A DNA stretch of 64,000 nucleotides from Candidatus Acidulodesulfobacterium sp. (GTDB lineage Bacteria > SZUA-79 > Acidulodesulfobacterales > Acidulodesulfobacteraceae): the NCBI GenBank assembly GCA_049965795.1, contig JBMFVW010000001.1, positions 53,917 through 117,916 of the forward strand, in the 5' to 3' direction. The position numbers and the translations under genes were made by a program. Of this stretch, positions 1 through 64,000 are shown piece after piece. How positions within the stretch are numbered: the first letter of the stretch is position 1; every line of letters begins with the position of its first letter. A model generated the notes under the pieces. That model was not told the DNA's origin. It searched no databases and saw nothing but the letters and a program-made list of their open reading frames with translations.

Positions 1-386
1 AACTTATATACCGGAGTTATGTCTTTACCTCAGCGCTTTTTTTAAAGAAAACATAGATATATTTTTTATGAATGAAAATCATGGAGATATAGAAGAAAGA
101 AAGAAAATAGCGATGGAGAAACTGCATAAAATAATATCGCTTGGAAACAAAATAATAAACGAATTCTATATCAACATTATATCTGCCGAAAACAACGATA
201 ATAAAAATACGGGGCATGTCGTTTTTTATTCCAATATAATATCTATTATACAGATAATATCTATTAACTGTGCCGAATTTAATCTTTTATAATTTTCCAA
301 TTTTTTAATTATTTTTTTAATATAATTTTTTATAATGATTTATAAAATTAATGACTATTAAGTCACTATATGATAAAATTTAATTT

Positions 387-1919
387 ATGTACTCTAAAGA
401 ATATAAAAACTTGATTTTATTATTGCTTGTAGCATTTTTTTTTATGGTTATGCTCGACATGAGTATAGTAACTATAGCTATACCGAAAATCATGTCAAGC
501 TTAGGCGTAAACCTTGAAGACGTCGACTGGGTAATGATAGCTTATAACGTGGCTACGGCAATAATAATCATGCCTATAACGTTCATAATAAGAAAAATAG
601 GATTAAAGATACCTATTATCCTTAGTATAATATTTTTTACTATTTCTTCCGTGGCTTGCGGTTTTGCCACATCTATAAATATGCTTATAGCATTCCGCGT
701 CGTGCAGGGGCTTTCCGGCGGAGGCATAGCGCCTCTCGGATTAGCGCTTATGGGCAAGGTTTTTGAACCGCATGAGAGGGGAAGGGCAATGGGAATATGG
801 GGTATCGGAGCAATGGCTGCCCCGGCTATAGGGCCTACACTCGGCGGCTGGATCACCGACCATCTTACATGGAGATGGGTATTTTTCGTTAACGCTCCTA
901 TCGCGGTAATAACTCTTATAGGAATACTTATAATTATGGAGGATGACCACAAGGGACTTAATTTTAAAGCAAATTTCGATTTTTTAGGTTTTGCTTTTTT
1001 TGCAATGGCTATAGCATTTATACTCGTCGCTTTTAATGAAGGACAGAATAAAGGATGGGATTCGAGCTACATTCATATATGCGAAATTTTAAGCGCCGCA
1101 GGATTTTTTATGTTCTTTTTATTCGAGCCGTTTATTTCCCATCCGCTTATAGATTTTAAAATATTTAAAAATTATAATTTTACGCTTATAACTTCTATTA
1201 ACGCCGTCAGAGCTATAGCCTTGTTCGGTTCGCTGTTTATTATGCCTGTATATTTAGAAAATATTATGAATTACACCCCTTATATGACGGGTCTTATTAT
1301 GATGCCCTCTGCCATAGCCGTCGCTTTATCTGCTCCGGTTTTCGGAAAAATGGCGGATAAATGGGGACCGAAATATTTTATTGTTTTCGGCATGCTTACG
1401 ACGGCCGTATCCCTCTTTTTATACTGGAATCTTTCAACGCAGTCAAGCCTCTACGATATAATATATCCCTCAATTATTAGAGGCATAGGACTTGGCATGC
1501 TATATTCGCCCATTATGAGCGCAGGACTAAATTCCGTCAAAAAGGAGCAGATACCCGAAGCATCCGGACTGCTGCCTATAACCATGAGACTCGCTTCAGG
1601 TTTCGGCATAGCATATTTTGCAAACTATCTGGCGACAAAGAGAGTATATTATCTTACAAGATACGGCGATAAAATAAACGACAAAAACAACGCCTTTATT
1701 AAAATGAAATCGGCGTTTAACGCTAACGGACTTTTTAAAGCAAATACCGGAGTTCTGGCTAATTCTGCAAAAATTAATCCCGGCATGGGTTTTATAGATT
1801 CCGTAGTAAAAATGTTTGCAACCGTCCAATCTTACGACGACGTATTTGTGGTTGCCGGCGTCATATGCCTTTTTGGAATTTTGCCTGCTCTTATGATGAA
1901 AAACAAAATACATCGTTAA
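387..1919 (+). CDS. MFS transporter, DHA2 (EmrB/QacA-like, 14-TMS) drug:H+ antiporter family
   Basis: 510 aa, hydrophobic throughout. Has MFS motif-A-like 'GKVFEPHERGRAMGIWG' after TM2/3 and 'RVVQGLSGGGIAPL', typical of the EmrB/QacA subfamily. Confidence 0.85.
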   Translation: MYSKEYKNLILLLLVAFFFMVMLDMSIVTIAIPKIMSSLGVNLEDVDWVMIAYNVATAIIIMPITFIIRKIGLKIPIILSIIFFTISSVACGFATSINMLIAFRVVQGLSGGGIAPLGLALMGKVFEPHERGRAMGIWGIGAMAAPAIGPTLGGWITDHLTWRWVFFVNAPIAVITLIGILIIMEDDHKGLNFKANFDFLGFAFFAMAIAFILVAFNEGQNKGWDSSYIHICEILSAAGFFMFFLFEPFISHPLIDFKIFKNYNFTLITSINAVRAIALFGSLFIMPVYLENIMNYTPYMTGLIMMPSAIAVALSAPVFGKMADKWGPKYFIVFGMLTTAVSLFLYWNLSTQSSLYDIIYPSIIRGIGLGMLYSPIMSAGLNSVKKEQIPEASGLLPITMRLASGFGIAYFANYLATKRVYYLTRYGDKINDKNNAFIKMKSAFNANGLFKANTGVLANSAKINPGMGFIDSVVKMFATVQSYDDVFVVAGVICLFGILPALMMKNKIHR

Positions 1920-2527
1920 TCTTTTAAATATTTATATAAAATTTTCCCTTTACTAGAATAAATTATTTTTGAAGGTTCTATTTTCAAAATAAAAACGCCG
2001 CCTATATTTTCTCCGGTATGAACATAATGTTTTTTGCCGTTTATTTTTATTAAAGCCGTATTGCCGCCGGTAAATATTAAAGCCACTGCCCGCTTATTTT
2101 TGTCTGAAAATCCTTTAAATTTTAAATTCTTGACAATATTGCTTAAATTTCCGCCGTTATAAAAACTCCGATTCTGGTTCATTAAATCAGGGGCAGATTT
2201 TGCTGCATAGCCTGCGGTTGCGTTTTTTTGCGATTTTGAGTGCGGAATAAAAAGCCTGCTGTATTTTTCGTACTTTTTATGCGGAATATTAAAAATATCC
2301 CTAAGCGGTTTTCTCGATAATTGCGTAGATTCGGCTTTTGGTCTGCCGTCTTTAACTTTAACGCTTAAATCAAGTTTATTAATTTCTTTATTTCTATAAG
2401 GCGTCTTATGCAAAATATTTAGTTTTTTATTATTTCCGGCTTTAAACCTGTTTAATAACGATAATATTACTATAAATAAAAAAAACGCAAAAAGAATAAC
2501 AAAAAAAATTTTAATTTTAGATTTCAT
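1916..2527 (-). CDS. Bitopic membrane protein, possible PilP/GspC-like assembly component (last gene of the secretion/pilus cluster)
   Basis: N-terminal TM helix (IFFVILFAFFLFIVILSLL). C-terminal beta-rich segment (KINGKKHYVHTGENIGGVFILKIEPSKIIY) resembles the GspC/PilP HR domain. Call is also based on its position in the cluster. Confidence 0.4.
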   Translation of the reverse strand: MKSKIKIFFVILFAFFLFIVILSLLNRFKAGNNKKLNILHKTPYRNKEINKLDLSVKVKDGRPKAESTQLSRKPLRDIFNIPHKKYEKYSRLFIPHSKSQKNATAGYAAKSAPDLMNQNRSFYNGGNLSNIVKNLKFKGFSDKNKRAVALIFTGGNTALIKINGKKHYVHTGENIGGVFILKIEPSKIIYSSKGKILYKYLKD

Positions 2528-2570
2528 TATACCCTCTTTATCTTTTGATATTAAATATTAAAATTTATTT

Positions 2571-3074
2571 TCATTTAAAGCCTACAAGTTCAACATTTAT
2601 AATTGCATCTATTTTTCTTCCGGATTTAATATTAATTTTTTTTATTTCGAACGGAAACGATTTAAGCGTCTTTATTAATGAAAACAATACATCTACGTCT
2701 GAAAAATTACTTAATGCCACCTTAAAATTCATTGTTTTAAAATAAGTATCATCGGCATTTTTCATATTTTCAGTTTTTTGAATACTAACTCCTATATTAA
2801 ATCCTTTTTCTTTTAAATATCGCGCATAAGATAAAAAAGATACCATATAGCTATAAAAACCTTGTTTTCCTGCCGGAAATTTAATAGTTTTAATCTTATT
2901 GTCTTTTTTAAGATGAATTTTTAACTGTCTGAAAGTATTTTTTTCGTAAATATAAGATTGCTTTAATTTATAAAAAACTTTCATAGAAGGTATTAACCGG
3001 TACAGTAATATGTAGGACGAGGTTAAAGATAATAAAAGTAATACTATCGGCCTTTTGTTTTTAATTTTTTTCAT
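2571..3074 (-). CDS. Bitopic membrane protein, possible PilO/GspM-like assembly component
   Basis: 167 aa with a single N-terminal TM helix and a periplasmic alpha/beta part. Sits between the GspL-like and GspC-like genes. Call rests on context only. Confidence 0.35.
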   Translation of the reverse strand: MKKIKNKRPIVLLLLSLTSSYILLYRLIPSMKVFYKLKQSYIYEKNTFRQLKIHLKKDNKIKTIKFPAGKQGFYSYMVSFLSYARYLKEKGFNIGVSIQKTENMKNADDTYFKTMNFKVALSNFSDVDVLFSLIKTLKSFPFEIKKINIKSGRKIDAIINVELVGFK

Positions 3075-3095
3075 TTAGTATTTATTTTTTTTGAT

Positions 3096-4298
3096 TTAAT
3101 TTAAGAATCCTAAAAATTTCATTGAAGGCTTGCCAGACTTGCCGAATAAATATTTAACGCTTAATGTTTTTTTATAATCCAATTTTTTAGCTATAGTATT
3201 ATAATCATAAGAGAATCTTCTATAACCTCCGTTATCAAAAACGGTTGCATAAAAAATATATCCTGTTCCCGATTTCATCATTTTAATTTTTTTTATTTTT
3301 ACGGTTTTAGGCAGAAGTGCAAAAAAACTTTTCAAATAATTTACAATATTAACTTTGGAAAAATGCCCGTTAAATATAATTTTGCTTTTATCTCTATCTA
3401 TTTTTAAAGATAGAACGGCAATTTTTTTGTTCATTTCCTCTATTTTTTGCCGTTCGAAAACTGTTTTTTTTCCGTAAGAAATAATCATTGCTTCCATAAA
3501 AAAAATAACGAATATTAAAACTGCGATATAAATATTTTTTGTCCTATTTTTTTTATCTTCTATTTTTTTAAATTTTATTTCCGGATTTTCAAAATGAGAA
3601 AAAGTTTTATTTATTCTTTCAAAATATTCAAAAAAATCTTTGGCGGTAAAATTTAATATTTCTGCATTTCCGAAAAAATTTTTAAAGTCTCCGCAATCGC
3701 AGTCGGCAATTATCTGTTCTATTTTAATAAATTTATTTTCGGAATCTATTTTAGTTTTTAAAATATTAAGATTGTCGGTTATCATATCCGCCTTAAAACT
3801 TAAAACCGGCATTATGCTAAAACCGTTTGAAATTATGATAATCTTATATACGTCGTCCGTTTTTTCTATAAATAGAAAATTCTTTTTCAGATTAAAGCCG
3901 TTAAATTTTTCTTTTAAAAACTCTATAACCAAATAATCGTATGGAATAACTATATCTATCCTTTGAAATAACGAATAATATTTTTTGATATTTGAAGGCA
4001 GGGCATGATAAACGCCGTATTCTCCGTTTATGCCGTATGCCAAAAAATACGATCCGTTCTTATAAGATTTTCCAATGTAACGGCTTAAATAAAATTTTTT
4101 GCGGTTTTTTACATTTTTTTCAGGTATAACCGAAAAATTGATATTTTTAGATATTACGGCAACGGCATAATTTACTTCTGTTTCCGATGAATCATCCGAA
4201 TAATAATCGTCGGTAAGGCTATGGGAAAAAACCGATTTATCGCCGTCAAAATATTGATATATATCGTATTCTTCTATATAAATGAAATTTTTATACAT
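3096..4298 (-). CDS. GspL-like / fused PilM-PilN-like assembly protein (cytoplasmic domain + TM + periplasmic domain)
   Basis: 400 aa. A central TM helix (IYIAVLIFVIFFMEAMIISYG) separates a ~255 aa cytoplasmic part from a ~120 aa periplasmic part, which is GspL architecture. Lies inside the cluster. Confidence 0.45.
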   Translation of the reverse strand: MYKNFIYIEEYDIYQYFDGDKSVFSHSLTDDYYSDDSSETEVNYAVAVISKNINFSVIPEKNVKNRKKFYLSRYIGKSYKNGSYFLAYGINGEYGVYHALPSNIKKYYSLFQRIDIVIPYDYLVIEFLKEKFNGFNLKKNFLFIEKTDDVYKIIIISNGFSIMPVLSFKADMITDNLNILKTKIDSENKFIKIEQIIADCDCGDFKNFFGNAEILNFTAKDFFEYFERINKTFSHFENPEIKFKKIEDKKNRTKNIYIAVLIFVIFFMEAMIISYGKKTVFERQKIEEMNKKIAVLSLKIDRDKSKIIFNGHFSKVNIVNYLKSFFALLPKTVKIKKIKMMKSGTGYIFYATVFDNGGYRRFSYDYNTIAKKLDYKKTLSVKYLFGKSGKPSMKFLGFLN

Positions 4299-4323
4299 TA
4301 TTATTTTTATTTTATTTTTTAAA

Positions 4324-5301
4324 TTAGTTTAACGTATTGGATTGGTTTAAATTTATAAGTTTCGGAAGATAGCTTGACGGTATCTGTATTTCATACCCGG
4401 GAGGCTCTATTGGAACATAGTTCATTCCTCCTTCCCAATAGGCATATTCCACTGTTCCCCAAACCTGTGGTAGATAAGGATTTTGAAACGCTCCGCCGAC
4501 CCAATCGCTATATGAATATGTGTCTCCCGCATTATTTGAATACGAAGAGCTGCCTGTACACTGCGAATAAGGATTGTTGGCATAACTTAAAATCGCTTTG
4601 TTTCCGTTAATAGATTCGACAATAAAATATAAAGATAATTCGCCGCCGTCCCATATTCTCTTATAAGTGTGCCCTCTGCCGGAATTTAAATATGCATCTT
4701 CGGTAATATAACAGATTGCTCCGGTAATATAAAAACTTTTTCCTACATATTGCCCATAAGTTCCGCCGGCGTTATTGCTTAAAGCTATCGGGTCTATATA
4801 AATTATCTCGTTTCCGTTAATTATAGAACTGCCGGGTATATCGTGTCTTATTTCTTTATAAAAATTATAATAGGCGTAAGGTTCGCCGCCTTGCGAAGGA
4901 GTAACGGCAAGAGTATAGCTGATTTCCTGAGCGGTACCGTTCTGAACTGAATTATTTACGCTTAAACATATTTTAGTATCGTCGTACGTTTTTATGCTTC
5001 CGTATATACAGTCGGAGTCAGGATTGCCGCCTAAAAAATTTATGCCTATGCCTTTCGCTATATAACCTGCCGATTGAAGAGAACCTATACTGCTGAATTT
5101 ACCGTTATTATTAACATACGTACTTTCGGCGTTTATCAAAGTATTTGCCAAAACCGATACGTTTTGAGCTTTATTTTCATACACAATCCCCTGAAGCGCA
5201 GGTAGGCTTAATGCCGCCATTATCGACAAAACTATCATTGAAACTATTATGCCGGCGAGCGAAAACCCTTTATTATTTCCCGTAATTTTAGCAAAGTTCA
5301 T
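4324..5301 (-). CDS. Large pilin/pseudopilin-like protein with atypical class III signal (Gly instead of Glu at +5)
   Basis: Leader 'MNFAKITGNNKG|FSLAGIIVSMIVLSIMAALSLPAL' is a prepilin-like G|F junction plus hydrophobic helix. Followed by a ~290 aa globular domain. Confidence 0.6.
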   Translation of the reverse strand: MNFAKITGNNKGFSLAGIIVSMIVLSIMAALSLPALQGIVYENKAQNVSVLANTLINAESTYVNNNGKFSSIGSLQSAGYIAKGIGINFLGGNPDSDCIYGSIKTYDDTKICLSVNNSVQNGTAQEISYTLAVTPSQGGEPYAYYNFYKEIRHDIPGSSIINGNEIIYIDPIALSNNAGGTYGQYVGKSFYITGAICYITEDAYLNSGRGHTYKRIWDGGELSLYFIVESINGNKAILSYANNPYSQCTGSSSYSNNAGDTYSYSDWVGGAFQNPYLPQVWGTVEYAYWEGGMNYVPIEPPGYEIQIPSSYLPKLINLNQSNTLN

Positions 5302-5319
5302 ATTTACGACACCTCCGTT

Positions 5320-5982
5320 TTAAAAAAGACTTACGACAGACGCAAAAAAGTTGGTTATTGCCTGCGTGACTTTTGTTAATAAATTATCCTGCGTCACTGC
5401 GACATTAGTATAATTAAGACCTCCGTTGGCGTTGGGACTTACGTTTACGGATGAAACGGACGAAGATCCTGCCGGATTAGAATTAGATGAAGAATTAAAA
5501 AAAGCCGGATTATTATTTAAGGCGAAAGTTACTGCGCCTAAACCGTTAATATCTGAAATCTGCCCTGCCTTGCCCGTTATCCCTATGCTTATTTCTTTAG
5601 CTACTATATCTTCATCAGCCAAATTTAAAGGAATGTAAATTTCAAGCAATTCGTTTTGTAAATTTATACATATATTTGCCGTGCTTTTAAAAAGCAGCTT
5701 TTCCAAGCAGGTATCTCCTTGAAAATTATAAATTTTTATCGGGCTTAAATATGCCGGATTATTATTTTCCAAACCGCTTATATCCGTAAAAGTCCCCGTG
5801 TTTTGAAAATAAGCATGTTCCGCCTTTATTAATAAATCCGCAGTATTGACGATATTTTGCGCTTCGGTATTATATATCTGCCCCTTCTGCATATCGGGCA
5901 TACATAGAGATAATTTAGGGGTTAAAAATATGTAAAAAATAAGCAATATATTTAAAATAGTGCAATAGACAAAACGTTTCAT
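5320..5982 (-). CDS. Secreted protein paralogous to the pilin head domains but with an ordinary signal peptide
   Basis: N-terminal Sec-type signal. Segment 'IYNTEAQNIVNTADLLIKAEHAYFQNTGTFTDISGL' aligns by eye with 'VYENKAQNVSVLANTLINAESTYVNNNGKFSSIGSL' of ORF 4324..5301. Ser/Asn-rich C-terminus. Confidence 0.4.
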   Translation of the reverse strand: MKRFVYCTILNILLIFYIFLTPKLSLCMPDMQKGQIYNTEAQNIVNTADLLIKAEHAYFQNTGTFTDISGLENNNPAYLSPIKIYNFQGDTCLEKLLFKSTANICINLQNELLEIYIPLNLADEDIVAKEISIGITGKAGQISDINGLGAVTFALNNNPAFFNSSSNSNPAGSSSVSSVNVSPNANGGLNYTNVAVTQDNLLTKVTQAITNFFASVVSLF

Positions 5983-6059
5983 ATAAATAACCTTTTATAG
6001 CTTTTTATAAATTTAATTAATTCTATTCAATTTTCTTTTTACCTATTATCGTCCGCCCA

Positions 6060-6707
6060 TTAATTAAACGTAAAAGTCAGATTTCCCTGAAAATTTGAAT
6101 TATTTGCCGAAGCGGCATTTCCGTTAAAAAGATCCGTTAAACAATTTTGCCCGCTGCCTATGTTAAAAACTGGACTGCCGTCCGTATCAACGCCGGAGAT
6201 TGAGTTTTCTAATGAATTGCATATGTTTAAAGCCTGGGCGTTCGTCATCTGGGGAGCATTTATGCCTATTACGTAAATATACTGCCCGGGATTAGAATCG
6301 GTAGAAATTTGATAACCGGAAACAAACCCCGCATTCGGCGGTATAACGTTATTGCCGCTAACCGTCCATGAAGAAGGAAGCAGGTTGTCTTCCTGCATTG
6401 CATAAGGAAGAGAAACGCCGGCAGGCGGGATTATGCTGCCGCCGTTTACCTGCATATAAGAATTTACGGCCGATTCTAATTTAGTAACCGATTGAACCGT
6501 TGCCGTAACATTGGAAGAACCTATTAGTCCGTTATAAACCATTAATCCGCCTGCCGAAAGTATTCCGACGACTATCATTGCAACTATTATTTCCATGAGG
6601 GTAAAACCGCTTATGTTTTTAGAAATTTTTACCGCATGAAAACCTGATTCTTCATTTATTTTGCTAAATTTTTTACTTTTAATGCATTTTTTTTTAAAAA
6701 TAATCAT
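6060..6707 (-). CDS. Type IV pilin / GspG-like major pseudopilin (prepilin N-terminal cleavage/methylation motif)
   Basis: Canonical 'G|FTLMEIIVAMIVVGILSAGG' with Glu at +5. The leader is unusually long (33 aa from the first ATG). Confidence 0.8.
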   Translation of the reverse strand: MIIFKKKCIKSKKFSKINEESGFHAVKISKNISGFTLMEIIVAMIVVGILSAGGLMVYNGLIGSSNVTATVQSVTKLESAVNSYMQVNGGSIIPPAGVSLPYAMQEDNLLPSSWTVSGNNVIPPNAGFVSGYQISTDSNPGQYIYVIGINAPQMTNAQALNICNSLENSISGVDTDGSPVFNIGSGQNCLTDLFNGNAASANNSNFQGNLTFTFN

Positions 6708-6730
6708 AATTTTCCTCCAAATAAATTTTA

Positions 6731-8008
6731 TTAATAATTAGCCGATAAACCTACCATTCCCTGAATAAGCGGCAGAAATAAAGAAAAAAACATAAATAGC
6801 AGAAAAAATACAACGCCTAACATTGCAAGCAAAAATAATCCTTTAGTTAATATTTTCATATATCTGTCAGCTTTTTCCTTAAATTCTTTCGACAGTCGCA
6901 AAACCGTTTCGGATAAAAACCCGCCTATTTCACCGTACCTTATCGACTCTACGGCTTCCTCCGGCAGAAAATCCGCTTTATGTAAAGAATCAAAAAGCGT
7001 ATTTCCGCTAATTAAATCTTGATAAACCGATTTAAATTTATTCCTAAAATAAACTCTGGAACTGTTTTTTCCGAAATAATCAAATACCGCGTTAACCGTC
7101 ACGCCTGAAGATATCATTAAAGAAAATTGATAAAAAATCCAATTTAAATATGAGTAATTTATAATATTTTTTAACTGCGGTATATTTTGTAAAGAAGAAA
7201 ACGTCTTAGATTTTATTCCTGATAAATCAGACAAAAAAGCTGCTAAAACAACAACTGCTAAAATTATTATATAGATAAAAATATTTTTTAACCGTCCAAA
7301 CAATTTCAGCGTATAAACAGTAGATAACGGAATATTCGGAAACTGCTTAAAAAATACCGAAAAAGTCGGAACGACGTAATAAAGAAAGACCGAAAAAGCT
7401 ATAAACAAGAGTAAAAACAAAAATAATGGATAAGCTAAAGTCCCGATAATATTTTTTTTATAAACATTTTTAGTTTCGAAATATTCCGATATTTTTAAAA
7501 AAGATTCCGAATAATCGCCGGTAGATTCCGCTAAATCAATTAAAGATAACACTATTTCTTCAAAATGATTTAACTCAAAAATTTTCTTGACTCCTTCACC
7601 TTTATCTAATAAATAAATGGAGTTTTTTATAAATTTTGTACGATTTTTTATTTTTGACTGCTTATGGCTGTAATATAAACTCTTTAATAAATACGGCAGA
7701 TCATATTTTTTTGAAGATTCGGGTATTACTATATCTTTATCCATATAACTAAAAGCTTTGCCGACAGAACCCGTAGATTTAACGAGATAATGCAGCTCGT
7801 TAAAAAAAATTGAAAGCTCGGCGTCTTTCATTCCTCCGTTGGCAGCCGGATTTATTGCATCTAGAAAAATATTAGGGAAAACAAAAGACGGCATATAGCC
7901 TTCTTCTAAAATCAGGTTTTCCGCATCCGACAAATTCGTCGCTTTAATATTTTTTATCAAACCTTTACCTTCAGGAGTATAAAATCTTACTAAATAATTT
8001 TTTAGCAT
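6731..8008 (-). CDS. GspF/PilC-family inner-membrane platform protein
   Basis: 425 aa. Two repeats of a cytoplasmic helical domain followed by TM helices. C-terminal 'LFLPLIQGM' is typical of T2SS F proteins. Adjacent to the GspE ATPase gene. Confidence 0.85.
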   Translation of the reverse strand: MLKNYLVRFYTPEGKGLIKNIKATNLSDAENLILEEGYMPSFVFPNIFLDAINPAANGGMKDAELSIFFNELHYLVKSTGSVGKAFSYMDKDIVIPESSKKYDLPYLLKSLYYSHKQSKIKNRTKFIKNSIYLLDKGEGVKKIFELNHFEEIVLSLIDLAESTGDYSESFLKISEYFETKNVYKKNIIGTLAYPLFLFLLLFIAFSVFLYYVVPTFSVFFKQFPNIPLSTVYTLKLFGRLKNIFIYIIILAVVVLAAFLSDLSGIKSKTFSSLQNIPQLKNIINYSYLNWIFYQFSLMISSGVTVNAVFDYFGKNSSRVYFRNKFKSVYQDLISGNTLFDSLHKADFLPEEAVESIRYGEIGGFLSETVLRLSKEFKEKADRYMKILTKGLFLLAMLGVVFFLLFMFFSLFLPLIQGMVGLSANY

Positions 8009-8013
8009 AAAAC

Positions 8014-9732
8014 CTACCTTGACAGGGTAAAATAAACTTGAGGGTCTATCTCGCCCGACAATAATTTTTCAAACGATTGCATTTTTAAAGATTTAAATCC
8101 GGATAAATTTATTAAAACTGATTCTAAATAAGAAGGATTAAACAATAAATTTAAGTCTTTATAAATTTCTTCTTTTGCCGCCTCGTTAAATTCTGCAATT
8201 TCTATAATTGGTTTTCTTTTATCGTATCCCGTTCCTCCACATCTGCCGCAGGTTTTTTCTCCTCTTACGAAGACGGTATCTATAAATTCTACGCTTTGAA
8301 AATCAGCAGCCGTATCGATAAATTTTTCCATATTTTTACTTTTTATATTTATTTCAAACATCGTCTCCCCTGCAAATCGTACATCCTGCATTAGTGCTTT
8401 TTTGTAAATAGAATGCAGTTCTTCGAAATATATCTTTTTTTTACATTCCGGACATAACGGATTATACAGCCTCTGCGCTGTTACGAATCTTAATACGGAA
8501 AATAACTGAAAGACGTCTATATTTAAAGATTTAAATCTTCCGAATATCGACAACGACGAATTAGCATGAAGCGTAGTCAGGACGAGATGCCCTGTTTCTG
8601 CAGCTATAAGCGCATGTTTTGCCGTAATTTCATCTCTTATTTCTCCTATCATCATTATATCCGGTTCGCTTCTCAACATAACCCTGACGGCTTCGGGATA
8701 TCCAAAATCTTCCGATATATTCATCTGCGTTATATTAGATTCGCGCAATTCTATTTCTACCGGATCTTCTATCGTTAAAATCGTGCTTTTTTTCTGAGAC
8801 AACAGTTTAAGCATTGCATAAAAAGTCGTGGTTTTCCCCGATCCGGTCGGTCCAGTAGCTATAATAAGCCCGTTCGGATGTATATAAGATTTTTTTAATA
8901 GTTCGGCATTTTCTTCCGTAAAACCTATCGATTCAAAATCGAATACTTTATTCAAACCGTGAATTCTTAGAACCGCTTCAAAAAGCATTAGTTCCTTGTC
9001 GAGCTTTGACGAAATAGGTAAAAATGCGACTCTGACGCTAACCTTTAATCCTTTATAAAAATTTGAAACAAAAATAAATTTTGCGTCTAACCCCTCGCCT
9101 TTTTTTAAAGTAACCTGACAATTTGCGGCTATAATATTTATTATCCTCTGCCCCGACTCTAAACTTAACGCCCTTATGTTTTCCTGATAAATTTCACCGT
9201 CCATAATAAGCATGTAAAAATTTTCAGTCCTTTTTATCCTTAAGTTCGGCGACCCTTTTAATAATGCAATCTCGATTGCTTCATTTAAAATTTCTTTTTC
9301 GGAAAACTCTTTATTGTTAATAAATATCTTGCTGAGCGCTTCGTAAATTTTTCTTTTAGTAGAAATAGCTATTTTGTAAGATTTAAAATGTTCGTCGAAA
9401 GCCATCTTCTCCGATAAAGATGATGTAATTTCGCTGCAGACTATATAGCGGACGCCGTCTTTTTTTGCTATGACGGCCGGAATATCGTATAGCAGGACAA
9501 AACCGAAATATTCGTTTTCCTTTTTATCTATATAAAACGAATTTAAATCGCCGAAAAATTCTCTTCCTGAACTGCCTGCCGCATAAAGCGCTATATCAGC
9601 ATCCGTAACATAGCCGCAATCCGTCAGTATTTCACCCAGTCTTTTTTTGCCGATAGACTGTATAAACAGTGCATCTTTTAGCTGTTCTTCCGTCAACTTT
9701 CTTTTAGATATAAAATATTCGCCGATTTTCAT
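8014..9732 (-). CDS. GspE/PilB-family secretion/pilus assembly ATPase
   Basis: N-terminal T2SSE_N-like domain. Walker A 'GPTGSGKTTT', Walker B/Asp box 'DIMMIGEIRD', His box 'GHLVLTTLHAN'. Tetracysteine motif CPEC...CGRCGGTGY. Confidence 0.95.
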   Translation of the reverse strand: MKIGEYFISKRKLTEEQLKDALFIQSIGKKRLGEILTDCGYVTDADIALYAAGSSGREFFGDLNSFYIDKKENEYFGFVLLYDIPAVIAKKDGVRYIVCSEITSSLSEKMAFDEHFKSYKIAISTKRKIYEALSKIFINNKEFSEKEILNEAIEIALLKGSPNLRIKRTENFYMLIMDGEIYQENIRALSLESGQRIINIIAANCQVTLKKGEGLDAKFIFVSNFYKGLKVSVRVAFLPISSKLDKELMLFEAVLRIHGLNKVFDFESIGFTEENAELLKKSYIHPNGLIIATGPTGSGKTTTFYAMLKLLSQKKSTILTIEDPVEIELRESNITQMNISEDFGYPEAVRVMLRSEPDIMMIGEIRDEITAKHALIAAETGHLVLTTLHANSSLSIFGRFKSLNIDVFQLFSVLRFVTAQRLYNPLCPECKKKIYFEELHSIYKKALMQDVRFAGETMFEINIKSKNMEKFIDTAADFQSVEFIDTVFVRGEKTCGRCGGTGYDKRKPIIEIAEFNEAAKEEIYKDLNLLFNPSYLESVLINLSGFKSLKMQSFEKLLSGEIDPQVYFTLSR

Positions 9733-9759
9733 ATAACTAAAAAGTAAATAAATTAAATT

Positions 9760-11475
9760 TTATCTTATAATTTTGGGCGTCAGCATTATAAGCAGGTCTT
9801 CTTTTTGATTCGTATCGTTTGCCGATTTAAAAAGATCGCCTATGAGCGGAATTTTAGACAATAAAGGAATCCCATACGTATTTTTAACTTTATCCGTCGT
9901 CAGTATTCCTCCGACAAGTATCGTCGAACCCGATTTTACGTTTACGGTATCGGAAAAACTTTTCGATTCTATCACCGGATTACTGAAACTTTCCCCTCCT
10001 ATAGCAAAAGACTGATAGCCGGTGATAGAGTTATCTATAAGGCTTAAAGTAACGGAAACTGAATTATTCTTAAAATTGATATGCGGAGTAAAGGATATAG
10101 AAAGTCCGGTCTGAATCTGCGATATAACCGGATAAGTTTCCGTCTGCGACAGGCTTAACGCCATAGTCTGAATACTTGAAACATAAGGAGTTATAGTGCC
10201 TGACGATATAAGCCTCGTCTGACCGTCCATTAAAACAAGCCTCGGTTGAGATATAACGTCAACCGCCCCCTGAGTCCTAAGTGCATTTAAAATTGCGCTG
10301 TTGCTTCCCGAACCGTTAAAACCTATATACGGCACGTTGGAAATATTGTTTGAAGACGCAAGCTGAGCCGAAACCGACACGGAATCTGCCCCGAAAACAT
10401 TAGATTTAAAAGCCTGATTAAATAATAAATCCCAATTTATTCCCGCTTGAAATCCTTTATTTAAACTTACGTCTATTACCTCTACTTTCAAAAAAACCTG
10501 TTTTGAAAGAAACTTATTTATTCTTTTTATATAAGCCGCAACCTCGTTTACATTTGAAACCCTATCTTTAACCCATATCAATCCGTCTTTCGAATTAATA
10601 AAATATTTTCCGTTTTTAGTCAACATTTCTTTTATATTTTCGGAAATAATAGAATACAGGCTGCCTGATTCCGACAGCGTCAGCGATAAAGAGCCGGAAG
10701 GATTCCCTGAGTAACCGCCGTTATTTGAGGAATTCCCGTTTGAGCCGGAATTAATTAAACCCGACGGCAAAGAAGCCGACGATCCAGGGTTTCCGCCCGT
10801 AATACCGGTACTGCCTCCTTCCGGCATTTCCTGAGTATTTCCGTTATTAATGCCGGAATTAACGCCTCCTCCTTCTCCGATACCGCTCATGCCGACAGTC
10901 GAAGAAAAAGAGGATAACAGATCCGATACCGGAATATGAAAAGTTTTTTCTTCTACCGCATAAATATAAAGCATTTTATTTTTATAACTGTAGGCAAAAC
11001 CGTTAGAAACTAAAAGCCCGTTTAAAACTTTATACAACGGAATATTTTTATAATATACTTCGTTCCTGAGTTTATCGGGAAACCTACTGTAAATTACAAA
11101 AGGAATACCTGTTTCATGAGATAACGTCATCAAAGCCGACTTTACGCTTCCGTTTCCGGAAAGCGAAATTTTTTGCTTCAAAAAATAAGGCATATTAATA
11201 TTAATCAAACTTTTTTTGCAGATTCTTCCGTTTACTTCTTTGCAGCCGGTTTTTTTATTAACTTTTATAGACATACTATCTCTTTTTTTTCCGCCGAAAT
11301 TAATATGAACCACCCCTGCTTTTTTAATTTTAATACCGTATTTCTTAAGCAATCCGTCAAAACTGTTTAGATTTTTACCGTAAGCAGAGCTGATTTTAGC
11401 CGTTAAAAGCATACCGATACTTGCAACTGAAGTTATCAATACAAATATCGACAATTTTTTCTTTTTGTTTTTCAT
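9760..11475 (-). CDS. Secretin (GspD/PilQ family outer-membrane channel)
   Basis: Signal peptide and N-domains. C-terminal secretin core with 'IPLLSKIPLIGDLFK' and 'EDLLIMLTPKII', hallmark secretin motifs. First gene of the D-E-F-G ordered cluster. Confidence 0.85.
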   Translation of the reverse strand: MKNKKKKLSIFVLITSVASIGMLLTAKISSAYGKNLNSFDGLLKKYGIKIKKAGVVHINFGGKKRDSMSIKVNKKTGCKEVNGRICKKSLININMPYFLKQKISLSGNGSVKSALMTLSHETGIPFVIYSRFPDKLRNEVYYKNIPLYKVLNGLLVSNGFAYSYKNKMLYIYAVEEKTFHIPVSDLLSSFSSTVGMSGIGEGGGVNSGINNGNTQEMPEGGSTGITGGNPGSSASLPSGLINSGSNGNSSNNGGYSGNPSGSLSLTLSESGSLYSIISENIKEMLTKNGKYFINSKDGLIWVKDRVSNVNEVAAYIKRINKFLSKQVFLKVEVIDVSLNKGFQAGINWDLLFNQAFKSNVFGADSVSVSAQLASSNNISNVPYIGFNGSGSNSAILNALRTQGAVDVISQPRLVLMDGQTRLISSGTITPYVSSIQTMALSLSQTETYPVISQIQTGLSISFTPHINFKNNSVSVTLSLIDNSITGYQSFAIGGESFSNPVIESKSFSDTVNVKSGSTILVGGILTTDKVKNTYGIPLLSKIPLIGDLFKSANDTNQKEDLLIMLTPKIIR

Positions 11476-11532
11476 AATTTTTTGTTTTTAATCAAGTTAA
11501 TTTTTTTAAATATAATTCAATTATATTTTTTT

Positions 11533-11600
11533 AATGTTTCCACATTATGACAATTTTGTTACATTTATATTAAATTTTTGTTAAATTTATGTTACAAATC
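11533..11600 (-). promoter_or_regulatory. Putative extended -10 promoter plus 22-bp-phased direct repeats upstream of the secretin operon (copy 1 of a shared motif)
   Basis: The minus strand reads ...TTGTCATAAT..GGAAACATT about 58 nt upstream of the secretin ATG. It is ~75-80% identical by eye over ~68 bp to 16199..16267 upstream of comM. Confidence 0.5.
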
Positions 11601-11776
11601 TGGCAAGAATACAGCAAAAATCGTTTTTTAAAAGGTTTTTTATAGCGAAACGAGGAATAAAAAAATGGCAAATAATAAAATAAAATTTATATTGCAACAC
11701 AAACGCACTTCGATAATTGACAGAAATCGGTATAAATGGTATTATTTATATATTAAAGATACTACTATCCGATTAT

Positions 11777-11853
11777 GCGTTCATAGCTCAGATGGATAGA
11801 GCAACAGCCTTCTAAGCTGTGGGTCGCAGGTTCGAATCCTGCTGGACGCACCA
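11777..11853 (+). tRNA. tRNA-Arg (anticodon TCT), CCA encoded
   Basis: Cloverleaf read by eye: acceptor GCGTTCA/TGGACGC, D-arm GCTCAGATGGATAGAGC, anticodon arm ACAGC-CTTCTAA-GCTGT, T-arm GCAGGTTCGAATCCTGC, then ACCA. Confidence 0.93.
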
Positions 11854-12259
11854 CTTAAACACGCATGATACTATTTCGCAAATTATTGGGCTAATACAAA
11901 AATAGTCAGGTCTATAAATCTCGTCTTGCCTGAATATAAATGAAAATCGCATGTCCGGGAATATTAGGCTATATAGTCGAAAAAGAAGAACAAGGTTACG
12001 GTTTTTAAAAACCGTAAATAAACATTTGAAATTTATATAAGCATTTGCGATATTTAATTTCCGTTTTATAAAATACCACAGCAGTCCATATTCCATATAA
12101 TTAATTTTAAATAAAACGTAATTATATTTTAAAATTTTCTTGACTTGTATTAAAAAAAAAGATATCGTTAATTAACTATTCAACGTATGTTTTTATAAAA
12201 AATATAAAAGCGTTTGATTAAATCAAAATAATTTTAACATCTAATTTATTTTAAAATCT

Positions 12260-13411
12260 ATGAAAAACAATAATTTTCGTCCTTTTAAACAATTAAACAA
12301 ACCGAGCGATCTTATAAGGCAGTTTACTCCTAACTGGTTTACTATGAATATGGGTACAGGAATATTGTCGCTAATGCTGGCGGCTTTTCCGTATCATATT
12401 GCGGGGTTATTAATTGCAGCTAAAACTTTATGGATAATAAATATTTTTCTTTTTATAATATTCAGCATTTTATTTATAAGCAGATTTGCGTTTTATTTTA
12501 ATTCCGCAAAAAAATTATTTAGCCATCCTGTGCAGTCTATGTTCCTTGGGGCTATTCCGATGGGACTTGTTACTATTATAAACGGTTTTTTAAATTTCGC
12601 AGCTCCCAAAATGGTAGGGCTTGCTTTTTACTTGTGGTGGTTAGACGTCATTATAAGTTTTGTAGTCGGGCTTATGGTTCCTTTCTATATGTTTACGCAC
12701 CATGCCCATAGCATAGAAGATATGACGGCGGTATGGCTTCTGCCTATCGTTCCGGCAGAAGTTGCAGCTGCATCGGCAGGTTTTCTTGCACAGCATCTTT
12801 CGCCTGCTTCGGCAAGAAACGTTATTGTTACGGGCTATGCCCTTTGGGCTTTTTCGGTGCCGCTGGCTTTCGGTATTCTTGTAATACTTTTTTTGCGTCT
12901 TGCCTGGCATAAACTGCCTCATAGGGATATGGCCGTTTCTACGTGGTTGACGCTTGGACCTATAGGCACCGGAAGTATGGGACTTCTTCTTTTGGGAAAC
13001 GATGCTCCGAGGGCATTTGTGGGGACTAAACTTTTAATTTATGCAAAAACCGCTTCGGCATTCGGACCTATAGGCGGATTGATTATATGGGGATTCGGAT
13101 TCTGGTGGTTGATGATGGCTATATTATTAACGATAAGATATGTAAAAGAAGGTCTGCCTTTTAATATGGGCTGGTGGGGATTCACCTTCCCTCTGGGTGT
13201 TTATACGGCGGCAACAATTATATTATATAGACTTACGGACATAGAATTTTTCAGGGTAGCCGGAGCTATTTTCGTTATAATGCTTGCATCCTTCTGGACT
13301 ATCGTAACTTCAAGGACGCTTCACGGCATGTGGCACGGATATCTGTTTAAGGCGCCTTGTTTGTCAAACGAAACCGGTTTGCCGGACGAATCTAAAGAAT
13401 GCCTGCAGTAA
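12260..13411 (+). CDS. TDT-family transporter (TehA/Mae1/SLAC1-like C4-dicarboxylate / tellurite-resistance family)
   Basis: 383 aa, ~10 TM helices. N-terminal 'PNWFTMNMGTGILS' and 'LPIVPAEVAA' segments are typical of the family. Confidence 0.8.
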   Translation: MKNNNFRPFKQLNKPSDLIRQFTPNWFTMNMGTGILSLMLAAFPYHIAGLLIAAKTLWIINIFLFIIFSILFISRFAFYFNSAKKLFSHPVQSMFLGAIPMGLVTIINGFLNFAAPKMVGLAFYLWWLDVIISFVVGLMVPFYMFTHHAHSIEDMTAVWLLPIVPAEVAAASAGFLAQHLSPASARNVIVTGYALWAFSVPLAFGILVILFLRLAWHKLPHRDMAVSTWLTLGPIGTGSMGLLLLGNDAPRAFVGTKLLIYAKTASAFGPIGGLIIWGFGFWWLMMAILLTIRYVKEGLPFNMGWWGFTFPLGVYTAATIILYRLTDIEFFRVAGAIFVIMLASFWTIVTSRTLHGMWHGYLFKAPCLSNETGLPDESKECLQ

Positions 13412-13453
13412 AAAAACATAAATAATATAAAAAAATTAAAGGGGATTTAAAAA

Positions 13454-14466
13454 ATGAAAAGAATCAAAATTTTATTTTTTTTCTACTTAATGCTTTTATC
13501 GATGATGTTTATAAAATTGGCATCTCCAAAAAAAGCTTATGCGGGACCCGACGGTTCCGGAAACAATTTTTTCTACAAAGGCTCTTTTGCTTTCGGCACA
13601 CCTCCTACAAATAAATTTATTACTTATCAGATGTTGACGTACGAAGCTTGGGGTTCCGCCTTTAATAATAACGGACAATCGGTAAATCTGCCGGCTCCAG
13701 TAACAAGGTATGTATATCTGCCGGAATTTATATGGACGAATAAAATATTAATACAAATCTTACAAACCTTTTTCAAGTAATAGTGCCTTTCGGACAGGCG
13801 ACGCAACATAAGAGCAGCCCGCAAGTTTCTATAAGCGGTCAAACATATAATTATTCAAATTCAAGTTCGGGATTAGGGGATATATTGGTTTATGAAGGAG
13901 TATCTACCAAAACTTACTCTGACGGAAATTTGTCCGCAAATTTATTTCCGCAGGTTAGTTTTACGGTTCCGGCAGGCAACTGGAACAATGATTCTACTAT
14001 AAATCTGGGCGGCGACGAATGGCAGATAATGCCTACTTTGACAGGCGAGGTTTCTTACAAATTGCCGTCTAATATGAATTTAGCATTTGACTACGCAGTA
14101 GGCTACAGCTACAACGAAGGACATTCTGCTATAAATATGGCTGAAGTCAATACCGGAGGAGCCAGCATAACCAACCCTTCAAACAACTTTTTTGCCGATG
14201 GATTCTTAAACTATTACATAACGCCTTATTTAGACATATATAACGAAACCACTTACGTTAAACAGGGTGCAAACGACGGATATATTGGAAAAGGCACACC
14301 CGTTTACACTCAAATCAACAACGGCTATAAAGACGTAGCAACCGGTTTCGGCATAGACTACCATATTAAAAACGTTATGATAGACGCGCGCGTATTAAGA
14401 GACTTGCACGGCGATAACGGTCCTGACGGATTTTACAGCCAGGTCGGTTTAATAATGGTATTCTAA
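13454..14466 (+). pseudogene. Outer-membrane beta-barrel protein gene (MetA-pathway/'transporter' OMP-like) split by an apparent frameshift near 13740..13780
   Basis: ORF 13454..13780 supplies a signal peptide (..KLASPKKAYA|G) and the first strands. The downstream frame is open from 13744 and continues as a beta-barrel with alternating aromatic pattern ending in '...QVGLIMVF'. The frames overlap in the A/T-rich 'gaataaaatattaata'. Confidence 0.5.
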
Positions 14467-14500
14467 AAAAACTAACAGCTGATAAAACAAGTATTAGCAT

Positions 14501-16135
14501 TTACGCTTTTATAAGTTTTGTATTTCTGTAATTTAATGCTTCCAATACTGAATCTGCATCTATTTTTTCTTTCACGTCGAGGTCTGCTATAGTCCTGGCA
14601 ACGCGCAATATTCTATAGTAGCCTCTCGTGGAAATATTTAATCTTTTTACGGCGTTTTGGGCAAGATTAAGAGCTTCATTAGTTGCGCTAAAATGTGTTT
14701 CTATATCTGCGCTTTTTACCGACGAGTTAAATCTGATACCGGTATTTTTATATCTGTCTATTTGAATATTTCTTGTTTTTTCGACTAATTTTTTAATATC
14801 GGCGGAACAAGGAATATCTGCCTTAACTCTTAATTCCTCTAAATCAGCAGGATAAATCTCTATAAATATGTCGAATCTGTCGAGAATCGGACCCGATATT
14901 TTGGTATAAAATTTATAAATTTCTGCGCTTGAACATTTGCACTCATGCTTAGTATCGCCGTAATATCCGCAAGGGCAGGGATTCATTGCTGCTACAAGCA
15001 TAAAATTGCTCGGCAGGATTATAGAAAAACGGCTCCTCGACAAATTAATATATTTATCTTCCATCGGCTGCCTTAAGCCGTCTATAGTTTTTCTGTTAAG
15101 TTCGGAAAATTCGTCTATAAAAAGAACTCCGTTATGCGCGAGGCTTATATCGCCGGGCAGAGGGTTTGAACCTCCGCCTCCGCCTATCAATCCGGCAAGT
15201 GATGCCGTATGATGCACCTCAATAAAAGGTCTTCTTAATATAAGTCCTATTTCCTCGACGCCGTTTTTTTTATTTTTATTTGAAAAACTATAAATATTAG
15301 AAGTCTCCAGCGATTCCTCAAGCGATAAGTCCGGCTGAATGCCTGCTATGCTGTGCGCAAGCATAGTTTTTCCGCTTCCCGGAGGACCTATCATTAATAT
15401 GTTGTGATGCCCGGCTACCGCAGTTAAAACAGCTCTTTTAGCAAGTTCCTGTCCCTTGATTTCCGCAAAATCGATATACCGCTCCCGCTCCTTTTTAGCT
15501 GCTTTTGCGTTTTCGATAATATTTTTAAAGTAAATATTTTCATCATTATTTTCGTAATTTATATTTATCTTACTCTTATTATTGAAATAAATCTGCGATT
15601 CTTTTTCTTCTTTTTCAAAATAAGCCGTTTCTCCCGAAATAAACATGCATAATTCTTTTAAACTGCCGAACGCCGCAAAATCGACTCCGAGAAATTTTGC
15701 CGCGTTTATATTTTCATAAGGGATAATTAACTTTTTATTTATTTTTTTAGCAAGTATTCCAAGAGCAATTATGCCGTTAATCTTTTTTATTTTTCCGTTT
15801 AAAGACAGTTCTCCGGCGATTATATAATCGTTAAGATTTAAGGCGCATTTTAGAAGTCCTGCGGAAATTAAAATACCGACGGCAAGAGGCAGGTCGAATA
15901 TCGGACCTTCTTTTCTTATATCTGCGGGGGCAAGATTAATAGTTATTTTTTTTACCGGATATTCAAAACCGGAATTTTTTATCGCGGCTCTTACTCTGTC
16001 TTTTGCCTCTTTAGTGGAAACATCGGGGAGTCCTACTATCATAATACCGGGTATGCCGCCCGATATAAAAACTTCTACGTTCACGGGAACGGCCTCTATT
16101 CCGATAAAAGTCGCGCTGTTTAAAGCCACTATCAT
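14501..16135 (-). CDS. comM: ComM/YifB-family Mg-chelatase-like AAA+ ATPase (competence-associated helicase family)
   Basis: N-terminal Lon-protease-like ChlI domain. Walker A 'GPPGSGKTMLA', Walker B 'VLFIDEF', zinc-binding 'NPCPCGYYGD..HECKC'. C-terminal Mg_chelatase_C-like segment. Confidence 0.92.
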   Translation of the reverse strand: MIVALNSATFIGIEAVPVNVEVFISGGIPGIMIVGLPDVSTKEAKDRVRAAIKNSGFEYPVKKITINLAPADIRKEGPIFDLPLAVGILISAGLLKCALNLNDYIIAGELSLNGKIKKINGIIALGILAKKINKKLIIPYENINAAKFLGVDFAAFGSLKELCMFISGETAYFEKEEKESQIYFNNKSKININYENNDENIYFKNIIENAKAAKKERERYIDFAEIKGQELAKRAVLTAVAGHHNILMIGPPGSGKTMLAHSIAGIQPDLSLEESLETSNIYSFSNKNKKNGVEEIGLILRRPFIEVHHTASLAGLIGGGGGSNPLPGDISLAHNGVLFIDEFSELNRKTIDGLRQPMEDKYINLSRSRFSIILPSNFMLVAAMNPCPCGYYGDTKHECKCSSAEIYKFYTKISGPILDRFDIFIEIYPADLEELRVKADIPCSADIKKLVEKTRNIQIDRYKNTGIRFNSSVKSADIETHFSATNEALNLAQNAVKRLNISTRGYYRILRVARTIADLDVKEKIDADSVLEALNYRNTKLIKA

Positions 16136-16198
16136 AATACCGAAACCTCTTTTTTTAATAAATAATTTTAAAATCCTTCTTATTTATTATAAAAAAAA

Positions 16199-16267
16199 AA
16201 TGTTTCAGAATTATGACAAATATGTTACGATTGCGTTAAATTTTTATTACGATTGCGTTACAATATC
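16199..16267 (-). promoter_or_regulatory. Putative extended -10 promoter plus two perfect 14-bp direct repeats upstream of comM (copy 2 of the shared motif)
   Basis: Plus strand has TTACGATTGCGTTA at 16225..16238 and 16247..16260 (22-bp period). Minus strand has TTGTCATAAT about 64 nt upstream of the comM start. Collinear with 11533..11600. Confidence 0.5.
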
Positions 16268-16675
16268 TTATAATCTCCAGCCTTTATCTAATGCAAGCCT
16301 GTTTATTTCGGATAAAACGTCCGCAACGTTTTTTAAATCTTTTAAAAGTGTCGAGGAAATAATATAATCAAAAGCATCTTCGTAAAATTCTTTAAAATCT
16401 CCGATTATATTCATTGAACCTTCAAAATCGGTCCCCGGCAGAAAAAGATAAACAATATCGTTTTTAACGGATACTACGTCAGAATCTCTCAAAACGCCGC
16501 TTAATGTTTTTAAAAAATCGTCGTTGTATTTTTTTATATTTAAAATAACTATAGACACATAATCTATAGCCGCTAAATCTTCGGCAAGCCTTAGCTCTTT
16601 TTGTATCCTTCTCATATTGCAGGCCGAGTGATCGAAAACCGGTTCAAAATATTCAAAGGGAAAAAATTTAGCCAT
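16268..16675 (-). CDS. Hypothetical cytoplasmic protein (135 aa)
   Basis: Clean ORF in operon-like position upstream of comM. I recognise no motif. Confidence 0.5.
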   Translation of the reverse strand: MAKFFPFEYFEPVFDHSACNMRRIQKELRLAEDLAAIDYVSIVILNIKKYNDDFLKTLSGVLRDSDVVSVKNDIVYLFLPGTDFEGSMNIIGDFKEFYEDAFDYIISSTLLKDLKNVADVLSEINRLALDKGWRL

Positions 16676-16763
16676 AACTGCCTCCGCTATTATTTTTATT
16701 TTTATTATATATCACAGACTATGCGTAATTACTGGCAATAGTCAAAATCATATTAATATTATA

Positions 16764-18125
16764 TCAGAAAAAATAAGCTAAAAGGGTTTTTTCGGAAACG
16801 CCTCCGCCTTCTATTCTCCAAACCGGTTTTTCCACGACTAAAGCCGATAAAGCAATCTTCTTTTTACCTGCTTCTCCGAAACCGGCAAACCACTGGTATA
16901 GACCTGTAGGATTATTTCCGGATATAGTTCCGGTTTTTCCTCCCGCTACAACGCCTGGAAGCATATAGCTGCCGTTGTAGCTGTAAAAATCGGGATGCGC
17001 TATCCCGTTAGTAACGGTTGCTATCATCATCTGTTTTAAAACATAAGCCGTTTTTACCGTAATAGGATTGCCTATAACCTTAACACCGCTGTGTTTATAA
17101 ATAATTTTGCCGGTTGCCGAAATGATTTCTTTTATTATATATGGTTCAATTAATCTCCCGCCGTTTATTGCGGTGCCGGCAATCATTGCCGCCTGAATCG
17201 GCGTTATCTTAACGTTTTCAAAGCCTGCGCCGGTAAGTTCCAATTGATAAAATTTTCTGGGTATATATGCTTTACTTTCCTGCAAATTTAATATAAAAGG
17301 TATTTTTTTATTGAAATTAAATTTATTGAAATAACGGGACAGCAGTTTTCTTCCTACATAATACCCTGCAATTTTTCCGAAAGCTACGTCGCATGATTTA
17401 GCAAACGCTTCTTTAAAAGATATATCGTTAGAACCTGTTCCTATATTTTGCTCCCAGTTTGTTTTATCGGTTCCGTAAAGCGTGCCGTTAAAACAGATAT
17501 TTAATCCGGGGTAAAAACCTTTGGATTCGATAGCTGCAGATGCCGTAATTATTTTTACGATTGAGCCTGGGGGATAAGCTAAAAGCGGCGAAATCTCGGC
17601 TGATTTCTTTTTATTATAAGCATAAGAAGCAAAACCCAATACTGCACCAGTTTCAGGATTAACGGCGGCAAGCACACCGTACGGCACTGCATATTTTTTA
17701 AATACTTTTTCGGCTTCTTCTTGAACTGAAGGATTAACTGTATATACTACGGTATAATTTCCTATTTTTTGGATATATCGTCCGTTTTTAATCGTTTTGA
17801 AAACCGGATTATGATATTTAAAATACCGCTTAAGAGATTTTAGCGAATTTACGCTGCCGGAACTGAAATCGTTAAATCCCCGTTTTTTTAAAACGGCGGA
17901 AGCCTTAATAAATTTTATAGGCCTTATGCCCGTTCCAAGCACGGGTTTATTATTCGACAAGAAAAAATGCCTGCCATAATAATAGAACTTAACGAAACCG
18001 AATAGAAAAGCGGATGCAAGAGCCAACAGCACTATATACTTGGCAAAATAAACAAACCTGTTTTTCTTATTTTTTCTTTTATTAAGCGTCCGCTGGTATG
18101 ATTTCCAGTCTTTTATTCTTTCCAT
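16764..18125 (-). CDS. Penicillin-binding protein, transpeptidase type (class B-like)
   Basis: N-terminal membrane anchor. Active-site SxxK as 'GSIVK' and a 'KTGT' box near the C-terminus. Confidence 0.8.
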   Translation of the reverse strand: MERIKDWKSYQRTLNKRKNKKNRFVYFAKYIVLLALASAFLFGFVKFYYYGRHFFLSNNKPVLGTGIRPIKFIKASAVLKKRGFNDFSSGSVNSLKSLKRYFKYHNPVFKTIKNGRYIQKIGNYTVVYTVNPSVQEEAEKVFKKYAVPYGVLAAVNPETGAVLGFASYAYNKKKSAEISPLLAYPPGSIVKIITASAAIESKGFYPGLNICFNGTLYGTDKTNWEQNIGTGSNDISFKEAFAKSCDVAFGKIAGYYVGRKLLSRYFNKFNFNKKIPFILNLQESKAYIPRKFYQLELTGAGFENVKITPIQAAMIAGTAINGGRLIEPYIIKEIISATGKIIYKHSGVKVIGNPITVKTAYVLKQMMIATVTNGIAHPDFYSYNGSYMLPGVVAGGKTGTISGNNPTGLYQWFAGFGEAGKKKIALSALVVEKPVWRIEGGGVSEKTLLAYFF

Positions 18126-18140
18126 CCTTTATTGCTTTAT

Positions 18141-19568
18141 TTATTTTGAATTCTTCCCGCCTACTACAATAGAAGGAATTCTTAACGTAGGTTGAGCATC
18201 TGCCACCGGTGCCCCTTGACCGTCTTTACCGCATGTTCCTATACCGAAACCCAAATCGTTTCCTACCATATCTATATTTTTCAATATTTCAGGACCGTTG
18301 CCTATAAGGGTTGCACCGCTCACTGCTTCCTGAACTATGCCTTTTTTAATAATATATCCTTCCATAACGTCAAAAACGAAATCTCCCGTAACGGTATTAA
18401 CCTGTCCTCCTCCCATTTTTTTAACGAATATGCCGTCCTCCACGCTCTTTATAATATTTTCGGGATTAGTTTTGCCGGGCGCAATCATTGTATTAGACAT
18501 TCTGACTATCGGAATATGTTCGTAAGACTGCCTTCTGCCGTTGCCCGTCAATTCGTATCCATATTTTATGTAAGATAATCTGTCCGACATATATTTTTTT
18601 AGTACTCCGTCTTGAACAAGAATATTCTTTCCGGAATAGGTGCCTTCGTCGTCAAATCTGTAAAAACCTCTTTTTCCGACCAATGAAGAATCGTCTATTA
18701 CGGTTATAAGATTTGACGCAACCTGTTCGCCTATTTTGTCGGAATATACGCTCAAACCGTTTCCTGCAATATCGGCTTCCAAACCGTGTCCTATTGCCTC
18801 ATGTATCATGGTTCCGCCCGCTTCGCTGGATAATACTACCGTCATAGGACCCGATGGAGCAAAAGGAGCAGAAAGCTGCGACAATGCCCTGTTTAAAGCT
18901 TTTTTTACTATATCCTGAGGATCGTTAGCGTTAAAAAATTCAAAACCGGTAAATCCGCCTGCAGATTCATAACCAACCTCGGTTTTATTACCGTCCGAAA
19001 CCACTATATTGACTAAAAAAGCTATATTTTCCCTATAATCTTTAACTAAATCGCCTTCCGAATTGACTATCAAAACGTCCTGCTTGTAATCGGAATAGGT
19101 AATATTGGCTTGTACGACTTTTTTGTCGTAGCCCCATGCGTATTCGACGACCGGAGATATTTTATTCAACTTTTCGTCTATAGAAACTTCGGTAACGTCT
19201 TTTATTATATTAAAATCTATTTTCGGCTTTTTTTCGTTAAAGTTTAAAACTAAGTTGCCTGAATTTTTACCGCGTATGTTTCCTTCACTTTTTTTTATAT
19301 CGCTTAAAGCGGCTTTTTTTAGCATGGATGCTATATTTAATAAATTAGATTCCTCCATATTATTCGTATATGCATAATAGGTTTTTTTATTGGATATTAA
19401 CCTTATGCCTGCTCCATGAATTAAACCTTTTATAGCTTTTTCAAGCCTTTTATTTTCATTAGATAAAACCGTCGAAACTTTATTTTCTATAAAAACGTCT
19501 ATAAAATCGTCCGCACCTATTCGCGCATTGTCTATTACGGCTTTAAAATTAATATCTTCTAAGTTCAT
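18141..19568 (-). CDS. tldD: TldD-family metalloprotease
   Basis: 475 aa. 'HEAIGHGLE' zinc motif and glycine-rich C-terminal 'GTCGKDGQ', characteristic of TldD/PmbA. Confidence 0.9.
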   Translation of the reverse strand: MNLEDINFKAVIDNARIGADDFIDVFIENKVSTVLSNENKRLEKAIKGLIHGAGIRLISNKKTYYAYTNNMEESNLLNIASMLKKAALSDIKKSEGNIRGKNSGNLVLNFNEKKPKIDFNIIKDVTEVSIDEKLNKISPVVEYAWGYDKKVVQANITYSDYKQDVLIVNSEGDLVKDYRENIAFLVNIVVSDGNKTEVGYESAGGFTGFEFFNANDPQDIVKKALNRALSQLSAPFAPSGPMTVVLSSEAGGTMIHEAIGHGLEADIAGNGLSVYSDKIGEQVASNLITVIDDSSLVGKRGFYRFDDEGTYSGKNILVQDGVLKKYMSDRLSYIKYGYELTGNGRRQSYEHIPIVRMSNTMIAPGKTNPENIIKSVEDGIFVKKMGGGQVNTVTGDFVFDVMEGYIIKKGIVQEAVSGATLIGNGPEILKNIDMVGNDLGFGIGTCGKDGQGAPVADAQPTLRIPSIVVGGKNSK

Positions 19569-19676
19569 TTTATTTGTCCCCTGCTAATATTATATTTTTA
19601 TACTTATATAATAGCAGAAAATACCTTGACCGACAAGGAAAAACATAAAAAAACGCTATTTAAATAACGTATAAAA

Positions 19677-19705
19677 TTGACTTTAAGCAAAATTTTACTT
19701 AAAAT
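19677..19705 (+). promoter_or_regulatory. Sigma-70-type promoter of alr (TTGACT - 17 nt - TAAAAT)
   Basis: TTGACT at 19677..19682, a 17-nt spacer, then TAAAAT at 19700..19705. The -10 box ends 6 nt before the alr ATG (19712) and no Shine-Dalgarno sequence lies between them. Confidence 0.5.
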
Positions 19706-19711
19706 AAATCT

Positions 19712-20887
19712 ATGGAAGATACATATTTATATATAAATCTTAATAACCTCATAAATAATCTTAACTTTCTTAAAAACCTTATATCTTCAAAGGATAAAAA
19801 GATTATAGCCGTCATTAAATCCGACGCATACGGACACGGGCTTTTACCTGTAGCCGAAACCCTTTTTAAAAACGGAATAGATTTTTTCGGAATTATAGGA
19901 ATTGAAGAAGCCGAAAATATTTTAAAAAAAATACCCGCCGCAAAACTTCTTATGCTGAAAGGAATTAATTTGGAAAATTTAAAGGCGGCAAGCGCTTTAA
20001 ATTTAAGCATAGGCGTATATAGCTTGGATTATCTAAAAGAATTATTAGATAAAATGAAATCTTCAAAAATAAATAAACCTTTAAATTTGCATTTAAAATT
20101 CGATACCGGCATGAACAGGCTTGGTTTTGGAGAAAAAGATACGGAAGAAGTTATCCGTATTATTAACGACAATAAAAACTATTTTAGAATTGAAGGCATA
20201 TTCAGCCATTTATCCAAAGGAAACGACCTAGAATATACCGATTACCAAATAAAAAATTTTAAAAAAATACTTAATGTTTTCCAAAAACATAAAATAAATT
20301 CACAATATATACATATAAGCGCAAGTTCTTCCATTTTAAACGGCAGTTTGCTGGACGACTGCTCAAATGCCGTAAGACCCGGAATTTCTCTCTACGGATT
20401 CGATCCAAATAAAGAAATTAAATACGATATAAACAATGCCGAAAATATTAACAGCATTAATTATAATAAAAATACAAGCGTATTAAAACTTGAACAGTTA
20501 ATGACTTTAAAATCTAAAATTTTACAAATTAAAAATATAAAAAAAGGTAGTTTTGTATCATACAATAATACTTTCAAAGCTGACCGCGACATGACTATAG
20601 GAATAGTTTCCGCAGGCTATGACAACGGCATACCGCGTCTTTTGTCAAACAAAGGAAGGTTTTTAATAAACGGCAGTTTTGCGCCTATAGTAGGCGTAGT
20701 TACGATGAATATGACTATAACCGATATTTCCCGAATAAAAAACATTAAAGTCGGCGATGAAGTTATAATTACCGGAAAAGACGGCTTGAACGAAATAGAA
20801 ATAGACGAAATAGCATCTATTTCGGAAACTATTCCTTATGAAATATGTCTTAATCTTGGAAAATCAAATAAAAAAATATACGTTTAA
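19712..20887 (+). CDS. alr: Alanine racemase
   Basis: PLP-lysine motif 'AVIKSDAYGHG' at the expected position. C-terminal beta-domain with 'VSYN' and 'GYDNG' motifs. Confidence 0.9.
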   Translation: MEDTYLYINLNNLINNLNFLKNLISSKDKKIIAVIKSDAYGHGLLPVAETLFKNGIDFFGIIGIEEAENILKKIPAAKLLMLKGINLENLKAASALNLSIGVYSLDYLKELLDKMKSSKINKPLNLHLKFDTGMNRLGFGEKDTEEVIRIINDNKNYFRIEGIFSHLSKGNDLEYTDYQIKNFKKILNVFQKHKINSQYIHISASSSILNGSLLDDCSNAVRPGISLYGFDPNKEIKYDINNAENINSINYNKNTSVLKLEQLMTLKSKILQIKNIKKGSFVSYNNTFKADRDMTIGIVSAGYDNGIPRLLSNKGRFLINGSFAPIVGVVTMNMTITDISRIKNIKVGDEVIITGKDGLNEIEIDEIASISETIPYEICLNLGKSNKKIYV

Positions 20888-20898
20888 AATTTAAAAAA

Positions 20899-20920
20899 CC
20901 CGCCAAACGGCGGGTTTTTT
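20899..20920. terminator. Bidirectional rho-independent terminator between convergent alr and nfu
   Basis: CCCGCC-AAAC-GGCGGG hairpin flanked by an A-run upstream and a T-run downstream. Confidence 0.85.
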
Positions 20921-20956
20921 ATTTATATTCGGATTATAGATTATCTGCAGAATTAA

Positions 20957-21187
20957 TTAAACTGCATTAACTTCTTTGACTCCAGGAATACGTTCCTTAA
21001 GAAGGCGTTCTATTCCGCCTTTTAGCGTCATTATTGAACCCATACAGTGGGCGCATGCCCCTTTAAGTCTAACATCGACGGTTCCGTCGTCATGTATATT
21101 GACTAATTCTACGTCTCCTCCGTCATACTGCAGCGAAGGCCTTATTTCGTCTATTACCTTTGATACTTCAGCTCTATCTAATGCCAT
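20957..21187 (-). CDS. NifU C-terminal-domain (Nfu-type) Fe-S cluster scaffold/carrier protein
   Basis: 76 aa. 'IRPSLQYDGGDVELV' and 'GACAHCMGS' CxxC motif. Confidence 0.85.
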   Translation of the reverse strand: MALDRAEVSKVIDEIRPSLQYDGGDVELVNIHDDGTVDVRLKGACAHCMGSIMTLKGGIERLLKERIPGVKEVNAV

Positions 21188-21280
21188 ATATCCTCCCTAT
21201 TATTTATTTTTTTTCTTTAACCGTCATGTCTAAAATGCGGCTGTTTAAAGCTAACTCCTAACTCTGTTAATATTATACAT

Positions 21281-21775
21281 CTATATGTATTTAATGTCAA
21301 TTATTTCAAACTCTTTAACGCCGTTAGGAACGTTAATTTTTGCTTCGTCGCCGATGCATTTACCTATTAAAGCCTTAGCGATAGGCGAGCTTATAGAAAT
21401 CTTGCATTCTTTAATATTGGACTCGGCATCCCCCACTATCTTATAAGTCACTTCCTTGTCCGTATTTAAGTCGAGTAAAGTAACGGTTGCGCCGAATACT
21501 ATCTTTTCTTCGCATATTTTAGATACGTCGATAACCTGAGCCCTTGCAATCCGATCTTCAAGCTCCATAATCTTGCCGTTTATAAAGCCCTGTTTGTCTT
21601 TAGCATATTGATATTCCGCATTTTCTGAAAGATCTCCGTGCGCCCTTGCCTCTTCTATAGCTTTTATATTCGCGGGTCTTTCTACGGATTTGAGTCTTTT
21701 CAGCTCTTTAAGCAAGTTTTCATGACCCTCTTTAGTTATATAAAAGGCTTTTTCGTTGGCTGACAAAATTATCAC
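21281..21775 (-). CDS. greA: Transcription elongation factor GreA
   Basis: 'AIEEARAHGDLSENAEYQYAKDKQ' is the GreA acidic-tip signature. Size is as expected. Confidence 0.92.
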   Translation of the reverse strand: MIILSANEKAFYITKEGHENLLKELKRLKSVERPANIKAIEEARAHGDLSENAEYQYAKDKQGFINGKIMELEDRIARAQVIDVSKICEEKIVFGATVTLLDLNTDKEVTYKIVGDAESNIKECKISISSPIAKALIGKCIGDEAKINVPNGVKEFEIIDIKYI

Positions 21776-21801
21776 CTCCCGGATGAATTTTAATATTTTT
21801 A

Positions 21802-24800
21802 TTATATACCTTTATAATAATCCTGCAAAGCTTTAACGGCAATGTTATTTTCCTTGAGAGCTTTAATAGCCATGCACGCAGCTTCCGCCCCCCGTATAGT
21901 CGTATAATAAGGCAGCGAAAATTCTATTGCGCTTCTTCTTATAGCATAAGAATCTTCCAACGATTTTTGCCCGCGGGGCGTATTGATTATCATAGATATT
22001 TCTTTATTTTTAAGCGCATCTATGATATGCGGACGTCCTTCTTTCACTTTGTTTATTTTTACGTTTTTAATGCCTATTCCGTCTAAATATTCGGATGTTC
22101 CTTTAGTCGCAAATATATTAAGTCCTGCTTCGGTTAAAGATCCGCCCAATTCTTTTAAATATTTTTTGTCTTCATCTTTTACGCTTATAAGAACGCTGCC
22201 GGCAAGAGGCAGGTTTTGCCCCGCTGCTATCTGCGACTTTGCATAAGCCATTCCGAAACTTGAATCTATTCCCATAACTTCTCCCGTAGATCTCATTTCC
22301 GGACCAAGCATCGGATCGACGTTGGAAAATTTGGAAAAAGGAAATACGGCTTCTTTTACGCAGTAATAATCAATATCAAAAGATCTTCCTAGATTAAAAC
22401 TTTTAAGTTTTTCTCCTAGCATAATTCTGGTAGCTAATTTTGCTATCTGTATTCCTGTGGCCTTACCTATAAACGGAACCGTTCTCGATGCTCTAGGATT
22501 TACTTCTATAATATATATTTTCTCGTTTTTTACGGCAAACTGAATATTAATAAGTCCGCTGACATGGAATTCCCTGCATATAGTTTCGGTAATATCTTTA
22601 ATGTTTTCCATGGATTTGTTGTCTAAAGAAAAAGAGGGGAGCGAACATGCGCTGTCTCCGGAATGAACTCCCGCTTCTTCTATGTGTTCCATTATTCCGG
22701 CTATATAAACGGATTCACCGTCGCTTAAGGCATCTACGTCTATTTCTATAGCGTCTTCTAAAAATTTGTCTATAAGTATAGGAAAAGAAACATCTTGTTT
22801 AAATATCTTTTTTATATATTCCGTAAGCCCATCCTCTCCATATATAACTTCCATAGCCCTGCCGCCAAGAACGTATGAAGGTCTTAAAAGAACAGGAAAG
22901 CCTATAGATATTGCTTTGTCAAATATTTCTTCTCCGCTGAAAGCCATAGAACTTTCGGGCTGTAATAAATTTAGTTTATTTATTATATTTTTAAATTTTT
23001 CCCTGTCTTCCGCTATGTCTATATATTTATAAGGCGTCCCAAGAATCTTTATGCCTTGCGAATCAAATTTCTTTGCTAATTTAAGAGGGGTCTGTCCGCC
23101 GAACTGAAGTATAACCGGAGGATTGTCTTCGGCATTGCATACCGCTTCGGCATCTTCAAAAGTTAAAGGCTCAAAATAAAGCCTCGATGAAGTATCGTAA
23201 TCCGTAGAAACTGTTTCAGGATTACAGTTAAGCATTATAGAGGAAAACTTTTTCTCCTTTAACGCAAAAGAACAATGAACGCAGCAGTAGTCGAATTCTA
23301 TGCCCTGCCCTATTCTGTTGGGGCCGCTGCCCAAAATAACCACCTTATCGTTATTAATCGGTTCTATTTCGTTAAATTTATCGAATGAGGAATACATATA
23401 AGGCGTAGCGGCTTCAAATTCCGCCGCACAGGTATCGACCTTTTTAAAGACTCTTTTTATTCCGGCGTCTTTTAATGCTCCGTAAACGGCGTTTTCGGTT
23501 TCTTCGATTATTAAAATAGCCTGAGGGTCTTTTTTTAAATATTCTTCGGGTAAAATATGTTTTCCGTCTTTTTTTCTTGCAATTAATTTTGCAATAATCC
23601 TGTTTGAAAAACCCATCTCCTTAGATTCTTTAAGAATGTCTATATCCTTTAGAGGTTCGCCGGCAAAAAACAGCTTTCTTTCATGTTCTATTATCGATTC
23701 TATCTGAGTAAGAAACCACATATCTATTTTAGAAAATTCATTAATTTCTTTAGCCGAAAATCCGGATCTTAATGCGTCGGCTATTAAAAAAAGCCTTCTA
23801 AAATCGTTATTTTTTATTAAAGATTTAATTTCTTCTTTAACGGTTCCCAAATCCTCTTTTTCGCTTATTAAATCGTAAGAAAGATCTAAGCCGTAAAGCG
23901 ATTCTATACCGTAATATCCGTTTTCTAAAGACCTTGCCGCTTTTTGCAGGGATTCGGCAAAGGTTCTTCCGATTGCCATTACTTCGCCTACCGATTTCAT
24001 ATGTGTGGTCAGCGTACTGTCGGTTTGAGGAAATTTTTCAAAAGTAAAACGAGGTATTTTAGTTACTACATAATCTATAGAGGGCTCAAAACAAGCAAGC
24101 GTTTTTTTTGTTATATCGTTGGTAATTTCGTCTAACGTATATCCTACTGCAAGTTTTGCCGCAATTTTTGCAATGGCAAAACCTGTTGCTTTAGAGGCAA
24201 GGCTTGAGCTTCGCGATACCCTCGGATTCATTTCTATTACGTAAACGTCTTCGGAATAGGGGTCTAAAGCAAACTGAATATTTGAGCCGCCGGTTTCCAC
24301 GCCTATTTCGCCCATTATCTTTATAGAATAATCCCTGATTTTCTGAAGATCTTTGTCGCTCAGAGTTTGAACCGGAGCAATAGTTATGGAATCGCCGGTA
24401 TGAATTCCCATAGGATCAAGATTTTCTATAGTGCATATTATAATGGTATTTTTATTTTTATCTGTCATTACTTCAAGTTCTACTTCCTTAAATCCTATTG
24501 CGGATTTTTCTATCAATATTTCGCTTATCGGGCTTAAATTCAAACCGTTAGCTGCTATTTCCCCAAACTCGTATATATTATAGGCTATTCCGCCGCCGCT
24601 TCCGCCGAGAGTAAAAGAAGGTCTTATAATAACCGGAAATCCGATGGTTTTTTGAACTTCATACGCTTCGTCCATATTTCTGGCGAAACCGCCCTGTAAA
24701 ACAGGCACCCCGATTTTCTCCATGCTTTTCTTGAAATATTCCCTATCTTCCGCTTTTTTAATAGCGTCTATATTTGCGCCCAAAATATTTAATCCGTATT

Positions 24801-25128
24801 TTTGTATCACTCCGGCATCAAAAAGCTCCAGGGTTAAATTGAGTGCGGTCTGTCCTCCAAGCGTCGGCAATATGCTGTCCGGTCTTTCTTTTTCTATAAT
24901 TTTTTCTACAAAATCTTTAGTGAGCGGCTCTATATACGTCTTATAGGCATTGTCGGGATCGGTCATTATGGTTGCCGGATTTGAATTTACCAATATTACT
25001 TCGTATCCTTCCTCGGTAAGAGCTTTAGCTCCCTGCGTACCGGAATAATCAAACTCGGCAGCCTGCCCTATTACTATAGGTCCTGAACCTATTATCAAAA
25101 TTCTTTTAATATCCGTTCTTTTAGGCAT
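21802..25128 (-). CDS. carB: Carbamoyl-phosphate synthase large subunit
   Basis: 1108 aa. Duplicated ATP-grasp halves, N-terminal '[23 protein letters not shown]' and C-terminal MGS-like domain. Confidence 0.97.
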
Positions 25129-25163
25129 ATAATTATTGGTATTATTAAATTATAAAGTTAATA

Positions 25164-26144
25164 TTAATTTATTTTATTTATATCGGCTAAATCTTCGTCA
25201 AAACATTTATCGTTTTGAAAAAAACCCGTCAAATTATTGCATATTAACGATTCGACCGCAGCCGAATATTCTCCGTTAGTGATCGGCATCGATAGCGTAT
25301 CGTCGTACTTGGCTTTATAAGCCGGAAAATACTGGCTCATTATGCTTACGGGAACATCTGCGCCAAGCTCTTCGGCTATAAATTTAAAAGAATCCTCATA
25401 ACCGCTTATTCCGTTCGGCAAAACAAGATGTCTTATAAGAAGTCCCGACACGGCAATGCCGGTTTTTTTATTTATTCTTAGCTCCCTAACCTGTTCATAC
25501 ATTATTTTTAAAGCCTTTCTGTTTATTTCTACATAATTAGTTATGCCGGAATATTTTAAAGCATATCCGTCATCGGCATATTTAATGTCGGGAAGATATA
25601 TATCTATTAAATTATCCAGCAAATCCAAAAGTTTTTCGTCTTCATATCCTGAACTGTTATAAACAATCGGTATTTTAAGCCCTATTTTTTTAGCCAAAAA
25701 AATGGACTCGGCGACAAAAGGCATATAATGGGCAGACGTTACGAGATTAATGTTATTAGCCCCTTTTCCCTGCAATTTCAGCATTTTTTCCGCAAATTCT
25801 GCCGTATCAAAATATGTTCCGACACAATATCTGCTTATAGGATAATTTTGGCAAAACTTGCATTTAAGAGAACAGCCGCTAAAAAATACCGTTCCGGAAC
25901 CTGTTTTCCCCGATATAGGCGGTTCTTCCCCAAAATGAAGATTTATACTGGCTATTTTAAGCTTATCTTCTCCGCCGCACAAACCTTTTTCGCCTTTTAA
26001 CCTTTTTGCTCCGCATCGTCTCGGACATAATCGGCAATTTTCGGCTAAATCGTAAAGCGCATCTATTTTTGATATAAAATCTGCGTTAGAAATATTAAGA
26101 AACGAAGGCTTAAACGAATTAAAATTATCGCTTATTTTAAACAT
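25164..26144 (-). CDS. Radical SAM protein (PflX / COG1313-like activase family)
   Basis: CxxxCxxC as 'CSLKCKFCQNY', preceded by a Cys-rich 'CRLCPRRCGAKR..GLCG' segment. The start overlaps the carA stop by 13 nt. Confidence 0.8.
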   Translation of the reverse strand: MFKISDNFNSFKPSFLNISNADFISKIDALYDLAENCRLCPRRCGAKRLKGEKGLCGGEDKLKIASINLHFGEEPPISGKTGSGTVFFSGCSLKCKFCQNYPISRYCVGTYFDTAEFAEKMLKLQGKGANNINLVTSAHYMPFVAESIFLAKKIGLKIPIVYNSSGYEDEKLLDLLDNLIDIYLPDIKYADDGYALKYSGITNYVEINRKALKIMYEQVRELRINKKTGIAVSGLLIRHLVLPNGISGYEDSFKFIAEELGADVPVSIMSQYFPAYKAKYDDTLSMPITNGEYSAAVESLICNNLTGFFQNDKCFDEDLADINKIN

Positions 26145-27229
26145 ATCGCTTTAAATTCGGAAAACAGATACCGAGAATCTCTAGGTCCAGGGGAACTTTC
26201 CGGATGATATTGAACGGAAAACGCCTTTAACCTTTCGTTCTTAATGCCTTCTACGGTATCGTCGTTCAAATTTATATGGGTCAAAACGGTATCCTTATTA
26301 TCCGATTTACCTTGAAAATCTACGCAAAAACCATGATTTTGTGAAGTAATTTCTACATTGCCGTTTTTTAAATTTTTAACGGGCTGATTTATTCCGTGAT
26401 GGCCAAATTTTAACTTATAAGTTTTAAAACCTAAAGCTCTAGATAAAAGCTGATGTCCGAGACATATTCCGAAAATGGGCTTCTCGCCTAACAAACTTTT
26501 AATAGTTTCGGCTTCTTCATCCATAGTCTGCGGATCGCCGGGTCCGTTCGACAAAAGAATTCCGTCAGGTTCGGTATCTAATATCTCTTTTTTGGAAAAA
26601 TTGTGCGGCACGACGGTAACATCGGCTTTTATATCGTTTAAACATCTGATCGTATTAAGTTTAACTCCGTAATCGATAACGGTAACCCTGAATTCGGGAA
26701 AGTCCGTTTTATTTTCGTAAGCCTTTTTACATGAAACATTTGAAACTAAATTTAAACCCTCCATTTTTGGCAAAGCATTTAATTTTCTTTTAATATAATC
26801 AATGCCTGCTTCTTTCGGAGCTATATACAAGTTAGACTGCCCTCCGTCTCTTATCGTAATAGTCAAATACCTCGTATCTATTCCCGATATAACCGGATAA
26901 CCGTATGAATTTATAAATTCGGATAAGCTTTTAACTGCTGCGTAATGAGAATAATTATTGACGTAATTTTTTGTTACCAAACCTGAAATCCATACTTTAT
27001 CGGACTCAAAATCAAACTCGTTTATTCCGTAATTGCCGATCATAGGATAAGTCATCACCACGACCTGCCCGTTATAAGACGGGTCTGTAACCAGTTCCTG
27101 ATAACCGTTCATAGCGGTATTAAAAACTGCTTCTCCGCCCGATTCTAAAGGCTTACCTTCATAGAATCCTTCGTAAAAATCCCCATTTTCAAACATCAAT
27201 ACGGCTCTTTCTTTTTTAAAAATGTTCAT
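26132..27229 (-). CDS. carA: Carbamoyl-phosphate synthase small (glutaminase) subunit
   Basis: Class I amidotransferase 'GICLGHQL' and 'HPE' catalytic motifs. N-terminal CPSase small-chain domain. Confidence 0.95.
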   Translation of the reverse strand: MNIFKKERAVLMFENGDFYEGFYEGKPLESGGEAVFNTAMNGYQELVTDPSYNGQVVVMTYPMIGNYGINEFDFESDKVWISGLVTKNYVNNYSHYAAVKSLSEFINSYGYPVISGIDTRYLTITIRDGGQSNLYIAPKEAGIDYIKRKLNALPKMEGLNLVSNVSCKKAYENKTDFPEFRVTVIDYGVKLNTIRCLNDIKADVTVVPHNFSKKEILDTEPDGILLSNGPGDPQTMDEEAETIKSLLGEKPIFGICLGHQLLSRALGFKTYKLKFGHHGINQPVKNLKNGNVEITSQNHGFCVDFQGKSDNKDTVLTHINLNDDTVEGIKNERLKAFSVQYHPESSPGPRDSRYLFSEFKAICLK

Positions 27230-27252
27230 ATTTAATTCATTAATATTTTTAT

Positions 27253-28539
27253 TTAATTTTCTTTTAAAATTTTACCGCCTGCTATAATAAAAGAGGATTT
27301 GCCTTTAAATTTTTCTCCTATAAAAGGTGAATTTTTACTCAAAGATTTAATCCCCTTTTCGGTAAACTGCCATTTTTTATTTATATCTACTACGGTAATA
27401 TCGCCTATATAACCGTTAGATACGGAACCCCTTCCTTTTATATTTAGAATTTTCGCCGGATTCAAAGACATAAGCTCTGCAATTCTCATTAACGAAATTT
27501 TCTTATCGTGAAAAAGCCTTAGAGTTAAAGGCAATGAAGTTTCTAAGCCTATAATTCCAAAAGGAGCGGCATCCAAAGTGTCGTCCTTTTCATCTTTAGC
27601 GTGAGGAGCATGATCGGTGGCTATTACGTCTATAGTTCCGTCCTGTATAGCTTCTATTAAGGCTCTTTTATCCATTTCAGTCCTTAAGGGAGGATTCATT
27701 TTTGCGTTGGTATTATAATCTACCAAAGATTCTTCAGTAAGAGAAAAATAATGGGGACATGTTTCGCAGGTAACTTTTGTCCCAGTTTTTTTTGCCTGTT
27801 TTATAATATTTACGGAACCCGCCGTAGAAACATGCGCTACGTGAAGTTTTACGCCGTAATATCCTGCAAGAATAACGTCTCTTGCGGTGCCTATATCTTC
27901 GGCGATACCAGGCATACCGATTACGCCGAGCCGTTCCGACATAATCCCTTCGTTTATTATGCCTTTGCCGCGCAATTTTATATCTTCGCTGTGCGATATA
28001 ACCGGTAAATTAAAAGTATCGGCATATAATAACGCCCTGCCCATAAGAGCCGAATCTTCTACAGGGTTGCCGTCGTCGCTAAGCGCAACGGCTCCGGCTT
28101 CTTTAAGTTTTCCTATATCGGCAAGAGAATCGCCTTTAAGCCCCTTAGAAATAGCACCTATAGGAAATAAGTTTATTAAATCTAAATTTTTTGCCTTGTC
28201 TATTAAAAACCGGGTCACCTCTTCCGAATCGTTTACAGGATTAGTGTTCGGCATACAGCATATAGAGGTAAATCCTCCCGATATTGCCGCCTCCATTCCC
28301 GATTTTATCGTCTCTTTGTATTCGTAACCCGGCTCCCTTAAATGAACGTGCATATCTATTAAACCTGGAAAAACTATTAAACCGTCGGCGGATAAGGTTT
28401 TAACTCCGTCATTAGCGCCTGCCGGTTTTTTAGCCGGCAGGTCTTTTATTATTCCGTTTTCTATATAGATGTCTCTTTTGACTTCCGTTTTAGTCAAAGG
28501 GTCGATAACTATGCCGTTTTTTATTAAAAGTTTATCCAT
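27253..28539 (-). CDS. pyrC: Dihydroorotase
   Basis: 'DMHVHLREPG' metal-binding motif and 'ATDHAPH'. Located in the pyr cluster. Confidence 0.92.
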   Translation of the reverse strand: MDKLLIKNGIVIDPLTKTEVKRDIYIENGIIKDLPAKKPAGANDGVKTLSADGLIVFPGLIDMHVHLREPGYEYKETIKSGMEAAISGGFTSICCMPNTNPVNDSEEVTRFLIDKAKNLDLINLFPIGAISKGLKGDSLADIGKLKEAGAVALSDDGNPVEDSALMGRALLYADTFNLPVISHSEDIKLRGKGIINEGIMSERLGVIGMPGIAEDIGTARDVILAGYYGVKLHVAHVSTAGSVNIIKQAKKTGTKVTCETCPHYFSLTEESLVDYNTNAKMNPPLRTEMDKRALIEAIQDGTIDVIATDHAPHAKDEKDDTLDAAPFGIIGLETSLPLTLRLFHDKKISLMRIAELMSLNPAKILNIKGRGSVSNGYIGDITVVDINKKWQFTEKGIKSLSKNSPFIGEKFKGKSSFIIAGGKILKEN

Positions 28540-29470
28540 TAAGTTTCTGATATCCTATTAAAATATAAAGACATGCCATTCTAACGGCTACGCCGTTTTC
28601 AACCTGTTTAAATATATGAGTCTTATTTTCGTTTATTATACTGCCGGAAATTTCCACGTCTCTGTTTACAGGTCCGGGATGAAGCACCATAACTTTTTTA
28701 TCGGCTTTTGACAAAAGCTCAGGCGTCAACCTGAAAAAATTTCTGTATTCTTCTATTGACGGTATAAAATAATAACCGGCTCTTTCTTTTTGTATCCTCA
28801 ACATTATTATAACATCGGCATTTTTAACCGCTTCTTCCATACTTTTTGCAATAAATACTTTGCCGCCGCCGTATTCCGTCATCCTCGGTAAAAGAGAATG
28901 CGGCGCATAAAGATAAATTTCTGCGCCTAATTTTGAAAATCCGTAAATATCGGATCTTGCGACTCTTGAGTGATATATATCTCCTATTATAGCCACTTTA
29001 AGAGACTTAAAATCTTTTTTTGCTTCCGCAACCGTCATAATATCCAAAAGACACTGGGTAGGATGTTCGTTTATGCCGTCTCCGGCATTAACTACGGAAG
29101 CTTTTGTAAGTTTAGATATGAAGTACGCCGCTCCGGATTCGGAATGCCTGATAACAAAAGCATCTGGCTTCATAGCTTCAAGATTAAGCAGGGTATCTTT
29201 AAGGCTTTCCCCTTTTACGACGGAGCTTTGCGAAACTGCAATGCTTAAAGAATCTGCGCTTAGTCTTTTTTGCGCTATTTCAAAAGACGTCCTTGTCCTG
29301 GTGGACGGTTCGTAAAAAATATTTACTACTGTTTTTCCCCTTAGCGTCGGAACTTTCTTTATGTCTTTTAGGGAAATTTTTTTAAATTCTTTTGCGGTTT
29401 CGACAAAATAATTAATATCGGATGCCGATAGGTCTTTAATAGAAATGAGGTCTTTTTTTTGAAAGCTCAT
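28532..29470 (-). CDS. pyrB: Aspartate carbamoyltransferase catalytic subunit
   Basis: 'STRTRTSFE' carbamoyl-phosphate binding motif and 'HPGP' motif. Confidence 0.95.
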   Translation of the reverse strand: MSFQKKDLISIKDLSASDINYFVETAKEFKKISLKDIKKVPTLRGKTVVNIFYEPSTRTRTSFEIAQKRLSADSLSIAVSQSSVVKGESLKDTLLNLEAMKPDAFVIRHSESGAAYFISKLTKASVVNAGDGINEHPTQCLLDIMTVAEAKKDFKSLKVAIIGDIYHSRVARSDIYGFSKLGAEIYLYAPHSLLPRMTEYGGGKVFIAKSMEEAVKNADVIIMLRIQKERAGYYFIPSIEEYRNFFRLTPELLSKADKKVMVLHPGPVNRDVEISGSIINENKTHIFKQVENGVAVRMACLYILIGYQKLNG

Positions 29471-30003
29471 ATTTTTTCGACAAATTTTTTATCGCTTATA
29501 CTTGTAATATTTACGTTAATTATTTCATTTTTTTCCGCTTTTATTTTCCTGCCTATAAAATCGGGACAAACAGGCAATTCTCTTCCTTCTTTATCTATAA
29601 AAACCGCAAGTTTAATATTAGCCGGCCTTCCAAAATCGAATATTTCGTCTATAGAAGCTCTTACGGTTCTTCCGCTGCTAATTACGTCATCGACTAATAA
29701 AATTTCTTTATCGTTTATATCAAAATTAATATCCGTGGAATCGCCCGATTTTTTAACGGCAAACGGATCGTCCCGGTAAAGCGTCATATCTATATAGCCT
29801 ATTTTGCAGTCTATGCCGAACCTGTCTAAGACGGCTTTTTTTATCAAATCCGCCAAAACTATTCCGCCGTTTTTTATGCCGATTATTACGGTATTGCTAA
29901 AGTTTAAACCGGAATTTATTATTTTATTTATAAAATCATTAAGAATTAATCCTGTCTCTTTATCGTCAAAGATTATAACCGCGTTTTTGGACATTAAACT
30001 CAC
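29467..30003 (-). CDS. pyrR: PyrR bifunctional pyr-operon regulator / uracil phosphoribosyltransferase
   Basis: 178 aa. PRPP-binding 'ILLVDDVISSGRT'. Sits immediately upstream of pyrB. Confidence 0.9.
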   Translation of the reverse strand: MSLMSKNAVIIFDDKETGLILNDFINKIINSGLNFSNTVIIGIKNGGIVLADLIKKAVLDRFGIDCKIGYIDMTLYRDDPFAVKKSGDSTDINFDINDKEILLVDDVISSGRTVRASIDEIFDFGRPANIKLAVFIDKEGRELPVCPDFIGRKIKAEKNEIINVNITSISDKKFVEKI

Positions 30004-30653
30004 CCTAAATTTTTAATAGGACATTCCGGAACTGTTTTAAAAAAACGATGCCAGTAAATATCGAAATGATTTTTGGGATTCCATGAAAAATATATAATAA
30101 AAGCCTGTCCTATTATGTCTTTATACGGAACAAAACCCCAGTATCTCGAATCGAAACTGTTATCCCTGTTATCTCCCATAACAAAAAGTTCGTTTTTTGG
30201 GACAGTAACAGGTCCGTAATTATCTCTCGGCGAATTATATGCCGGCAAAATTTTATGAGATGTCCAATGTGCAAATTTACAATTATAAATATGATTGTTA
30301 ATATAAACTTTGTTATTTATTATCTGAATTTTATCGCCGGGCGTGCCTACTACTCTTTTAATGAAATCTATCCCCGGATGAAGGTTGTATTTTCTTGCAT
30401 ACGGAAATTTAAATACTATTACCTGTCCTGTTTTGGGATGAGAAACCGGAATTATATCATCGGTAAAAGGAATATGAATCCCGTATATAAACTTATTTAC
30501 CAAAATATGATCCCCCGGTATAAGGGTCGGTTCCATCGAACCGGAAGGTATTTTAAAGGCCTGAACGACAAAAGTTCTAAATAATAAAGCTATAATTATC
30601 GCTATTATTATAGCTTTAAAATAATCCCATAATGTATGTCCTTTATCGCTCAT
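30000..30653 (-). CDS. lepB: Signal peptidase I
   Basis: 'PSGSMEPTL' (catalytic Ser), 'KRVVGTPGD' (catalytic Lys box) and 'GDNRDNSFDSR'. Confidence 0.92.
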   Translation of the reverse strand: MSDKGHTLWDYFKAIIIAIIIALLFRTFVVQAFKIPSGSMEPTLIPGDHILVNKFIYGIHIPFTDDIIPVSHPKTGQVIVFKFPYARKYNLHPGIDFIKRVVGTPGDKIQIINNKVYINNHIYNCKFAHWTSHKILPAYNSPRDNYGPVTVPKNELFVMGDNRDNSFDSRYWGFVPYKDIIGQAFIIYFSWNPKNHFDIYWHRFFKTVPECPIKNLG

Positions 30654-30768
30654 AAAAAAATATTTTAATTTTATAAATTATACCAGTTTTTTTTAATAAT
30701 GTCTAATACCTTAATCTCGTATTTTTTCTTTCGATGACGGAAATCGATTCCGTCCCGTCGCAAATTGA

Positions 30769-32574
30769 TTAGACTTTCAATATCGACAGGAACGCCTCCT
30801 GGGGAATTTCGACGGAACCGATATTTTTCATTTTCTTCTTGCCCTCTTTCTGTTTCTCTAAAAGTTTTCTCTTTCTGGTAATGTCGCCTCCGTAACATTT
30901 GGCGAGAACATTTTTACGCAAGGCCTTTATCTCTTCCCTTGCGATTATCTTAGAGCCTATTTGCGCTTGAAGAACAACTTCAAACATCTGCCTCGGTATT
31001 AAAGTCCTCAGTTTTTCTACTATATTTCTGCCTCTTGTATATGCTTTTTCTCTGTGCACTATAACCGATAACGCGTCTATCGGGTCTTTATTTACCAATA
31101 TTTCTAGTTTTATCATATCTGCAGGTCTGTATCCGCTGAACTCGTAATCGAAAGAAGCATACCCTTTAGAAAGCGATTTAAGCTGGTCGTAAAAATCGAG
31201 AACTATTTCGGACAGAGGCAATTCATAAACTAACTGCACTCTGGTTTTCGTAATATATTTTAATTCTATCTGTCTTCCTCTTTTTTCTACGCAAAGGTTT
31301 ATTATTTTTCCGAGATATTCGGAAGGAACATAAATATTTGCCTTAATAAAAGGTTCCTCTATATGCTCTACCTCCTGCATTGAAATTTCCTCGGAAGGCG
31401 GAAATTTCATAGGATTAAGGGCGGTTTTAGTTTCTCCTTTTATCGTTATGATATTATAAAGAACTGTAGGAGACGTAGATATGAGGTTTAAACCGTATTC
31501 GCGCTCAAGTCTTTCTACTATGATTTCCATATGCAAAAGCCCGAGAAATCCGCATCTGAAACCGAAACCTAACGCAAGCGAATTTTCCGGCTCGAATGAA
31601 AAAGACGGATCGTTTAATTTTAATTTTTCTATAGAATCTTTTAGCTCGGGATAATCGTCGGAATCTATAGGATAGATACCTGCAAAGACCATAGGTTTCG
31701 GTTCTTTAAAGTCGGGCAGGGGTTCTTTGGTAGGTTTATTTTTATGTGTAATAGTATCGCCGATTTTAAACCTTCCCGAATCTTTTATATTGGCTATTAT
31801 AAATCCTACTTCTCCGGCGCTTAAAGCGTTAAGCTCTTTCATGAATGGGCTGTAAACGCCTACTTTTTGGACTTCATAAGAAATTCCGGAATGCATAAGC
31901 AGTATATTGTCGCCAGGAACTACGGTTCCGTCGAATACCCTAATAAGCGCTATAACGCCCTGATATGAATCAAACCATGAGTCGAAAATGAGAGCTTTTA
32001 GCGGTGCATTAGGATCTCCGCTCGGATGAGGAATTTTATCTATAACCGATTCCAATATCTCTTTAATTCCTATGCCTTCCTTAGCGCTTGCCAAAATTGC
32101 ATCGCCTGCTTCCAAGCCGACTACTTCTTCAATTTCTTTTTTAGTTTTTTCAGGGTCGGCACTTGGCAGGTCTATTTTATTTATTACAGGAACTACCGTT
32201 AAATTCATATCCGAAGCAATGTAAACATTTGCTAAAGTCTGGGCTTCTACCCCCTGCGTTGCATCCACCACCAAAAGGGCACCTTCGCAGGCAGCTAAAG
32301 ACTTAGATACCTCATACGAAAAATCAACGTGACCTGGCGTGTCTATCAAGTTAAGGGCATACTCTATTCCGCCGTAATTATACTTTAGTCTTACTGTTTG
32401 AGCCTTAATAGTAATACCTCTTTCGCGCTCAAGGTCCATGTTGTCTAAAAACTGCGAAACTTTTTCTCTTTCGGTAATTGCGCCGGTAAAATCTAAAAAT
32501 CTGTCTGCAAGCGTGGACTTTCCATGGTCGATATGGGCTATGATTGAAAAATTTCTAATATTTTTAATGTCCAT
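30769..32574 (-). CDS. lepA: Elongation factor 4 (LepA)
   Basis: '[18 protein letters not shown]' G1 motif, 'DTPGHVDF', 'NKID'. LepA-specific C-terminal domain. Confidence 0.97.
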
Positions 32575-32608
32575 ATATTATTTAAAAGATTAAATTTGAA
32601 AATAATTT

Positions 32609-32954
32609 CGGCCGTAAGCAAAATCGTAAGCCGGGTTCTGTATATGCCGGTCATTTCTCTGTGCGAACAACCCGAAGACCTTACAAGGCGAGCAGCCTTG
32701 ATCTTCCTATTTGTTCTTGCTCCTAACGGGGCTTGCCATAGACATTATTTGCATAATGCCTAAGTGAGCTCTTACCTCACTATTTCACCCTTACCTCTTT
32801 ACCGTTTCGGCAATTAAGAGGCGGTATATTTTCTGTTGCGCTTTCCTTAAAGTCGCCTTCACCGGTTTAAAACGGCGTTATGCTCTTTGGAGCCCGGACT
32901 TTCCTCAAAAAACAAAGAGTTTTTTGCGACCGACCGCTTTTGCTTACGACCGAC
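32609..32954 (-). ncRNA. rnpB: RNase P RNA (bacterial type A)
   Basis: The minus strand contains 'GAGGAAAGTCCGGGCTCC', 'GGTAAGGGTGAAATAGTGAGGTAAGAGCTCAC' and 'ACAGAACCCGGCTTACG'. The P1 helix pairs 5' CGTAAGCAAAA with 3' TTTTGCTTACG. End coordinates are +/- a few nt. Confidence 0.9.
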
Positions 32955-32962
32955 AAATCATT

Positions 32963-33415
32963 TTAACAGCTTGATGTTTGTTCGTCAATATCTAACTTTT
33001 CTATATTATAATCTATAGCCGAATTTGCCAGCTTATCGGCTTTAAAATTAAGCGTTCTGGGGATATGTTTAAATGAGTAAGCGGCATTTAAATTTGCGAT
33101 TATTTTTTTTGCTTTTTCGTAAAGAGGTATGATATTTGGACTTTTTACCGAATAAACTCCGTTTAATTGATTTACCAAAAGCTGTGAATCGGATAAAAAA
33201 TTGATATTGAATTTTCCGGAAGTATTTGTAAGTTCGGCAAGGTACTCCAAAGCTATAACAAGCGCTCTGTATTCTGCCTCGTTATTCGTTAAAATACCGA
33301 GATACTGTTTTAACGAAATGGTTTTTTTATTATCTTCGTCTAAAATAAAAATTCCCGCTCCGGATTTTCCCGGATTTCCCCGTGATGCTCCGTCGGTGTA
33401 AACCGTTAAATTCAT
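32963..33415 (-). CDS. rnhA: Ribonuclease HI family protein
   Basis: 'VYTDGASRGNPGKSGAGI' (first catalytic Asp), 'TNNEAEYRALI'-type Glu motif, and C-terminal 'N..AD.LA'. Confidence 0.85.
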   Translation of the reverse strand: MNLTVYTDGASRGNPGKSGAGIFILDEDNKKTISLKQYLGILTNNEAEYRALVIALEYLAELTNTSGKFNINFLSDSQLLVNQLNGVYSVKSPNIIPLYEKAKKIIANLNAAYSFKHIPRTLNFKADKLANSAIDYNIEKLDIDEQTSSC

Positions 33416-34191
33416 ACTCTTGTTTTACCGGCTTTTTTAGATGTTTTCTGGGAAGAAGATACTTCCGCAGCAGTTTCCTGCGAAACGTTTTCAATGTAAA
33501 GAATTCTTGAGCATATCGGACACTGCATAAATACATTTTCGGATATAAGCTCGTTAAACTGCTGCGGGGGCAGCATCCTGTAACATCCCGTACAGGCTCC
33601 GGACTGCAGTACGGGAGCAATAGCCGGAAATCCTTTTCTTATTTTTATAGTTTCGTATATGTCTAAGTAATTTTTTTTGATTTTGCTTTTTGCGGTTTCT
33701 CTTCTGCTCAAAAAATCTTCTTTCGATAACTCGAATTCTTTCTCTTTATTTTTTAATTCGGCATCTTTTGAAGACAAACTAATCTTTAGATCATCAGACT
33801 CTTTTTGAATTAAATTAATCTTATCGTTCAAAGCCGTATGACTTTCCGTCAGCATAATTAATTCGCCTTCGGCTTTCTTTTTTAAAGCTTCGGTGTCTTT
33901 TATAGATTTTTGAAGGGCATTATACTCTTTATTAGTTTTAATAAGTTTTTGGGTATCTTTCATTTTATTCAGCTTGTCGTCGAAAGTTTGAATTTCTACC
34001 TCGGTTCCTGATATTTTTTTATTTAATTCAGCCAATTCTTCGTTTAATTTCTCATTCTCAGATTTTTTTAAATTAATCCCGTTCTGCAGTTCCTCAATTT
34101 CATTATTAATTTTCTTAAGCGATTCCTCAAACTTTAACAGTTCCAAATCAATATTCTGGATATCCACTATAAAAGAAATCTGTTCGTTCAA
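33412..34191 (-). CDS. COG1579/DUF164-type coiled-coil protein with C-terminal C4 zinc ribbon
   Basis: Long coiled coil, then 'CTGCYRMLPPQ....CPICSRILY'. Shows the classic synteny with NIF3 and rnpB. Confidence 0.8.
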   Translation of the reverse strand: MNEQISFIVDIQNIDLELLKFEESLKKINNEIEELQNGINLKKSENEKLNEELAELNKKISGTEVEIQTFDDKLNKMKDTQKLIKTNKEYNALQKSIKDTEALKKKAEGELIMLTESHTALNDKINLIQKESDDLKISLSSKDAELKNKEKEFELSKEDFLSRRETAKSKIKKNYLDIYETIKIRKGFPAIAPVLQSGACTGCYRMLPPQQFNELISENVFMQCPICSRILYIENVSQETAAEVSSSQKTSKKAGKTRV

Positions 34192-34215
34192 AGTTATCCT
34201 CCTTATGTTTATATA

Positions 34216-35328
34216 TTATTTAAATTTATTAACAGGGCTGTTTTCTCCGCTATTTTCAAAAACCGGAATATTAGAATTAAACTCTTTTACTATTATATCT
34301 TTAGTTATTTCGGTAAAATATTTTTCGGTATCGAAATGGGACATTTCAATAAGGGATATACCGCTCATATTTGCCTTTATTGCAGTACTGTGTTTTAATT
34401 CTGAAGATATAAAAAGATCGCATCCTGTTTTTATAGCATTTTCTATAAAAGAAAATCCGCTACCGGATACTACGGCGATTTTTTTTATTTTTTTATTTAG
34501 TTTACCGCAGTAATTTATAAAAACAGGGGAAAAAATATCGCTAATATTCTCCAAAATTTCACCAAGAGTAACGGTACTTTCTAAATTACCAGCCGCACCT
34601 ATTCCTGTTTCTTGTCCTCCGAAATCGTATAACGGAAAAATATCGAAAGCGGCTTCTTCATAAGGATGGACTTTCTTCATTTCTTCTACCGCCTGCTTTA
34701 TAAATCTTTCTTCTATCAATATTTCTACTTTAGATTCATCGACGAAAGAAGTTTTTCCCGATTCTCCTATAAAAGGGTCTGAGCCCGATAAAGGTTTAAA
34801 AGAGCCTTTACCTTTAGTCTCGAAAGAGCAATTTTCATAGTTTCCTATTTTTGGATTTCCGTATTTAAAAAGAGTCTCCCTGACCGCTCTTACATAGCCT
34901 TTTGGTATAAAAACAGATAATTTATAGAGATTTCTTTTACTTAATACCAAAGGCATAATTTCCTTTGCCGACAGTTTATTCAGAATATAGCGGCTCATAG
35001 AATATACCGAGGAATCGAAATTTGTATGCATAGCATAAACGCAGATTTTATTATTTATTAGAACTTCGGAAAATCTGCCGGACGGCGAGTTTAAGTCTAT
35101 AAAGCGCAACGGATGAAAAAAGAGCGGATGATGAATCAATATAAGGTTGGAATTGGTTTTAAGCGATAAATCTAAGGACTTTTTAGAGAGGTCTAACGAT
35201 GTTACTATGCCTGTTACCGGCGAATTTGATAATTTTACCTGATAACCCGAATTATCCCAATCTTCTTGCAAGTCGGGCGGTATCAGGTTTTCTAATTTAT
35301 CTGCTACATCTTTTATAAATAATGACAT
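34216..35328 (-). CDS. NIF3-family dinuclear metal-centre protein (YqfO/YbgI, GTP cyclohydrolase 1 type 2 homologue)
   Basis: 'EDWDNSGYQV', 'ILIHHPLFF' and a C-terminal 'SHFDTE'-type motif. The start is moved to Met32 (35328) because the first 31 codons of the tracked ORF read through a tRNA gene. Confidence 0.88.
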   Translation of the reverse strand: MSLFIKDVADKLENLIPPDLQEDWDNSGYQVKLSNSPVTGIVTSLDLSKKSLDLSLKTNSNLILIHHPLFFHPLRFIDLNSPSGRFSEVLINNKICVYAMHTNFDSSVYSMSRYILNKLSAKEIMPLVLSKRNLYKLSVFIPKGYVRAVRETLFKYGNPKIGNYENCSFETKGKGSFKPLSGSDPFIGESGKTSFVDESKVEILIEERFIKQAVEEMKKVHPYEEAAFDIFPLYDFGGQETGIGAAGNLESTVTLGEILENISDIFSPVFINYCGKLNKKIKKIAVVSGSGFSFIENAIKTGCDLFISSELKHSTAIKANMSGISLIEMSHFDTEKYFTEITKDIIVKEFNSNIPVFENSGENSPVNKFK

Positions 35329-35336
35329 TTTTAAAA

Positions 35337-35412
35337 TGGTGGGCCCACCCGGGTTCGAACCAGGGACCAACCGGTTATGAGCCGGCCGCTCTACCAGCTG
35401 AGCTATAGGCCC
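35337..35412 (-). tRNA. tRNA with CAT anticodon (elongator Met or lysidine-modified Ile2), CCA encoded
   Basis: Reverse complement is GGGCCTATAGCTCAGCTGGTAGAGCGGCCGGCTCATAACCGGTTGGTCCCTGGTTCGAACCCGGGTGGGCCCACCA. It folds as a full cloverleaf. The anticodon stem lacks the three G-C pairs of an initiator tRNA. Confidence 0.9.
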
Positions 35413-35420
35413 TAAATCCA

Positions 35421-37349
35421 CTACTTCACAAATGTTTTAAGCCTTTTGGAACGGCTCGGATGCCTGAGCTTCCTAAGTGCTTTTGCTTCTATCTGTCTTA
35501 TTCTTTCTCTTGTAACTCCAAACTCTTGCCCGACTTCTTCTAATGTATGGTCGGATTTAATTCCTATTCCAAACCTCATGCGCAAAACTTTTTCTTCCCT
35601 TTCCGTAAGAGAAGAAAGAACTTTTCCCGTCTGCTCTTCAAGGTCTGAATTTATTGCCGCTTCCAAAGGCAAAACGGTCGTTTTATCTTCAATGAAATCG
35701 CCGAGGTGCGTATCTTCTTCTTCGCCTATCGGAGTCTCAAGGGAAATAGGCTCTTTTGCTATCTTTAAAACCTTTCTTACTTTGTCTATAGGCAGATCCA
35801 TTCTTTCGGCAATTTCTTCAGGAACAGGCTCTCTTCCTATTTCCTGAACTAAAGCTCTCGAAGTCCTGATCAGTTTGTTTATGGTTTCTATCATATGGAC
35901 TGGTATCCTTATAGTCCTTGCCTGATCGGCAATCGCTCTGGTAATAGCCTGTCTTATCCACCACGTAGCATATGTAGAAAACTTATATCCTCTTTGATAC
36001 TGAAATTTTTCGACGGCTTTCATAAGACCAATATTGCCTTCCTGAATCAGGTCTAAAAATTGAAGTCCTCTATTGGAATATTTTTTTGCTATAGAAACCA
36101 CGAGTCTCAAATTAGCTTCTACCAGTTCGGTCTTTGCCGCTTTGGACTTCTCTTCGCCTATTTTTATAGCTTCGACTATTTTTTTAAGTTCGACTTTGGA
36201 TACCCCTACTTCTTTCTCGGAAGCCGCAATCTTTGTCTTATATTCGTTTATGAGCTTATTAATGCTTTCGTGGCGTTTATGCTCCTGCGATTTAGACTGT
36301 CCACCGATTTCGTTTTTCTTATTATAAGCGGATTCAAGCTCTTTAATGCTTTCTTCGAATTCCGATATTTTTATATTATGATTTTTAAGCCTCATTATAA
36401 CTTTATCGGATATTTTCTTTTTAAGCCTTAAATCTTTAATGTAGCCGAGTATTTTTTTCTTTGATTCAGCCGTTAAATTTTTATGCCCTACCCACGAAAT
36501 TGATTTTGAAGAGCTATCCGAATCTATATCCGCTATATTATCTTCATCCGAGTCTATTTCGTCCGAACTTTCTTCCCTAAAAGCAATTTTATTTTTCTTT
36601 GATTTTTTTGAGGTATTTTCGGTTTTAGATTTATCTTCCTTATATTTTACCTCTTTTTTTATTTTTTCAATTATGGATAAAAATCTGGCTTCCGCTTTTT
36701 CTATATCCTTCTCGCTTGGAAAATCAACGTCGTCGAAATCGGAAACTATGCCGGTAATATTTAAATCGCCGTTTTTTAATTTATCTCCTATCGATATAAC
36801 CCAGCGGATTAAAATATCTGAATTTAAAACGGACGAAAAAATTTCTTCTTCCCCTTCCTCAATGCTTTTTGCAATTTCTATTTCTCTTTCACGCGTAAGC
36901 AAAGCGACCGACCCCATTTCTTTTAAATACATCCTTACGGGGTCGTTAGTTTTAAGGGATAAATCTTCTTCTTCTTCTAATTCTTCGCTAAAAATTTCGT
37001 CATCGGCAAACTTAGAAGAAGACTTGGCGAAAATAGAAGAGGCGTCTCTGCCGATCTCTATATCTTTTTCCCCGAGCATGCTTATTAAATCGTCTATCTG
37101 ATCGGAAGAAACTATATCCTGAGGTAAAATATCGTTAAATTCGTCGTAGCTTAATCTGCCGCCGGAACGTTCTTTAGCTTTCTCTATGCTTTTATTTAAA
37201 ATTAACGTTTCTATTTCTTTTTCCTTTTTCTGTTTTTTTAAAGTATCCGACGGTTTTTGTTCTTTAACGGCATTATTTTTATCGGCTTTATTTTTTGCCT
37301 CTGCCTTATTTTTATTATTTTTTTTATTTTCTATGTTTTTTTTAGTCAT
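35421..37349 (-). CDS. rpoD: Primary sigma factor RpoD (sigma-70)
   Basis: Regions 1.2 to 4.2 are recognisable: '[17 protein letters not shown]', '[13 protein letters not shown]', '[30 protein letters not shown]'. Long Lys/Glu-rich N-terminal and non-conserved regions. Confidence 0.97.
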
Positions 37350-37355
37350 AATAAA

Positions 37356-39218
37356 TCAGTACCCGCAAATCTTTTTTTGGAACTCTTTAGAGATATATTT
37401 AAGCCTGTTTAATTCCTGAAACTTAATTATTTTACCTTTTTCGTCTAAATTGCCGCTTTTAATTTCTCCCAATATATCTCTGCATATTTTATCTATATTA
37501 TTAACTTTCAGCTTCATAAGAAGTTTCTTAAAATCTTCTCTATTGCCGCTCGTTTCCGACATCAGACAGGAATAATAAATCCTTTTCCATTTTTCTGTAT
37601 TATCGGTTTTCAAAATTATTTCTTCTACCGAGCCTTTAATTATTTCCTGGCTTGCACCGTTTTTAACGGCATTTTGAATTTCTGTGATAATATATACGGC
37701 ATCTTTATCGGAAAATTCAGATATTATATCATCGCTTATATACTCTGTCAATACCAAATTGCAAAATATTTTGCTTACGATAATATCTTCAATGCCCAGC
37801 TCCTCTTTTTTAATTGAAATTTCTTCTGCGGCATCGGAGCTATAATCAGTATTTCCGGTTCCAGTCCCGCTTTTATTCGATTCAATATACTGTCTTATTA
37901 CGTTTTCGTTTAAACCGAGTTTATTAGCAAGTATATTTACGTAATGAGAAAATATAATATTATTTCCGATTTTTTTAAAGTAAGGTACAACGTCTTTTAT
38001 AACAGATATCTTGCTTTTTAATATACTTTCCGCTTTATTATTAATTATACCGCTTTTTTTGTTTTTTTCAACATAATAGTCTATTGCAAATTCTACCGGC
38101 GGTTTTTTGCTTTCATTAATTAATTTGATAAGGTTTTCGCTTCCAAATTTTCGCACGAATGTATCGGGGTCTTCTCCGCCGCTAAGACAGGCGGCGTAAA
38201 TATTCTTATCGGAGCTGTCCATGAACTCCCTGAACAGTTCCATTCCTCTATTTATTGCATTGATTCCGGCTTTATCCCCGTCATAAAGCAAAACAATTTC
38301 ATCGCATAATCTCGATAAATTCGAAATATGGTTTTTTGAAAGAGCGGTGCCCATCGTAGCTACGATATTTTTAATACCGTTTGCATAAAGCGTTATCATA
38401 TCGAAATAACCTTCTACGACTATAGCGGCATTTTCTTTCTTGATAAAAGCAACAGCCTTGTCTAAGCCGTAAAGAGTATTATTTTTTACGAAGATTTCGG
38501 AATTATTGGTATTAATATATTTAGGAAAGTTTGGGGATAACTGCTCTCCTTTCCGCGCAATAATTCGTGAAGCCAAAGCTACGGGCTCGCCGGTTCTGTC
38601 CATTATAGGAATAATCAGTTTATTAACGAATCTGTCGGCATAAACCTTATTGTAATCGTCTTTTTTAACCAAAAGACCCATATCCGCGGCAATATCAAGA
38701 TCTGCTTTAACGCTTTTAAGCAGTGCGGTTAAGCCGTTTCCAAAACCTGCATATCCTAATTTAAAATCTTTTGCGACATTAGCGTTTATACCTCTTTCGG
38801 AAAGATAATTCATTATATGCCGGCTGTTAGAAACATAGACGAAAAGATTTTCGTAATAAAAATTAACCGCAAGATTTATTATTTTTTTAACGGGATTTTC
38901 CGCTTGGGACAGGCTGTCGGTTTTGCGAAATTTTAGATATTCTACAGGAATATTATATTTATTTTTAAGATAATCGACGACGTCCGCAAATGAATCTCCC
39001 CTAATTTCTTTAAGAAAAGTTATAACATTGCCTCCCTTGCCGCACCCGAAACAGTAGTATAATCCTTTTGTCTCGTTAACGCTGAAAGAAGGAGTCTTTT
39101 CGGAGTGAAAAGGGCATAAACCGGTATAATTTCTTCCTGTTTTTTTTAATTTAACAAAACCTGATATTTCTTCTACGATATTAACGTAAGACAATACGGT
39201 TTCTATATTTTTATCCAT
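37356..39218 (-). CDS. dnaG: DNA primase
   Basis: Zinc ribbon 'CPFHSEKTPSFSV...YYCFGCGKGG' and TOPRIM 'VVEGYFDMI'. Located in the dnaG-rpoD operon. Confidence 0.95.
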   Translation of the reverse strand: MDKNIETVLSYVNIVEEISGFVKLKKTGRNYTGLCPFHSEKTPSFSVNETKGLYYCFGCGKGGNVITFLKEIRGDSFADVVDYLKNKYNIPVEYLKFRKTDSLSQAENPVKKIINLAVNFYYENLFVYVSNSRHIMNYLSERGINANVAKDFKLGYAGFGNGLTALLKSVKADLDIAADMGLLVKKDDYNKVYADRFVNKLIIPIMDRTGEPVALASRIIARKGEQLSPNFPKYINTNNSEIFVKNNTLYGLDKAVAFIKKENAAIVVEGYFDMITLYANGIKNIVATMGTALSKNHISNLSRLCDEIVLLYDGDKAGINAINRGMELFREFMDSSDKNIYAACLSGGEDPDTFVRKFGSENLIKLINESKKPPVEFAIDYYVEKNKKSGIINNKAESILKSKISVIKDVVPYFKKIGNNIIFSHYVNILANKLGLNENVIRQYIESNKSGTGTGNTDYSSDAAEEISIKKEELGIEDIIVSKIFCNLVLTEYISDDIISEFSDKDAVYIITEIQNAVKNGASQEIIKGSVEEIILKTDNTEKWKRIYYSCLMSETSGNREDFKKLLMKLKVNNIDKICRDILGEIKSGNLDEKGKIIKFQELNRLKYISKEFQKKICGY

Positions 39219-39260
39219 AACTTCTTAATTATACAATATATAAACCTAAAAAATATTAGG

Positions 39261-39389
39261 AAAAGGTGTCATATTAATTTTTTGCAGGAACTTTATGTAT
39301 TAATAATATCTGACACATTTTCCTTCCGAATTTTCCTTCATTATCGCTTTATTTTATCGAACTTTAAAGTTTCTATCGGCAATTTTGGA
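39261..39389. repeat. Dispersed intergenic repeat, composite copy A (GGTGTC module + ~70-bp module ending TCTATCGGCAATTTTGG)
   Basis: 39308..39389 is ~90% identical by eye to 50529..50597. 39261..39325 resembles 44947..44999. Inverted segments AAAAGGTGTCA (39261) and TGACACATTTT (39311). Confidence 0.75.
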
Positions 39390-39401
39390 GCGAATCAAAA
39401 T

Positions 39402-39892
39402 TTAATAGAATCTGTTCAGATACGGGGATAAAAATTTGCCGGTTTTTAAAAAATAAGGAATAAAACTTTCCGTTTTATAATTATTTAAAGTTTTAGCGGT
39501 TATTGGAATGGAAAAAAGAAAGTATAAAATTAAACTCAGTAATAAAAAGGTTTTAATTCCGGCAAAAAAAAACCGCCCATTCTGTTATAAAATCCTAATC
39601 TTACTAAATCTATAATTTTTGTAAGTATAAACGATATTATCGCAAAAACTATTACGGTTAATAAAAAAACGGCCGTAAAAACCGCTATTTTTCCATATTC
39701 TTGGCTGTTAAACCGATGCGAGATAAAACTTAAATAATGAGAACCGTAATATTTTGAAGTTATGTAGGACGCTCCGTAATAAGCAAAAAAAACCCCGAGT
39801 ATAGATATAGCCTCTTTTATAAAGCCTCTAAAAAAACCTCTTATCATAATAGCGGTAAAAAAGACCAAAAAGGCTATATCCAAATAACTCAT
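39402..39892 (-). pseudogene. cvpA: CvpA-family membrane protein gene interrupted by a frameshift in a 9-nt homopolymer (39564..39572)
   Basis: The tracked ORF (39536..39892) has a CvpA-like N-terminus (DIAFLVFFTAIMIRGFFRGFIKE) and stops 12 codons after the run. The neighbouring frame continues 'AGIKTFLLLSLILYFLFSIPITAK...' to a stop at 39402..39404, giving a normal-length CvpA. Confidence 0.7.
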
Positions 39893-39911
39893 AGATTTTA
39901 TAGGTAAATTA

Positions 39912-40106
39912 TTAATAATTGAAATAATTTTTTTTGGAATTTCTTTTTCTGGAAGCTGCCGCTTTTTTCTTTCTTTTCACGCTCGGCTTTTCGTAATGTT
40001 CTCTTTTTCTGATTTCAGAAAGAATGCCCGCTCTTTCGCAAGATTTCTTGAATCTTCTCAAAGCATTTTCGAATGATTCGTTTTCTTTAATTTTTACGAT
40101 TGACAA
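39912..40106 (-). CDS. rpsU: 30S ribosomal protein S21
   Basis: '[41 protein letters not shown]' nearly matches the S21 consensus. TTG start with an AGGAGG sequence upstream. Confidence 0.93.
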
Positions 40107-40141
40107 AACCTAATTTCGCCTCCTTTTTTTCTAATATTAAT

Positions 40142-40170
40142 ACGGTGTCGGAATTCAATTCCTGCACCGT
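40142..40170. repeat. REP-like palindromic unit (ACGGTGTCGGAATT-C-AATTCCTGCACCGT)
   Basis: Imperfect 14-bp inverted repeat between the hisIE stop and the rpsU start. Same core as the hairpins at 50483..50527 and 56708..56738. Confidence 0.7.
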
Positions 40171-40219
40171 CACAACTATATTCTTACTATAGTATCTTAT
40201 ATTTTTTATTAATTTGCAA

Positions 40220-40975
40220 CTATTTTTGTTTGCGGCTATTTTTTTCGTCGAGTCCGGATATGCCTTCCCTTTTCTTTAATTCATTAATAACGGAATAAAA
40301 ATCTATTCCGGAATATACAAGCATAACCGTATAAAAAAACAGCAAATCCGCCGCTTCATAGATAATTTTATCCTTTTCCGAATTACTTGCAACGGACAAA
40401 ATAAGTTCAAGAGATTCTTCCTGAAGTTTTTTGCCTATTTTTTCATATCCTTCCTTCAATAATTTTGCCGTATAAGATTTTTCCGGATCGGAATTTTTGC
40501 GGCTCGCTATATGGTCGTATAAAAGTTTAAGGGAATAAAATATTCCGTTGTTTTTGTTGCCGTCCGAAACATCGCCGGATACGGATAATCCGGTGTTTAC
40601 TTTAGAATAAAAACAGGATTTATGACCGGTATGGCAAGCGGGGCCGTTTTGAATTATTTTTAATAATATGCTGTCGTTATCGCAATCGAAAAATATTTCT
40701 TTTACCGCCTGCGTATGTCCTGAAGTTTCGCCTTTTTTCCATAATTTATTTCTCGACCGAGAGAAATAATGCGCATATCCGGTTTCAAGAGTTTTTCTAA
40801 GAGCTTCTTCGTTCATAAATGCAAGCATAAGTATATCTTTGGTATAATAGTCCTGTGCAACAGCCGGAATTAAACCGTTAAGTTTGGAAAAATCTATTCT
40901 TTTTAAAAAAGACTCCAGCGATTCGCCATCTAATATGTCCGCTATTACAGTGTCGTCTTTATCTTCTTCTTTCAC
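40220..40975 (-). CDS. hisIE: Bifunctional phosphoribosyl-AMP cyclohydrolase / phosphoribosyl-ATP pyrophosphatase
   Basis: HisI motifs '[16 protein letters not shown]' and '[18 protein letters not shown]', followed by a HisE-like helical C-terminal half. Confidence 0.93.
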
Positions 40976-41727
40976 AATCTTACGTTGATCCCTTTTGATT
41001 TTAAATATTTTTTTATGGGTATAATGCCGGAATTTTCATAATGAAATATTGAAGCCGCAAGAGCGGCGCCGGCATCTGCTTTGACAAAAACATCCTCTAT
41101 ATCTTTTGCGTCTCTTGCTCCGCCTGAAGCAATTACGGGTATTTTTACGCTCTGAACTACCATAGACGTTAGATTTATTTCGTAGCCGCTTTTCGTTCCG
41201 TCTTTATCCATACTGGTTAAAAGTATTTCTCCTGCCCCTCTGTTATAAACCTCTTTGGCCCACCTTATTGCGTTAATGCCGGAATTTTTCTTTCCCCCGT
41301 GCGTAAAAACTAAATATTCGTCTCCTATCTTTTTAGCATCAATTGCTATTACTATAGTAGATGAACCGAATTTTTTTGCGGCTTCGTCTATTATTGCCGG
41401 ATTAATAACCGCTGCAGTATTTATTGAAACTTTATCGGCTCCGCTGTTAAGAAGATTATGAATATCCTCTATCTCGGAAACTCCTCCGCCTACGCTGAAT
41501 GGAATAAATATGTTTGCCGAAATATTTTCGACAAGTTTTAAAATGGTCTTTCTTTTCTCGCTAGAAGCGGTAATATCTAAAAACATAAGCTCGTCTGCAA
41601 GCTCGTCGTCATATTTTTTAGCAAGCTCGACCGGATCACCGGCGCTTTTTAAATCATCGAAATTTATCCCTTTTACTACTTCGTTGTCCTTAATATCTAA
41701 ACAAGGTATTATTCTTTTTGCAAGCAT
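40972..41727 (-). CDS. hisF: Imidazole glycerol phosphate synthase cyclase subunit
   Basis: '[14 protein letters not shown]' is the canonical HisF N-terminus, so Met8 of the tracked ORF is taken as the start. Also '[12 protein letters not shown]'. Confidence 0.93.
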
Positions 41728-41731
41728 AAAT

Positions 41732-42454
41732 TTATCCCAATAAAGCATTAGCTTTTTTCAAATCTATCCTTCCGTCGTAAAGAGCTTTTCCTATTATTAC
41801 GCCTTTTAAAGAATCTATATTAAGTTCCTTAAGTTTTTTAACGTCGTCTAATTCGGAAACACCGCCTGAAGCGATTATATCGACTTTCAATTTTGCAAAT
41901 TCGGCAATTAGATTGAAATTAACCCCTTCCAGCATACCGTCTTTTTTAATATCCGTAAATATAAAAGTTTCTATGCCGTATTTTTCTTTTAAGCTCCTTA
42001 CGGCTTCGCCGGAAGAAACTTCGATGTACTCTTTCCATCCCGATATAGCTATCTTGCCATCGTATAAATCTATTCCGCCGATAATCCTGCCCCTGTATTT
42101 CGACAAGGAATCTTTAACGGAATTTATATCTTTAAACAGTATAGAGCCTAAAACTATATAAGAAGCTCCCGCACTAAAATAAAGGTCTATAACATCGTTA
42201 TTCCTTATTCCTCCCCCCACTTCTACCGGAATATTTACCGATTTAATTATATCTTTTATTATCCCGTAATTATCGGGATTTCCGGATTTAGCCCCGTCGA
42301 GATCCACTATATGAAGCCTTTTAGCGCCGTTATTTTGCCAGTTAAGAGCCGCCTCAACCGGAGAAATTTGATACTCTTTTTTTACGTCGTAATCTCCCAT
42401 AGTAAGCCTTACACACTTAGAACCAAGGATATCGACGGCAGGAATAATAATCAT
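41732..42454 (-). CDS. hisA: ProFAR isomerase
   Basis: 'IIPAVDILGSKCVRL' and 'HIVDLDGAK' are HisA signatures. Position in the his operon agrees. Confidence 0.93.
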   Translation of the reverse strand: MIIIPAVDILGSKCVRLTMGDYDVKKEYQISPVEAALNWQNNGAKRLHIVDLDGAKSGNPDNYGIIKDIIKSVNIPVEVGGGIRNNDVIDLYFSAGASYIVLGSILFKDINSVKDSLSKYRGRIIGGIDLYDGKIAISGWKEYIEVSSGEAVRSLKEKYGIETFIFTDIKKDGMLEGVNFNLIAEFAKLKVDIIASGGVSELDDVKKLKELNIDSLKGVIIGKALYDGRIDLKKANALLG

Positions 42455-42485
42455 ATTTTTTATTAGATTTAATTTTACTTAATTT

Positions 42486-43097
42486 TTAACGTTCTATAAA
42501 ATTTTTAAGCAAAGCAAGCCCCTCTTTATGGCTTTTTTCCGGATGAAACTGGCATGCAAAAATATTATCTTTTTTAACGCATACGGTAAATTTGCCGTAA
42601 TAATCGCAAACCGCCGCCGCAATATCTTCTTCCGGAACACAATAATAAGAATGAAGAAAATAAAAAAAACTTTTATTTTCTATCCCTTTAAACTCTTCCA
42701 ACGGTTTTAATATTTCAATATCGTTCCAGCCTATATGAGGAATTAATCTTACAGCCTTTTCGTCAAACTTAACTACTTTTCCTTTAAAAATTCCAAGCCC
42801 TTCGCTGTAACCGAATTCTTCGGAAGTTTCAAACAAAAGCTGCATTCCTAAGCAGATTCCAAGAAATTTCTTGCCTTCGGCTATTGCATCTTTAATGGGA
42901 TTTACCAAGCTCTTTCTTTTTAAAGTCGCCATAGCGTCCTTAAAACCCCCTACTCCCGGTAGTACTAAATGTGTTGCGTTTTTTATGTCTTCAAAATCGC
43001 CGGTTATTTTAGCCGAATAACCTAAAAAGTTAAAAGCGTTTTTAACGTTTTTAAGATTACCCATTCCATAATCTATAACGGCTATTTTTTTTTCCAT
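42486..43097 (-). CDS. hisH: Imidazole glycerol phosphate synthase glutaminase subunit
   Basis: 'IAVIDYGMGNLKNV', 'GICLGMQLL' (catalytic Cys) and 'QFHPEKS'. Confidence 0.93.
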   Translation of the reverse strand: MEKKIAVIDYGMGNLKNVKNAFNFLGYSAKITGDFEDIKNATHLVLPGVGGFKDAMATLKRKSLVNPIKDAIAEGKKFLGICLGMQLLFETSEEFGYSEGLGIFKGKVVKFDEKAVRLIPHIGWNDIEILKPLEEFKGIENKSFFYFLHSYYCVPEEDIAAAVCDYYGKFTVCVKKDNIFACQFHPEKSHKEGLALLKNFIER

Positions 43098-43109
43098 TTT
43101 TTTATATAT

Positions 43110-44156
43110 CTATTTTTTATCTATTATAAAATATTTATAAATAGCGTTGGCTATCGCATTAGCAACCATCTGCCTGAAAGTAGAAGAAGCCAAAAGATGT
43201 TCCTCGTAAGGATTGGAAATATATGCATACTCTATGATTACCGCAGGCATAGTAGTAAATCTCAATACGTAAAGATCATCCCTAAGTATTCCGTCGTATT
43301 TTAAGTTTAATGTGGATGAAACGTAATGTTCTAAATATTTTGCAAATTGATACGAATTTCTGTGGAAATAATATGTAGTAGTACCGTAAAGATATGGAAC
43401 TACCTGAGAATTACAGTATAATCCTACAAATAGATTTGCTCCGCTTTGATTGGCAAGCGCCGCTCTTTGCTGGAGACTTACAAACACGTTAGACGTTCTG
43501 TCTATCTCAGTTTTAATTCCTTTAGCTTCAAGCAGTTTTCTTAGCTTTAAAGCAATACTTAAGTTTACGAAACTTTCCGGAAGACCCATAGGTCCTACCC
43601 CTCCTGGATCTCCTCCTCCGTGGCCGGCATCGATAAACACGTTAAAATTTACGCCTTTTAACGGAATATTATTCCGGCGGATTTTAACGACGGCTGTTTT
43701 TTTAGCGGAATACCCTTCGGCTTTTGAAACATAAACTACCGTTTCATATTTATTATTTCCTGCGGAGAAAGTTTTAACCTCAGGTTTATTTAAAGAATTT
43801 TGCCTTAAAACCATATGCACGGAATATTTAGGCGCAGTGCTAAATTGAGAGTAAGAAACGGAAAATACCTCAGCAAAAGGGTTTTTTATTTTATTGCCGC
43901 GTCCGTATAAAACTGCATGTCCAAAAACTAAAATAAAATATTTTTTATATCCGTTTTGAAATGAATAACCCTTATAAAAAGGCTTCTTGCCGGCAGTTAA
44001 AATATCTATCGTACCGTCTGCATGATTTATAAAAATTCTGTTAATATAAGTTATATTTTGAGAAAAAGAATAAGCTTTACGTGCTTTAAACTGTATAGCT
44101 CCTGCGAAAACGGTAAATAGCACAAGACAGAATATTAATAAATATGTCCTTTTCAT
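43110..44156 (-). CDS. N-acetylmuramoyl-L-alanine amidase (Amidase_3, AmiC-like) with N-terminal AMIN-like domain
   Basis: 'VFIDAGHGGGDPGGVG' zinc-ligand motif and '..EYAYISNPYEE'. The start is moved to Met19 (signal peptide MKRTYLLIFCLVLF), just after the hisB stop. Confidence 0.85.
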   Translation of the reverse strand: MKRTYLLIFCLVLFTVFAGAIQFKARKAYSFSQNITYINRIFINHADGTIDILTAGKKPFYKGYSFQNGYKKYFILVFGHAVLYGRGNKIKNPFAEVFSVSYSQFSTAPKYSVHMVLRQNSLNKPEVKTFSAGNNKYETVVYVSKAEGYSAKKTAVVKIRRNNIPLKGVNFNVFIDAGHGGGDPGGVGPMGLPESFVNLSIALKLRKLLEAKGIKTEIDRTSNVFVSLQQRAALANQSGANLFVGLYCNSQVVPYLYGTTTYYFHRNSYQFAKYLEHYVSSTLNLKYDGILRDDLYVLRFTTMPAVIIEYAYISNPYEEHLLASSTFRQMVANAIANAIYKYFIIDKK

Positions 44157-44160
44157 TTTT

Positions 44161-44838
44161 TTATATGCTTCCTTTGGTGGAAGGAATTCCAAAATAGCCT
44201 GCAATTTCAAGTGCGTCCGAAACCGCCCTTCCGGCAGATTTGAAGACTGCTTCGACCATATGATGTATGTTAGATCCGTATTGGATATTTATATGAAGAC
44301 TTATAAGGGCATTTTTACAAACCGCATCGAAAAAGACGTTAGAATATACGTAAAAAAATTTATCTACCAATATTTCACGCGATTCCTGTTTGGAAATCCT
44401 TAACGAAGATTTTAAAAATTCTTTACCGGATTGAGATATGTCCTCTCCCATAAATCTGTAAACGAAAAAAGACCTGCCGCAAAAATCTGCCGTGGATTGA
44501 ACAAGCGATTCATCCATAGGAACGGATGCGAATCCGTATCTTTTAATGCCTCTCTTATCGCCGGATAATTCTTTAAATGCATGCCCTATAACTATACCCG
44601 TATCTTCTATGAGATGATGCAGATCCACCCCTATATCGCCTTTCGCTTTAAGAGATATATCGCATCCGGAATGTTTTGAAAACTGTTCCAGCATATGATT
44701 GAAAAAAGGAACGCCCGTATCGATTTTATAGTTTCCTTTCCCGTCGATATTTAATTCTAATTTTATATCCGTTTCGTTAGTCTTTCTTATAAATTTACCT
44801 TTTCTTGACTTTTTTTTTATCGTATTTTTTTCCGGCAT
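44161..44838 (-). CDS. hisB: Imidazoleglycerol-phosphate dehydratase
   Basis: 'RKTNETDIKLELNIDG', 'FFNHMLEQFSKH', 'DLHHLIEDTGI' and 'NIHHMVEAVFKS' manganese-binding motifs. Confidence 0.92.
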   Translation of the reverse strand: MPEKNTIKKKSRKGKFIRKTNETDIKLELNIDGKGNYKIDTGVPFFNHMLEQFSKHSGCDISLKAKGDIGVDLHHLIEDTGIVIGHAFKELSGDKRGIKRYGFASVPMDESLVQSTADFCGRSFFVYRFMGEDISQSGKEFLKSSLRISKQESREILVDKFFYVYSNVFFDAVCKNALISLHINIQYGSNIHHMVEAVFKSAGRAVSDALEIAGYFGIPSTKGSI

Positions 44839-44929
44839 GCAGATTTTACCTTCCCGAAGAATGTATATTATTTATATTTTTACTTCATTATAGCACATTA
44901 AAACGGCCGCAATTATATTTTTTTCTAAC

Positions 44930-44999
44930 CCAAAATTGCCGATAGAAAAAAGGTGCCGGATTTTATTTTTTTGCATACAAAATTAATCTGACACTTTTT
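44930..44999. repeat. Dispersed intergenic repeat, composite copy C
   Basis: CCAAAATTGCCGATAGA (44930..44946) is the inverted form of the TCTATCGGCAATTTTGG ends of copies A and B. It is followed by AAAAGGTGCCGGATTTT (also at 57587) and TAATCTGACAC (as in copy A). Confidence 0.7.
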
Positions 45000-45023
45000 C
45001 CGTTATAATTTGTATGAGCAATT

Positions 45024-46112
45024 TTAGGATAAACCTTTGGAAAACTCAATAAAATAATCGGTTAATTTTTTATTTTCCTTTTCCGTGCCGACGGTTATTC
45101 TGTAATAAAGATCCATAATGCCCGTGAAACTCCTTATTATTATATTATTTTCATTTAAAAAGTTGTCAAATTTAATCTTATTTTTTTTATCTTTAAGTTT
45201 TATAAGTAAAAAATTTGCGTCGGAATTATAAACTTTAATAAAAGGCAGTGCGCTAAGTTTTTTGTATAAAACTTTTCTCTGTTTTACGGTTTTCTTTATA
45301 TTTTTTTCAAATTCGTCGAAATTTTTTAAAAAAAATTCTATGGAACTTAATGTTAAAGAATTTATATTATAAGGTAATTTTATTTTTTTAAATTCGTCAA
45401 TAAGTTTATCGCCTGAAAAAAGCATTCCGAATCTTAACCCTGCAAGTCCTATTTTGGAAAAGGTTTTTAAAACTATTAAATTTTCATACTTCGTCAGTTC
45501 ATTTAAAAAAGATTTTTCGTCCGAAAAGAATATATATGCTTCATCCACTACGACTAAGTTGTTTTTGTTTTCCAAAAGACCGTATATAATTTTGCGGTTA
45601 AAATGATTACCTGTAGGATTATTAGGATAACTGAAAAAATATAAATTTTTCAGTTTTTTATCGTCAATTAACGCTATATTATCCGGTAAATCAAAATTTT
45701 CATCGTTTAATTTTATTATTTTTGCGTTTAAATCGTTATATTTAGCTATAATTTCGTACATTGAAAAAGAAGGGGACGGTATATTTACCGTAACGTCTTT
45801 CTTTAAACTAAGGAGTATAATTGATATGAGCTCATCCGAACCGTTGCCGAAAATAAAATTATTGGTTGAAAAACCGTAAAATTTTTGTATGGATCCAAGC
45901 AGATTTTTAGAATTTGGATCAGGATAAAGATTTATAAGCGTGTCTTTTATATAATCGGCATATTTCTTTTTAATGTTTTTGCCCAAAATATAATTAGATT
46001 CGTTTGCGTCAAGTTTCAAAGCTTTTTTATGCTGATCTACTTCGTTGACCTTATAAGCTTTTAGCTCGCGGACGCTGTCTTTAATAAAATTTTCTATATT
46101 AAACGAGGTCAT
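45024..46112 (-). CDS. hisC: Histidinol-phosphate aminotransferase
   Basis: Class II aminotransferase. 'YPNNPTGN', 'VVVDEAY' and PLP-lysine 'TFSKIGLAGLRFG'. Position in the his operon agrees. Confidence 0.9.
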   Translation of the reverse strand: MTSFNIENFIKDSVRELKAYKVNEVDQHKKALKLDANESNYILGKNIKKKYADYIKDTLINLYPDPNSKNLLGSIQKFYGFSTNNFIFGNGSDELISIILLSLKKDVTVNIPSPSFSMYEIIAKYNDLNAKIIKLNDENFDLPDNIALIDDKKLKNLYFFSYPNNPTGNHFNRKIIYGLLENKNNLVVVDEAYIFFSDEKSFLNELTKYENLIVLKTFSKIGLAGLRFGMLFSGDKLIDEFKKIKLPYNINSLTLSSIEFFLKNFDEFEKNIKKTVKQRKVLYKKLSALPFIKVYNSDANFLLIKLKDKKNKIKFDNFLNENNIIIRSFTGIMDLYYRITVGTEKENKKLTDYFIEFSKGLS

Positions 46113-46115
46113 GGA

Positions 46116-47411
46116 TTATTTTATTTTTTTTATTCTAAAACTTACGGATTCGTTATGCGCGCTCAATCCTTCTATTTTAGCAAAAAAATCAACATCTTTT
46201 GCGCTTTTTAATAAAAAATCTGAGCTGGAATAAATAACGCTTGTTCTTTTAAGAAACGATACCGTATCCAAAGGGGAAAAAAACCTTGCCGTACCGCCGG
46301 TAGGAAGCACGTGGCTAGGACCGGCTACATAATCTCCAAGCGATTCGGGAGTGTTTGCTCCCATAAATACCGCGCCTGCATTTTGTACTGCAAAAAGTTT
46401 ATCGAAAGGGTCTTTGATATACAGTTCTAAATGTTCCGGCGCAAGTTCGTTGGCAATATCGATAGACTCGTCTAACGATCCCGTTATTACTAAAGACGCA
46501 TTATGATTTATGGATTTCTCGATTATCTCTTTTCTTTTTTCGCGCTTAATTAATTTAGGAAGTATTTGTTTGATTTTTTTTATAATTTCGGCGCTGTCGC
46601 TGATAACGGTAGAAATCGCCATTTCGTCGTGTTCCGCCTGAGACATCATATCGACTGCCGCAAGTTCAGGATCTGCGTATTCATCGCACACTATCGCAAT
46701 TTCGCTCGGCCCTGCTATCATATCTATATCGACGTCGCCGTAAACCATTTTTTTTGCAGTTGCAACGTAAATATTGCCTGGACCTGCTATTTTATCTACG
46801 GCGGGAATAGTTTCGGTGCCGTAAGCAAGGGCGAATATAGCCTGCGGACCGCCTATTCTAAATATTTTTTCTATTCCGCACAAAACCGCCGCAGCAATAA
46901 CGTAATTATTTAACTGTTTTGACGGAGGGGTGACTGCTACAACCTCTTTAACTCCCGCTGCGGCCGCAGGTATCGCATTCATAATGACGGACGAAGGATA
47001 GCTCGCTTTGCCGCCCGGAACATATATGCCGACTCTTTTAAGAGGCGATACAAGCTGTCCGGTTATAAGACCCGTTTCGGCGTCGTTAGAAAACCAAGTA
47101 TTAAGTTTTTGTTTGGAGTGATAGTCATAAACTCTTTTTATCGTGTTTTCGATACTATTTCGTTCATCTTTAGTTAAAGAATTTACCGACTTGTCTTTTT
47201 CTTTTTTGCCTATTAAGAATTTTTCCGGCGTCAGACTGACTTTATCGAATTTATCGGTATATAAGGTTAAAGCTTTATCTCCGTCGGCAATAACGTCTCT
47301 GCGTATGACATTAAGTTCCTGCTGTATTTTATCGGCAAATTCAAACTGACCGAGCCTTCTTTCTTTTAAAAATTTTTTAAAATCGTTTTTATTTGAATCA
47401 AATACCCTCAT
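46116..47411 (-). CDS. hisD: Histidinol dehydrogenase
   Basis: 'IDMIAGPSEI', 'SQAEHDE' and 'GDYVAGPSHVLPTGGTARF' signatures. Confidence 0.95.
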   Translation of the reverse strand: MRVFDSNKNDFKKFLKERRLGQFEFADKIQQELNVIRRDVIADGDKALTLYTDKFDKVSLTPEKFLIGKKEKDKSVNSLTKDERNSIENTIKRVYDYHSKQKLNTWFSNDAETGLITGQLVSPLKRVGIYVPGGKASYPSSVIMNAIPAAAAGVKEVVAVTPPSKQLNNYVIAAAVLCGIEKIFRIGGPQAIFALAYGTETIPAVDKIAGPGNIYVATAKKMVYGDVDIDMIAGPSEIAIVCDEYADPELAAVDMMSQAEHDEMAISTVISDSAEIIKKIKQILPKLIKREKRKEIIEKSINHNASLVITGSLDESIDIANELAPEHLELYIKDPFDKLFAVQNAGAVFMGANTPESLGDYVAGPSHVLPTGGTARFFSPLDTVSFLKRTSVIYSSSDFLLKSAKDVDFFAKIEGLSAHNESVSFRIKKIK

Positions 47412-48150
47412 TTTTGTTGACCCGTTCTTTTAAGTCTTCTATTAAAGCCGCAATATCGGCAGAATTTATTTTAAGGCTTGCCCTGTTGACTATTAATCTT
47501 GACGTAACATGAACTATGTCTTCGATGGGAATCAAATTATTCTGCCTTAGGGTTTCTCCGGTAGAAACCAAATCTACTATAAAATCGCACAGTCCGGAAA
47601 TAGGGGCAAGTTCGACGTTTCCGTATAACTTTATGATTTGAACGTTTGAAACGCCTTTTTTATTAAAAAAATCCCTTGCAATGCGCACGTATTTAGTGGC
47701 AACTCCTATATTTACTCCGGAATAATATATTTTATTTTTTATATCGTCGTCTATTTCAGGAAAACTGTCATCGTCATTTAAATTATTTTTTTTTCCAAAT
47801 ATTAAATTTTTGCGCGCCGCAACGACTACTTTGCATTTTCCTATGCCGAGATCTAAGGGTTCGTATATATTCCTGGGTTTTTCCAGCAAAACGTCTTTGC
47901 CTGCAATACCGGCATCGGCCGCTCCATACTCTACGAAAGTCGGTACGTCTAAAGGCTTTACTATAAGCAGGCTTACGGCATCGTCTTCGTAATCGAAAAT
48001 AAGTTTCCTGGAATCGTAATCGGCATCCTGATGTTTAATATATCCCGATTCTCTTAAGAATCTTAAGGCATCTTTAAGTATTCTGCCTTTAGGAACTGCA
48101 ATTTTAAGCTTCTTGAGTTTACGATATTTTTTGTTTTGAGAAATTTTCAT
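47398..48150 (-). CDS. hisG: ATP phosphoribosyltransferase (short form)
   Basis: 'KIAVPKGRI', 'GAADAGIAGKDVL' and 'DLVSTGETLRQN'. The start is moved to Met18, downstream of the murA stop. Confidence 0.9.
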   Translation of the reverse strand: MKISQNKKYRKLKKLKIAVPKGRILKDALRFLRESGYIKHQDADYDSRKLIFDYEDDAVSLLIVKPLDVPTFVEYGAADAGIAGKDVLLEKPRNIYEPLDLGIGKCKVVVAARKNLIFGKKNNLNDDDSFPEIDDDIKNKIYYSGVNIGVATKYVRIARDFFNKKGVSNVQIIKLYGNVELAPISGLCDFIVDLVSTGETLRQNNLIPIEDIVHVTSRLIVNRASLKINSADIAALIEDLKERVNKNEGI

Positions 48151-48175
48151 TAATATATAAATAAATATTTTTATT

Positions 48176-49510
48176 TCATGCAGTCTTGCTGCAAACAACA
48201 TCGATAAATCTCGATTCGTCGTCCGGTACCGGAGATATATCGTTTGCTTTTACCCTTGAAATTATAGCACCGAGAGCGGTCAGCTTTTTTTCCATTTTTT
48301 CGTATCCGCGGTCAAGATGGTATATTCTGGAAACGGTAGTTAAACCGTCAGATGAAGCTAATCCGGCAAGAACGAGAGAAGCGCTTGCCCTTAAGTCGGT
48401 TGCCATAACTTCGGCTCCCGAAAGTTTTTTAACCCCTTTTACTATAGCAAAATTATTTCTCACTTTGATATTAGCTCCGAGACGAATAAGTTCGGCAACA
48501 TGCATAAACCTGTTTTCAAAAACGTTTTCGGTAATAACGCACAATCCGCCGGAAAGCGTCATAAGAGACATAATCTGCGCCTGCATATCAGTAGGAAAAT
48601 CAGGGTAAGGGGCGGTAGAAATATCTACACTTTTAATAACTTTAGATCCCTTAACCCTTATCGAATTCGACGAGTTTATAATAACTTTTACGCCCGCTTC
48701 AGAAAGCTTATCTATAACCGATTTCAGATGATTAACGTTAAGATTTTTAAGAACTATATCGCCTTTAGTTATGGCGGAAGCTACCATGAAGGTTCCGGCC
48801 TCTATTCTGTCGGGAAGCACTCTGTGGCATAAACGGTTAAGTTTTTTAACTCCCTTTACGGAAATAACGGACGGCTCTATTCTTTTTATATCGGCTCCGC
48901 CGTTGTTAAGAGCGATAATCATATCGTCTATTTCCGGTTCTCTCGCCGCATTTTTTATGATAGTGGTGCCTTCCGCAAGAACCGCCGCCATAATGACGTT
49001 TTCCGTTCCGGTAACCGAAGGAATAGGAAAATTTATAACGGCGCCCTTTAGCTTATCGGCAAAAACTTCTACGTACCCGTGATCTACTTTAACCGTAGCT
49101 CCAAGCTGTTTTAAAGCGTTCAGATGAAAATCTATAGGTCTTGCGCCGATTGCGCATCCGCCGGGGAGAGATACTCTTGCGCGTTTATATTTGGCGATTA
49201 GCGGACCGAGAACCAGAACCGAAGCCCTCATAGTTTTTACCAAATCGTAAGGCGCATCGAAATTATTAATACCGGAAGTATTAATAACCAGCTTATCGGC
49301 GGCGTCGCTTTTTTTTATTACTGCTCCAAGGCTTATTAAAAGTTTTTTTATCGTTTTAACATCTTCGAGATCGGGAACATTTTCTATTTCGCAGTCGAAC
49401 TCGTCAAACATTATAGACGAAACTATTATCGGCAAAGAAGCATTTTTGGAGCCGCTGATAGAAACTTCTCCTATTAAAGGAAATCCTCCTTCTATGACCA
49501 TTTTATCCAT
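48176..49510 (-). CDS. murA: UDP-N-acetylglucosamine 1-carboxyvinyltransferase
   Basis: 'ISGSKNASLPI', active-site loop 'LPGGCAIGARPID' and 'FPTDMQAQ'. Confidence 0.96.
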   Translation of the reverse strand: MDKMVIEGGFPLIGEVSISGSKNASLPIIVSSIMFDEFDCEIENVPDLEDVKTIKKLLISLGAVIKKSDAADKLVINTSGINNFDAPYDLVKTMRASVLVLGPLIAKYKRARVSLPGGCAIGARPIDFHLNALKQLGATVKVDHGYVEVFADKLKGAVINFPIPSVTGTENVIMAAVLAEGTTIIKNAAREPEIDDMIIALNNGGADIKRIEPSVISVKGVKKLNRLCHRVLPDRIEAGTFMVASAITKGDIVLKNLNVNHLKSVIDKLSEAGVKVIINSSNSIRVKGSKVIKSVDISTAPYPDFPTDMQAQIMSLMTLSGGLCVITENVFENRFMHVAELIRLGANIKVRNNFAIVKGVKKLSGAEVMATDLRASASLVLAGLASSDGLTTVSRIYHLDRGYEKMEKKLTALGAIISRVKANDISPVPDDESRFIDVVCSKTA

Positions 49511-50480
49511 ATGTAATTTTTACCGCCCTCTCTTTATTATTTAAATCGTTAATAAAACAGATTTCCTTAAATCTTAAATTGATATTATTAAATTTTTCAT
49601 CAAATAAAGACTGAATTTCTTTTTTTTTGCGATAATCAATCTCTAAAATCAGCGTTTTAATTTTTTCGCAGGCAAACGATGCGGCGTCAAATATTTTTCT
49701 ATAAAATAAAAGTCCGTCTTTACCGCCGTCTAAAGCTCCTACCGGTTCGTATAATTTAATATCGTTTTCCAGAGACGTTAAATCTTCCGTAGTTATATAC
49801 GGCGGATTTGATATAATTAAATCGTAATTATTAAGATTATAAAAGTTAAAGTCTCCGGCGCTTGTATCACTTGTATGAAAAGATAAATTTTCGCCGCCGT
49901 TTAATTTAAGCATGTCTAAATAAACCGGAACTATTTTCTCCTGAACGCCGTTATTAATTATATTTTTTCTTGCAGTGTTTAAAGTCTTTAAGTTATTATC
50001 TGCAGCATAAATTATAACATTATCAAAATTCTTTGCAATAGAAATCGCAATTGCTCCTGAACCGGTACCAATATCTAAAACATAAATCTTTTTTTTATAT
50101 ATGCCGTAAAACCTTTGTATTTCCTCTATTGCGGTATCGACTAAACATTCGGTATCCGGTCTCGGTATCAAAACAGATTCGTCAACGTAAAAATTTAAAG
50201 AATAAAATTCTTTATTTTTAACTATATAAGCAAAAGGTTCCTTTTTAAACCTTCTTTCTATTAATTTTTCGAAAGTTTGTTTTTTTTCCTCAGAAATATT
50301 ATCTTCATATGAAACAATAATTTTTTCTAAATTTAAACCGAGGGCATATTGCATTAAACCGAGCGATTCATTGTATGAATTTTGTATTCCGGCTTTTTTC
50401 AGCCTGTATTCTCCGTATTTAATTAATTCGTAAATAGTCATCCTGTTCCCAAAATGCCGATTGGAAAAGGCGTTAGACAT
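49503..50480 (-). CDS. prmC: Release-factor glutamine N5-methyltransferase
   Basis: SAM-binding 'VLDIGTGSGAIAI' and catalytic 'SNPPYI'. Lies downstream of prfA. Confidence 0.9.
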   Translation of the reverse strand: MSNAFSNRHFGNRMTIYELIKYGEYRLKKAGIQNSYNESLGLMQYALGLNLEKIIVSYEDNISEEKKQTFEKLIERRFKKEPFAYIVKNKEFYSLNFYVDESVLIPRPDTECLVDTAIEEIQRFYGIYKKKIYVLDIGTGSGAIAISIAKNFDNVIIYAADNNLKTLNTARKNIINNGVQEKIVPVYLDMLKLNGGENLSFHTSDTSAGDFNFYNLNNYDLIISNPPYITTEDLTSLENDIKLYEPVGALDGGKDGLLFYRKIFDAASFACEKIKTLILEIDYRKKKEIQSLFDEKFNNINLRFKEICFINDLNNKERAVKITYG

Positions 50481-50482
50481 CT

Positions 50483-50597
50483 AATTTAATACGGGGACAG
50501 AATTGAATTATGTCCCCGTATTAAATTAATCTGACGAATTTTCCTTCATTATCTGTTTATTTTATCGAACTTTACAATTTTCTATCGGCAATTTTGG
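50483..50597. repeat. Dispersed intergenic repeat, composite copy B (17-bp perfect palindrome arms + ~70-bp module)
   Basis: AATTTAATACGGGGACA (50483..50499) pairs with TGTCCCCGTATTAAATT (50511..50527). 50529..50597 is collinear with 39308..39389 and ends TCTATCGGCAATTTTGG. Confidence 0.8.
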
Positions 50598-50608
50598 GCG
50601 GCGTAATT

Positions 50609-51685
50609 TTATTGCAGTTGTTTCTGCGATTCTATATAATCAGCCAAAGGCATTAAAAGTTCGTCCAATTCGCCGTCCATAAAAGAAGCCAGTTTATGTA
50701 TGGTTATACCCGCACGATGATCCGTTATTCTGCCTTGAGGAAAATTATAAGTTCTTATTTTTTCGCTTCTGTCGCCGCTTCCTACCATATTTTTTCTGTT
50801 TTGAGCCTCTATGCTTTTTTTATCGGCTTCTATTCTGTTTAAGAGGCGCGACCTTAATATTCTAAGGGCTTTAGCTTTATTTTTATGCTGAGATTTTTCA
50901 TCCTGGCAGGTAACGACTAATCCGGACGGAATATGCGTTACCCTCACTGCAGAATCGGTCGTGTTGACGCTCTGTCCGCCGTGCCCGGAAGACCTGTAAA
51001 CGTCTATTCTTAAATCTTCGGGATTTATTTTTAAATCTATTTCTTCGGCTTCCGGCATAACAGCAACCGTAGCCGCAGAAGTATGAACTCTTCCCTGCGT
51101 TTCCGTCGCCGGAATTCTCTGAACTCTGTGTACCCCGCTTTCATTGCGCAAAAGACGGAATGCATCTTTTCCTTTTACGGAAACTATCGCTTCTTTTAAT
51201 CCTCCAGTAGAAGAAGGACTTAAAGAAATAGCTTCGAATTGAAAATTTTTTGCTAAGGCATACTTATTGTACATCTTAAAAAGATCGAGAGCGAAAAGAG
51301 CGGCTTCTTCGCCTCCGGTAGCGGCTCTTATCTCAAGAAGTATATCTCTGTCCTGGGAATTTTCTTTTGGATAAAAGAAATCTTTAATTTCTTCTGCTAT
51401 TTTATCAACTTTGCTTTTTAGGGAATTTATTTCTTCATTTTCTAAATCAATAAGGGCGGTATCGGACTCGTTTTTAATCAGATTTTCAAGGTCTTTTATT
51501 TCCGATTGTGTTTTATTATATTCCGAAAATTGTTCCGCAGTTTTTTTTATAGCATTATATTGCTTAGATAATTCTTTTATTTCCGGGCTGAAACCTTTTG
51601 CGCTTTCTTCCTGTATTTTAGAATATAATTCTTCGGCTTTTTCGGATAATTCCGAGGCTTTTTTTATTAAGTTATCGTCAAGCAT
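50609..51685 (-). CDS. prfA: Peptide chain release factor 1
   Basis: 'PAT' tripeptide context 'RIPATETQGRVHTS' and 'SGHGGQSVNTTDSAVR' (GGQ). The start is moved to Met8 (MLDDNLIKK). Confidence 0.96.
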   Translation of the reverse strand: MLDDNLIKKASELSEKAEELYSKIQEESAKGFSPEIKELSKQYNAIKKTAEQFSEYNKTQSEIKDLENLIKNESDTALIDLENEEINSLKSKVDKIAEEIKDFFYPKENSQDRDILLEIRAATGGEEAALFALDLFKMYNKYALAKNFQFEAISLSPSSTGGLKEAIVSVKGKDAFRLLRNESGVHRVQRIPATETQGRVHTSAATVAVMPEAEEIDLKINPEDLRIDVYRSSGHGGQSVNTTDSAVRVTHIPSGLVVTCQDEKSQHKNKAKALRILRSRLLNRIEADKKSIEAQNRKNMVGSGDRSEKIRTYNFPQGRITDHRAGITIHKLASFMDGELDELLMPLADYIESQKQLQ

Positions 51686-51893
51686 TAAACACATCCTTAA
51701 AAGCAATTAAGTGCATATACATATGGCAATAGTACAATTAAGTCTGCAACGGAATTATGCGCATCCAAAGCAATGCGCAGATTAACCTGCCTCTTTATAG
51801 GCGTCGCATGCACCGTCATCGCAAGTATCCGCGGACTGAGTCCATTACAGCTCGCCAATCTCGCTTTGAAACATATAATAAATAGAATAAAGG

Positions 51894-52604
51894 TTAAAAG
51901 TCAAGACCGCCTTTTAACCATGATTTCCTGACGTCGGAAGGACTGCCGCACGAAAATTCCCCTTCGGAGCAATTTCCTCGGACGCACGACGGACCGGCTC
52001 CGTGAAAAACGGACGGAGCTATAGGATAGACCAATTTGAACATTTCGCGGGCTACCGACCTTATCTCCCACTGAGCTCTGTTGCATCCTCTCAGTTTAAA
52101 AAAATGAAGCAGTTCCCTTGCGTTCATAGTAAAAATAATCTGCGTTTCCGTCGCATTTGGAAGCAGATATCTGGCATCTTCCGCAGGAATGCCTTTCTCG
52201 AGAAAATAGCCGTACAGCGAAAAAATATCTTCTGTTATTTTTTTATATTTTTCCAAAAATTCGGGATTGCAGGCTATCGAATCCGGAATAAGATATTTAG
52301 GCTTATCTTCCTTAACATACCGCTGGCTTCTTTGAGAATACGAAGCTATTCTATGCCTTACTAATTGATGGGAAGCGCTTCTCGACAATTTTTCAACGCC
52401 GAAAGTAAAATTAGAATGTTCAAGGACTGATTCGTGTCCGGACATTCTAATTCTTTTAATTAATTTCCTCGCCTGTTCAAGCCCTTTCTCGCCGTCGTTA
52501 AAATCGGACTCTATCTTGGCAATGCCGAATGAACTGTAGCACAGACGCGCTGCTGTCGCAATAGTAATTTCCGGCTTAGAAGTATAATTAATAAGCTTAA
52601 CCAT
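51894..52604 (-). CDS. thyX: FAD-dependent thymidylate synthase
   Basis: ThyX signature 'RHRIASYSQRSQRY' (RHRxxSxxxxSxR). Confidence 0.92.
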   Translation of the reverse strand: MVKLINYTSKPEITIATAARLCYSSFGIAKIESDFNDGEKGLEQARKLIKRIRMSGHESVLEHSNFTFGVEKLSRSASHQLVRHRIASYSQRSQRYVKEDKPKYLIPDSIACNPEFLEKYKKITEDIFSLYGYFLEKGIPAEDARYLLPNATETQIIFTMNARELLHFFKLRGCNRAQWEIRSVAREMFKLVYPIAPSVFHGAGPSCVRGNCSEGEFSCGSPSDVRKSWLKGGLDF

Positions 52605-52634
52605 TCATAAAAGGAAAAATAATAATTGATTTGT

Positions 52635-52856
52635 TTATTTTTTGGCGACGTTGTTTTTTACGCCGGCATATTTTTTGTTAAATTTATCTATTCTTCCGGC
52701 ACTATCGACAAATTTTTGCTTACCCGTGTAAAATGGATGGCATTTTGAACATATATCGACGTGAATTTCCTCTACGGTGCTTCCCGTAACGAATTCTTCT
52801 CCGCAGGCGCACTTAACTTTAGCCTGATAAATTTTTGGGTGTATTCCCTCTTTCAT
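52635..52856 (-). CDS. rpmE: 50S ribosomal protein L31 (zinc-binding type)
   Basis: 'MKEGIHPK', CxC...CxxC as 'CACGEEF' and '[13 protein letters not shown]'. Confidence 0.93.
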
Positions 52857-52892
52857 CTTTTTACCGCTCCTTTTTTATTTTTGTATTTTTTT

Positions 52893-52956
52893 ACCTTAAT
52901 CCTGCAATAGAAAGTTATCTATCAGGAAAAAATGCTTTCTATTGCAAGATTAAGGT
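52893..52956 (-). promoter_or_regulatory. 22-nt inverted repeat (1 mismatch, 20-nt spacer) in the rpmE 5' region
   Basis: ACCTTAATCCTGCAATAGAAAG (52893..52914) pairs with CTTTCTATTGCAAGATTAAGGT (52935..52956). It lies ~36 nt upstream of the rpmE start and downstream of the kdsB stop. Confidence 0.45.
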
Positions 52957-52974
52957 TTTATATTTTTACATAAG

Positions 52975-53748
52975 TTATTTATTATAAGATTTTAAAATAA
53001 AATTTTCAACCTTTTTAATATCGTCTTTAACATCCACGGGTATAGTAGAAATATCTACGGTTTCAAGTTTTATCTTATAACCGTTTTCTATCGCCCTCAA
53101 CTGTTCCAGCATCTCTTTTTTTTCTAAATAAGACTGCTCCATTTTGCCGAATTCAAAAAGAAATTTTTTTGTGTATCCGTAAAAACCGAGATGTTTATAT
53201 CCGTAAATCCCTTTAATATCTTTAAGTATATCTGCCTGTTCCCTGTCGTAGGGTATAGGGCTTCTCGAAAAATATATTCCGAAATCTTTTTTATCCGTAA
53301 CGACTTTTACGTTATTAGGATCCATAAATTCGTCAAAGTCGTAAATAGGCGTTTTAACGCTCGTAAATGAAATTTCGCCGTTTTCGTCAATTTCGTTAAA
53401 AGGTTTTATCAATGCCGATATTATTTCCGAATTTACTAACGGTTCGTCTCCTTGTATATTCAATATTATATCGGCGTCTATATCCTGAACTGCTTCGATT
53501 ATCCTATCCGTTCCTGTTTGATGCGTATCTTTAGTCATGACCACGTTTGCCCCGAAATCTTTGCAAGCGTCGAATATTCTTTTATCTTCCGTAGCTACGA
53601 TGACGTCCGACAATAATTCGGACTTTTTAACTCCTTCGTAAACATGCTTTATCATCGGTTTGCCCAGAATCAAAGCAAGCGGCTTTCCTTCAAACCTTGT
53701 CGATTTATATCTTGCGGGTATAACCGCGACTATTTTTTTCATATTCAT
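52975..53748 (-). CDS. kdsB: 3-deoxy-manno-octulosonate cytidylyltransferase (CMP-Kdo synthetase)
   Basis: 'AVIPARYKSTRFEGKPL', 'NIQGDEPL' and 'LEQLRAIENG' motifs. Confidence 0.92.
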   Translation of the reverse strand: MNMKKIVAVIPARYKSTRFEGKPLALILGKPMIKHVYEGVKKSELLSDVIVATEDKRIFDACKDFGANVVMTKDTHQTGTDRIIEAVQDIDADIILNIQGDEPLVNSEIISALIKPFNEIDENGEISFTSVKTPIYDFDEFMDPNNVKVVTDKKDFGIYFSRSPIPYDREQADILKDIKGIYGYKHLGFYGYTKKFLFEFGKMEQSYLEKKEMLEQLRAIENGYKIKLETVDISTIPVDVKDDIKKVENFILKSYNK

Positions 53749-53782
53749 ATTTTATTACATTTAATCGTAAAATAAAATAAAT

Positions 53783-54562
53783 TTATTCCGACCTTGTTAT
53801 ATAAACGTCGTAACCGTATTTTGCTATAGTTTTCGCAAAATTGTAAGCATCCTGCAGGTTTTTAAAACTGCCGAATACTACTTTATAATAAAGAGATCCG
53901 TTTATATTTTTTTCTATAAGATGAACGCCTGGGACAAATTTTTTCATTTTCGATATTTTGTTTAGCGCTTTATTTTTTCTCGTATAAGCGGCAAACTGCA
54001 GCGTATAGCCGCAAACCGGAGGCGCATGTTTTACAGCCGGTACAGCCGGCACTATTCCGCTTGCGTTATAATATCTTTTACATTGAGCTAAAGAAACCGG
54101 ATTTGGACCTAAGTACTGTACTCTTACCAATGCCGTCCCCGGTCCTACCATATTTAAAGCTCTTGCCGCCGCATACGAAAGATCCATAATCCTGCCGTCG
54201 GCATAAGGTCCTCTATCGTTAACCAAAACCTCCACGCTCCTATGATTTTCAAGATCCGTTACATAGGCATAACTGTTTAAGGGAAGGGTTAGAGAAGCTG
54301 CCGTTAAATCGTACATGTTATAAATTTGACCGCTTGCGGTGGGTCTGCCCTGAAATCCGGGACCATACCATGAAGCTACGCCTATTTCTACGTCGTTAGA
54401 TATGCGTTTAGGAGGGTAATATCCTGGAGGAGGAGCATATCCTTGGCTGCTTTGTCCTGAATAATTTCCTCCTATTATATAAGGAACGCAGCCCGAAAGA
54501 AAAATTGCCGGCATCAAAACAAAAAATAAAATTAATATTAAGGTTATTTTTTTATTTGACAT
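53783..54562 (-). CDS. rlpA: RlpA-family lipoprotein (DPBB domain + C-terminal SPOR domain)
   Basis: Lipobox 'FLSGC'. 'GVASWYGPGFQGRPTASGQIYN', 'VEVLVNDRGPY' and a SPOR-like 'YTLQFAAYTRKNKA..'. Confidence 0.88.
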   Translation of the reverse strand: MSNKKITLILILFFVLMPAIFLSGCVPYIIGGNYSGQSSQGYAPPPGYYPPKRISNDVEIGVASWYGPGFQGRPTASGQIYNMYDLTAASLTLPLNSYAYVTDLENHRSVEVLVNDRGPYADGRIMDLSYAAARALNMVGPGTALVRVQYLGPNPVSLAQCKRYYNASGIVPAVPAVKHAPPVCGYTLQFAAYTRKNKALNKISKMKKFVPGVHLIEKNINGSLYYKVVFGSFKNLQDAYNFAKTIAKYGYDVYITRSE

Positions 54563-54692
54563 ATTTTATATTTATGCTATATAATAAAACTATATCTTTA
54601 AATAAGTTAAAATTTAGCCGTTTAAAATATTATCGTATCTTTTTCACAATTATATAATTAAATAGACTGTTAAACAAGTCTATAATATTAAT

Positions 54693-54803
54693 GTTCTTAT
54701 CGAGAGCGGTAGAGGGACGGGCCCTTTGAAACCGCAGCAACCGTTTAGTTTCTAATAAAATCGGTGCTAATTCCCGCAGGTTCATTCCTGGAAGATAAGA
54801 AGA
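54693..54803 (+). promoter_or_regulatory. SAM-I (S-box) riboswitch aptamer
   Basis: 'GTTCTTATCGAGAGCGGTAGAGGGACGGGCCCTTTGAAACCGCAGCAACC...GGTGCTAATTCCCGCAG...GGAAGATAAGAAG' matches the S-box consensus blocks (P1 TTCTTATC/GATAAGAA, kink-turn GA, GGTGCTAATTCC). Confidence 0.92.
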
Positions 54804-54812
54804 AACGAGTTT

Positions 54813-54857
54813 AAAAACCTCTTCTTCCTAATTTTCGGGAAGAAGAGGTTTTTTTAT
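54813..54857 (+). terminator. Riboswitch expression-platform terminator
   Basis: ACCTCTTCTTCC-loop-GGAAGAAGAGGT followed by T7. The 3' arm is a near-copy of the aptamer P1 3' strand (GGAAGATAAGAAG), which would allow an antiterminator alternative. Confidence 0.85.
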
Positions 54858-54886
54858 TTATTAATAAATTAAAACAAGGAGACAAA

Positions 54887-56134
54887 ATGTTCGTAAAAGG
54901 TTTAAAATGCAGGGAATGCGGCAAAGAATATCCTGACAGTCCGCTTTATGTTTGCGATTATTGTTTCGGTCCGCTTGAAGTGGATTACGATTACGATAAA
55001 ATCAAAAAAGAAATAACGAAGGAAAAAATAAAATCGCGCGATGCAAATATGTGGCGTTATCAAGAACTTCTCCCTATCAAAGGAGAAATAAAAATAGGCA
55101 AAAACGTCGGATATACGCCTCTTGTAAAAGCGGATAATCTTGCAAAAGCTCTCGGCGTTAAAGAAATATACGTTAAAAACGATGCCGTAAACTTTCCTAC
55201 CCTATCTTTTAAAGACAGAGTCGTTTCGGTAGCCATTGCAAAGGCGAGAGAATTCGGTTTTAAAACCGTCGCGTGCGCATCGACCGGCAACCTTGCAAAT
55301 TCCGTTGCCGCATTGGCAGCTTCCTCAAGCTACGAAAGTTTTGTATTTATACCGTCGAATCTTGAAACGGGGAAAGTATTGGGAACTCTTATATACGACA
55401 CCAATCTCGTTAAAATTAACGGCAGTTACGATAAAGTCAACAGGCTCTGCACCGAAATCGCCGGCAAACACAGCTGGGCATTCGTAAATATCAACTTAAG
55501 ACCTTATTATGCCGAAGGCTCAAAATCTCTTACTTTCGAAATGCTCGAACAGTTAGGATTCAAAGCTCCGGATAACGTCGTAGTTCCAATGGCAGGCGGC
55601 TCTTTAATAACAAAAGTCGGCAAAGCCATTGACGAATTCGACTACTGCGGACTGCTTAACGAAAAACCGCATACGCGAATTTTCGGGGCGCAGGCAACCG
55701 GTTGCAACCCTATAACCTCAACCGTCAAAGAAAAAAGAGAATTTATAAAACCGGTAAGAACTCCGGATACTATTGCAAAATCGCTTGCAATCGGCAATCC
55801 TGCCGACGGCTACTATGCATCAGACCTGATGAATAAAACCGGCGGGTACGGCGAAGATGCAACAGACGAAGAAATAGTAGAAGGCATGAAGCTTCTTGCC
55901 GCAACCGAAGGCATATTTACCGAAACTGCGGGGGGCGTTACAGTTGCAGTAGCTAAAAAACTCATAGAAAAAGGCTATATAAACAAAAACGAAACGACGG
56001 TTCTTGCTATTACCGGAAACGGGCTTAAAACTCTAGAAGCCCTAAACGGAAAATTAAAAGAAGCTCCGGTTATCGAAGCCAACTTAGAAGAATTTGAAGG
56101 AGTTCTCTCTAAAATTAAAAGAAAAGGTAAATAA
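54887..56134 (+). CDS. Threonine-synthase-family PLP enzyme with N-terminal zinc ribbon; predicted sulfur-carrier-dependent homocysteine synthase rather than ThrC
   Basis: 'CRECGKEY..CDYCFGPLE' ribbon. PLP lysine 'PTLSFKDR' and 'ASTGNLANS'. First gene behind a SAM riboswitch and followed by sulfur-carrier genes. Confidence 0.8.
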   Translation: MFVKGLKCRECGKEYPDSPLYVCDYCFGPLEVDYDYDKIKKEITKEKIKSRDANMWRYQELLPIKGEIKIGKNVGYTPLVKADNLAKALGVKEIYVKNDAVNFPTLSFKDRVVSVAIAKAREFGFKTVACASTGNLANSVAALAASSSYESFVFIPSNLETGKVLGTLIYDTNLVKINGSYDKVNRLCTEIAGKHSWAFVNINLRPYYAEGSKSLTFEMLEQLGFKAPDNVVVPMAGGSLITKVGKAIDEFDYCGLLNEKPHTRIFGAQATGCNPITSTVKEKREFIKPVRTPDTIAKSLAIGNPADGYYASDLMNKTGGYGEDATDEEIVEGMKLLAATEGIFTETAGGVTVAVAKKLIEKGYINKNETTVLAITGNGLKTLEALNGKLKEAPVIEANLEEFEGVLSKIKRKGK

Positions 56135-56182
56135 TTGATTATATTAAAATAATTTTAATTATAAAATAAAAGGAGGATAAAA

Positions 56183-56698
56183 ATGCCTATAAAAGTAAGA
56201 ATACCCACGCCGCTTAGAACTTTAACCGGTGGAAAAGCGGAAGTGGAATCTAACGGTTCAAATATTATCGAAATAATTAACGATTTAGAGAAAAATTTTT
56301 CGGGAATAAAAGAAAGAATATGCGAACAGAACGATCAGGTAAGAAGATTCGTGAACGTTTATCTTAACGACGAAGACATAAGATTTATAGACAATATAAA
56401 TTCAAAGGTCAAAGACGGCGATACTATTTCCATAATTCCGGCAATAGCAGGCGGCGCGCCCGAAAAAAAAAAGTTTTATCTTAACTATCCGCAGGAAGTA
56501 ATTAAAGAACCGCTAATTTATCTTGTCGGAAAAAACTACAACGTTATCACTAATATCAGAAGCGCAAGCATATCCAACGATATAGGGATAATAGCAATAG
56601 AACTCGAAGGCGAAACCAAAGATATAGAAAAAGCGGTTAAATTTTTGGAATCCAAAGGCGTAACGGTAGAACCTATCGTTCTCGACGTCGTAGAATGA
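56183..56698 (+). CDS. CysO/MoaD/ThiS-type sulfur-carrier domain with internal Gly-Gly, fused to a C-terminal NIL-like domain
   Basis: Residues 1-92, 'VRIPTPLRTLTGGKAEV...DLEKNFSGIKERI...RFVNVYLNDEDIRF...DGDTISIIPAIAGG', closely parallel mycobacterial CysO as I recall it. The ~78 aa after the GG resemble the NIL domain of MetN-type proteins. Confidence 0.75.
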   Translation: MPIKVRIPTPLRTLTGGKAEVESNGSNIIEIINDLEKNFSGIKERICEQNDQVRRFVNVYLNDEDIRFIDNINSKVKDGDTISIIPAIAGGAPEKKKFYLNYPQEVIKEPLIYLVGKNYNVITNIRSASISNDIGIIAIELEGETKDIEKAVKFLESKGVTVEPIVLDVVE

Positions 56699-56707
56699 TA
56701 AATTTGC

Positions 56708-56738
56708 GACAGGGACAGAATTAAATTCTGTCCCTGTC
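56708..56738. repeat. REP-like palindromic unit (perfect 15-bp arms), possible intra-operon attenuator/stabiliser
   Basis: GACAGGGACAGAATT-A-AATTCTGTCCCTGTC, 10 nt after the stop of the carrier gene. Followed only by TTT and then an A-run. Confidence 0.75.
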
Positions 56739-56762
56739 TTTAAAAAAGCGGAGGAAGGAAAA

Positions 56763-57566
56763 TTGAATTTTACCGAAGAACAGATTAAAAGATATGCAAG
56801 GCATATTATACTTCCGGAAGTCGGAGGAGAAGGACAGGAAAAACTTCTTTCGTCAAAAGTTCTTCTTATCGGCGCCGGAGGATTAGGCGCTCCCTGCGGA
56901 TATTACCTCGGGGCTGCCGGAATAGGCACTCTCGGCATAGTCGATTACGATACGGTTGATTTGTCTAACCTGCAAAGACAGATTTGGCACGGAAACGCCG
57001 ACGTAGGAAGATATAAGGTGGACTCTGCCAAAGACTCGATAGAACGCATTAACCCAGACGTAAAAGTTATTCCTTATAAAGAAGGCATAAATATAAACAA
57101 CATTAAAGATTTAATAAAAGAATACGACGTAATAATAGACGCGACCGATAATTTCCCGACGAGATATTTAATTAACGACGCCTGCCATTTTATGAAAAAA
57201 CCTCTTGTTTACGGTTCTATTTTCAGGTTTGACGGACAGGCAACAGTATTTTTGCCGGATGAAGGTCCATGCTACAGATGTCTTTTTCCAACCCCTCCGC
57301 CTGCAGGTCTCGTCCCCAGCTGTCAAGAAGCCGGAGTGCTCGGCGTTCTTCCCGGGGTTATAGGAGCTATTCAGGCAAACGAAGCTATAAAAATAATTCT
57401 GGGCATCGGACAGACTTTAAACGGAAGGCTTCTTATTTATGACGCTCTCGATATGAAATTTACCGAAATGAAACTCAGGCAGGATAAAACTTGCCCGCTT
57501 TGCGGCGAAAATCCGACGGTATTAGAATTGATTGAATACGGCGACCTTTGTGAATTTAAGAATTAA
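56763..57566 (+). CDS. MoeB/ThiF/MoeZ-type E1-like adenylyltransferase (no rhodanese domain)
   Basis: 'RYARHIILPEVGGEGQEKL', nucleotide loop 'LLIGAGGLGAP', 'NLQRQ', and zinc CxxC pairs 'CYRC' and 'CPLC'. TTG start. Confidence 0.9.
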   Translation: MNFTEEQIKRYARHIILPEVGGEGQEKLLSSKVLLIGAGGLGAPCGYYLGAAGIGTLGIVDYDTVDLSNLQRQIWHGNADVGRYKVDSAKDSIERINPDVKVIPYKEGININNIKDLIKEYDVIIDATDNFPTRYLINDACHFMKKPLVYGSIFRFDGQATVFLPDEGPCYRCLFPTPPPAGLVPSCQEAGVLGVLPGVIGAIQANEAIKIILGIGQTLNGRLLIYDALDMKFTEMKLRQDKTCPLCGENPTVLELIEYGDLCEFKN

Positions 57567-57625
57567 ACTTAACGACGGAGCAGCGGAAAAGGTGCCGGAT
57601 TTATTTATTAAACTTAACAACGGAG
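57562..57625 (+). repeat. 19-bp direct repeat (1 mismatch) flanking a 26-bp copy of the GGTGCCGGATTT repeat module
   Basis: ATTAAACTTAACGACGGAG (57562..57580) and ATTAAACTTAACAACGGAG (57607..57625). The insert CAGCGGAAAAGGTGCCGGATTTATTT matches 44947..44970. Confidence 0.7.
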
Positions 57626-57632
57626 TAAAAAG

Positions 57633-57881
57633 ATGTCCGAATATAAAGAAAACGAGGAACTAAATATAAAAGGCGAGATATGCCCGTTTACTTTCGTTAA
57701 ATCTAAACTTGTTTTAGAAAAAATGAAAAAGGGCGAAATTTTAAGAGTAATAGTAGATTACGAACCTGCAATAAGAAACGTACCCCGCTCTATGGAAGAA
57801 CAGGGCCATAAAGTATTATCCATAAATAAAATAAACGAAACCGATTACGAAATTATCGTTGAAAAAGATGGAAAAAAATAA
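57633..57881 (+). CDS. TusA/SirA-family sulfurtransferase
   Basis: 82 aa with the conserved 'GEICPFTF' Cys-Pro motif near the N-terminus. Confidence 0.85.
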   Translation: MSEYKENEELNIKGEICPFTFVKSKLVLEKMKKGEILRVIVDYEPAIRNVPRSMEEQGHKVLSINKINETDYEIIVEKDGKK

Positions 57882-58815
57882 ATCCTGTTTTAATATTTTT
57901 AATATTTCAGATATTTTTAATTCGGCATCCAATATAGGCGGCACAGGAATAGTCCTGTTAAATAAAATCGTTAAAACTTCCTCGCACGGTTCAAAATTAT
58001 ATGCAAAACTCGAAGGTCTTAATCCGGGAGGCTCCGTAAAAGACAGGCCTGCGCTCTATATGATAAAAAACGCCGTAGAAAAAGGTTTAATAAAAGAAAA
58101 TACCTCTATAATAGATTCGTCTTCCGGAAATACTGGAATTTCCTATGCAATGATAGGAGCGCTTCTCGGCATAAAAGTTAAAATTTACGCTCCCTCAAAT
58201 ATGAGCGAAGAAAGAAAAAAAATAATGCGTCTTTACGGAGCGGAATTAATACTTACCCCCGCCGAAGAAAGCCATGACGGAGCTATAAAACGGGCGGAAG
58301 AAGAATATAAAAAAGGCGGCAAAGATGTTTACTATATGCCGGACCAGTACAATAATTCTTACAACCCCATATCCCATTATGAAACAACGGCAGTCGAAAT
58401 TATTAAACAAACAGGCGGGAATATCGATTATTTTGCTACAGGCATAGGGACCGGCGGAACAATATTGGGAGTAGGAAAAAGACTTAAAGAATATAACGAT
58501 AAAATAAAAATTATAGCCGTTGTTCCCGACAGCGAAATGCACGGCATCGAAGGATGGAAATACAACTATTCTTTAAATTTCGACGGATTCAACGCCGATA
58601 AAATTATAGACGATTTTGTTAAAGTGGATACAGAAGGCAGCTATGATGCTTTAAAAAGACTCGTAAAAGAAGAAGGTATCCTGTGCGGATTTTCTTCAGG
58701 CGCCAACGTCTACGGAATACTTAAGCTTACTGCTAAATATAAAGGTAATTTTGCTACGGTACTTCCGGATACCGGTTCAAGATATCTTTCAACAAGAGTT
58801 TTTTCGGAGTTTTGA
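57859..58815 (+). CDS. cysM: Cysteine synthase family PLP enzyme (CysM/CysK-like; likely thiocarboxylate-dependent)
   Basis: 'NPGGSVKDRPA' PLP-lysine motif, 'SSGNTGIS' and 'GIGTGGT'. The true start may be Met4 (57868). Confidence 0.88.
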   Translation: MKKMEKNKSCFNIFNISDIFNSASNIGGTGIVLLNKIVKTSSHGSKLYAKLEGLNPGGSVKDRPALYMIKNAVEKGLIKENTSIIDSSSGNTGISYAMIGALLGIKVKIYAPSNMSEERKKIMRLYGAELILTPAEESHDGAIKRAEEEYKKGGKDVYYMPDQYNNSYNPISHYETTAVEIIKQTGGNIDYFATGIGTGGTILGVGKRLKEYNDKIKIIAVVPDSEMHGIEGWKYNYSLNFDGFNADKIIDDFVKVDTEGSYDALKRLVKEEGILCGFSSGANVYGILKLTAKYKGNFATVLPDTGSRYLSTRVFSEF

Positions 58816-58876
58816 TTAACATTTTAAGTAATAACTGATTGGCAGATACGTTAAAATAAGGATATAATATATTATT

Positions 58877-59308
58877 ATGGCTATTATAATTCCAAAAAGC
58901 GAACTAGAGATTATAAAAAAGCATGCGGCTGATATTTTTCCATATGAAGCATGCGGCGGACTTCTGGGAAAAATAGAAGGGGAAAACAAAATTATAGTAA
59001 AAACCTATCCTGCGGAAAATCGCTACGGAAAAATAACTTGGGACAGTTTTGAGATAGAACCTAAGGATATATTGGAAATGGATAAATTTTGCATGAAAGA
59101 AAATCTCGATATTCTGGGATTTTACCATACGCACCCAAACCATCCGGCAGTCCCTTCCAACTTTGATATCAACGCTTCCTGGCCTTTTTACTCATACGTA
59201 ATTATTTCCGTAAAAGGAAATACCCCAGAAAAAGTAGCAGACATTAAAAGCTACCTTATGCCCGACAGAACCGCCGTTCCGACCGAAGAAGAAGTTATAA
59301 TAAGCTGA
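58877..59308 (+). CDS. JAMM/MPN+ metalloprotease (Mec+/HcyD-like)
   Basis: 'EACGGLLG' (Glu) and 'GFYHTHPNHPAVPSNFD' (HxHx7Sx2D JAMM motif). Confidence 0.88.
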   Translation: MAIIIPKSELEIIKKHAADIFPYEACGGLLGKIEGENKIIVKTYPAENRYGKITWDSFEIEPKDILEMDKFCMKENLDILGFYHTHPNHPAVPSNFDINASWPFYSYVIISVKGNTPEKVADIKSYLMPDRTAVPTEEEVIIS

Positions 59309-60551
59309 AATTTTTAGGAGAAAACGACAAAACATTTTGTATAACTTCAGGATTGCCTTTCCTTCCGGAAAGCCACCTTTTTTTCCAATATTCTATAAGA
59401 TCATCTACACTATAATTAAAATATTCCAATTCATCCGTGCGTCCGTTTAAAAAATCCAAGGAATTATATGCCAAAGGCACATAATATATATCTCTTTTAA
59501 TAGAATGATTTAAAAGAAAATTAGCGTCTAATCCATAATTTTCTAAAAATCTAAGGGCTTTTTTAATAAACCTGAATTTATAATTTGAACCGTCCCCGAA
59601 TTTATATCCTACCTCCTTGCCTTCTTTAGTTTTCAATAAATTTTTTAAAAGTTCGTTAGTGCGATTAGAAAATTGAAAAGTACCGAAACCTTTAGTCTGG
59701 CCTATTCTTTTATAGAGCAGTTCGCCGTTATATTTTATCCTATTGTACTGCGAACTCTTACCGTATAAACTAGTAGTAAAAATTGCCGCTAGATTTGATG
59801 ATTTTCTCTTGTTAATTATAGTAGTCCGATTCAAATATTTATTTTGAAAAATTTCCATAACTTCTTTTGACGCCATTGTATAAGCAATTAATTTCCCGCC
59901 AAGTAGATAAGAATATGGTGGTACTGCGCCGCACACATAAAGATCCATACAGTAAACTAAATTTTTATTTTTAGTTTCCCTATCCCACCCGATAAAATCG
60001 TCTCTTTCCGGTATTCTTATAATTGAACTGCCCAATGCAGCAATTCCTATAACAGGTTTATAATCTATAGCCGCATCTCTTATAATAAATTTAATCCGTC
60101 TTCCGACATATTCGCTGTAAGGACTCGACCAAGTATATCTTAACATTCTAAACAAATCTCTTTGTTGCTGAGTTTCGCATATTTCGATAATAGGGGAGAT
60201 AACGGAGTTAAAACAATCATATCCATTTGCAATATTTTTCGTAAATATCTCTCTATTTTTATTGATAAAATAGGCATTTTTATTTATAATTTCTTCTTTT
60301 CTGGGAAGAATTAAATTTCTTATGAAATCTTTATCATTTAAATCCGAAGCATTATTTTCAAATTGAAATTTACCTTTTTCATAAGAAAATTTAAAATTTA
60401 ATGCGGAAATATCACTGCAGACAGAAGCGACAATATCATTTTCTAACTCGGATGACTCTAATCCTAATCGGTCTATTGGCTGATTTTCAATTTCGATATT
60501 TTGCGTCAATACCGGTAGAGGAAAGTAATTAAAATTATCGTCAAAAGGCAT
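59295..60551 (-). CDS. DUF4338-like (DruA-type domain) protein, third gene of the NurA/HerA operon
   Basis: Core (~aa 135-295): 'VGRRIKFIIRD...PVIGIAALGSSIIRIPERDDFIGW...LGGKLIAYTM...TTSLYGKSSQYNRIKY...IGQTKGFG'. This follows the block order I recall for Pfam DUF4338. Not verified by HMM. Confidence 0.55.
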   Translation of the reverse strand: MPFDDNFNYFPLPVLTQNIEIENQPIDRLGLESSELENDIVASVCSDISALNFKFSYEKGKFQFENNASDLNDKDFIRNLILPRKEEIINKNAYFINKNREIFTKNIANGYDCFNSVISPIIEICETQQQRDLFRMLRYTWSSPYSEYVGRRIKFIIRDAAIDYKPVIGIAALGSSIIRIPERDDFIGWDRETKNKNLVYCMDLYVCGAVPPYSYLLGGKLIAYTMASKEVMEIFQNKYLNRTTIINKRKSSNLAAIFTTSLYGKSSQYNRIKYNGELLYKRIGQTKGFGTFQFSNRTNELLKNLLKTKEGKEVGYKFGDGSNYKFRFIKKALRFLENYGLDANFLLNHSIKRDIYYVPLAYNSLDFLNGRTDELEYFNYSVDDLIEYWKKRWLSGRKGNPEVIQNVLSFSPKNFSLL

Positions 60552-60553
60552 GT

Positions 60554-62683
60554 TTATTTTTGATTCATTTTTTCATTCCATTTAAAGGTAGGTATGCAGA
60601 CAAAAGGCTTAGATTCTTCTTGCCCATTCATAAAATGCGGACCCTGAAGTATTTCAATTTCGTCTTCAATACAATCAAATATATAGCTAAATATTGGTTT
60701 ATACAGGTCGTCTTCTTTTCTGATTTCGTTTTTAAACTCTTCTTTTTCCTTAACATCACGCACTATATAATATAATCTGCCTTTTAAAATGCCGGTTTTA
60801 TTTTTATCGCTAAAATCTTGAGTCTTAAGTTTATTGTTTTTAAAATCGCTCTTTATAACTCTGAATACTTCCTCGGCCATTAATTTTATACGCTCGTTAG
60901 ATCTTTTAACAACTAACATGGCCGTAGAATTTTCATATTTTTTATTACTTTCGGGATTGCCTTCTTTTACTATATATTTTTTGTAAAGGCTTTCAAAACT
61001 TCGTATTCTGACCGGCAGGACAAAAGGCTGAAGAGGCGCGCTCCACATATAGCAATTTCCTATTATAGGCTCGTTAATAATATTTAAAATAATATCCTTT
61101 GAATAAAAGGAATTATATCTTTGCAAAATGGAGGCATCGCCTTCCGATAAAACGTGAAAAACGAACCAATTATCCGATTGACTTAATATTTCCGGAGCTA
61201 TGGAGCCAGGCTGCTGGGTAACCATAATAGCGCCTAAATCATATTTTCTACCCTCTTTAACCCATTCTACAAAAGGGCTTGTTTCAGAAAGCGATTTGCC
61301 TAAAACACTCTGCGCTTCCTCCATTATTGCAATAACGGGAATAGAAGAACCGTCTCCGGTGAAATTTTCCTGATTAAAATTAAATATATTTCTCATTATA
61401 AGTCCGGCAACATTATTACCTGCGGTTGAACTCAGCAGACTTATATCCACTATTACGACCCTGCCTTCTTTCAGTAAAATTTCTACTTCCTCTACTAATC
61501 TGCTGTTCGGATCGTGCAAATGACTTACTAAATTATACATGTTGCTTTTTGCGGCACTTATCTCGGCTGATTGACCTGAAGCAGCATCTTTGTTATAGCC
61601 CATAATCTTGGCTATCTCTTTATCGTCCGCCTGCATTCCGTCTTTTTCTATAATATCCACCAATTTTTTCCAATTATCTATTTTTAGACTTTTTAATTTA
61701 ATAATATTTTGCTGCTCCTGCCTGTCTGGCGAAATTGCTATGCCTATAACGTCCCTTGGCAAAAGAGACTTAATATTAAGTTTAACGTCTCCCGCCTTCC
61801 AACTGCCATAATATGTACTTATAGATTTCCTGTTCGTAAAAACAGCAATAATGTCTTTTAAGTGAGGCACATCGCACAAGGCAGGCCTGTTTTTATTATC
61901 CGGCCAAAAATATTCTCCGTCTGGATCAAATATTAAGGTCCCGACTTTTTTATTTTTATCCGTTACAGCATATTTTCCGTTATCTTTATAAAGTTCCGAA
62001 ACCAGATATTTAATTAGATTTGATTTCCCGTAACCCGCTCTTGCAAATACTACCGACCTTTTAGAAACAATATTATTTATATTAAATTTAACGTTAAGAT
62101 TAGGTTCTATATACTGAAAATTAGAAAGATAATCATGTACACCCGTGTTAGCGTTATTGTCGGTGTTTTTTCCGGAATATATAAATTCGCCGAGTACGTA
62201 ATTGCCAAGATCTGTTTCCCCCTGGCTTAGCGAACATAACTCCCTTAATACTTCATCGCTTGGAAGCGAAACTTTAGCACCAAGATGCGGTATCCTGCGC
62301 AGCGAAGGTATAAAAATAATCTTATCTTTCGACTGCTCGACCTGCACTATTTTGACGGCGCCGAGCAGTTTAATCTGCACCTTATATTTTAACTTATCTT
62401 TTTTTAAATCGTCCGGCACAGTCTGCCCTCTTTTTTGAAGTGCCATAATATAGTCTTCGCCTTCTACCGATGAAAGAAGACCTGCGGGGGCAAAATTTGT
62501 TATTCTGGCAAGAGAGGCCTCAAGAGGGTTTGCAAGCTCTATTAATAAAAATTGACCTAATTGCGGTCTTTCAAGCATACGCGCATCATATGGAGTAACG
62601 ACTTCGGCTGAAAATTCGTAACCTGATTCCACCGAGCCCTTAAAGATACCCATTAAATCAGATTTTGCAAATAGTTCAAGCAT
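60554..62683 (-). CDS. HerA-like FtsK/HerA-superfamily ATPase
   Basis: N-terminal HAS-barrel-like segment. Walker A 'ARAGYGKSN', Walker B 'VIAIMEEAQSV', 'IMVTQQPGSI' and 'NWFVFHVLSEGD', in HerA order. C-terminal extension of ~130 aa that I do not recognise. Confidence 0.8.
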   Translation of the reverse strand: MLELFAKSDLMGIFKGSVESGYEFSAEVVTPYDARMLERPQLGQFLLIELANPLEASLARITNFAPAGLLSSVEGEDYIMALQKRGQTVPDDLKKDKLKYKVQIKLLGAVKIVQVEQSKDKIIFIPSLRRIPHLGAKVSLPSDEVLRELCSLSQGETDLGNYVLGEFIYSGKNTDNNANTGVHDYLSNFQYIEPNLNVKFNINNIVSKRSVVFARAGYGKSNLIKYLVSELYKDNGKYAVTDKNKKVGTLIFDPDGEYFWPDNKNRPALCDVPHLKDIIAVFTNRKSISTYYGSWKAGDVKLNIKSLLPRDVIGIAISPDRQEQQNIIKLKSLKIDNWKKLVDIIEKDGMQADDKEIAKIMGYNKDAASGQSAEISAAKSNMYNLVSHLHDPNSRLVEEVEILLKEGRVVIVDISLLSSTAGNNVAGLIMRNIFNFNQENFTGDGSSIPVIAIMEEAQSVLGKSLSETSPFVEWVKEGRKYDLGAIMVTQQPGSIAPEILSQSDNWFVFHVLSEGDASILQRYNSFYSKDIILNIINEPIIGNCYMWSAPLQPFVLPVRIRSFESLYKKYIVKEGNPESNKKYENSTAMLVVKRSNERIKLMAEEVFRVIKSDFKNNKLKTQDFSDKNKTGILKGRLYYIVRDVKEKEEFKNEIRKEDDLYKPIFSYIFDCIEDEIEILQGPHFMNGQEESKPFVCIPTFKWNEKMNQK

Positions 62684-63818
62684 TCTTATAACGCGCCTCC
62701 GTTAAATTGCGGTGCAGATATTTCATTCTGTATATACTTTCTCTTTCGGATTCTGTAAGTGTCTTGCTTATTCCTTCTATCAGCATATCTTCTAACAATT
62801 CTACTTCTATTCCGTTAATTTTTGCGTGCCCGTGAGCATTTTGAATACTAAGCGGGAAATCAGGTATTGGAAAACCCAGCCTTGCGTCATGAAGCAACTG
62901 TCCCAGAATCATTTCGGCATTTTCGATGTCCCAAGCGGCAATATCTACCGGCCATACTGGATCGTAAGCACCGTCTCCGAATTTAACGAGAAATAGCTTG
63001 CCCATAGATGCATATTTTTGATTTTCTTCTTCTGTAGAAACATCGTCAAAAGTATTAAACCAAGTCCTGTCGTAATTATAACAGTACTGCTCAATTTCAT
63101 CAGGAACTTTCACATAGCATGAATAAGGCAGCTTAAAAACATTTTCTATGGCAAGGGCAAGCGATAGCCTGCTTATAACTGCGCTTTCTTTTGCTACTCC
63201 AACAACATTAACGTTTATATTTCTTTTTTGCTTATGCTCTTCGCACTTTTCTTTTATTTTTTTATCCAATTTAGGAAATATAGTATTTTTAATAGATTTT
63301 GTCCTGAGTAAACCTTCTCTTATTATTATTGTATTATTTCCCCAATCGTTATATAAAAAATCGTATAAAATAGCCCATTCTACTATATCCCGATAAACCT
63401 TAACCGCCGCCGCCGTCTTGTCCTGCTGCCCAATTCCCGCCAATAAATATGAAATGTCGCTTAATCTGTTTAAACCTAGATCGGCGCATAAACGTTTAAG
63501 CGGTTTAATTCTTTCGACTCTTTCGTTCAAATTAGTCGCATTAGAATTGCCGAAAATCGGATCTATAGCACACTGGACGCCCCTTGAATCCACAACTCTT
63601 ACAAGCTCAAGCACGCAAGGATTGAATTTTATATTATTATTACCGCCGTCTGCAGAAACGAACGACACTGCAGTAGCAGTATAAGGCCTTAAAATTTTTA
63701 TATTGTCTTTAATTTTTTTCGCAAAATTCCGCAGCTCTTTTACTACCGGCTCTTCGGTAGCTTTATAAGACATTTCTATTTGATATCTTATTAAATCTAA
63801 ATTGTCGTCGGAGAGCAT
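62676..63818 (-). CDS. NurA-like nuclease (RNase H-like fold), first gene of the operon
   Basis: Blocks in NurA order: 'VSADGGNN' (cf. DGS), 'TIIIREGLL' (cf. hhhhDGSL), 'VVGVAKESAVIS' (cf. GhSKxS) and 'FPLSIQNAHGHAKI' (cf. YPxxLxxA[DH]xxA). Its stop overlaps the HerA start by 8 nt. Confidence 0.6.
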   Translation of the reverse strand: MLSDDNLDLIRYQIEMSYKATEEPVVKELRNFAKKIKDNIKILRPYTATAVSFVSADGGNNNIKFNPCVLELVRVVDSRGVQCAIDPIFGNSNATNLNERVERIKPLKRLCADLGLNRLSDISYLLAGIGQQDKTAAAVKVYRDIVEWAILYDFLYNDWGNNTIIIREGLLRTKSIKNTIFPKLDKKIKEKCEEHKQKRNINVNVVGVAKESAVISRLSLALAIENVFKLPYSCYVKVPDEIEQYCYNYDRTWFNTFDDVSTEEENQKYASMGKLFLVKFGDGAYDPVWPVDIAAWDIENAEMILGQLLHDARLGFPIPDFPLSIQNAHGHAKINGIEVELLEDMLIEGISKTLTESERESIYRMKYLHRNLTEARYKNA

Positions 63819-64000
63819 TAGTAAATTTGTTAAATATTTTTAATATTTTCTTTATTTTATTGTTTTTTATTCAAAAGGTTCAATATTTATATAATTGCAT
63901 TAATTTGACAAACTGCGTCGAACTTATCCTCTTGGCTTACTTATATAAAATATAAGCGTCTTTGATTTCAACGTAAAAAAGTTCCTATAACGCTGATAGG

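What the first reader, a model, noticed from the sequence alone, without database searches (positions are those of the whole stretch)
54693..59308. SAM-riboswitch-controlled sulfur-carrier-protein operon with a ThrC-like enzyme: predicted thiocarboxylate-dependent homocysteine/cysteine synthesis
A textbook S-box aptamer plus terminator precedes six genes: a ThrC-family PLP enzyme, a CysO-like carrier, a MoeB/MoeZ-like E1, TusA, a CysM-like PLP enzyme and a JAMM protease. CysO-CysM-Mec+-MoeZ is the established mycobacterial thiocarboxylate route to cysteine. HcyS-HcyF-HcyD-MetY is the Wolinella route to homocysteine. SAM control would be unexpected for a true threonine synthase. The ThrC-like protein is therefore more plausibly a homocysteine synthase that uses O-phosphohomoserine and carrier thiocarboxylate. 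A ThrC-like MetM acting with a sulfur-carrier MetO has, to my recollection, been reported in Streptomyces. Having both ThrC-like and CysM-like enzymes share one carrier under one riboswitch is unusual.
Basis: partly seen in the sequence, partly recalled or inferred. Interest (0 to 1): 0.6.

Follow-up and report, generated by a model that had tools for sequence, protein, structure and literature searches.

The report
SAM-controlled carrier-protein homocysteine/cysteine operon
This is a methionine-regulated operon for the recently published MetM/MetO route, which makes homocysteine from sulfur carried on a small ubiquitin-like protein; here the carrier is made as a precursor fused to a methionine-sensor-like NIL domain that published accounts do not mention.

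Summary
A SAM-I riboswitch (93.6 bits) with a terminator precedes six co-oriented genes: a ThrC-like PLP enzyme, a carrier, an E1, TusA, a CysM-like PLP enzyme and a JAMM protease.

The ThrC-like protein is not the housekeeping threonine synthase, which lies in a hom-thrC-homoserine-kinase operon on another contig. It groups (SH-aLRT 90, 51-53% identity) with Streptomyces genes arranged as published for metM/metO: SAM riboswitch, metM, then a 91-aa carrier. The genome has no MetA, MetX, Cys/Met gamma-PLP enzyme, COG1900 route or MetE, but it has MetH. Among 16 relatives from distinct families, the ThrC-like gene and PF01053 enzymes never co-occur (6 versus 8).

The pathway is published (Hasebe 2024; GapMind 2026). 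The two-PLP-enzyme layout recurs in about 19 of 80 loci.

The NIL half matches the methionine-binding C2 domain of MetN and keeps its key Asn. The operon also encodes the genome's only E1 and only CysK/M enzyme.

This scan has noted MetM-NIL-MetO operons before, in at least 74 other genomes.

The parts
54556..54585 (+). Candidate sigma-70 promoter (TTGACA-18-TATAAT, 12 of 12). A second perfect TATAAT lies at 54681-54686, 7 nt before the aptamer.
   Evidence: Consensus scan; sequence. This is a pattern match only. The number of hits in the region equals the shuffle expectation.
54694..54801 (+). SAM-I (S-box) riboswitch aptamer
   Evidence: RF00162, 93.6 bits, E 3.6e-21, full model. It is the only SAM riboswitch in the genome.
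54813..54860 (+). Intrinsic terminator (17-bp stem plus U-tract) forming the expression platform. The P1 3' strand (GGAAGA..) can pair with its left arm as a weak antiterminator.
   Evidence: Terminator -24.1 kcal/mol; candidate antiterminator -7.5 kcal/mol.
54887..56134 (+). metM-like gene: ThrC-family PLP enzyme (415 aa) with an N-terminal 4-Cys zinc ribbon. Predicted O-phosphohomoserine and carrier-thiocarboxylate-dependent homocysteine synthase.
56183..56455 (+). Carrier, CysO/MetO-type ThiS domain (residues 1-91) ending in an invariant ..IIPAIAGG
   Evidence: 4N6E_B 1e-26; 3DWG_C 2e-22; TM 0.90-0.93.
56456..56698 (+). NIL domain (residues 92-171) fused in frame after the Gly-Gly. It has a MetN-C2-like fold and an invariant TNIR.AS motif.
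   Evidence: (junction residues 88-91 have pLDDT < 50).
56763..57566 (+). E1 adenylyltransferase (MoeB/ThiF/UbaA type, 267 aa, no rhodanese). It is the only ThiF-family gene in the genome.
57633..57881 (+). TusA-family sulfurtransferase (82 aa, Cys in the ..GEICPFT.. motif). Presumed persulfide donor to the E1-carrier adenylate.
57859..58815 (+). CysK/CysM-family PLP enzyme (318 aa). It is the only member of that family in the genome, and its start overlaps the end of tusA.
   Evidence: (cysKM 302 bits, below cut-off).
58877..59308 (+). JAMM/Mec-type metalloprotease (143 aa) with an intact E..HxHx7Sx2D motif. Predicted to cut after the Gly-Gly and to release the amino acid from the carrier adduct.

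Best explanation
The operon encodes a self-contained protein-thiocarboxylate route to homocysteine of the MetM/MetO type, and probably also to cysteine. It is switched off by SAM through a terminator-type SAM-I riboswitch. Proposed steps: (1) The carrier is translated as a CysO-like-GlyGly-NIL precursor. (2) The JAMM protease cuts after Gly91 and frees the Gly-Gly C-terminus and the NIL domain. (3) The rhodanese-less E1 adenylates the carrier. (4) Sulfur arrives as a persulfide on TusA, or as sulfide, and gives the carrier thiocarboxylate. (5) The ThrC-like MetM enzyme replaces the phosphate of O-phosphohomoserine with the thiocarboxylate sulfur; O-phosphohomoserine comes from the separate hom / apgM-type homoserine kinase operon. 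(6) JAMM hydrolyses the carrier-homocysteine adduct. (7) MetH methylates homocysteine to methionine. The CysM-like enzyme, the only CysK/M homologue in the genome, probably draws on the same thiocarboxylate with O-acetylserine (CysE is present) or O-phosphoserine to make cysteine. Shown here: the gene content, the riboswitch, the family placement, the absence of alternative routes, and the fold of the carrier. Inferred: every chemical step, the JAMM cleavage, the role of TusA, and carrier sharing by CysM.
For: Riboswitch and terminator; it is the only SAM riboswitch in the genome. A separate hom-thrC-homoserine kinase (TIGR02535, 513 bits) operon exists. No HTS/MetA, MetX, HcyBio or MetE was found, and MetH is present. 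All weak PF01053 hits are other PLP enzymes. The enzyme is 56-64% identical to homologues in at least 600 species genomes but only 36% identical to its own genome's ThrC. A ThiS-type carrier follows it directly in about 70 of 80 loci. A SAM-I riboswitch lies upstream in 27 of 80 loci from at least 7 phyla, and Rfam agreed with the regex in 19 of 19 loci checked. Six named Streptomyces genomes show riboswitch, metM-like gene (51-53% identity), then a 91-aa carrier ending in GG, as the literature describes for S. albulus metM/metO (PMC12172450; PMC13759103). In the tree, housekeeping ThrCs are split off at 100 and the window protein groups with the Streptomyces genes at 90. Twenty-four catalytic-domain positions are fixed differently from ThrC, including the phosphate loop. 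Five diverse genomes each have exactly two ThrC-family genes. The MetM-like gene and PF01053 are mutually exclusive in 16 relatives from distinct families (6/8/2/0), and PF01053 is found in 0 of 24 genomes of the organism's own family. The carrier is CysO-like, the Gly-Gly junction is disordered in the model, and the JAMM motif is intact. All 8 NIL-fused loci with enough flank have a JAMM gene in the cluster.
Against: There is no biochemical or expression evidence, and no RNA run holds the locus. The clade joining the window protein to Streptomyces metM has SH-aLRT 90, which is not decisive, and the S. albulus protein itself could not be fetched; orthology to it rests on synteny, the riboswitch and the genus. 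NCBIfam's thrC model scores the protein above its cut-off (271 versus 167 bits). The CysM-like protein is no closer to the M. tuberculosis CysM than to ordinary CysK/CysM: the Mtb enzyme is not among the top 60 PDB hits. It could simply use free sulfide. The NIL-JAMM association is not significant on phylogenetically independent pairs (p >= 0.25). It is unexplained how the sole E1 and the sole cysteine synthase are expressed when SAM is high.
Confidence: 0.82

Rival explanations
1. The carrier system serves only the CysM-like enzyme, as a mycobacterial-type CysO-CysM-Mec-MoeZ cysteine route. The ThrC-like enzyme makes homocysteine from O-phosphohomoserine with free sulfide, without the carrier.
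For: The carrier's nearest solved relatives are CysO proteins. The organism's relatives come from sulfide-rich mine-drainage settings. PMC12172450 tested Na2S with a cyanobacterial homologue.
Against: The carrier gene directly follows the ThrC-like gene in about 70 of 80 loci, and most of those have no CysM-like gene nearby. The Streptomyces system is reported to use MetO thiocarboxylate (PMC13759103).
Confidence: 0.08
2. The CysM-like enzyme is an ordinary O-acetylserine sulfhydrylase that uses free sulfide or thiosulfate. It is merely co-transcribed, and only MetM uses the carrier.
For: CysE is present (259 bits). The best PDB hits are ordinary CysK/CysM enzymes. The protein scores below the NCBIfam cysM cut-off without any sign of a special subtype.
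Against: A CysM-like gene recurs inside these carrier clusters in about 19 of 80 loci, and is enriched where JAMM, E1 and NIL are also clustered. The carrier is CysO-like. The gene is translationally overlapped with tusA.
Confidence: 0.35
3. The ThrC-like protein is a second, SAM-regulated threonine synthase.
For: TIGR00260 scores it at 271 bits, above the cut-off. Every source annotates the family as threonine synthase.
Against: A housekeeping thrC exists with hom and a homoserine kinase. The two form separate clades at 100% support, and 24 fixed differences include the phosphate-binding loop. The gene is linked to a carrier and a SAM riboswitch across phyla. It is mutually exclusive with PF01053 enzymes.
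Confidence: 0.02
4. The E1, carrier and JAMM form a ubiquitin-like protein-conjugation (SAMP/UbaA/desampylase-type) system rather than, or in addition to, a sulfur relay.
For: NCBIfam's best carrier hit is SAMP1 (50 bits, below cut-off). The E1 hits the SAMP-activating UbaA model and the JAMM hits the desampylase model.
Against: All those scores are below their cut-offs. The carrier is much closer to CysO. The two PLP enzymes, TusA and the SAM riboswitch make up a biosynthetic context.
Confidence: 0.04

Closest known systems
MetM/MetO/Mec/MoeZ route of Streptomyces albulus (Hasebe et al. 2024, Appl Environ Microbiol 90:e01247-24; known here only through PMC12172450 and PMC13759103)
   Same: Both have a ThrC-homologous enzyme followed by a ThiS/MoaD-type carrier behind a SAM riboswitch, and both need a JAMM (Mec) hydrolase and an E1. 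The enzyme here is 51-53% identical to Streptomyces orthologues and the carrier about 52%. They fall in the same clade.
   Different: Here all components sit in one operon. The carrier is a Gly-Gly-NIL precursor, whereas the Streptomyces carrier is 91 aa and stops at GG. The E1 lacks a rhodanese domain and a TusA gene is adjacent. A CysM-like gene is included. The host belongs to Ca. Acidulodesulfobacteriota, a different phylum.
CysO-CysM-Mec+-MoeZ cysteine route of Mycobacterium tuberculosis (PDB 3DWG)
   Same: Both have a CysO-type carrier (E 2e-22, TM 0.90), a CysK/M-family PLP enzyme, a JAMM hydrolase and an E1.
   Different: The CysM-like enzyme is not specifically Mtb-CysM-like. CysE is present, so O-acetylserine is available. 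The E1 has no rhodanese domain. The carrier is fused to NIL.
HcyS-HcyD-HcyF-MetY route of Wolinella succinogenes (Krishnamoorthy and Begley 2011; from my own knowledge)
   Same: Both make homocysteine from a carrier thiocarboxylate, and in both a protease must first trim the carrier to expose the Gly-Gly.
   Different: The sulfur-accepting enzyme there is MetY (PF01053) acting on O-acetylhomoserine. This genome has no PF01053 enzyme and no homoserine acyltransferase.
C2/NIL domain of the E. coli MetNI methionine importer (PDB 3DHW, 3DHX, 3TUI)
   Same: The fold is the same (Foldseek probability 1.0, 22-25% identity). The N-I-x-S-A motif is retained, including the Asn (MetN N295) whose mutation abolishes L-methionine binding (PMC6233128).
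   Different: Here the domain is fused to a sulfur carrier rather than to an ABC ATPase. Ligand binding has not been tested.
Thermus thermophilus 'MoaD-related protein' (PDB 1V8C, 165 aa, structural genomics)
   Same: It is a two-domain protein whose N-terminal half matches the carrier (E 6e-9) and which aligns with the model over both halves (175 columns).
   Different: Identity is only 18-20%, the domain orientation differs (rmsd 14 A), and no function is assigned. Whether its second domain is a NIL domain was not established.

Membership tests
MetM/MetO thiocarboxylate homocysteine pathway | ThrC-homologous PLP enzyme that is a paralogue of, not identical with, the housekeeping ThrC | tested here: met
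   A second thrC lies in a hom-thrC-Hse kinase operon. The two are 36% identical and fall in separate clades at 100% SH-aLRT.
MetM/MetO thiocarboxylate homocysteine pathway | Groups with the characterized Streptomyces MetM | tested here: inconclusive
   The protein shares a clade with six named Streptomyces riboswitch-metM-metO loci (SH-aLRT 90; 51-53% identity). The S. albulus protein itself (A0A059WBP2) could not be fetched.
MetM/MetO thiocarboxylate homocysteine pathway | Adjacent ThiS/MoaD-type carrier with a Gly-Gly terminus | tested here: met
   The carrier lies 48 nt downstream and has the invariant ..PAIAGG. The Gly-Gly is internal, followed by NIL, which is a variation on the published form.
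MetM/MetO thiocarboxylate homocysteine pathway | SAM riboswitch upstream of metM | tested here: met
   RF00162 at 93.6 bits. The same is seen in 27 of 80 related loci and in 6 of 6 Streptomyces loci.
MetM/MetO thiocarboxylate homocysteine pathway | Mec (JAMM) hydrolase and MoeZ-type E1 available | tested here: met
   The JAMM has an intact HxHx7Sx2D motif. An E1 is present, but it has no rhodanese domain, so it is not MoeZ-like in architecture.
MetM/MetO thiocarboxylate homocysteine pathway | O-phosphohomoserine plus carrier thiocarboxylate gives homocysteine (enzyme activity) | not testable with these tools
   This needs in vitro reconstitution. The indirect support is the supply of O-phosphohomoserine (TIGR02535 kinase) and the lack of every other known route.
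Threonine synthase (ThrC, TIGR00260 equivalog) | Orthology with housekeeping ThrC and conserved phosphate-binding residues | tested here: not met
   The HMM score is above the cut-off (271 bits). However, the protein sits in a separate clade, and 24 positions are fixed differently, for example STGNTS to STGNLA and S.N..R to N.R..Y.
M. tuberculosis-type CysO-dependent CysM | CysM-subfamily membership and O-phosphoserine specificity | tested here: inconclusive
   TIGR01138 cysM scores 291 bits against a cut-off of 394. The Mtb CysM is not among the best 60 PDB hits. Specificity residues were not examined.
Wolinella HcyS/HcyD/HcyF/MetY route | MetY (PF01053) as the thiocarboxylate-accepting enzyme | tested here: not met
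   There is no genuine PF01053 protein in the genome or in 24 genomes of the same family.
NIL domain (PF09383, MetN C2-like) | Profile match, beta-alpha-beta-beta-alpha-beta fold, conserved Asn of the N-I-L motif | tested here: met
   Pfam scores 47 bits against a cut-off of 24. Foldseek matches 3DHW, 3TUI and 3DHX. N124 aligns with MetN N295. Methionine binding itself is not testable here.
SAM-I riboswitch (RF00162) | Full-length covariance-model match above gathering score, with an expression platform | tested here: met

The most novel reading that the evidence does not exclude
The NIL module is a methionine- or homocysteine-sensing regulatory partner of the carrier. In the fused form it caps the Gly-Gly terminus, so the carrier cannot be adenylated until the JAMM protease removes it. 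Ligand binding at the conserved MetN-N295-like site would control that cleavage, or would control the freed NIL domain's action on MetM or the E1. This would add a fast protein-level feedback to the SAM riboswitch. A corollary follows from the operon holding the genome's only E1: methionine status would also gate sulfur supply to MoaD and ThiS.
Probability: 0.25. Interest if true: 0.7.

Novelty: new variant of a known kind. Interest (0 to 1): 0.45.

Why it matters
The MetM/MetO route was described only in 2024, in Streptomyces. This locus and the 80 compared loci show that the same enzyme-carrier pair is very widespread. It occurs in at least 600 species genomes from a dozen phyla, and in about a third to two fifths of the sampled Actinomycetota. 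Databases label it 'threonine synthase' and 'MoaD family protein' almost everywhere. It appears to be the only homocysteine route in organisms such as this acid-mine-drainage bacterium, so metabolic reconstructions that miss it will wrongly predict methionine auxotrophy. The conserved NIL partner, whether fused, adjacent or absent, retains the methionine-binding Asn of MetN. I found no mention of it in the accounts of the pathway that I could read, which marks a testable gap in the published model.

Tried and rejected
1. The primary paper (PMC11497804) is not held, so pathway details come from two citing papers.
2. The search for related loci with an 18-sequence alignment failed because it had no conserved stretch. 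A 9-sequence alignment worked.
3. Sampling the class of the actinomycete locus L084 did not reach Streptomyces, since all genomes were <= 5.4 Mb. The phylum sample did.
4. I considered that TusA substitutes for a rhodanese domain, so that short E1s would pair with TusA and long E1s would carry rhodanese. I rejected this as a general rule. The long planctomycete E1s have no Pfam rhodanese domain, and only L032's E1 has one.
5. The NIL-JAMM and NIL-CysM associations are strong in raw counts (6/6, 4/10 and 1/36; 5/6, 6/10 and 3/36). On independent pairs they are underpowered (p >= 0.25), so they are reported as suggestive only.
6. My tblastn paralogue search missed two divergent ThiS-family carriers that the Pfam profile found. 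The 'only carrier' claim is withdrawn. The 'only E1' claim was re-tested with the profile and holds. 'Only TusA, JAMM and NIL' rest on tblastn alone.
7. No RNA holder is listed for the locus, and only small DNA shares were found.
8. There is no room for a methionine-codon leader ORF of the kind earlier notes describe elsewhere: the 85 nt between aptamer and start codon contain no ATG.
9. Sequence search of the NIL half alone against the PDB is weak (E 0.058). The link to MetN C2 rests on the Pfam profile and the fold.

Full report
OBSERVATION

Rfam finds a full-length SAM-I (S-box) aptamer at window 54694-54801 on the + strand, at 93.6 bits against a gathering score of 44.4. It is followed by a 17-bp G+C-containing hairpin at 54813-54853 and a U-tract. 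The whole leader folds with z = -5.3 against shuffles.

The 3' strand of P1 (GGAAGA..) can pair with the left arm of the terminator at -7.5 kcal/mol. This is the usual S-box antiterminator logic, although the helix is weak here.

Six co-oriented ORFs follow, with gaps of 48-66 nt and one overlap:
- 54887-56134: PALP/thrC.
- 56183-56698: ThiS plus NIL.
- 56763-57566: ThiF-type E1.
- 57633-57881: TusA.
- 57859-58815: PALP/cysKM.
- 58877-59308: Prok-JAB.

The flanking genes are unrelated and on the other strand: rlpA-like and kdsB upstream, DruA and a HerA-type ATPase downstream. One omission is that the carrier is a two-domain protein.

THE ThrC-LIKE PROTEIN IS NOT THE THREONINE SYNTHASE

The genome is 1.63 Mb, 99% complete, 36% G+C. 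It is closest to Candidatus Acidulodesulfobacterium.

It has a second thrC that scores higher against TIGR00260 (312.7 versus 271.8 bits). That gene sits between homoserine dehydrogenase and an apgM-type 'proposed homoserine kinase' (TIGR02535, 513 bits, above its cut-off). Threonine synthesis and a supply of O-phosphohomoserine are therefore accounted for elsewhere. The two paralogues are 36% identical.

NO OTHER ROUTE TO HOMOCYSTEINE IS DETECTABLE

Profile searches of the whole genome gave these results:
- No homoserine O-succinyl- or O-acetyltransferase (PF04204, TIGR01392).
- No COG1900/HcyBio.
- No MetE.
- MetH is present.

The seven weak PF01053 hits turned out to be a class-V aminotransferase, BioF/Kbl, aspartate aminotransferase, a NifS/IscS desulfurase, HisC, SelA and GlyA. 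The remaining weak ThrC-family hit is TrpB.

This is also the only SAM riboswitch in the genome.

FAMILY PLACEMENT

The protein belongs to a tightly conserved family:
- The family occurs in Nitrospirota, Nitrospinota, Planctomycetota, Verrucomicrobiota, Cyanobacteriota, Actinomycetota, Acidobacteriota, Chloroflexota, Aquificota, Bacillota (Heliomicrobium) and several candidate phyla.
- It was found in 173 of 401 sampled genomes of Actinomycetota and in 134 of 401 of one of its classes. These two tallies include a few genomes flagged as unpublished, and no other claim rests on those genomes.
- Every source calls these proteins 'threonine synthase'.

Six 7-10 Mb, 69-70% G+C genomes were identified by exact-sequence look-up as Streptomyces (S. 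achromogenes, Streptomyces sp. NPDC057877 and cluster mates). In each, a SAM-I riboswitch (74-78 bits) precedes a homologue 51-53% identical to the window's enzyme. A 91-aa ThiS-type gene that ends at Gly-Gly follows directly and is about 52% identical to the window's ThiS half. This is the arrangement the literature reports for S. albulus metM/metO (PMC12172450). GapMind 2026 lists MetO, Mec, MoeZ and MetM as experimentally supported (PMC13759103; bioRxiv 10.1101/2024.10.14.618325).

In a maximum-likelihood tree of 122 proteins:
- The housekeeping ThrCs of eight genomes form one group, split from the rest at 100% SH-aLRT.
- The window's protein, 62 proteins from other loci and the six Streptomyces proteins form one clade at 90%.

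Twenty-four positions of the catalytic domain are fixed differently in the two groups, while the PLP-binding residues are shared. The differences include the phosphate-binding loop (STGNTS in ThrC, STGNLA here) and the segment S.N..R versus N.R..Y. The N-terminal four-Cys zinc ribbon is invariant in the family and absent from the housekeeping ThrCs.

COMPARATIVE GENOMICS SUPPORTS THE FUNCTION

- Five phylogenetically distant genomes that carry the gene each have exactly two ThrC-family genes above the cut-off.
- Among 16 relatives belonging to 16 different families, 6 have the MetM-like gene and no genuine PF01053 enzyme. Eight have PF01053 enzymes and no MetM-like gene. Two have neither, and none has both.
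- In the organism's own family, the MetM-like gene is found in 21 of 24 genomes and PF01053 in 0 of 24.
- A ThiS-type carrier gene directly follows the MetM-like gene in about 70 of 80 loci.
- A SAM-I riboswitch lies directly upstream in 27 of 80 loci from at least seven phyla. The regex call agreed with Rfam in 6 of 6 positives and 13 of 13 negatives.
- None of the cyanobacterial loci has a riboswitch, which agrees with PMC12172450.

THE CARRIER IS A PRECURSOR

Residues 1-91 are a CysO-type ubiquitin fold:
- 4N6E_B matches at E 1e-26 and M. tuberculosis CysO (3DWG_C) at 2e-22. Both of those chains end at the Gly-Gly.
- The model superposes on them at TM 0.90-0.93.

After ..IIPAIAGG the chain continues for 80 residues as a NIL domain (Pfam 47 bits). 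In an AlphaFold model (mean pLDDT 83.5) both halves are confident, and the junction at residues 88-91 falls below pLDDT 50.

The NIL half matches the methionine-binding C2 domain of E. coli MetN (3DHW, 3TUI, 3DHX). Its N124-I-R-S-A aligns with MetN N295-I-I-S-A. N124 and A128 are invariant in 24 fused carriers. MetN N295A reduces L-methionine binding to undetectable levels (PMC6233128).

The fusion itself is common. About 4,900 clusters match at E <= 0.001, and nearly all of those listed carry both domains. It is conserved in 22 of 24 genomes of the organism's family.

Across the 80 loci, what follows the Gly-Gly falls into four classes:
- A stop codon directly after the Gly-Gly. This is the most common case and includes all cyanobacteria and Streptomyces.
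- A tail of 1-6 residues.
- A fused NIL domain (9 loci, from at least six phyla).
- In one actinobacterium, a fused E1.

In 18 further loci a stand-alone NIL gene lies in the cluster, usually directly after the carrier. NIL is therefore a partner in its own right and not merely a removable cap.

A free Gly-Gly carboxylate is required for adenylation. This is established for ThiS, MoaD and CysO. The fused form must therefore be cut, and the JAMM protein of the operon has an intact catalytic motif.

All 8 NIL-fused loci with enough flanking DNA have a JAMM gene in the cluster. Counting only loci with long flanks on both sides, the figures are 6 of 6 fused, 4 of 10 with a separate NIL gene, and 1 of 36 without NIL. 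On phylogenetically independent pairs the direction is consistent, but the test is underpowered. I treat the association as suggestive.

THE CysM-LIKE ENZYME AND THE E1

The CysM-like gene is the only CysK/CysM-family gene in the genome. A genuine CysE is present (259 bits). It is therefore very probably the cell's cysteine synthase.

Whether it takes sulfur from the carrier, as M. tuberculosis CysM does from CysO, or from free sulfide cannot be decided here. It is no closer to the Mtb enzyme than to ordinary CysK/CysM. However, CysM-like genes recur in these clusters in about 19 of 80 loci. This also shows that the layout of two PLP enzymes with one carrier is not unusual.

The E1 is the only ThiF/MoeB-family protein in the genome by profile search (285.6 bits; the next hit is 17.9 bits). 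It has no rhodanese domain. The adjacent TusA and a NifS/IscS-type desulfurase elsewhere are plausible sulfur donors.

The genome also holds a MoaD-MoaE fusion and a thiS-thiG pair. The operon's E1 probably serves three carriers. It is unexplained how the E1 and the only cysteine synthase are expressed when SAM closes the riboswitch. Only weak promoter-like matches lie inside the operon.

COMPARISON WITH WHAT IS KNOWN, AND NOVELTY

The chemistry and the core gene pair are those of the published MetM/MetO pathway. The carrier, hydrolase and E1 logic is that of the mycobacterial CysO system and of the Wolinella HcyS system, where a protease also unmasks the Gly-Gly.

The features that differ here are:
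- The complete six-gene, single-riboswitch organisation in a small genome of a candidate phylum.
- The NIL-fused precursor carrier.
- A rhodanese-less E1 with TusA alongside.
- The E1 being the genome's only one.

I found no description of the NIL partner in the papers I could search. In GapMind 2026 the main text mentions NIL once, for the unrelated aspartate-semialdehyde route.

Earlier notes of this scan have repeatedly reported MetM-NIL-MetO operons, in 87 notes from at least 74 genomes. They include the remark that NIL is sometimes fused to the carrier. My tests were made independently and agree with them. The methionine-codon leader ORF that some of those notes describe is not present here.

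VERDICT

The system is a new variant of a known kind. Its interest lies mainly in the unexplained NIL module and in the regulatory puzzle of the sole E1 and sole cysteine synthase sitting behind a SAM riboswitch.

Noticed in passing
window 59295-62683 (- strand): A DruA-family protein (PF14236, 219 bits, 418 aa) and a 709-aa HerA/DUF87 ATPase are encoded convergently to the operon. The DruA stop region overlaps the last 14 nt of the JAMM gene. This is a candidate Druantia-like defence pair.
   Followed up: no
G000:C1:43293-43904 (about 10 kb before the window start) and G000:C15:35303-36325: A MoaD-MoaE fusion ORF (236 aa) and a thiS-thiG pair exist, but the SAM-riboswitch operon holds the genome's only ThiF/MoeB-family E1. 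That E1 probably serves three carriers, and its regulation by SAM is unexplained.
   Followed up: partly
L037:8229-9296 (uncultured Actinomycetota): The carrier is fused through its Gly-Gly to the E1 itself (ThiS 4-90 plus ThiF 100-335, 355 aa). A separate NIL gene follows, and JAMM, CysM-like and TusA genes lie upstream.
   Followed up: partly
L016, L018, L021 (Nitrospirota / Thermodesulfovibrio): The MetM-like gene, the carrier (with a 2-4 residue tail after GG), a stand-alone NIL gene and the housekeeping-type thrC lie in a row. No riboswitch was detected where upstream sequence was available.
   Followed up: no
L063, L071, L090, L091 (Nitrospirota): Two E1 genes of about 270 aa flank the MetM-like, carrier and NIL genes, with a CysM-like gene first in the cluster.
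   Followed up: no
window 58839-58868 (+): A near-consensus promoter-like site (TTGGCA-18-TATAAT, 11 of 12) lies in the 61-nt gap before the JAMM gene. It could allow riboswitch-independent expression of the protease.
   Followed up: no
PDB 1V8C (Thermus thermophilus 'MoaD related protein', 165 aa): A solved structural-genomics protein aligns with the carrier model over both domains. It may be an uncharacterized relative of the carrier-plus-second-domain architecture.
   Followed up: partly
window 32611-32946 (-), 11777-11850 (+), 35340-35412 (-); G000:C3:73106-74551: The window holds an RNase P RNA (class A, 245.6 bits) and two tRNA genes. A selA gene (560 bits) elsewhere in the genome indicates that the organism uses selenocysteine.
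   Followed up: no

Follow-up and report, generated by a model that had tools for sequence, protein, structure and literature searches.

Three tightly coupled minus-strand genes at positions 59295-63818 of the window (the whole 64,000-nucleotide stretch of DNA analysed here) point to an undescribed, restriction-modification-like defence cassette, in which a predicted TdpB-type nuclease and a predicted TdpA-like ATPase are encoded together with a DruA (DUF4338) protein. What is new is the placement of DruA in the modifier slot, in place of TdpC, the PP-loop enzyme of the TdpABC system.

The three open reading frames lie exactly where the original prediction had placed them, and both of the gene junctions that it described were borne out. 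The first gene (g1; 62676..63818, minus strand, 380 aa) encodes a predicted TdpB-type nuclease of the NurA superfamily with an RNase H/PIWI-like fold, assigned by a fold match and conserved residues. The second (g2; 60554..62683, minus strand, 709 aa) encodes a predicted TdpA-like HerA/FtsK-type ATPase (translocase), assigned by matches to Pfam, PADLOC, NCBIfam, and PDB sequences, and the third (g3; 59295..60551, minus strand, 418 aa), recognized by Pfam and PADLOC, encodes DruA, a protein with a GNAT-like predicted fold that is the proposed self-marking component. The stop codon of g1 overlaps the start codon of g2 within an 8-nt junction (ATGCTTGA, 62676..62683, minus strand), suggesting translational coupling, and overlap or abutment of this kind is also found in related loci. 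Between g2 and g3, a 2-nt spacer separates stop and start (TAA-AC-ATG, 60549..60556, minus strand). Upstream of g1, an AT-rich intergenic region that is cut by the window end (63819..64000, minus strand) is the probable operon promoter; it contains three sigma-70-like matches, which are weak (9/12 consensus only) and constitute no proof of function. A terminator scan returned consensus-level matches that did not rise above shuffled expectation.

The HerA assignment of g2 is supported by the DUF87/HerA family in Pfam (E 8e-27) and by HerA models of both NCBIfam and PADLOC, the latter being models of anti-phage HerA. Walker A (GYGKS, residues 217-221, with K220 correctly numbered), Walker B (MEEAQ, 454-458), and the QQPG box (490-493), which had been listed earlier for this protein, are present, along with a KEGRKY motif (476-481), and the C-terminal stretch of approximately 140 aa is without homology. 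Among PDB sequences, TdpA is the best match (8wet_A, E 1.2e-20), with classical HerA behind it (4d2i, 6e-12). Full-length TdpA of T. parvatiensis aligns with g2 at 24% identity over 523 aa (BLASTP, E 1e-24), and the relation between the two, as judged from this alignment, is one of remote homology rather than orthology. When plasmids were searched with a TdpA fragment (tblastn), only distant HerA proteins were recovered.

By comparison, g1 matched no model in Pfam (at E up to 1), NCBIfam, PADLOC, or PHROG, the Pfam NurA family included; the NurA match that had been anticipated is absent, and the likeness to NurA is visible at the fold level only. At that level, the NurA-like call stands: Foldseek, run with an AF2 model of g1 (pLDDT 75.8), places TdpB first (8wfd_G, E 1.2e-9, probability 1.0, 377 aligned columns) and P. 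furiosus NurA second (3tal_B, E 9e-3, probability 0.92). In sequence searches of the PDB, TdpB was the sole match to g1 (E 0.039), and a 42-sequence profile found it again at a marginal E of 0.046, plus a spurious match to alanine racemase. Across 68 family members, true TdpB among them, six positions are conserved (D57, E147, D/E168, G169, K210, and H329), and K210 and D57, the latter singled out in the original prediction, are invariant throughout. The candidate catalytic residues are D57, E147, E168, and H329, which preserve the D-E-D/E-H order of Asp51, Glu105, Asp126, and His411 in P. furiosus NurA (PMC3300031). No plasmid match was found for g1.

The closest described system is TdpABC, reportedly presented by An et al. 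(Nat Chem Biol 2025; PDB 8wet, 8wfd, 8y1k) as a phosphorothioate restriction-modification system of thermophiles. In this system, phosphorothioate in the host DNA (GpsATC) is reported to protect it from TdpAB. We recovered the tdpCBA locus of T. parvatiensis RL (L009), in which the B gene precedes the A gene with overlapping stop and start codons, and TdpC, a 344-aa PAPS-reductase/PP-loop protein matching PF01507, is encoded upstream of the pair. The window shares with it an overlapping B-then-A pair of a NurA-fold nuclease and a HerA-like ATPase, for which TdpB and TdpA are the best relatives in both sequence and fold, as well as a three-gene layout in which the third gene encodes an enzyme (a role that is proposed in the case of g3). 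The two differ in that the third gene of the window is a downstream gene for a 418-aa DruA/DUF4338 protein instead of an upstream one for a PP-loop enzyme, in the low identity of g2 and g1 to TdpA and TdpB (only 23-24%), and in the length of g2, which exceeds TdpA by approximately 120 aa. The trio would count as a plain Tdp system if TdpC were a DUF4338 protein too; this idea was rejected because the T. parvatiensis protein belongs to the PAPS-reductase/PP-loop family, and the window is therefore a variant of TdpABC rather than a member of it. In the literature, TdpABC is classed as a phosphorothioate-based restriction-modification system, with tdpC alone making the modification (PMC12914056; PMC13223576). 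An hmmsearch detected neither a TdpC-like open reading frame nor a phosphorothioate enzyme anywhere in the window, and the self-mark, if any, must consequently differ chemically from that of TdpABC; no candidate modifier other than g3 was found in the window.

These comparisons bear on the novelty that had been claimed for the locus, namely that no described system couples a HerA-NurA pair to a DUF4338 protein. For the trio itself the claim holds, as no description of a DruA-HerA-NurA combination was found in the accessible literature, DruA together with HerA is not discussed in the Koonin-lab YprA preprint or in the PADLOC paper, and no named system of exactly this composition was encountered, TdpABC carrying TdpC and not DruA. 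The class of architecture, on the other hand, is already known, since TdpABC, which the original prediction missed, combines a HerA-like/NurA-like pair with a DNA-modifying enzyme.

Evidence that the third slot is a modifier slot comes from a survey of approximately 85 related loci, drawn from the best 80 of 577 matches to a TdpA fragment and hence not an unbiased census. Within this sample, a TdpB-like gene directly precedes the TdpA-like gene in every locus, and the third slot is occupied by DruA in 37 distinct loci from many phyla, by an SPPY DNA methyltransferase in 16 loci, and by a PAPS-reductase in 2 loci, while approximately 22 B-A pairs have no adjacent modifier. The co-occurrence of DruA with HerA and NurA that was worth looking for is thereby documented, and the trio is not a chance arrangement, since many genomes that are unrelated to one another carry it as a unit. 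The methyltransferases constitute one family (approximately 370 aa, motif IV SPPY intact) encoded 0-10 nt downstream of the HerA gene, the position equivalent to g3. This architecture, for which no description was found either (16 loci among the best 80 of 577 matches), shares the B-A module and the third-gene position with the window and is a sister clade in a rough HerA tree, whereas the place of DruA is taken by a classical exocyclic-amino DNA methyltransferase. The pairs without an adjacent modifier, among them an entire Verrucomicrobiota/Planctomycetota clade as well as some pairs from the clade to which the window belongs, indicate that a linked writer is not obligatory for the B-A machine. 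An apparent fourth partner type, a 344-402-aa open reading frame upstream of the B gene in two loci (L033 and L047), was dismissed as an antisense artefact, since its composition is R/H/G-rich and it overlaps a 640-aa gene of the opposite strand. The contigs for two TdpA fragments (P0121 and P0124) are truncated or frameshifted and uninformative.

The partners also appear to have been exchanged. In the HerA tree, which like the DruA tree is a rough neighbour-joining tree without bootstrap, the DruA-linked modules are split between two clades, of which one has a PAPS-reductase locus as its sister and the other has the methyltransferase clade. One locus (L037) has a HerA close to that of the window (E 7e-245) and a distant DruA (4e-54), and another (L061) has the reverse combination (HerA 3e-44, DruA 5e-128); furthermore, the unbootstrapped DruA tree groups DruAs from DruA-B-A loci with that of canonical Druantia type I. 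Because the two trees disagree and some DruAs group with that of Druantia type I, the modules must have been shuffled. The trio is a horizontally mobile cassette: its distribution is patchy, its identity is approximately 55% between distant phyla, and its flanks are variable and partly defence-rich, comprising restriction-modification genes, GmrSD, CRISPR-associated genes, transposases, and metabolic genes in different genomes. Together with the homology to TdpAB, this pattern supports the defence reading proposed at the outset and speaks against a vertically inherited core locus, the case that would have undermined it. The biosynthetic operon adjoining the trio had been regarded as unrelated, and it is, given that other genomes have other neighbours and a sister MAG has three extra genes between the trio and the operon. 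A role of this sulfur-carrier operon (ThiS/MoaD-like, ThiF, TusA, PALP enzymes, and JAMM) as sulfur donor for a phosphorothioate system was considered and rejected on account of these differing neighbours, the three-gene insertion in the sister MAG, and the lack of a phosphorothioate enzyme in the window.

The identification of g3 as a DUF4338 protein was confirmed by Pfam (DruA, PF14236, E 7e-65; cut-off 27 bits) and PADLOC (DruA, E 8e-79). Foldseek searches of the PDB with its AF2 model (pLDDT 79) returned GNAT-superfamily proteins as the best matches throughout (malonyl-CoA decarboxylase, TmcA, Kre33/NAT10, GCN5, and LasI), all of them weak (E 7e-3 to 1), with a TM of 0.25 over the whole protein and, by target, a still weak 0.35-0.48 for small GNATs; a DruA profile found nothing meaningful among PDB sequences. 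In the model, an invariant PPY...LLGGKL segment lies after a beta-strand, at the start of a helix, and is read as the putative GNAT motif A position. A GNAT-like fold for g3 is weakly supported by the prediction. Aravind's group likewise assigned DUF4338 to the GNAT fold and regarded DUF4338 fused to DndF as one of the variable N-terminal domains, which could be effectors rather than modifiers (PMC10853773). Outside an N-terminal region that varies and a C-terminal region that is helical, DruA has a polar core (R151, D159, R183-D184, K220, Y269, and R271) that is strictly invariant, and its retention even in phage and Druantia copies suggests catalysis. Orphan DruA-like genes were found in Pelagibacter myophages and giant viruses, an occurrence much like that of orphan modification enzymes.

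Druantia type I (DruABCDE) was reportedly among the first "new" defence systems described by Doron et al. in 2018, with DruA as its signature protein. The window has in common with it a full-length DruA with the same invariant core, g3 being 33% identical (E 7e-54) to DruA of the canonical type I operon on P. putida pKF715A (L090), and differs from it in lacking DruB, DruC, DruD, and the approximately 1800-aa helicase DruE and in having a TdpAB-like pair instead; none of DruB-E was found near the trio or in four homologous loci (L001, L003, L005, and L088). According to a preprint by Ojima et al., the whole Druantia type I system gives rise to a new PacBio signal called as 'm6A' (CAGCTGNC) in the host genome, reported for a system that has no methylase domain (10.1101/2024.04.14.589459).

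The reading that we favour, and to which we give about an even chance, is that self DNA carries a mark made by DruA and that DNA lacking this mark is destroyed by the HerA/NurA pair, making the locus a Tdp-type cassette that would act like restriction-modification: mobile, self-contained, and directed against invaders. By analogy with TdpAB, the ring ATPase encoded by g2 would translocate along duplex DNA, and the g1 nuclease would dock on this ring and degrade the DNA that the ring delivers. The third protein, as a GNAT-fold transferase, would place on the cell's own DNA a covalent mark, located on a base and not on the backbone, that stalls or excludes g1-g2, and would thereby stand in for TdpC or for the SPPY methyltransferase of the sister loci. 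The modifier, motor, and nuclease division suggested earlier is also the best model here, with the alternative sensor role retained only as a rival. More tentatively, and with somewhat less confidence, DruA could be a new GNAT-fold DNA-modifying enzyme whose site-specific mark is neither methyl nor phosphorothioate (an N-acylated adenine or cytosine, for instance) and serves as the self signal for two restriction machines unrelated to each other, the TdpAB-like HerA/NurA pair and DruBCDE of Druantia type I.

It is unlikely, albeit worth weighing, that DruA is a sensor, specificity factor, or loader that recognizes DNA or a protein of the invader, possibly with an acyl-CoA cofactor, and recruits or licenses HerA/NurA, self being spared in some other way, such as by the lack of free ends. 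The many B-A pairs without a linked modifier (in the best 80 of 577 matches) would suit such a role, in that the machine may have its own self/non-self logic, for instance an end dependence as in archaeal HerA-NurA, and the variable N-terminal and helical C-terminal regions of DruA could bind DNA or proteins. Among the Druantia systems the evidence falls on both sides: Druantia III is reportedly active without host modification (10.64898/2026.05.12.722862), whereas for type I a modification of the host DNA has been reported (10.1101/2024.04.14.589459). Against a sensor or loader stand the occupation of the DruA slot by two proven DNA-modifying enzyme families in other loci and the invariance of the polar core.

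Still less probable is a second effector, in which DruA would be a GNAT acyltransferase toxin acylating a target of the cell or of the phage, for instance aminoacyl-tRNA or a protein, once HerA/NurA senses infection, with abortive infection as the outcome. GNAT toxins do exist, TacT and AtaT being examples, and the HerA partner is an effector in Sir2-HerA and DUF4297-HerA (PMC11514289; PMC11291478). The window resembles these two systems in that a HerA-family ATPase gene adjoins an effector gene, but here the effector is a NurA-fold nuclease, the third gene is DruA, and g2 is closer to TdpA; neither a Sir2 nor a DUF4297 domain was detected in g1 or g3 with Pfam and PADLOC. Against a toxin, g1 already provides the cassette with a nuclease effector whose catalytic residues are intact, the proteins encoded in the DruA position elsewhere are modification enzymes rather than toxins, and orphan copies carried by viruses would be odd for a toxin that kills the host.

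We consider it very improbable that the locus is a housekeeping HerA-NurA system for double-strand-break end resection, as in archaea and Deinococcus/Thermus, with an accessory protein. The two protein superfamilies and the nuclease catalytic pattern are shared with that complex, and NCBIfam repair-HerA models match g2 weakly, but their scores (35-54 bits) are far below the cut-offs of 800-970 (for example, 54 against 800 bits). The relationship is distant on the g1 side too, where Pfam NurA is unmatched, and the nearest solved relatives of the pair are the defence proteins TdpA and TdpB rather than the archaeal repair proteins. Moreover, Mre11 and Rad50 are not linked to the trio, the B-A genes are instead linked to DruA, methyltransferase, or TdpC genes, and the patchy, mobile distribution, with its transposases, restriction-modification genes, and changing neighbours, is unlike vertical inheritance. 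That the cassette is a decaying Druantia type I remnant, with DruA left beside an unrelated HerA-NurA pair, is scarcely credible and effectively refuted by the tightly coupled recurrence of the trio in 37 distinct loci (best 80 of 577 matches). In its favour are the NCBI label of g3 ('Druantia anti-phage system protein DruA') and a Meiothermus plasmid on which DruA adjoins a DruE-like helicase and transposases in a remnant-like arrangement; against it, each gene of the trio is intact and conserved, DruB-E are absent nearby, and no open reading frame in the window exceeds 1108 aa.

For the DruA family, the finding of a minimal three-gene cassette in which DruA takes the slot of a methyltransferase or TdpC makes its role directly testable. 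Since g1 matches none of the models of Pfam, NCBIfam, PADLOC, and PHROGs, the system goes unrecognized in annotation pipelines, which call g3 Druantia DruA. From the survey, TdpAB would seem to be a general restriction module, a motor-nuclease working with interchangeable writers; a system published for thermophile phosphorothioation only would thereby be extended to many phyla and perhaps also to a new mark on DNA. If the proposal of a DruA mark is true, it would explain the 'm6A-like' PacBio signal of methylase-free Druantia, and one TdpAB-like reader module would take three writers of different chemistry, namely phosphorothioate, methyl, and the DruA mark.

The three minus-strand ORFs of the candidate operon were found in the ORF listing of the window where the original prediction had placed them, namely the NurA-like g1 (62676..63818, 380 aa), the HerA-like g2 (60554..62683, 709 aa), and the DUF4338 (DruA) gene g3 (59295..60551, 418 aa). 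Their proposed packing also holds: the g1 stop overlaps the g2 start within ATGCTTGA, and two bases separate the g2 stop from the g3 ATG. The 3′ ends of g3 and the convergent plus-strand JAMM gene overlap by 14 nt (59295-59308), leaving no space between them for an intergenic terminator; a plus-strand terminator-like hairpin is located within g3 (59357-59372). On the upstream side of g1, AT-rich sequence continues for 182 bases to the window end and contains hexamers that weakly resemble promoter elements. The G+C content is 0.30-0.34 across g3 and the end of g2, compared with 0.36-0.43 in the adjoining operon.

The assignment of g2 as HerA-like is upheld by Pfam (DUF87/HerA, E 8e-27), the PADLOC HerA and DruA models match g2 and g3, respectively, and the motifs attributed to g2 (Walker A GYGKS with K220, Walker B MEEAQ, and QQPG) are present, together with KEGRKY. 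Its top PDB match is TdpA (8wet_A, E 1.2e-20; 24% identity across 523 aa), with Sulfolobus HerA (4d2i) lower at 6e-12, and these alignments mark g2 as a remote homologue of TdpA. Residues ~570-709 (window 60554-60970) form a tail of ~140 aa past the end of the TdpA homology, for which similarity was sought and none found; a clade of short HerA proteins (545-625 aa), DruA-linked as well, is devoid of such a C-terminal tail. For g1, the proposed NurA likeness stood at the level of fold and catalytic order, but the expected Pfam NurA match was absent: scans against Pfam, NCBIfam, PADLOC, and PHROGs returned zero matches, and PADLOC 2.0 holds no model of g1. The sole PDB sequence match is TdpB (8wet_G, E 0.039), of which g1 is a remote homologue (23% identity across 127 aa). 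Its AlphaFold2 model (pLDDT 75.8, pTM 0.77) best matches the fold of TdpB (8wfd_G, titled "TdpAB in complex with AMPPNP and DNA"; E 1.2e-9, probability 1.0, TM 0.53/0.56, 377 columns), followed by P. furiosus NurA (3tal_B, E 9e-3, probability 0.92) and, weakly, Argonaute PIWI. Across 68 aligned members of the family, true TdpB among them, D57, E147, D/E168-G169, K210, and H329 are universal, and the conserved residues follow the order of the NurA catalytic residues Asp51, Glu105, Asp126, and His411 (PMC3300031), so that g1 is, as judged from alignment and model, a NurA-superfamily protein of the TdpB type whose predicted active site is intact.

TdpABC, presented by An and colleagues in 2025 (Nat Chem Biol 21:1160), is reportedly a phosphorothioate (PT) restriction-modification (R-M) system. 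Papers citing that work describe it as a PT-based R-M system in which PT is made by tdpC alone, with the consensus GpsATC (PMC12914056; PMC13223576). The tdp source locus was recovered using the TdpA fragment from the PDB match, giving a 100% match in Thermus parvatiensis RL (L009), where a 344-aa ORF is followed by TdpB (375 aa) and TdpA. The product of the 344-aa ORF, TdpC, belongs to the PAPS-reductase/PP-loop proteins (PF01507, E 5e-14; SGGKDS motif), which rules out that TdpC is itself a DUF4338 protein. A profile search of the window detected neither a TdpC-like gene nor a methyltransferase of the partner family described below. Since g1 and g2 are homologous, though remotely, to TdpB and TdpA, the trio is Tdp-like, yet it is without TdpC, the defining feature of TdpABC. 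A HerA-like and NurA-like pair with a modifier is thus an architecture class known since 2025. The full-text literature searched for DruA or DUF4338 with HerA, NurA, or phosphorothioate, a scope outside which subscription papers including the Tdp paper fall, yielded no description of a DruA-HerA-NurA trio, and the literature searched likewise yielded none of a TdpB-like/TdpA-like/SPPY methyltransferase architecture; both variants of the Tdp-like cassette are apparently undescribed.

To survey the third slot, GTDB species genomes were scanned with an alignment of the TdpA/HerA C-terminal region, which gave 577 relatives; the best 80 of these, not an unbiased census, were pooled with the window, the sister MAG, and loci reached through g1, and classified by iterative HMMs. 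At every surveyed locus with adequate flank, a TdpB-like gene lies immediately 5′ of the TdpA-like gene (the B-A pair), and this pair combines with three unrelated enzymes. DruA is the third gene in 40 entries (37 distinct loci after removal of duplicate contigs), either downstream (B-A-DruA, the window type) or upstream (DruA-B-A). A single methyltransferase family (~370 aa, Pfam N6_N4_Mtase) occupies the slot at 16 loci (L044, L048, L051, L053, L057, L059, L062, L066-L069, L071, L072, L078, L079, and L084) from Phycisphaerae, Chloroflexota, Firmicutes, Binatia, and a Methanomassiliicoccaceae archaeon, usually following the HerA gene at a distance of 0-10 nt but in some cases convergent or upstream, and all its B-A-adjacent members retain an intact SPPY motif IV. 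In one Phycisphaeraceae MAG (L053, 5560-8963 and 11640-13407), two pairs are separated by 2.7 kb, methyltransferases occur in the gap as well as upstream, and the second HerA appears truncated. The PAPS reductase is found at two loci, L009 and L011. A recognisable third gene is absent from about 22 surveyed loci (about a quarter of the B-A pairs), including an entire Verrucomicrobiota/Planctomycetota clade (L010, L014, L015, L018, L022, L023, L030, and L081) as well as L025, L033, L047, and L058; a GmrSD-HNH gene lies directly downstream of the pair in L010, and L025 has an AAA_14/DUF4143 ATPase.

A rough HerA tree built by neighbour joining splits the DruA-linked modules into two separate clades. 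The short-HerA clade has the PAPS-reductase locus L011 as its sister and lies near true TdpA; the window clade together with the DruA-B-A clade is sister to the methyltransferase clade. The DruA tree conflicts with this topology, in that DruAs from DruA-B-A loci group with Druantia type I DruA, and window-type DruAs are interspersed with those of the distant short-HerA clade. Scores against the window reveal the same module exchange, with L037 close in HerA (7e-245) but not in DruA (4e-54), and L061 the reverse (3e-44 and 5e-128). DruA therefore goes with either of two unrelated helicase/nuclease machines (DruBCDE or the TdpAB-like pair), and the TdpAB-like pair goes with three unrelated enzymes, as would be expected if writer and reader modules can be exchanged. 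In such a scheme, which we consider to have about an even chance of being correct, DruA would mark the cell's own DNA, and the HerA-like ring of g2 would move along DNA and, where the mark is missing, pass it on to g1, the nuclease with the NurA fold; by analogy with TdpAB, g1 and g2 would form a complex that degrades DNA. The scheme is weakened by the weak fold match of g3 and by the quarter of surveyed pairs that have no linked writer; that DruA instead acts as a sensor or loader is unlikely, though the likeliest of the alternatives.

The DUF4338 call for g3 was confirmed by Pfam (DruA PF14236, E 7e-65), and NCBI labels it a Druantia protein. Its AlphaFold model (pLDDT 79) has no strong match among PDB folds; the leading matches are weak and all GNAT-fold, including malonyl-CoA decarboxylase (7e-3), the nucleic-acid cytidine N4-acetyltransferases TmcA (2e-2) and Kre33/NAT10 (4e-2, probability 0.8), GCN5, Eis, and AHL synthases, in agreement with the assignment of DUF4338 as a GNAT domain by the Aravind group (PMC10853773). 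Across Druantia type I, both HerA-linked groups, and one phage DruA, the residues G150, R151, D159, R183-D184, W189, P211, K220-L221, Y269, R271, R353, and R397 are invariant, which argues for a single conserved catalytic activity. An invariant PPY followed by LLGGKL (g3 residues 211-221, window ~59889-59921) sits, in our reading of the model, at the position where GNAT enzymes bind the acyl-CoA pyrophosphate. Exocyclic-amino DNA methyltransferases carry (D/N/S)PPY as catalytic motif IV. The DruA PPY resembles it, but the preceding residue is hydrophobic, and the likeness may be a coincidence or a convergent base-amine pocket. Upon expression of Druantia type I in E. coli, PacBio newly called an "m6A" signal at CAGCTGNC, not attributed to a gene, although the system is without a methylase domain (Ojima et al., bioRxiv 2024, 10.1101/2024.04.14.589459); a 2026 preprint cites this signal as host-genome modification by Druantia type I (10.64898/2026.05.12.722862). 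Context and the one preprint thus suggest DNA modification by DruA. A GNAT-like DruA acting as the acyltransferase effector of an abortive-infection system is improbable.

The window belongs to a Candidatus Acidulodesulfobacterium MAG. Homologues of g1 number >1,100 in a large protein database, mostly ~55% identical and from Bacteroidota and other phyla; the family makes up 284 clusters (E ≤ 1e-3) among 50%-identity representatives and so is broadly distributed without being abundant. The setting of the trio differs among three distant genomes: in one it adjoins a large N6/N4 methyltransferase, a PIN protein, and a ResIII helicase, in another it lies between IS110 and Mutator transposases, and in the third between molybdoenzyme genes. 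The sister MAG (L088, JAJZJX010000017; g1 93% identical) carries the trio at the same site, with a LexA-like S24 peptidase, a 274-aa N6/N4 methyltransferase, and DUF6996/6997 inserted (14599-16996) between DruA and the JAMM end of the sulfur-carrier operon, and with Cas6, a CARF protein (Cas_NE0113), an MNT nucleotidyltransferase, and a DUF234 ATPase upstream of g1 (1143-7935), which marks a variable hotspot past the window edge. Among 100 ORFs flanking 15 DruA-linked loci, six are DNA methyltransferases, three GmrSD, and one each a Mutator transposase, HipA, and YhcG nuclease, the remainder being housekeeping genes. The trio is an autonomous cassette that inserts at varied sites, only sometimes in defence islands. 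That it is a housekeeping repair system is very improbable. The adjoining plus-strand operon (54887-59308) encodes a ThrC-like PLP enzyme, a ThiS/MoaD-NIL sulfur carrier, ThiF, TusA, a CysK/M-like PLP enzyme, and the JAMM protease and is preceded by a SAM riboswitch (RF00162, 93.6 bits, 54694-54801, plus strand); on this basis it is probably a SAM-regulated, protein-thiocarboxylate-dependent methionine or homocysteine pathway, with no functional link to the trio. Elsewhere in the window are a class A bacterial RNase P RNA (32611-32946, minus strand) and a tRNA (35340-35412, minus strand), which lies inside the listed ORF 34216..35421, so the GTG start of this ORF is probably miscalled.

Outside the trio, DruA has other settings. 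The g3 product is 33% identical (E 7e-54) to DruA of the canonical DruA-B-C-D-E operon on P. putida plasmid pKF715A; that the trio is merely a Druantia remnant is scarcely credible. On Meiothermus taiwanensis plasmid pMtWR-220 (L089, 339-8164), DruA adjoins a 1807-aa DEAD/DEAH DruE-like helicase, with transposase genes on the flanks and annotated DruB-D absent, possibly a reduced or decaying Druantia locus. Stand-alone DruA-like genes occur next to 2OG-Fe(II) oxygenase and MazG genes in the T4-like Pelagibacter myophages Mosig (L091, 3554-4852) and HTVC008M. At the fold level, DruA-like proteins are found in an uncultured tailed phage and in giant viruses (Klosneuvirinae; BFVD entries A0A3G4ZXG3, A0A5K0UAJ3, and A0A3G4ZRA1), two of the Klosneuvirinae folds being embedded within 1150-1260-aa proteins. 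Among these settings, the trio is a minimal system for learning the function of DruA.

Follow-up and report, generated by a model that had tools for sequence, protein, structure and literature searches.

Druantia type I is a large system of five genes, which makes its dissection difficult. DruA is its founding component, and a mechanistic account of DruA was not found in the literature searched. The 64-kb window (the whole stretch of DNA that was analysed) encodes a DruA-like protein outside of Druantia. A first-pass annotation had called a DUF4338 core of about 160 aa at 59667-60149 and had noted that its context was not that of Druantia. The core is part of the last of three adjacent genes on the minus strand, and the relevant features are:

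62676..63818, minus strand: gene 1, 380 aa, predicted NurA-like (TdpB-like) nuclease with an RNase-H fold (AF2/Foldseek, profile).
60554..62683, minus strand: gene 2, 709 aa, HerA/FtsK-superfamily ATPase, DUF87 (Pfam, PDB sequence match).
59295..60551, minus strand: gene 3, 418 aa, full-length DruA/DUF4338-family protein with a predicted GNAT-like fold (profile, BLASTP, AF2/Foldseek).
59667..60149, minus strand: the originally called core within gene 3, residues 135-295, predicted GNAT-like beta-sheet core with six motif blocks (translation, AF2).
60549..62683, minus strand: gene junctions, where nurA and herA overlap by 8 nt (62676-62683) and 2 nt (60552-60553) separate the herA stop codon from the druA ATG.

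Gene 3 is a bona fide full-length DruA-family protein. The Pfam profile of DruA (PF14236) matched the ORF 59295-60551 on the minus strand with an E-value of 7.1e-65 and 219.5 bits (cut-off 27), and the PADLOC DruA model matched it with an E-value of 7.9e-79, so that a chance match is out of the question. A family competing with DruA was not found in the Pfam and PADLOC profile searches, and thus the DUF4338 call was verified. The domain turned out to be larger than the proposed 160 aa, because the PF14236 match spans residues 73-370 and model positions 3-297 of 297. This profile is also matched by all 29 aligned DruA homologues. The product of gene 3 was compared by BLASTP with the canonical Druantia-I DruA of Ralstonia solanacearum pUW163a, which sits in a druABCDE locus and served as the reference. 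Residues 37-397, and thus nearly the full length, could be aligned, with 32% identity over 367 aa (E=7e-54), and the family motifs GRR, RDxFIGW, PPYxxLLGGKL and TTSxxGxSSxYNR are kept between the two proteins. Therefore, the N-terminal 130 aa, which had been regarded as unrecognisable and as a possible sensor or specificity domain, largely belong to the DruA homology, and residues 1-28 alone are of low confidence in the AF2 model or variable in the alignment. The six motif blocks that had been reported are all present within residues 135-295, namely VGRRIKFIIRD (149-159), VIGIAALGSS (167-176), RDDFIGW (183-189), LLGGKLIA (216-223), TTSLYGKSSQYNR (259-271) and GQTKGFG (284-290), and their key residues are invariant in the 29 aligned homologues. 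Gene 3 is thus in the same Pfam family as DruA of Druantia type I and nearly full-length collinear with the pUW163a protein, but it belongs to a distinct clade on a long branch, for which the PADLOC DruA model yields 263 bits versus 708 bits for canonical DruA. The mean column identity of the family is 66% across phyla.

Gene 1 did not match any Pfam (including NurA, PF09376), PADLOC or NCBIfam profile. Its AF2 model (pLDDT 76) matched TdpB (8wfd_G) in a Foldseek search with an E-value of 1.1e-10, a probability of 1.0 and TM values of 0.56-0.59, and the next matches were NurA of P. furiosus (3tal, weak, E=6e-3), followed by Argonaute PIWI domains. The profile comparison with TdpB was weak (E=0.028) and covered the motifs YRDIVEW and GVAKxS. 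The NurA–HerA pairs of related loci fall into two classes, and genes 1 and 2 represent class 1. The class 2 NurA proteins match PF09376 directly, and gene 1 could be linked to one of them with hhalign (E=8e-5). D57, E168 and H329 are among its invariant acidic and His residues, and an invariant Glu (E168) replaces the usual Asp of the DG motif, which is found in TdpB and in the class 2 protein. Taken together, sequence and fold model support the prediction that gene 1 encodes a NurA-family nuclease.

Gene 2 matched PF01935 (DUF87) with an E-value of 8.2e-27. Its best relative of solved structure is TdpA (8wet_A, E=1.2e-20, residues 405-568 only), and archaeal HerA (4d2i) ranks next. In an alignment of 21 class 1 homologues, the Walker A motif ARAGYGKSN (residues 214-222) does not vary, and the Walker B-like motif xxxxEEAQS at residue 451 is conserved; the respective motifs of class 2 HerA are AQSGFGKTN and xxxVEEAQN. 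The PADLOC models of the HerA proteins of SIR2–HerA and DUF4297–HerA matched gene 2 weakly (E around 1e-20) and over part of its length. The assignment of gene 2 as a putative HerA-family ATPase with intact Walker motifs is therefore strongly supported. The gene junctions indicate that the three genes are probably translationally coupled. The overlap of nurA and herA by 8 nt is kept in 19 of 21 class 1 loci, and the median distance between herA and druA in the class 1 homologues is -4 nt.

The genomic context of the cassette was analysed using the loci of relatives, as exact-sequence look-ups of contigs, including one with the window protein, yielded no match. The DruA-side loci were retrieved with two peptide patterns that are specific for this clade, and the resulting census is biased accordingly; the family as a whole comprises 1,735 clusters at 50% identity. 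HerA is encoded directly upstream of DruA in 72 of the 76 assessable genome loci (of 80), and the partners comprise class 1 NurA–HerA at 20 loci, class 2 NurA–HerA at 52 loci, and a kinase-AAA protein together with a CARF6-like protein at 3 loci (class 3). Starting from the nuclease, a druA gene is adjacent in 29/29 assessable NurA-like metagenome loci; 28 of these have the same triad, while the last one (L138) has DruA upstream instead. Thus, the three genes co-occur almost always. More than 12 phyla carry the cassette, CPR bacteria among them, with identities of 43-56%. Its insertion sites vary, and same-site indels exist between close relatives. The best explanation for the minus-strand genes from 63818 to 59295 is that they form one compact, self-contained and horizontally mobile three-gene cassette with DruA as the last gene.

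A further conserved cassette gene was not found across the related loci. Candidates that were considered and rejected as additional components were a PD-T4-10_B-like gene of 431 aa, which is present in one class 2 locus only (L067), a gene of 342 aa between NurA2 and HerA2, which is confined to 5 class 2 loci and does not match a Pfam family, and an upstream membrane CARF-like gene, which is specific for the orthologous locus of a close relative (L001).

The first-pass annotation had also suggested that DUF4338 is a portable module that can be combined with different motor and nuclease sets, and the comparison of the partners bears this out. The same DruA clade follows two NurA–HerA pairs that have diverged deeply from each other, and it also follows the class 3 set. 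The identity of DruA proteins across the two NurA–HerA classes reaches up to 83%, with a median of 55.5%, while the cross-class identity of the partners is 28% for HerA and 19% for NurA. The two DruA proteins with 83% identity are associated with HerA proteins that are only 27% identical, and the two classes are intermingled in the DruA tree. At the locus L138 class 1 NurA–HerA is combined with a canonical-type DruA, which is 52% identical to the Druantia-I DruA of pUW163a, and thus a canonical-type DruA is itself paired with NurA–HerA. In addition, larger DruA fusion proteins exist. As judged from the sequence comparisons, DruA apparently evolves independently of its partners and is exchanged between partner sets. 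This swapping, together with L138, argues for a substrate of DruA that is independent of the partner proteins, and it argues for a strict requirement for DruA. The portable-module idea is not wholly new, because NCBI already applies the name DruA to this very protein, and fusions of DUF4338 with DndF have been described by the Aravind lab (PMC10853773). The triad of NurA, HerA and DruA was not described in the literature searched, to which most subscription-journal papers do not belong.

GNATs form a superfamily of acyl-CoA N-acyltransferases, and their acceptors are in most cases proteins or small molecules. An AF2 model of gene 3 (pLDDT 78.5) contains strands at residues 153-159, 167-175, 201-209, 256-260 and 281-285, which alternate with helices, and the LLGGKL loop comes after the fourth strand. 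The invariant sequence Y-L-L-G-G-K-L follows the strand 201-209 at the position expected for the pyrophosphate loop, but it departs from the GNAT consensus Q/R-x-x-G-x-G/A. The top 20 PDB matches in the Foldseek search, which had been proposed as a check in the first pass, mostly belong to the GNAT superfamily and include malonyl-CoA decarboxylase, TmcA, LasI, TofI, a lasso-peptide acetyltransferase, PAT, NAT10 and a GNAT toxin; GCN5 ranks lower. The probabilities for the GNAT matches reach 0.97, with target-normalised TM values of about 0.5, but the best E-value is 4.6e-3, and thus none is at or below 1e-3. A scan of the 29 DruA homologues did not yield a match to GNAT Pfam families even at E<=10, and when the DruA alignment was used as a sequence profile against the PDB, spurious matches alone were obtained. 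Therefore, the GNAT assignment rests on the fold comparison and on the literature. The matches are consistent though weak, and the model weakly supports a GNAT-like fold of DruA. This is in agreement with the Aravind lab, which described DUF4338 as a GNAT domain and noted its fusion to some DndF proteins (PMC10853773).

The closest characterised system is TdpABC, a phosphorothioate-based restriction-modification system of thermophiles, in which TdpA is a HerA-like ATPase, TdpB a NurA-like nuclease and TdpC the modification enzyme (PMC12914056). Of the proteins with solved structures, gene 2 matches TdpA best by sequence and gene 1 matches TdpB best by fold, and both cassettes consist of three genes for a motor, a nuclease and one further enzyme. 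However, the likeness is remote, with 15-16% identity of the nucleases and a similarity of the HerA proteins that is confined to the C-terminal ATPase half, and the third gene encodes a GNAT-like DruA/DUF4338 protein instead of TdpC. Genes of the DndC/PAPS-reductase type or for phosphorothioation were not found among the Pfam labels of the orthologous 21-kb locus of a close relative (L001). A sulfur-carrier/cysteine operon is adjacent to the cassette (54887-59308); a link to Tdp-like phosphorothioation was considered and rejected, because the flanks differ in every other genome.

A function as a defence cassette with NurA–HerA as the effector is probable, and the cassette is most likely directed against phages or plasmids. 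In analogy to archaeal HerA–NurA and TdpAB, the HerA hexamer would feed DNA into the NurA dimer, leading to its degradation, and this pair would be the effector. DruA would be the obligatory control module, acting as an acyltransferase on a substrate that is independent of the partner proteins. That NurA–HerA degrades invading DNA and that DruA is an obligatory control or marking module with a predicted acyltransferase activity is the preferred but tentative reading, which falls slightly short of an even chance. The same tentative grade applies to the part that DruA is a control or marking enzyme and not a second effector. Its most likely role would be the acylation of self DNA, or of something bound there, as a mark that would restrain the nuclease, similar to the phosphorothioation by TdpC in TdpABC and the methylation by DruM in Druantia type II. 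That the mark is on DNA specifically is possible, but somewhat unlikely.

Several observations concern such a mark. The third gene of TdpABC encodes a DNA-modifying enzyme (PMC12914056). A GNAT-fold enzyme that is active in the conflict of phage and host and modifies adenine in dsDNA is Mom of phage Mu (PMC13219725, PMC7261163), which is a precedent for DNA modification by this fold; it differs in that its donor is Gly-tRNA and its role is counter-defence, and it can be likened to DruA by the predicted fold class only. DruA-like proteins also occur in lytic pelagiphages, cyanophages and giant viruses, which would parallel the orphan methyltransferases of phages. On the other side, no DNA-binding domain is evident in DruA, N6-acyl adenine is stated to be chemically unstable (PMC13219725), and HerA–NurA could tell phage from host without a mark by loading on free DNA ends. 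A more far-reaching version, which is rather unlikely, is that the proteins of the DruA family acylate nucleic acids and thereby set a mark on cellular DNA that has so far gone unrecognised and is read by at least four unrelated motor/nuclease modules. If this were true, the readers would be NurA–HerA of classes 1 and 2, the kinase-AAA/CARF6-like set, DruB-E and some DndFGH variants, the acyl mark would be the third self-marking chemistry beside methylation and phosphorothioation, and phages and giant viruses would use their DruA homologues to mimic the mark in counter-defence.

Alternatively, DruA could be a second, suicidal or growth-arresting effector, which acetylates host proteins or aminoacyl-tRNAs like TacT or AtaT when NurA–HerA is triggered or blocked. 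The Foldseek matches include the structure of a GNAT toxin (7byy) as well as protein acetyltransferases, and the DUF4338 GNAT domain fused to DndF has been interpreted as a protein-targeting co-effector (PMC10853773). The DndFGH systems with this fusion combine DUF4338 with restriction machinery comprising a nuclease and a HerA/FtsK-like ATPase (in DndH), but there the fusion is part of a very large complex and was read as an optional co-effector (PMC10853773), while DruA of the cassette is encoded by a stand-alone gene of about 400 aa and is always present. Dual-effector HerA systems are known, e.g., SIR2–HerA and DUF4297–HerA, which are also compact defence operons with a HerA ATPase coupled to an enzymatic partner, but they have two genes instead of three, and the partners here are a NurA nuclease and a GNAT. 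Co-effectors are usually optional, yet the druA gene accompanies NurA1–HerA1 in 29/29 cases; a conserved antitoxin-like partner beside DruA was not found, the conservation of the DruA family across phyla is very strong, and homologues are present in lytic phages and giant viruses. Therefore, a second effector is unlikely.

A non-immune function is improbable, i.e., that the cassette serves housekeeping or mobile-element DNA processing, such as end resection or repair, with DruA acetylating a repair factor. Archaeal HerA–NurA is a resection machine (PMC12977600), which likewise places a hexameric FtsK/HerA-type translocase beside a NurA nuclease with an RNase-H fold; moreover, many genes flanking the cassette loci are housekeeping genes, and the cassette is not among the PADLOC v2 systems. 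The cassette differs from the HerA–NurA resection complex in that the class 1 nuclease is missed by the Pfam NurA model and the GNAT-like third gene is obligatory. However, a linkage to Mre11/Rad50 was not found at the cassette loci. The patchy distribution resembles horizontal transfer, and the variable insertion sites and same-site indels do not fit to housekeeping. Defence genes are frequent in the neighbourhood, including KwaB, PD-T4-10_B, a type I REase, GajA, CapP, RmrA and methyltransferases, as recorded without a background control, and Cas6/CARF genes neighbour the cassette in a close relative. The nearest relatives of solved structure, TdpA and TdpB, are restriction proteins, and DruA is otherwise known from a defence system only.

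It is quite improbable that DruA is a signal synthase similar to AHL synthases, which upon infection produces an acylated small molecule that activates NurA–HerA, the kinase-AAA/CARF6-like set or DruB-E. A diffusible product would account for the swaps of DruA between unrelated partners, class 3 combines the same DruA clade with a CARF6-like protein of the ligand-sensor type, and the best Foldseek matches include the AHL synthases LasI and TofI as well as FeeM, an N-acyl amino acid synthase (probability 0.94). This likeness is, however, generic to the GNAT fold, a ligand-binding sensor domain was not recognised in NurA or HerA of class 1 or 2, and an infection-sensing domain is not evident in DruA.

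The non-Druantia context was confirmed by tblastn searches with DruB, DruC, DruD and DruE of pUW163a, which yielded no match in the window at E<=1e-4, and no homologue of DruB-E was found in the 80 genome loci or the 53 metagenome loci. The cassette is therefore without the signature helicase DruE (YprA family) and without DruB, DruC and DruD; the genes upstream of gene 3 encode HerA and the NurA-like nuclease and not DruB-D, and the largest ORFs elsewhere in the window are housekeeping genes, the largest one encoding carbamoyl-phosphate synthase. A decayed or split Druantia type I locus, with DruB-E located elsewhere or lost, has hardly any probability and is refuted for the sequence examined: an NCBI entry from a Candidatus Acidulodesulfobacterium sp. 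MAG, which is identical to the gene 3 product, carries the pipeline name "Druantia anti-phage system protein DruA", but DruB-E are absent, and the clade is set apart from canonical DruA by its long branch and low identity and is consistently coupled to NurA–HerA.

In the NurA–HerA–DruA cassette, the partner of DruA is a motor–nuclease machine that is among the best understood, so that the function of DruA becomes directly testable in a minimal three-gene system, a much simpler setting than Druantia. In addition, it is a clear case of one module that is exchanged among several effector sets, and it adds a widespread candidate defence system that is missed by PADLOC v2. The DruA clade of gene 3 does not appear to be phage-borne, as a scan of IMG/VR with the DruA alignment found no relative within the reach of the search patterns used. 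Cultured carriers of the cassette are Thermoflavifilum aggregans (class 1, L003) and Mucilaginibacter roseus LMG 28454 (class 2, L067).

The first-pass annotation had reported a DUF4338 core outside any Druantia locus and had proposed that this domain is a portable module. The flagged interval was found to lie in the last of three co-directional genes of the window:

62676-63818, minus strand: NurA-like nuclease gene, 380 aa, AF2/Foldseek match to TdpB
60554-62683, minus strand: HerA/DUF87 ATPase gene, 709 aa, Pfam E=8e-27
59295-60551, minus strand: DruA (DUF4338) gene, 418 aa, Pfam PF14236, PADLOC DruA
59667-60149, minus strand: flagged interval, residues 135-295 of the 418-aa ORF

The 418-aa ORF matched Pfam PF14236 (DruA, formerly DUF4338) with E=7.1e-65 and 219.5 bits versus a cut-off of 27, and PADLOC DruA with E=7.9e-79, while no competing family was found even at E<=10. 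All six expected motif blocks were present at 59667-60149, and their key residues were invariant across 29 homologues. The domain assignment had been made before: an identical protein in NCBI, from a Candidatus Acidulodesulfobacterium sp. MAG, is named 'Druantia anti-phage system protein DruA'. The core had been taken to comprise ~160 aa; the Pfam match is larger and extends from residue 73 to 370. In addition, the N-terminal ~130 aa had been regarded as unrecognisable and as a possible sensor domain. A BLASTP comparison with the bona fide Druantia type I DruA encoded in the druA-B-C-D-E locus of Ralstonia solanacearum pUW163a aligned residues 37-397 (32% identity, E=7e-54), and only residues 1-28 were variable and modelled with low confidence. 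Therefore, the N-terminal region is ordinary DruA sequence.

The genes of the NurA-like and the HerA protein overlap by 8 nt, and only 2 nt separate the end of the HerA gene from the start codon of DruA. The closest solved relative of the 709-aa HerA protein is TdpA (E=1.2e-20), and its Walker A and B motifs were invariant among homologues. The 380-aa protein had no match in Pfam, PADLOC or NCBIfam. Its AF2 model (pLDDT 76) matched TdpB of the TdpAB complex in Foldseek (E=1.1e-10), followed by weaker matches to P. furiosus NurA and Argonaute PIWI domains, and a profile search also yielded a weak TdpB match, so that the protein is predicted to be a divergent NurA-family nuclease. The AF2 predictions for this protein and for DruA were built on shallow alignments of 29-30 sequences with at least 48% identity.

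The effector of the cassette resembles TdpAB and HerA–NurA, and its third gene resembles Druantia. Because the defining partners DruE and TdpC were looked for and not found, TdpC by Pfam labels across the 21-kb L001 locus of a close relative, the NurA–HerA–DruA cassette is a member neither of Druantia nor of TdpABC, a restriction-modification system based on phosphorothioate, with TdpC as its DNA-modifying enzyme (PMC12914056). The non-Druantia setting was borne out: DruB, C, D and E of pUW163a had no tblastn match within the 64-kb window, and none of the four was present in any of 80 loci from other genomes. The remaining window encodes housekeeping functions, among others CarB, RpoD, DnaG, LepA, type II secretion genes and a ComM-like ATPase. 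The operon adjoining the cassette (54887-59308, plus strand) looks like a sulfur-carrier-protein pathway, with two PALP enzymes, a ThiS/MoaD–NIL protein, a ThiF/MoeB-type activating enzyme, TusA and a JAB/Mov34 peptidase, the gene of which meets the DruA gene tail-to-tail with a 14-nt overlap. Since the cassette is flanked by different genes in other genomes, a relation to this operon was rejected. The lowest GC content of the window (26% versus about 36%) was found at 2001-4000, and a 400-aa ORF at 3096-4298 (minus strand) has no Pfam match.

The 80 loci were retrieved with two clade-specific peptide patterns from a set holding one genome for each species, so this census describes the studied DruA clade and not DUF4338 proteins as a whole. 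Identity ranged from 43 to 86%, and the loci were spread over more than 12 phyla, CPR lineages among them. Three upstream gene sets were distinguished. Class 1, the type of the window, was found at 20 of the 80 loci and comprises a TdpB-like nuclease of ~385 aa and a HerA of ~690 aa. Most frequent was class 2 (52/80), with a Pfam-positive NurA of ~410-430 aa and a DUF87 ATPase of ~550 aa. Class 3 (3/80) consists of a Ser/Thr-kinase–ORC/Cdc6-like AAA protein and a CARF6-like protein. One locus was atypical, and four cut by contig ends were left out of the assessment. PADLOC v2 holds no full-length model for the NurA or HerA proteins of classes 1 and 2. Junctions were consistently tight: of 21 class 1 loci, 19 retained the 8-nt nurA/herA overlap, and the median herA-druA gap was -4 nt. 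The cassette is both conserved and mobile; in Thermoflavifilum aggregans (Bacteroidota) the three-gene order was identical in unrelated flanks. At the position of E168 of the window's nuclease, an invariant Glu (REGxLRTKS) in 30/30 class 1 nucleases, TdpB and class 2 NurA have the Asp of a DG-type motif (xxDGxL / RDSPL); the Glu may represent a functional variation of the metal-binding site. Five class 2 cassettes (L006 5134-6162, L019, L021, L077 and one more) contained a 342-aa gene without Pfam match between NurA2 and HerA2, with gaps of about 1,035-1,053 nt, and this gene may be an optional fourth component.

For classes 1 and 2, DruA identities were about equal whether compared inside a class or across the two (medians 55.5-58.7%), while the partners shared only 28% (HerA) and 19% (NurA) identity across the classes. 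In the extreme pair, L023 (class 1) versus L011 (class 2), the values were 83% for DruA, 27% for HerA and 20% for NurA. Class 3 DruAs were 77-80% identical to class 2 DruAs, and their genes (L018 3744-9200, L034 3760-9176, L052 3744-9131) followed those of a ~180-aa protein without family match, a ~850-aa kinase-AAA protein (PADLOC CARF6--CARF_STK_AAA, E=4e-54) and a ~360-aa CARF6-like protein. In a neighbour-joining tree without bootstrap support the classes were intermingled, and the clade was placed on a long branch away from canonical DruA. A reverse test, seeded with the NurA-like protein and run on metagenome contigs, retrieved the same triad in 28 of 29 assessable loci. The 29th (L138, contig Ga0185299_10004271, 3675-8107) had the permuted order druA-nurA-herA and no DruB-E; its DruA falls into the lineage of canonical Druantia type I (52% identical to pUW163a DruA, 33% to that of the window), and the accompanying class 1 NurA and HerA share 48% and 54% identity with their counterparts in the window. 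DruA portability is thus documented at short evolutionary distance. The DUF4338 observation is real and its interpretation as a portable module holds, one DruA clade standing behind several partner sets, with fusions to some DndF proteins in the literature, where DUF4338 is described as a GNAT domain (PMC10853773). Domain shuffling among defence systems is expected. The whole family (1,735 clusters at 50% identity) occurs in forms of ~400 aa, about 600-730 aa and 880-1,290 aa. The domain has a further architecture and setting on a Hymenobacter canadensis plasmid (L087 9800-12958): a 1,052-aa DruA-annotated protein has its DUF4338 region near the N-terminal third, and proteins with DUF3883 (1,578 aa) and DUF2075 are encoded nearby.

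The suggested search for a GNAT-like fold was answered by an AF2 model of the window's DruA (pLDDT 78.5). Nearly all Foldseek PDB matches belonged to the acyl-CoA N-acyltransferase superfamily, including malonyl-CoA decarboxylase, TmcA, NAT10, LasI, TofI and a lasso-peptide acetyltransferase, and further phosphinothricin acetyltransferase, GCN5, FeeM and a GNAT toxin. The probability reached 0.97 and the target-normalised TM about 0.5, with a best E-value of only 4.6e-3. The invariant LLGGKL after the fourth strand occupies the place expected for the pyrophosphate-binding loop and departs from the consensus. A GNAT-like fold is supported, its chemistry being putative.

A predicted DNA-degrading effector formed by the hexameric HerA motor and the NurA nuclease is well supported by homology to archaeal HerA–NurA and to TdpAB, and the triad is probably a defence cassette with this effector. 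DruA might be an obligatory control module acting on a partner-independent substrate, because every NurA1–HerA1 pair observed came with a DruA gene, DruA lineages (a canonical Druantia one among them) were swapped without partner co-variation, and the strong conservation of DruA is not typical of phage-sensing domains. We tentatively assign DruA as a control or marking enzyme. Its most likely role would be to mark self, by analogy with TdpC, DruM, Mom and viral DruA-like genes; that the mark is on DNA is doubtful. TdpC is the analogue within TdpABC, and Mom is a precedent of a GNAT-fold enzyme modifying DNA. Doron et al. are said to have described in 2018 a DruM methyltransferase in the place of DruA in Druantia type II. 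Lytic T4-like pelagiphages, namely HTVC008M and Mosig (L088 3554-4852), encode DruA-like proteins (27% identity, E=4e-13), and the Mosig gene is surrounded by genes for a 2OG-Fe(II) oxygenase, a peptide deformylase and MazG. Similar genes in six Synechococcus phages are described in the Phold paper, and giant viruses contribute the BFVD entries Faunusvirus, Yasminevirus and Dasosvirus (Foldseek E down to 5e-16); triad-type DruA was not found in a pattern-limited scan of IMG/VR. In pelagiphages, cyanophages and giant viruses, such genes would be the counterpart of orphan methyltransferases in phages.

A DruA acting as GNAT co-effector or toxin, for which a GNAT toxin is among the fold matches, is unlikely. 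A non-immune repair or mobile-element module is improbable: neighbours of the cassette in other genomes included KwaB, PD-T4-10_B and a type I restriction subunit, and among 128 flanking ORFs of 27 loci were mad2, CapP, RmrA, methyltransferases, HNH, PbeA and GajA. In this qualitative flank analysis they were mixed with housekeeping genes, and neither a recurrent integrase nor a fourth conserved gene was found. Still less credit is given to a signal synthase, and a decayed Druantia locus is effectively refuted, DruB-E being missing from the window and from all 80 loci. The function of DruA becomes experimentally tractable in the NurA–HerA–DruA cassette. In an 86%-identical relative (L001) three genes, encoding a LexA/S24-like regulator, an N6/N4 DNA methyltransferase and a DUF6996/DUF6997 protein, were added exactly between DruA and the housekeeping JAB gene (L001 11356-13753; window ~59300), and Cas6, CARF (Cas_NE0113) and membrane CARF-like genes lay upstream; the site resembles a variable hotspot of defence genes.
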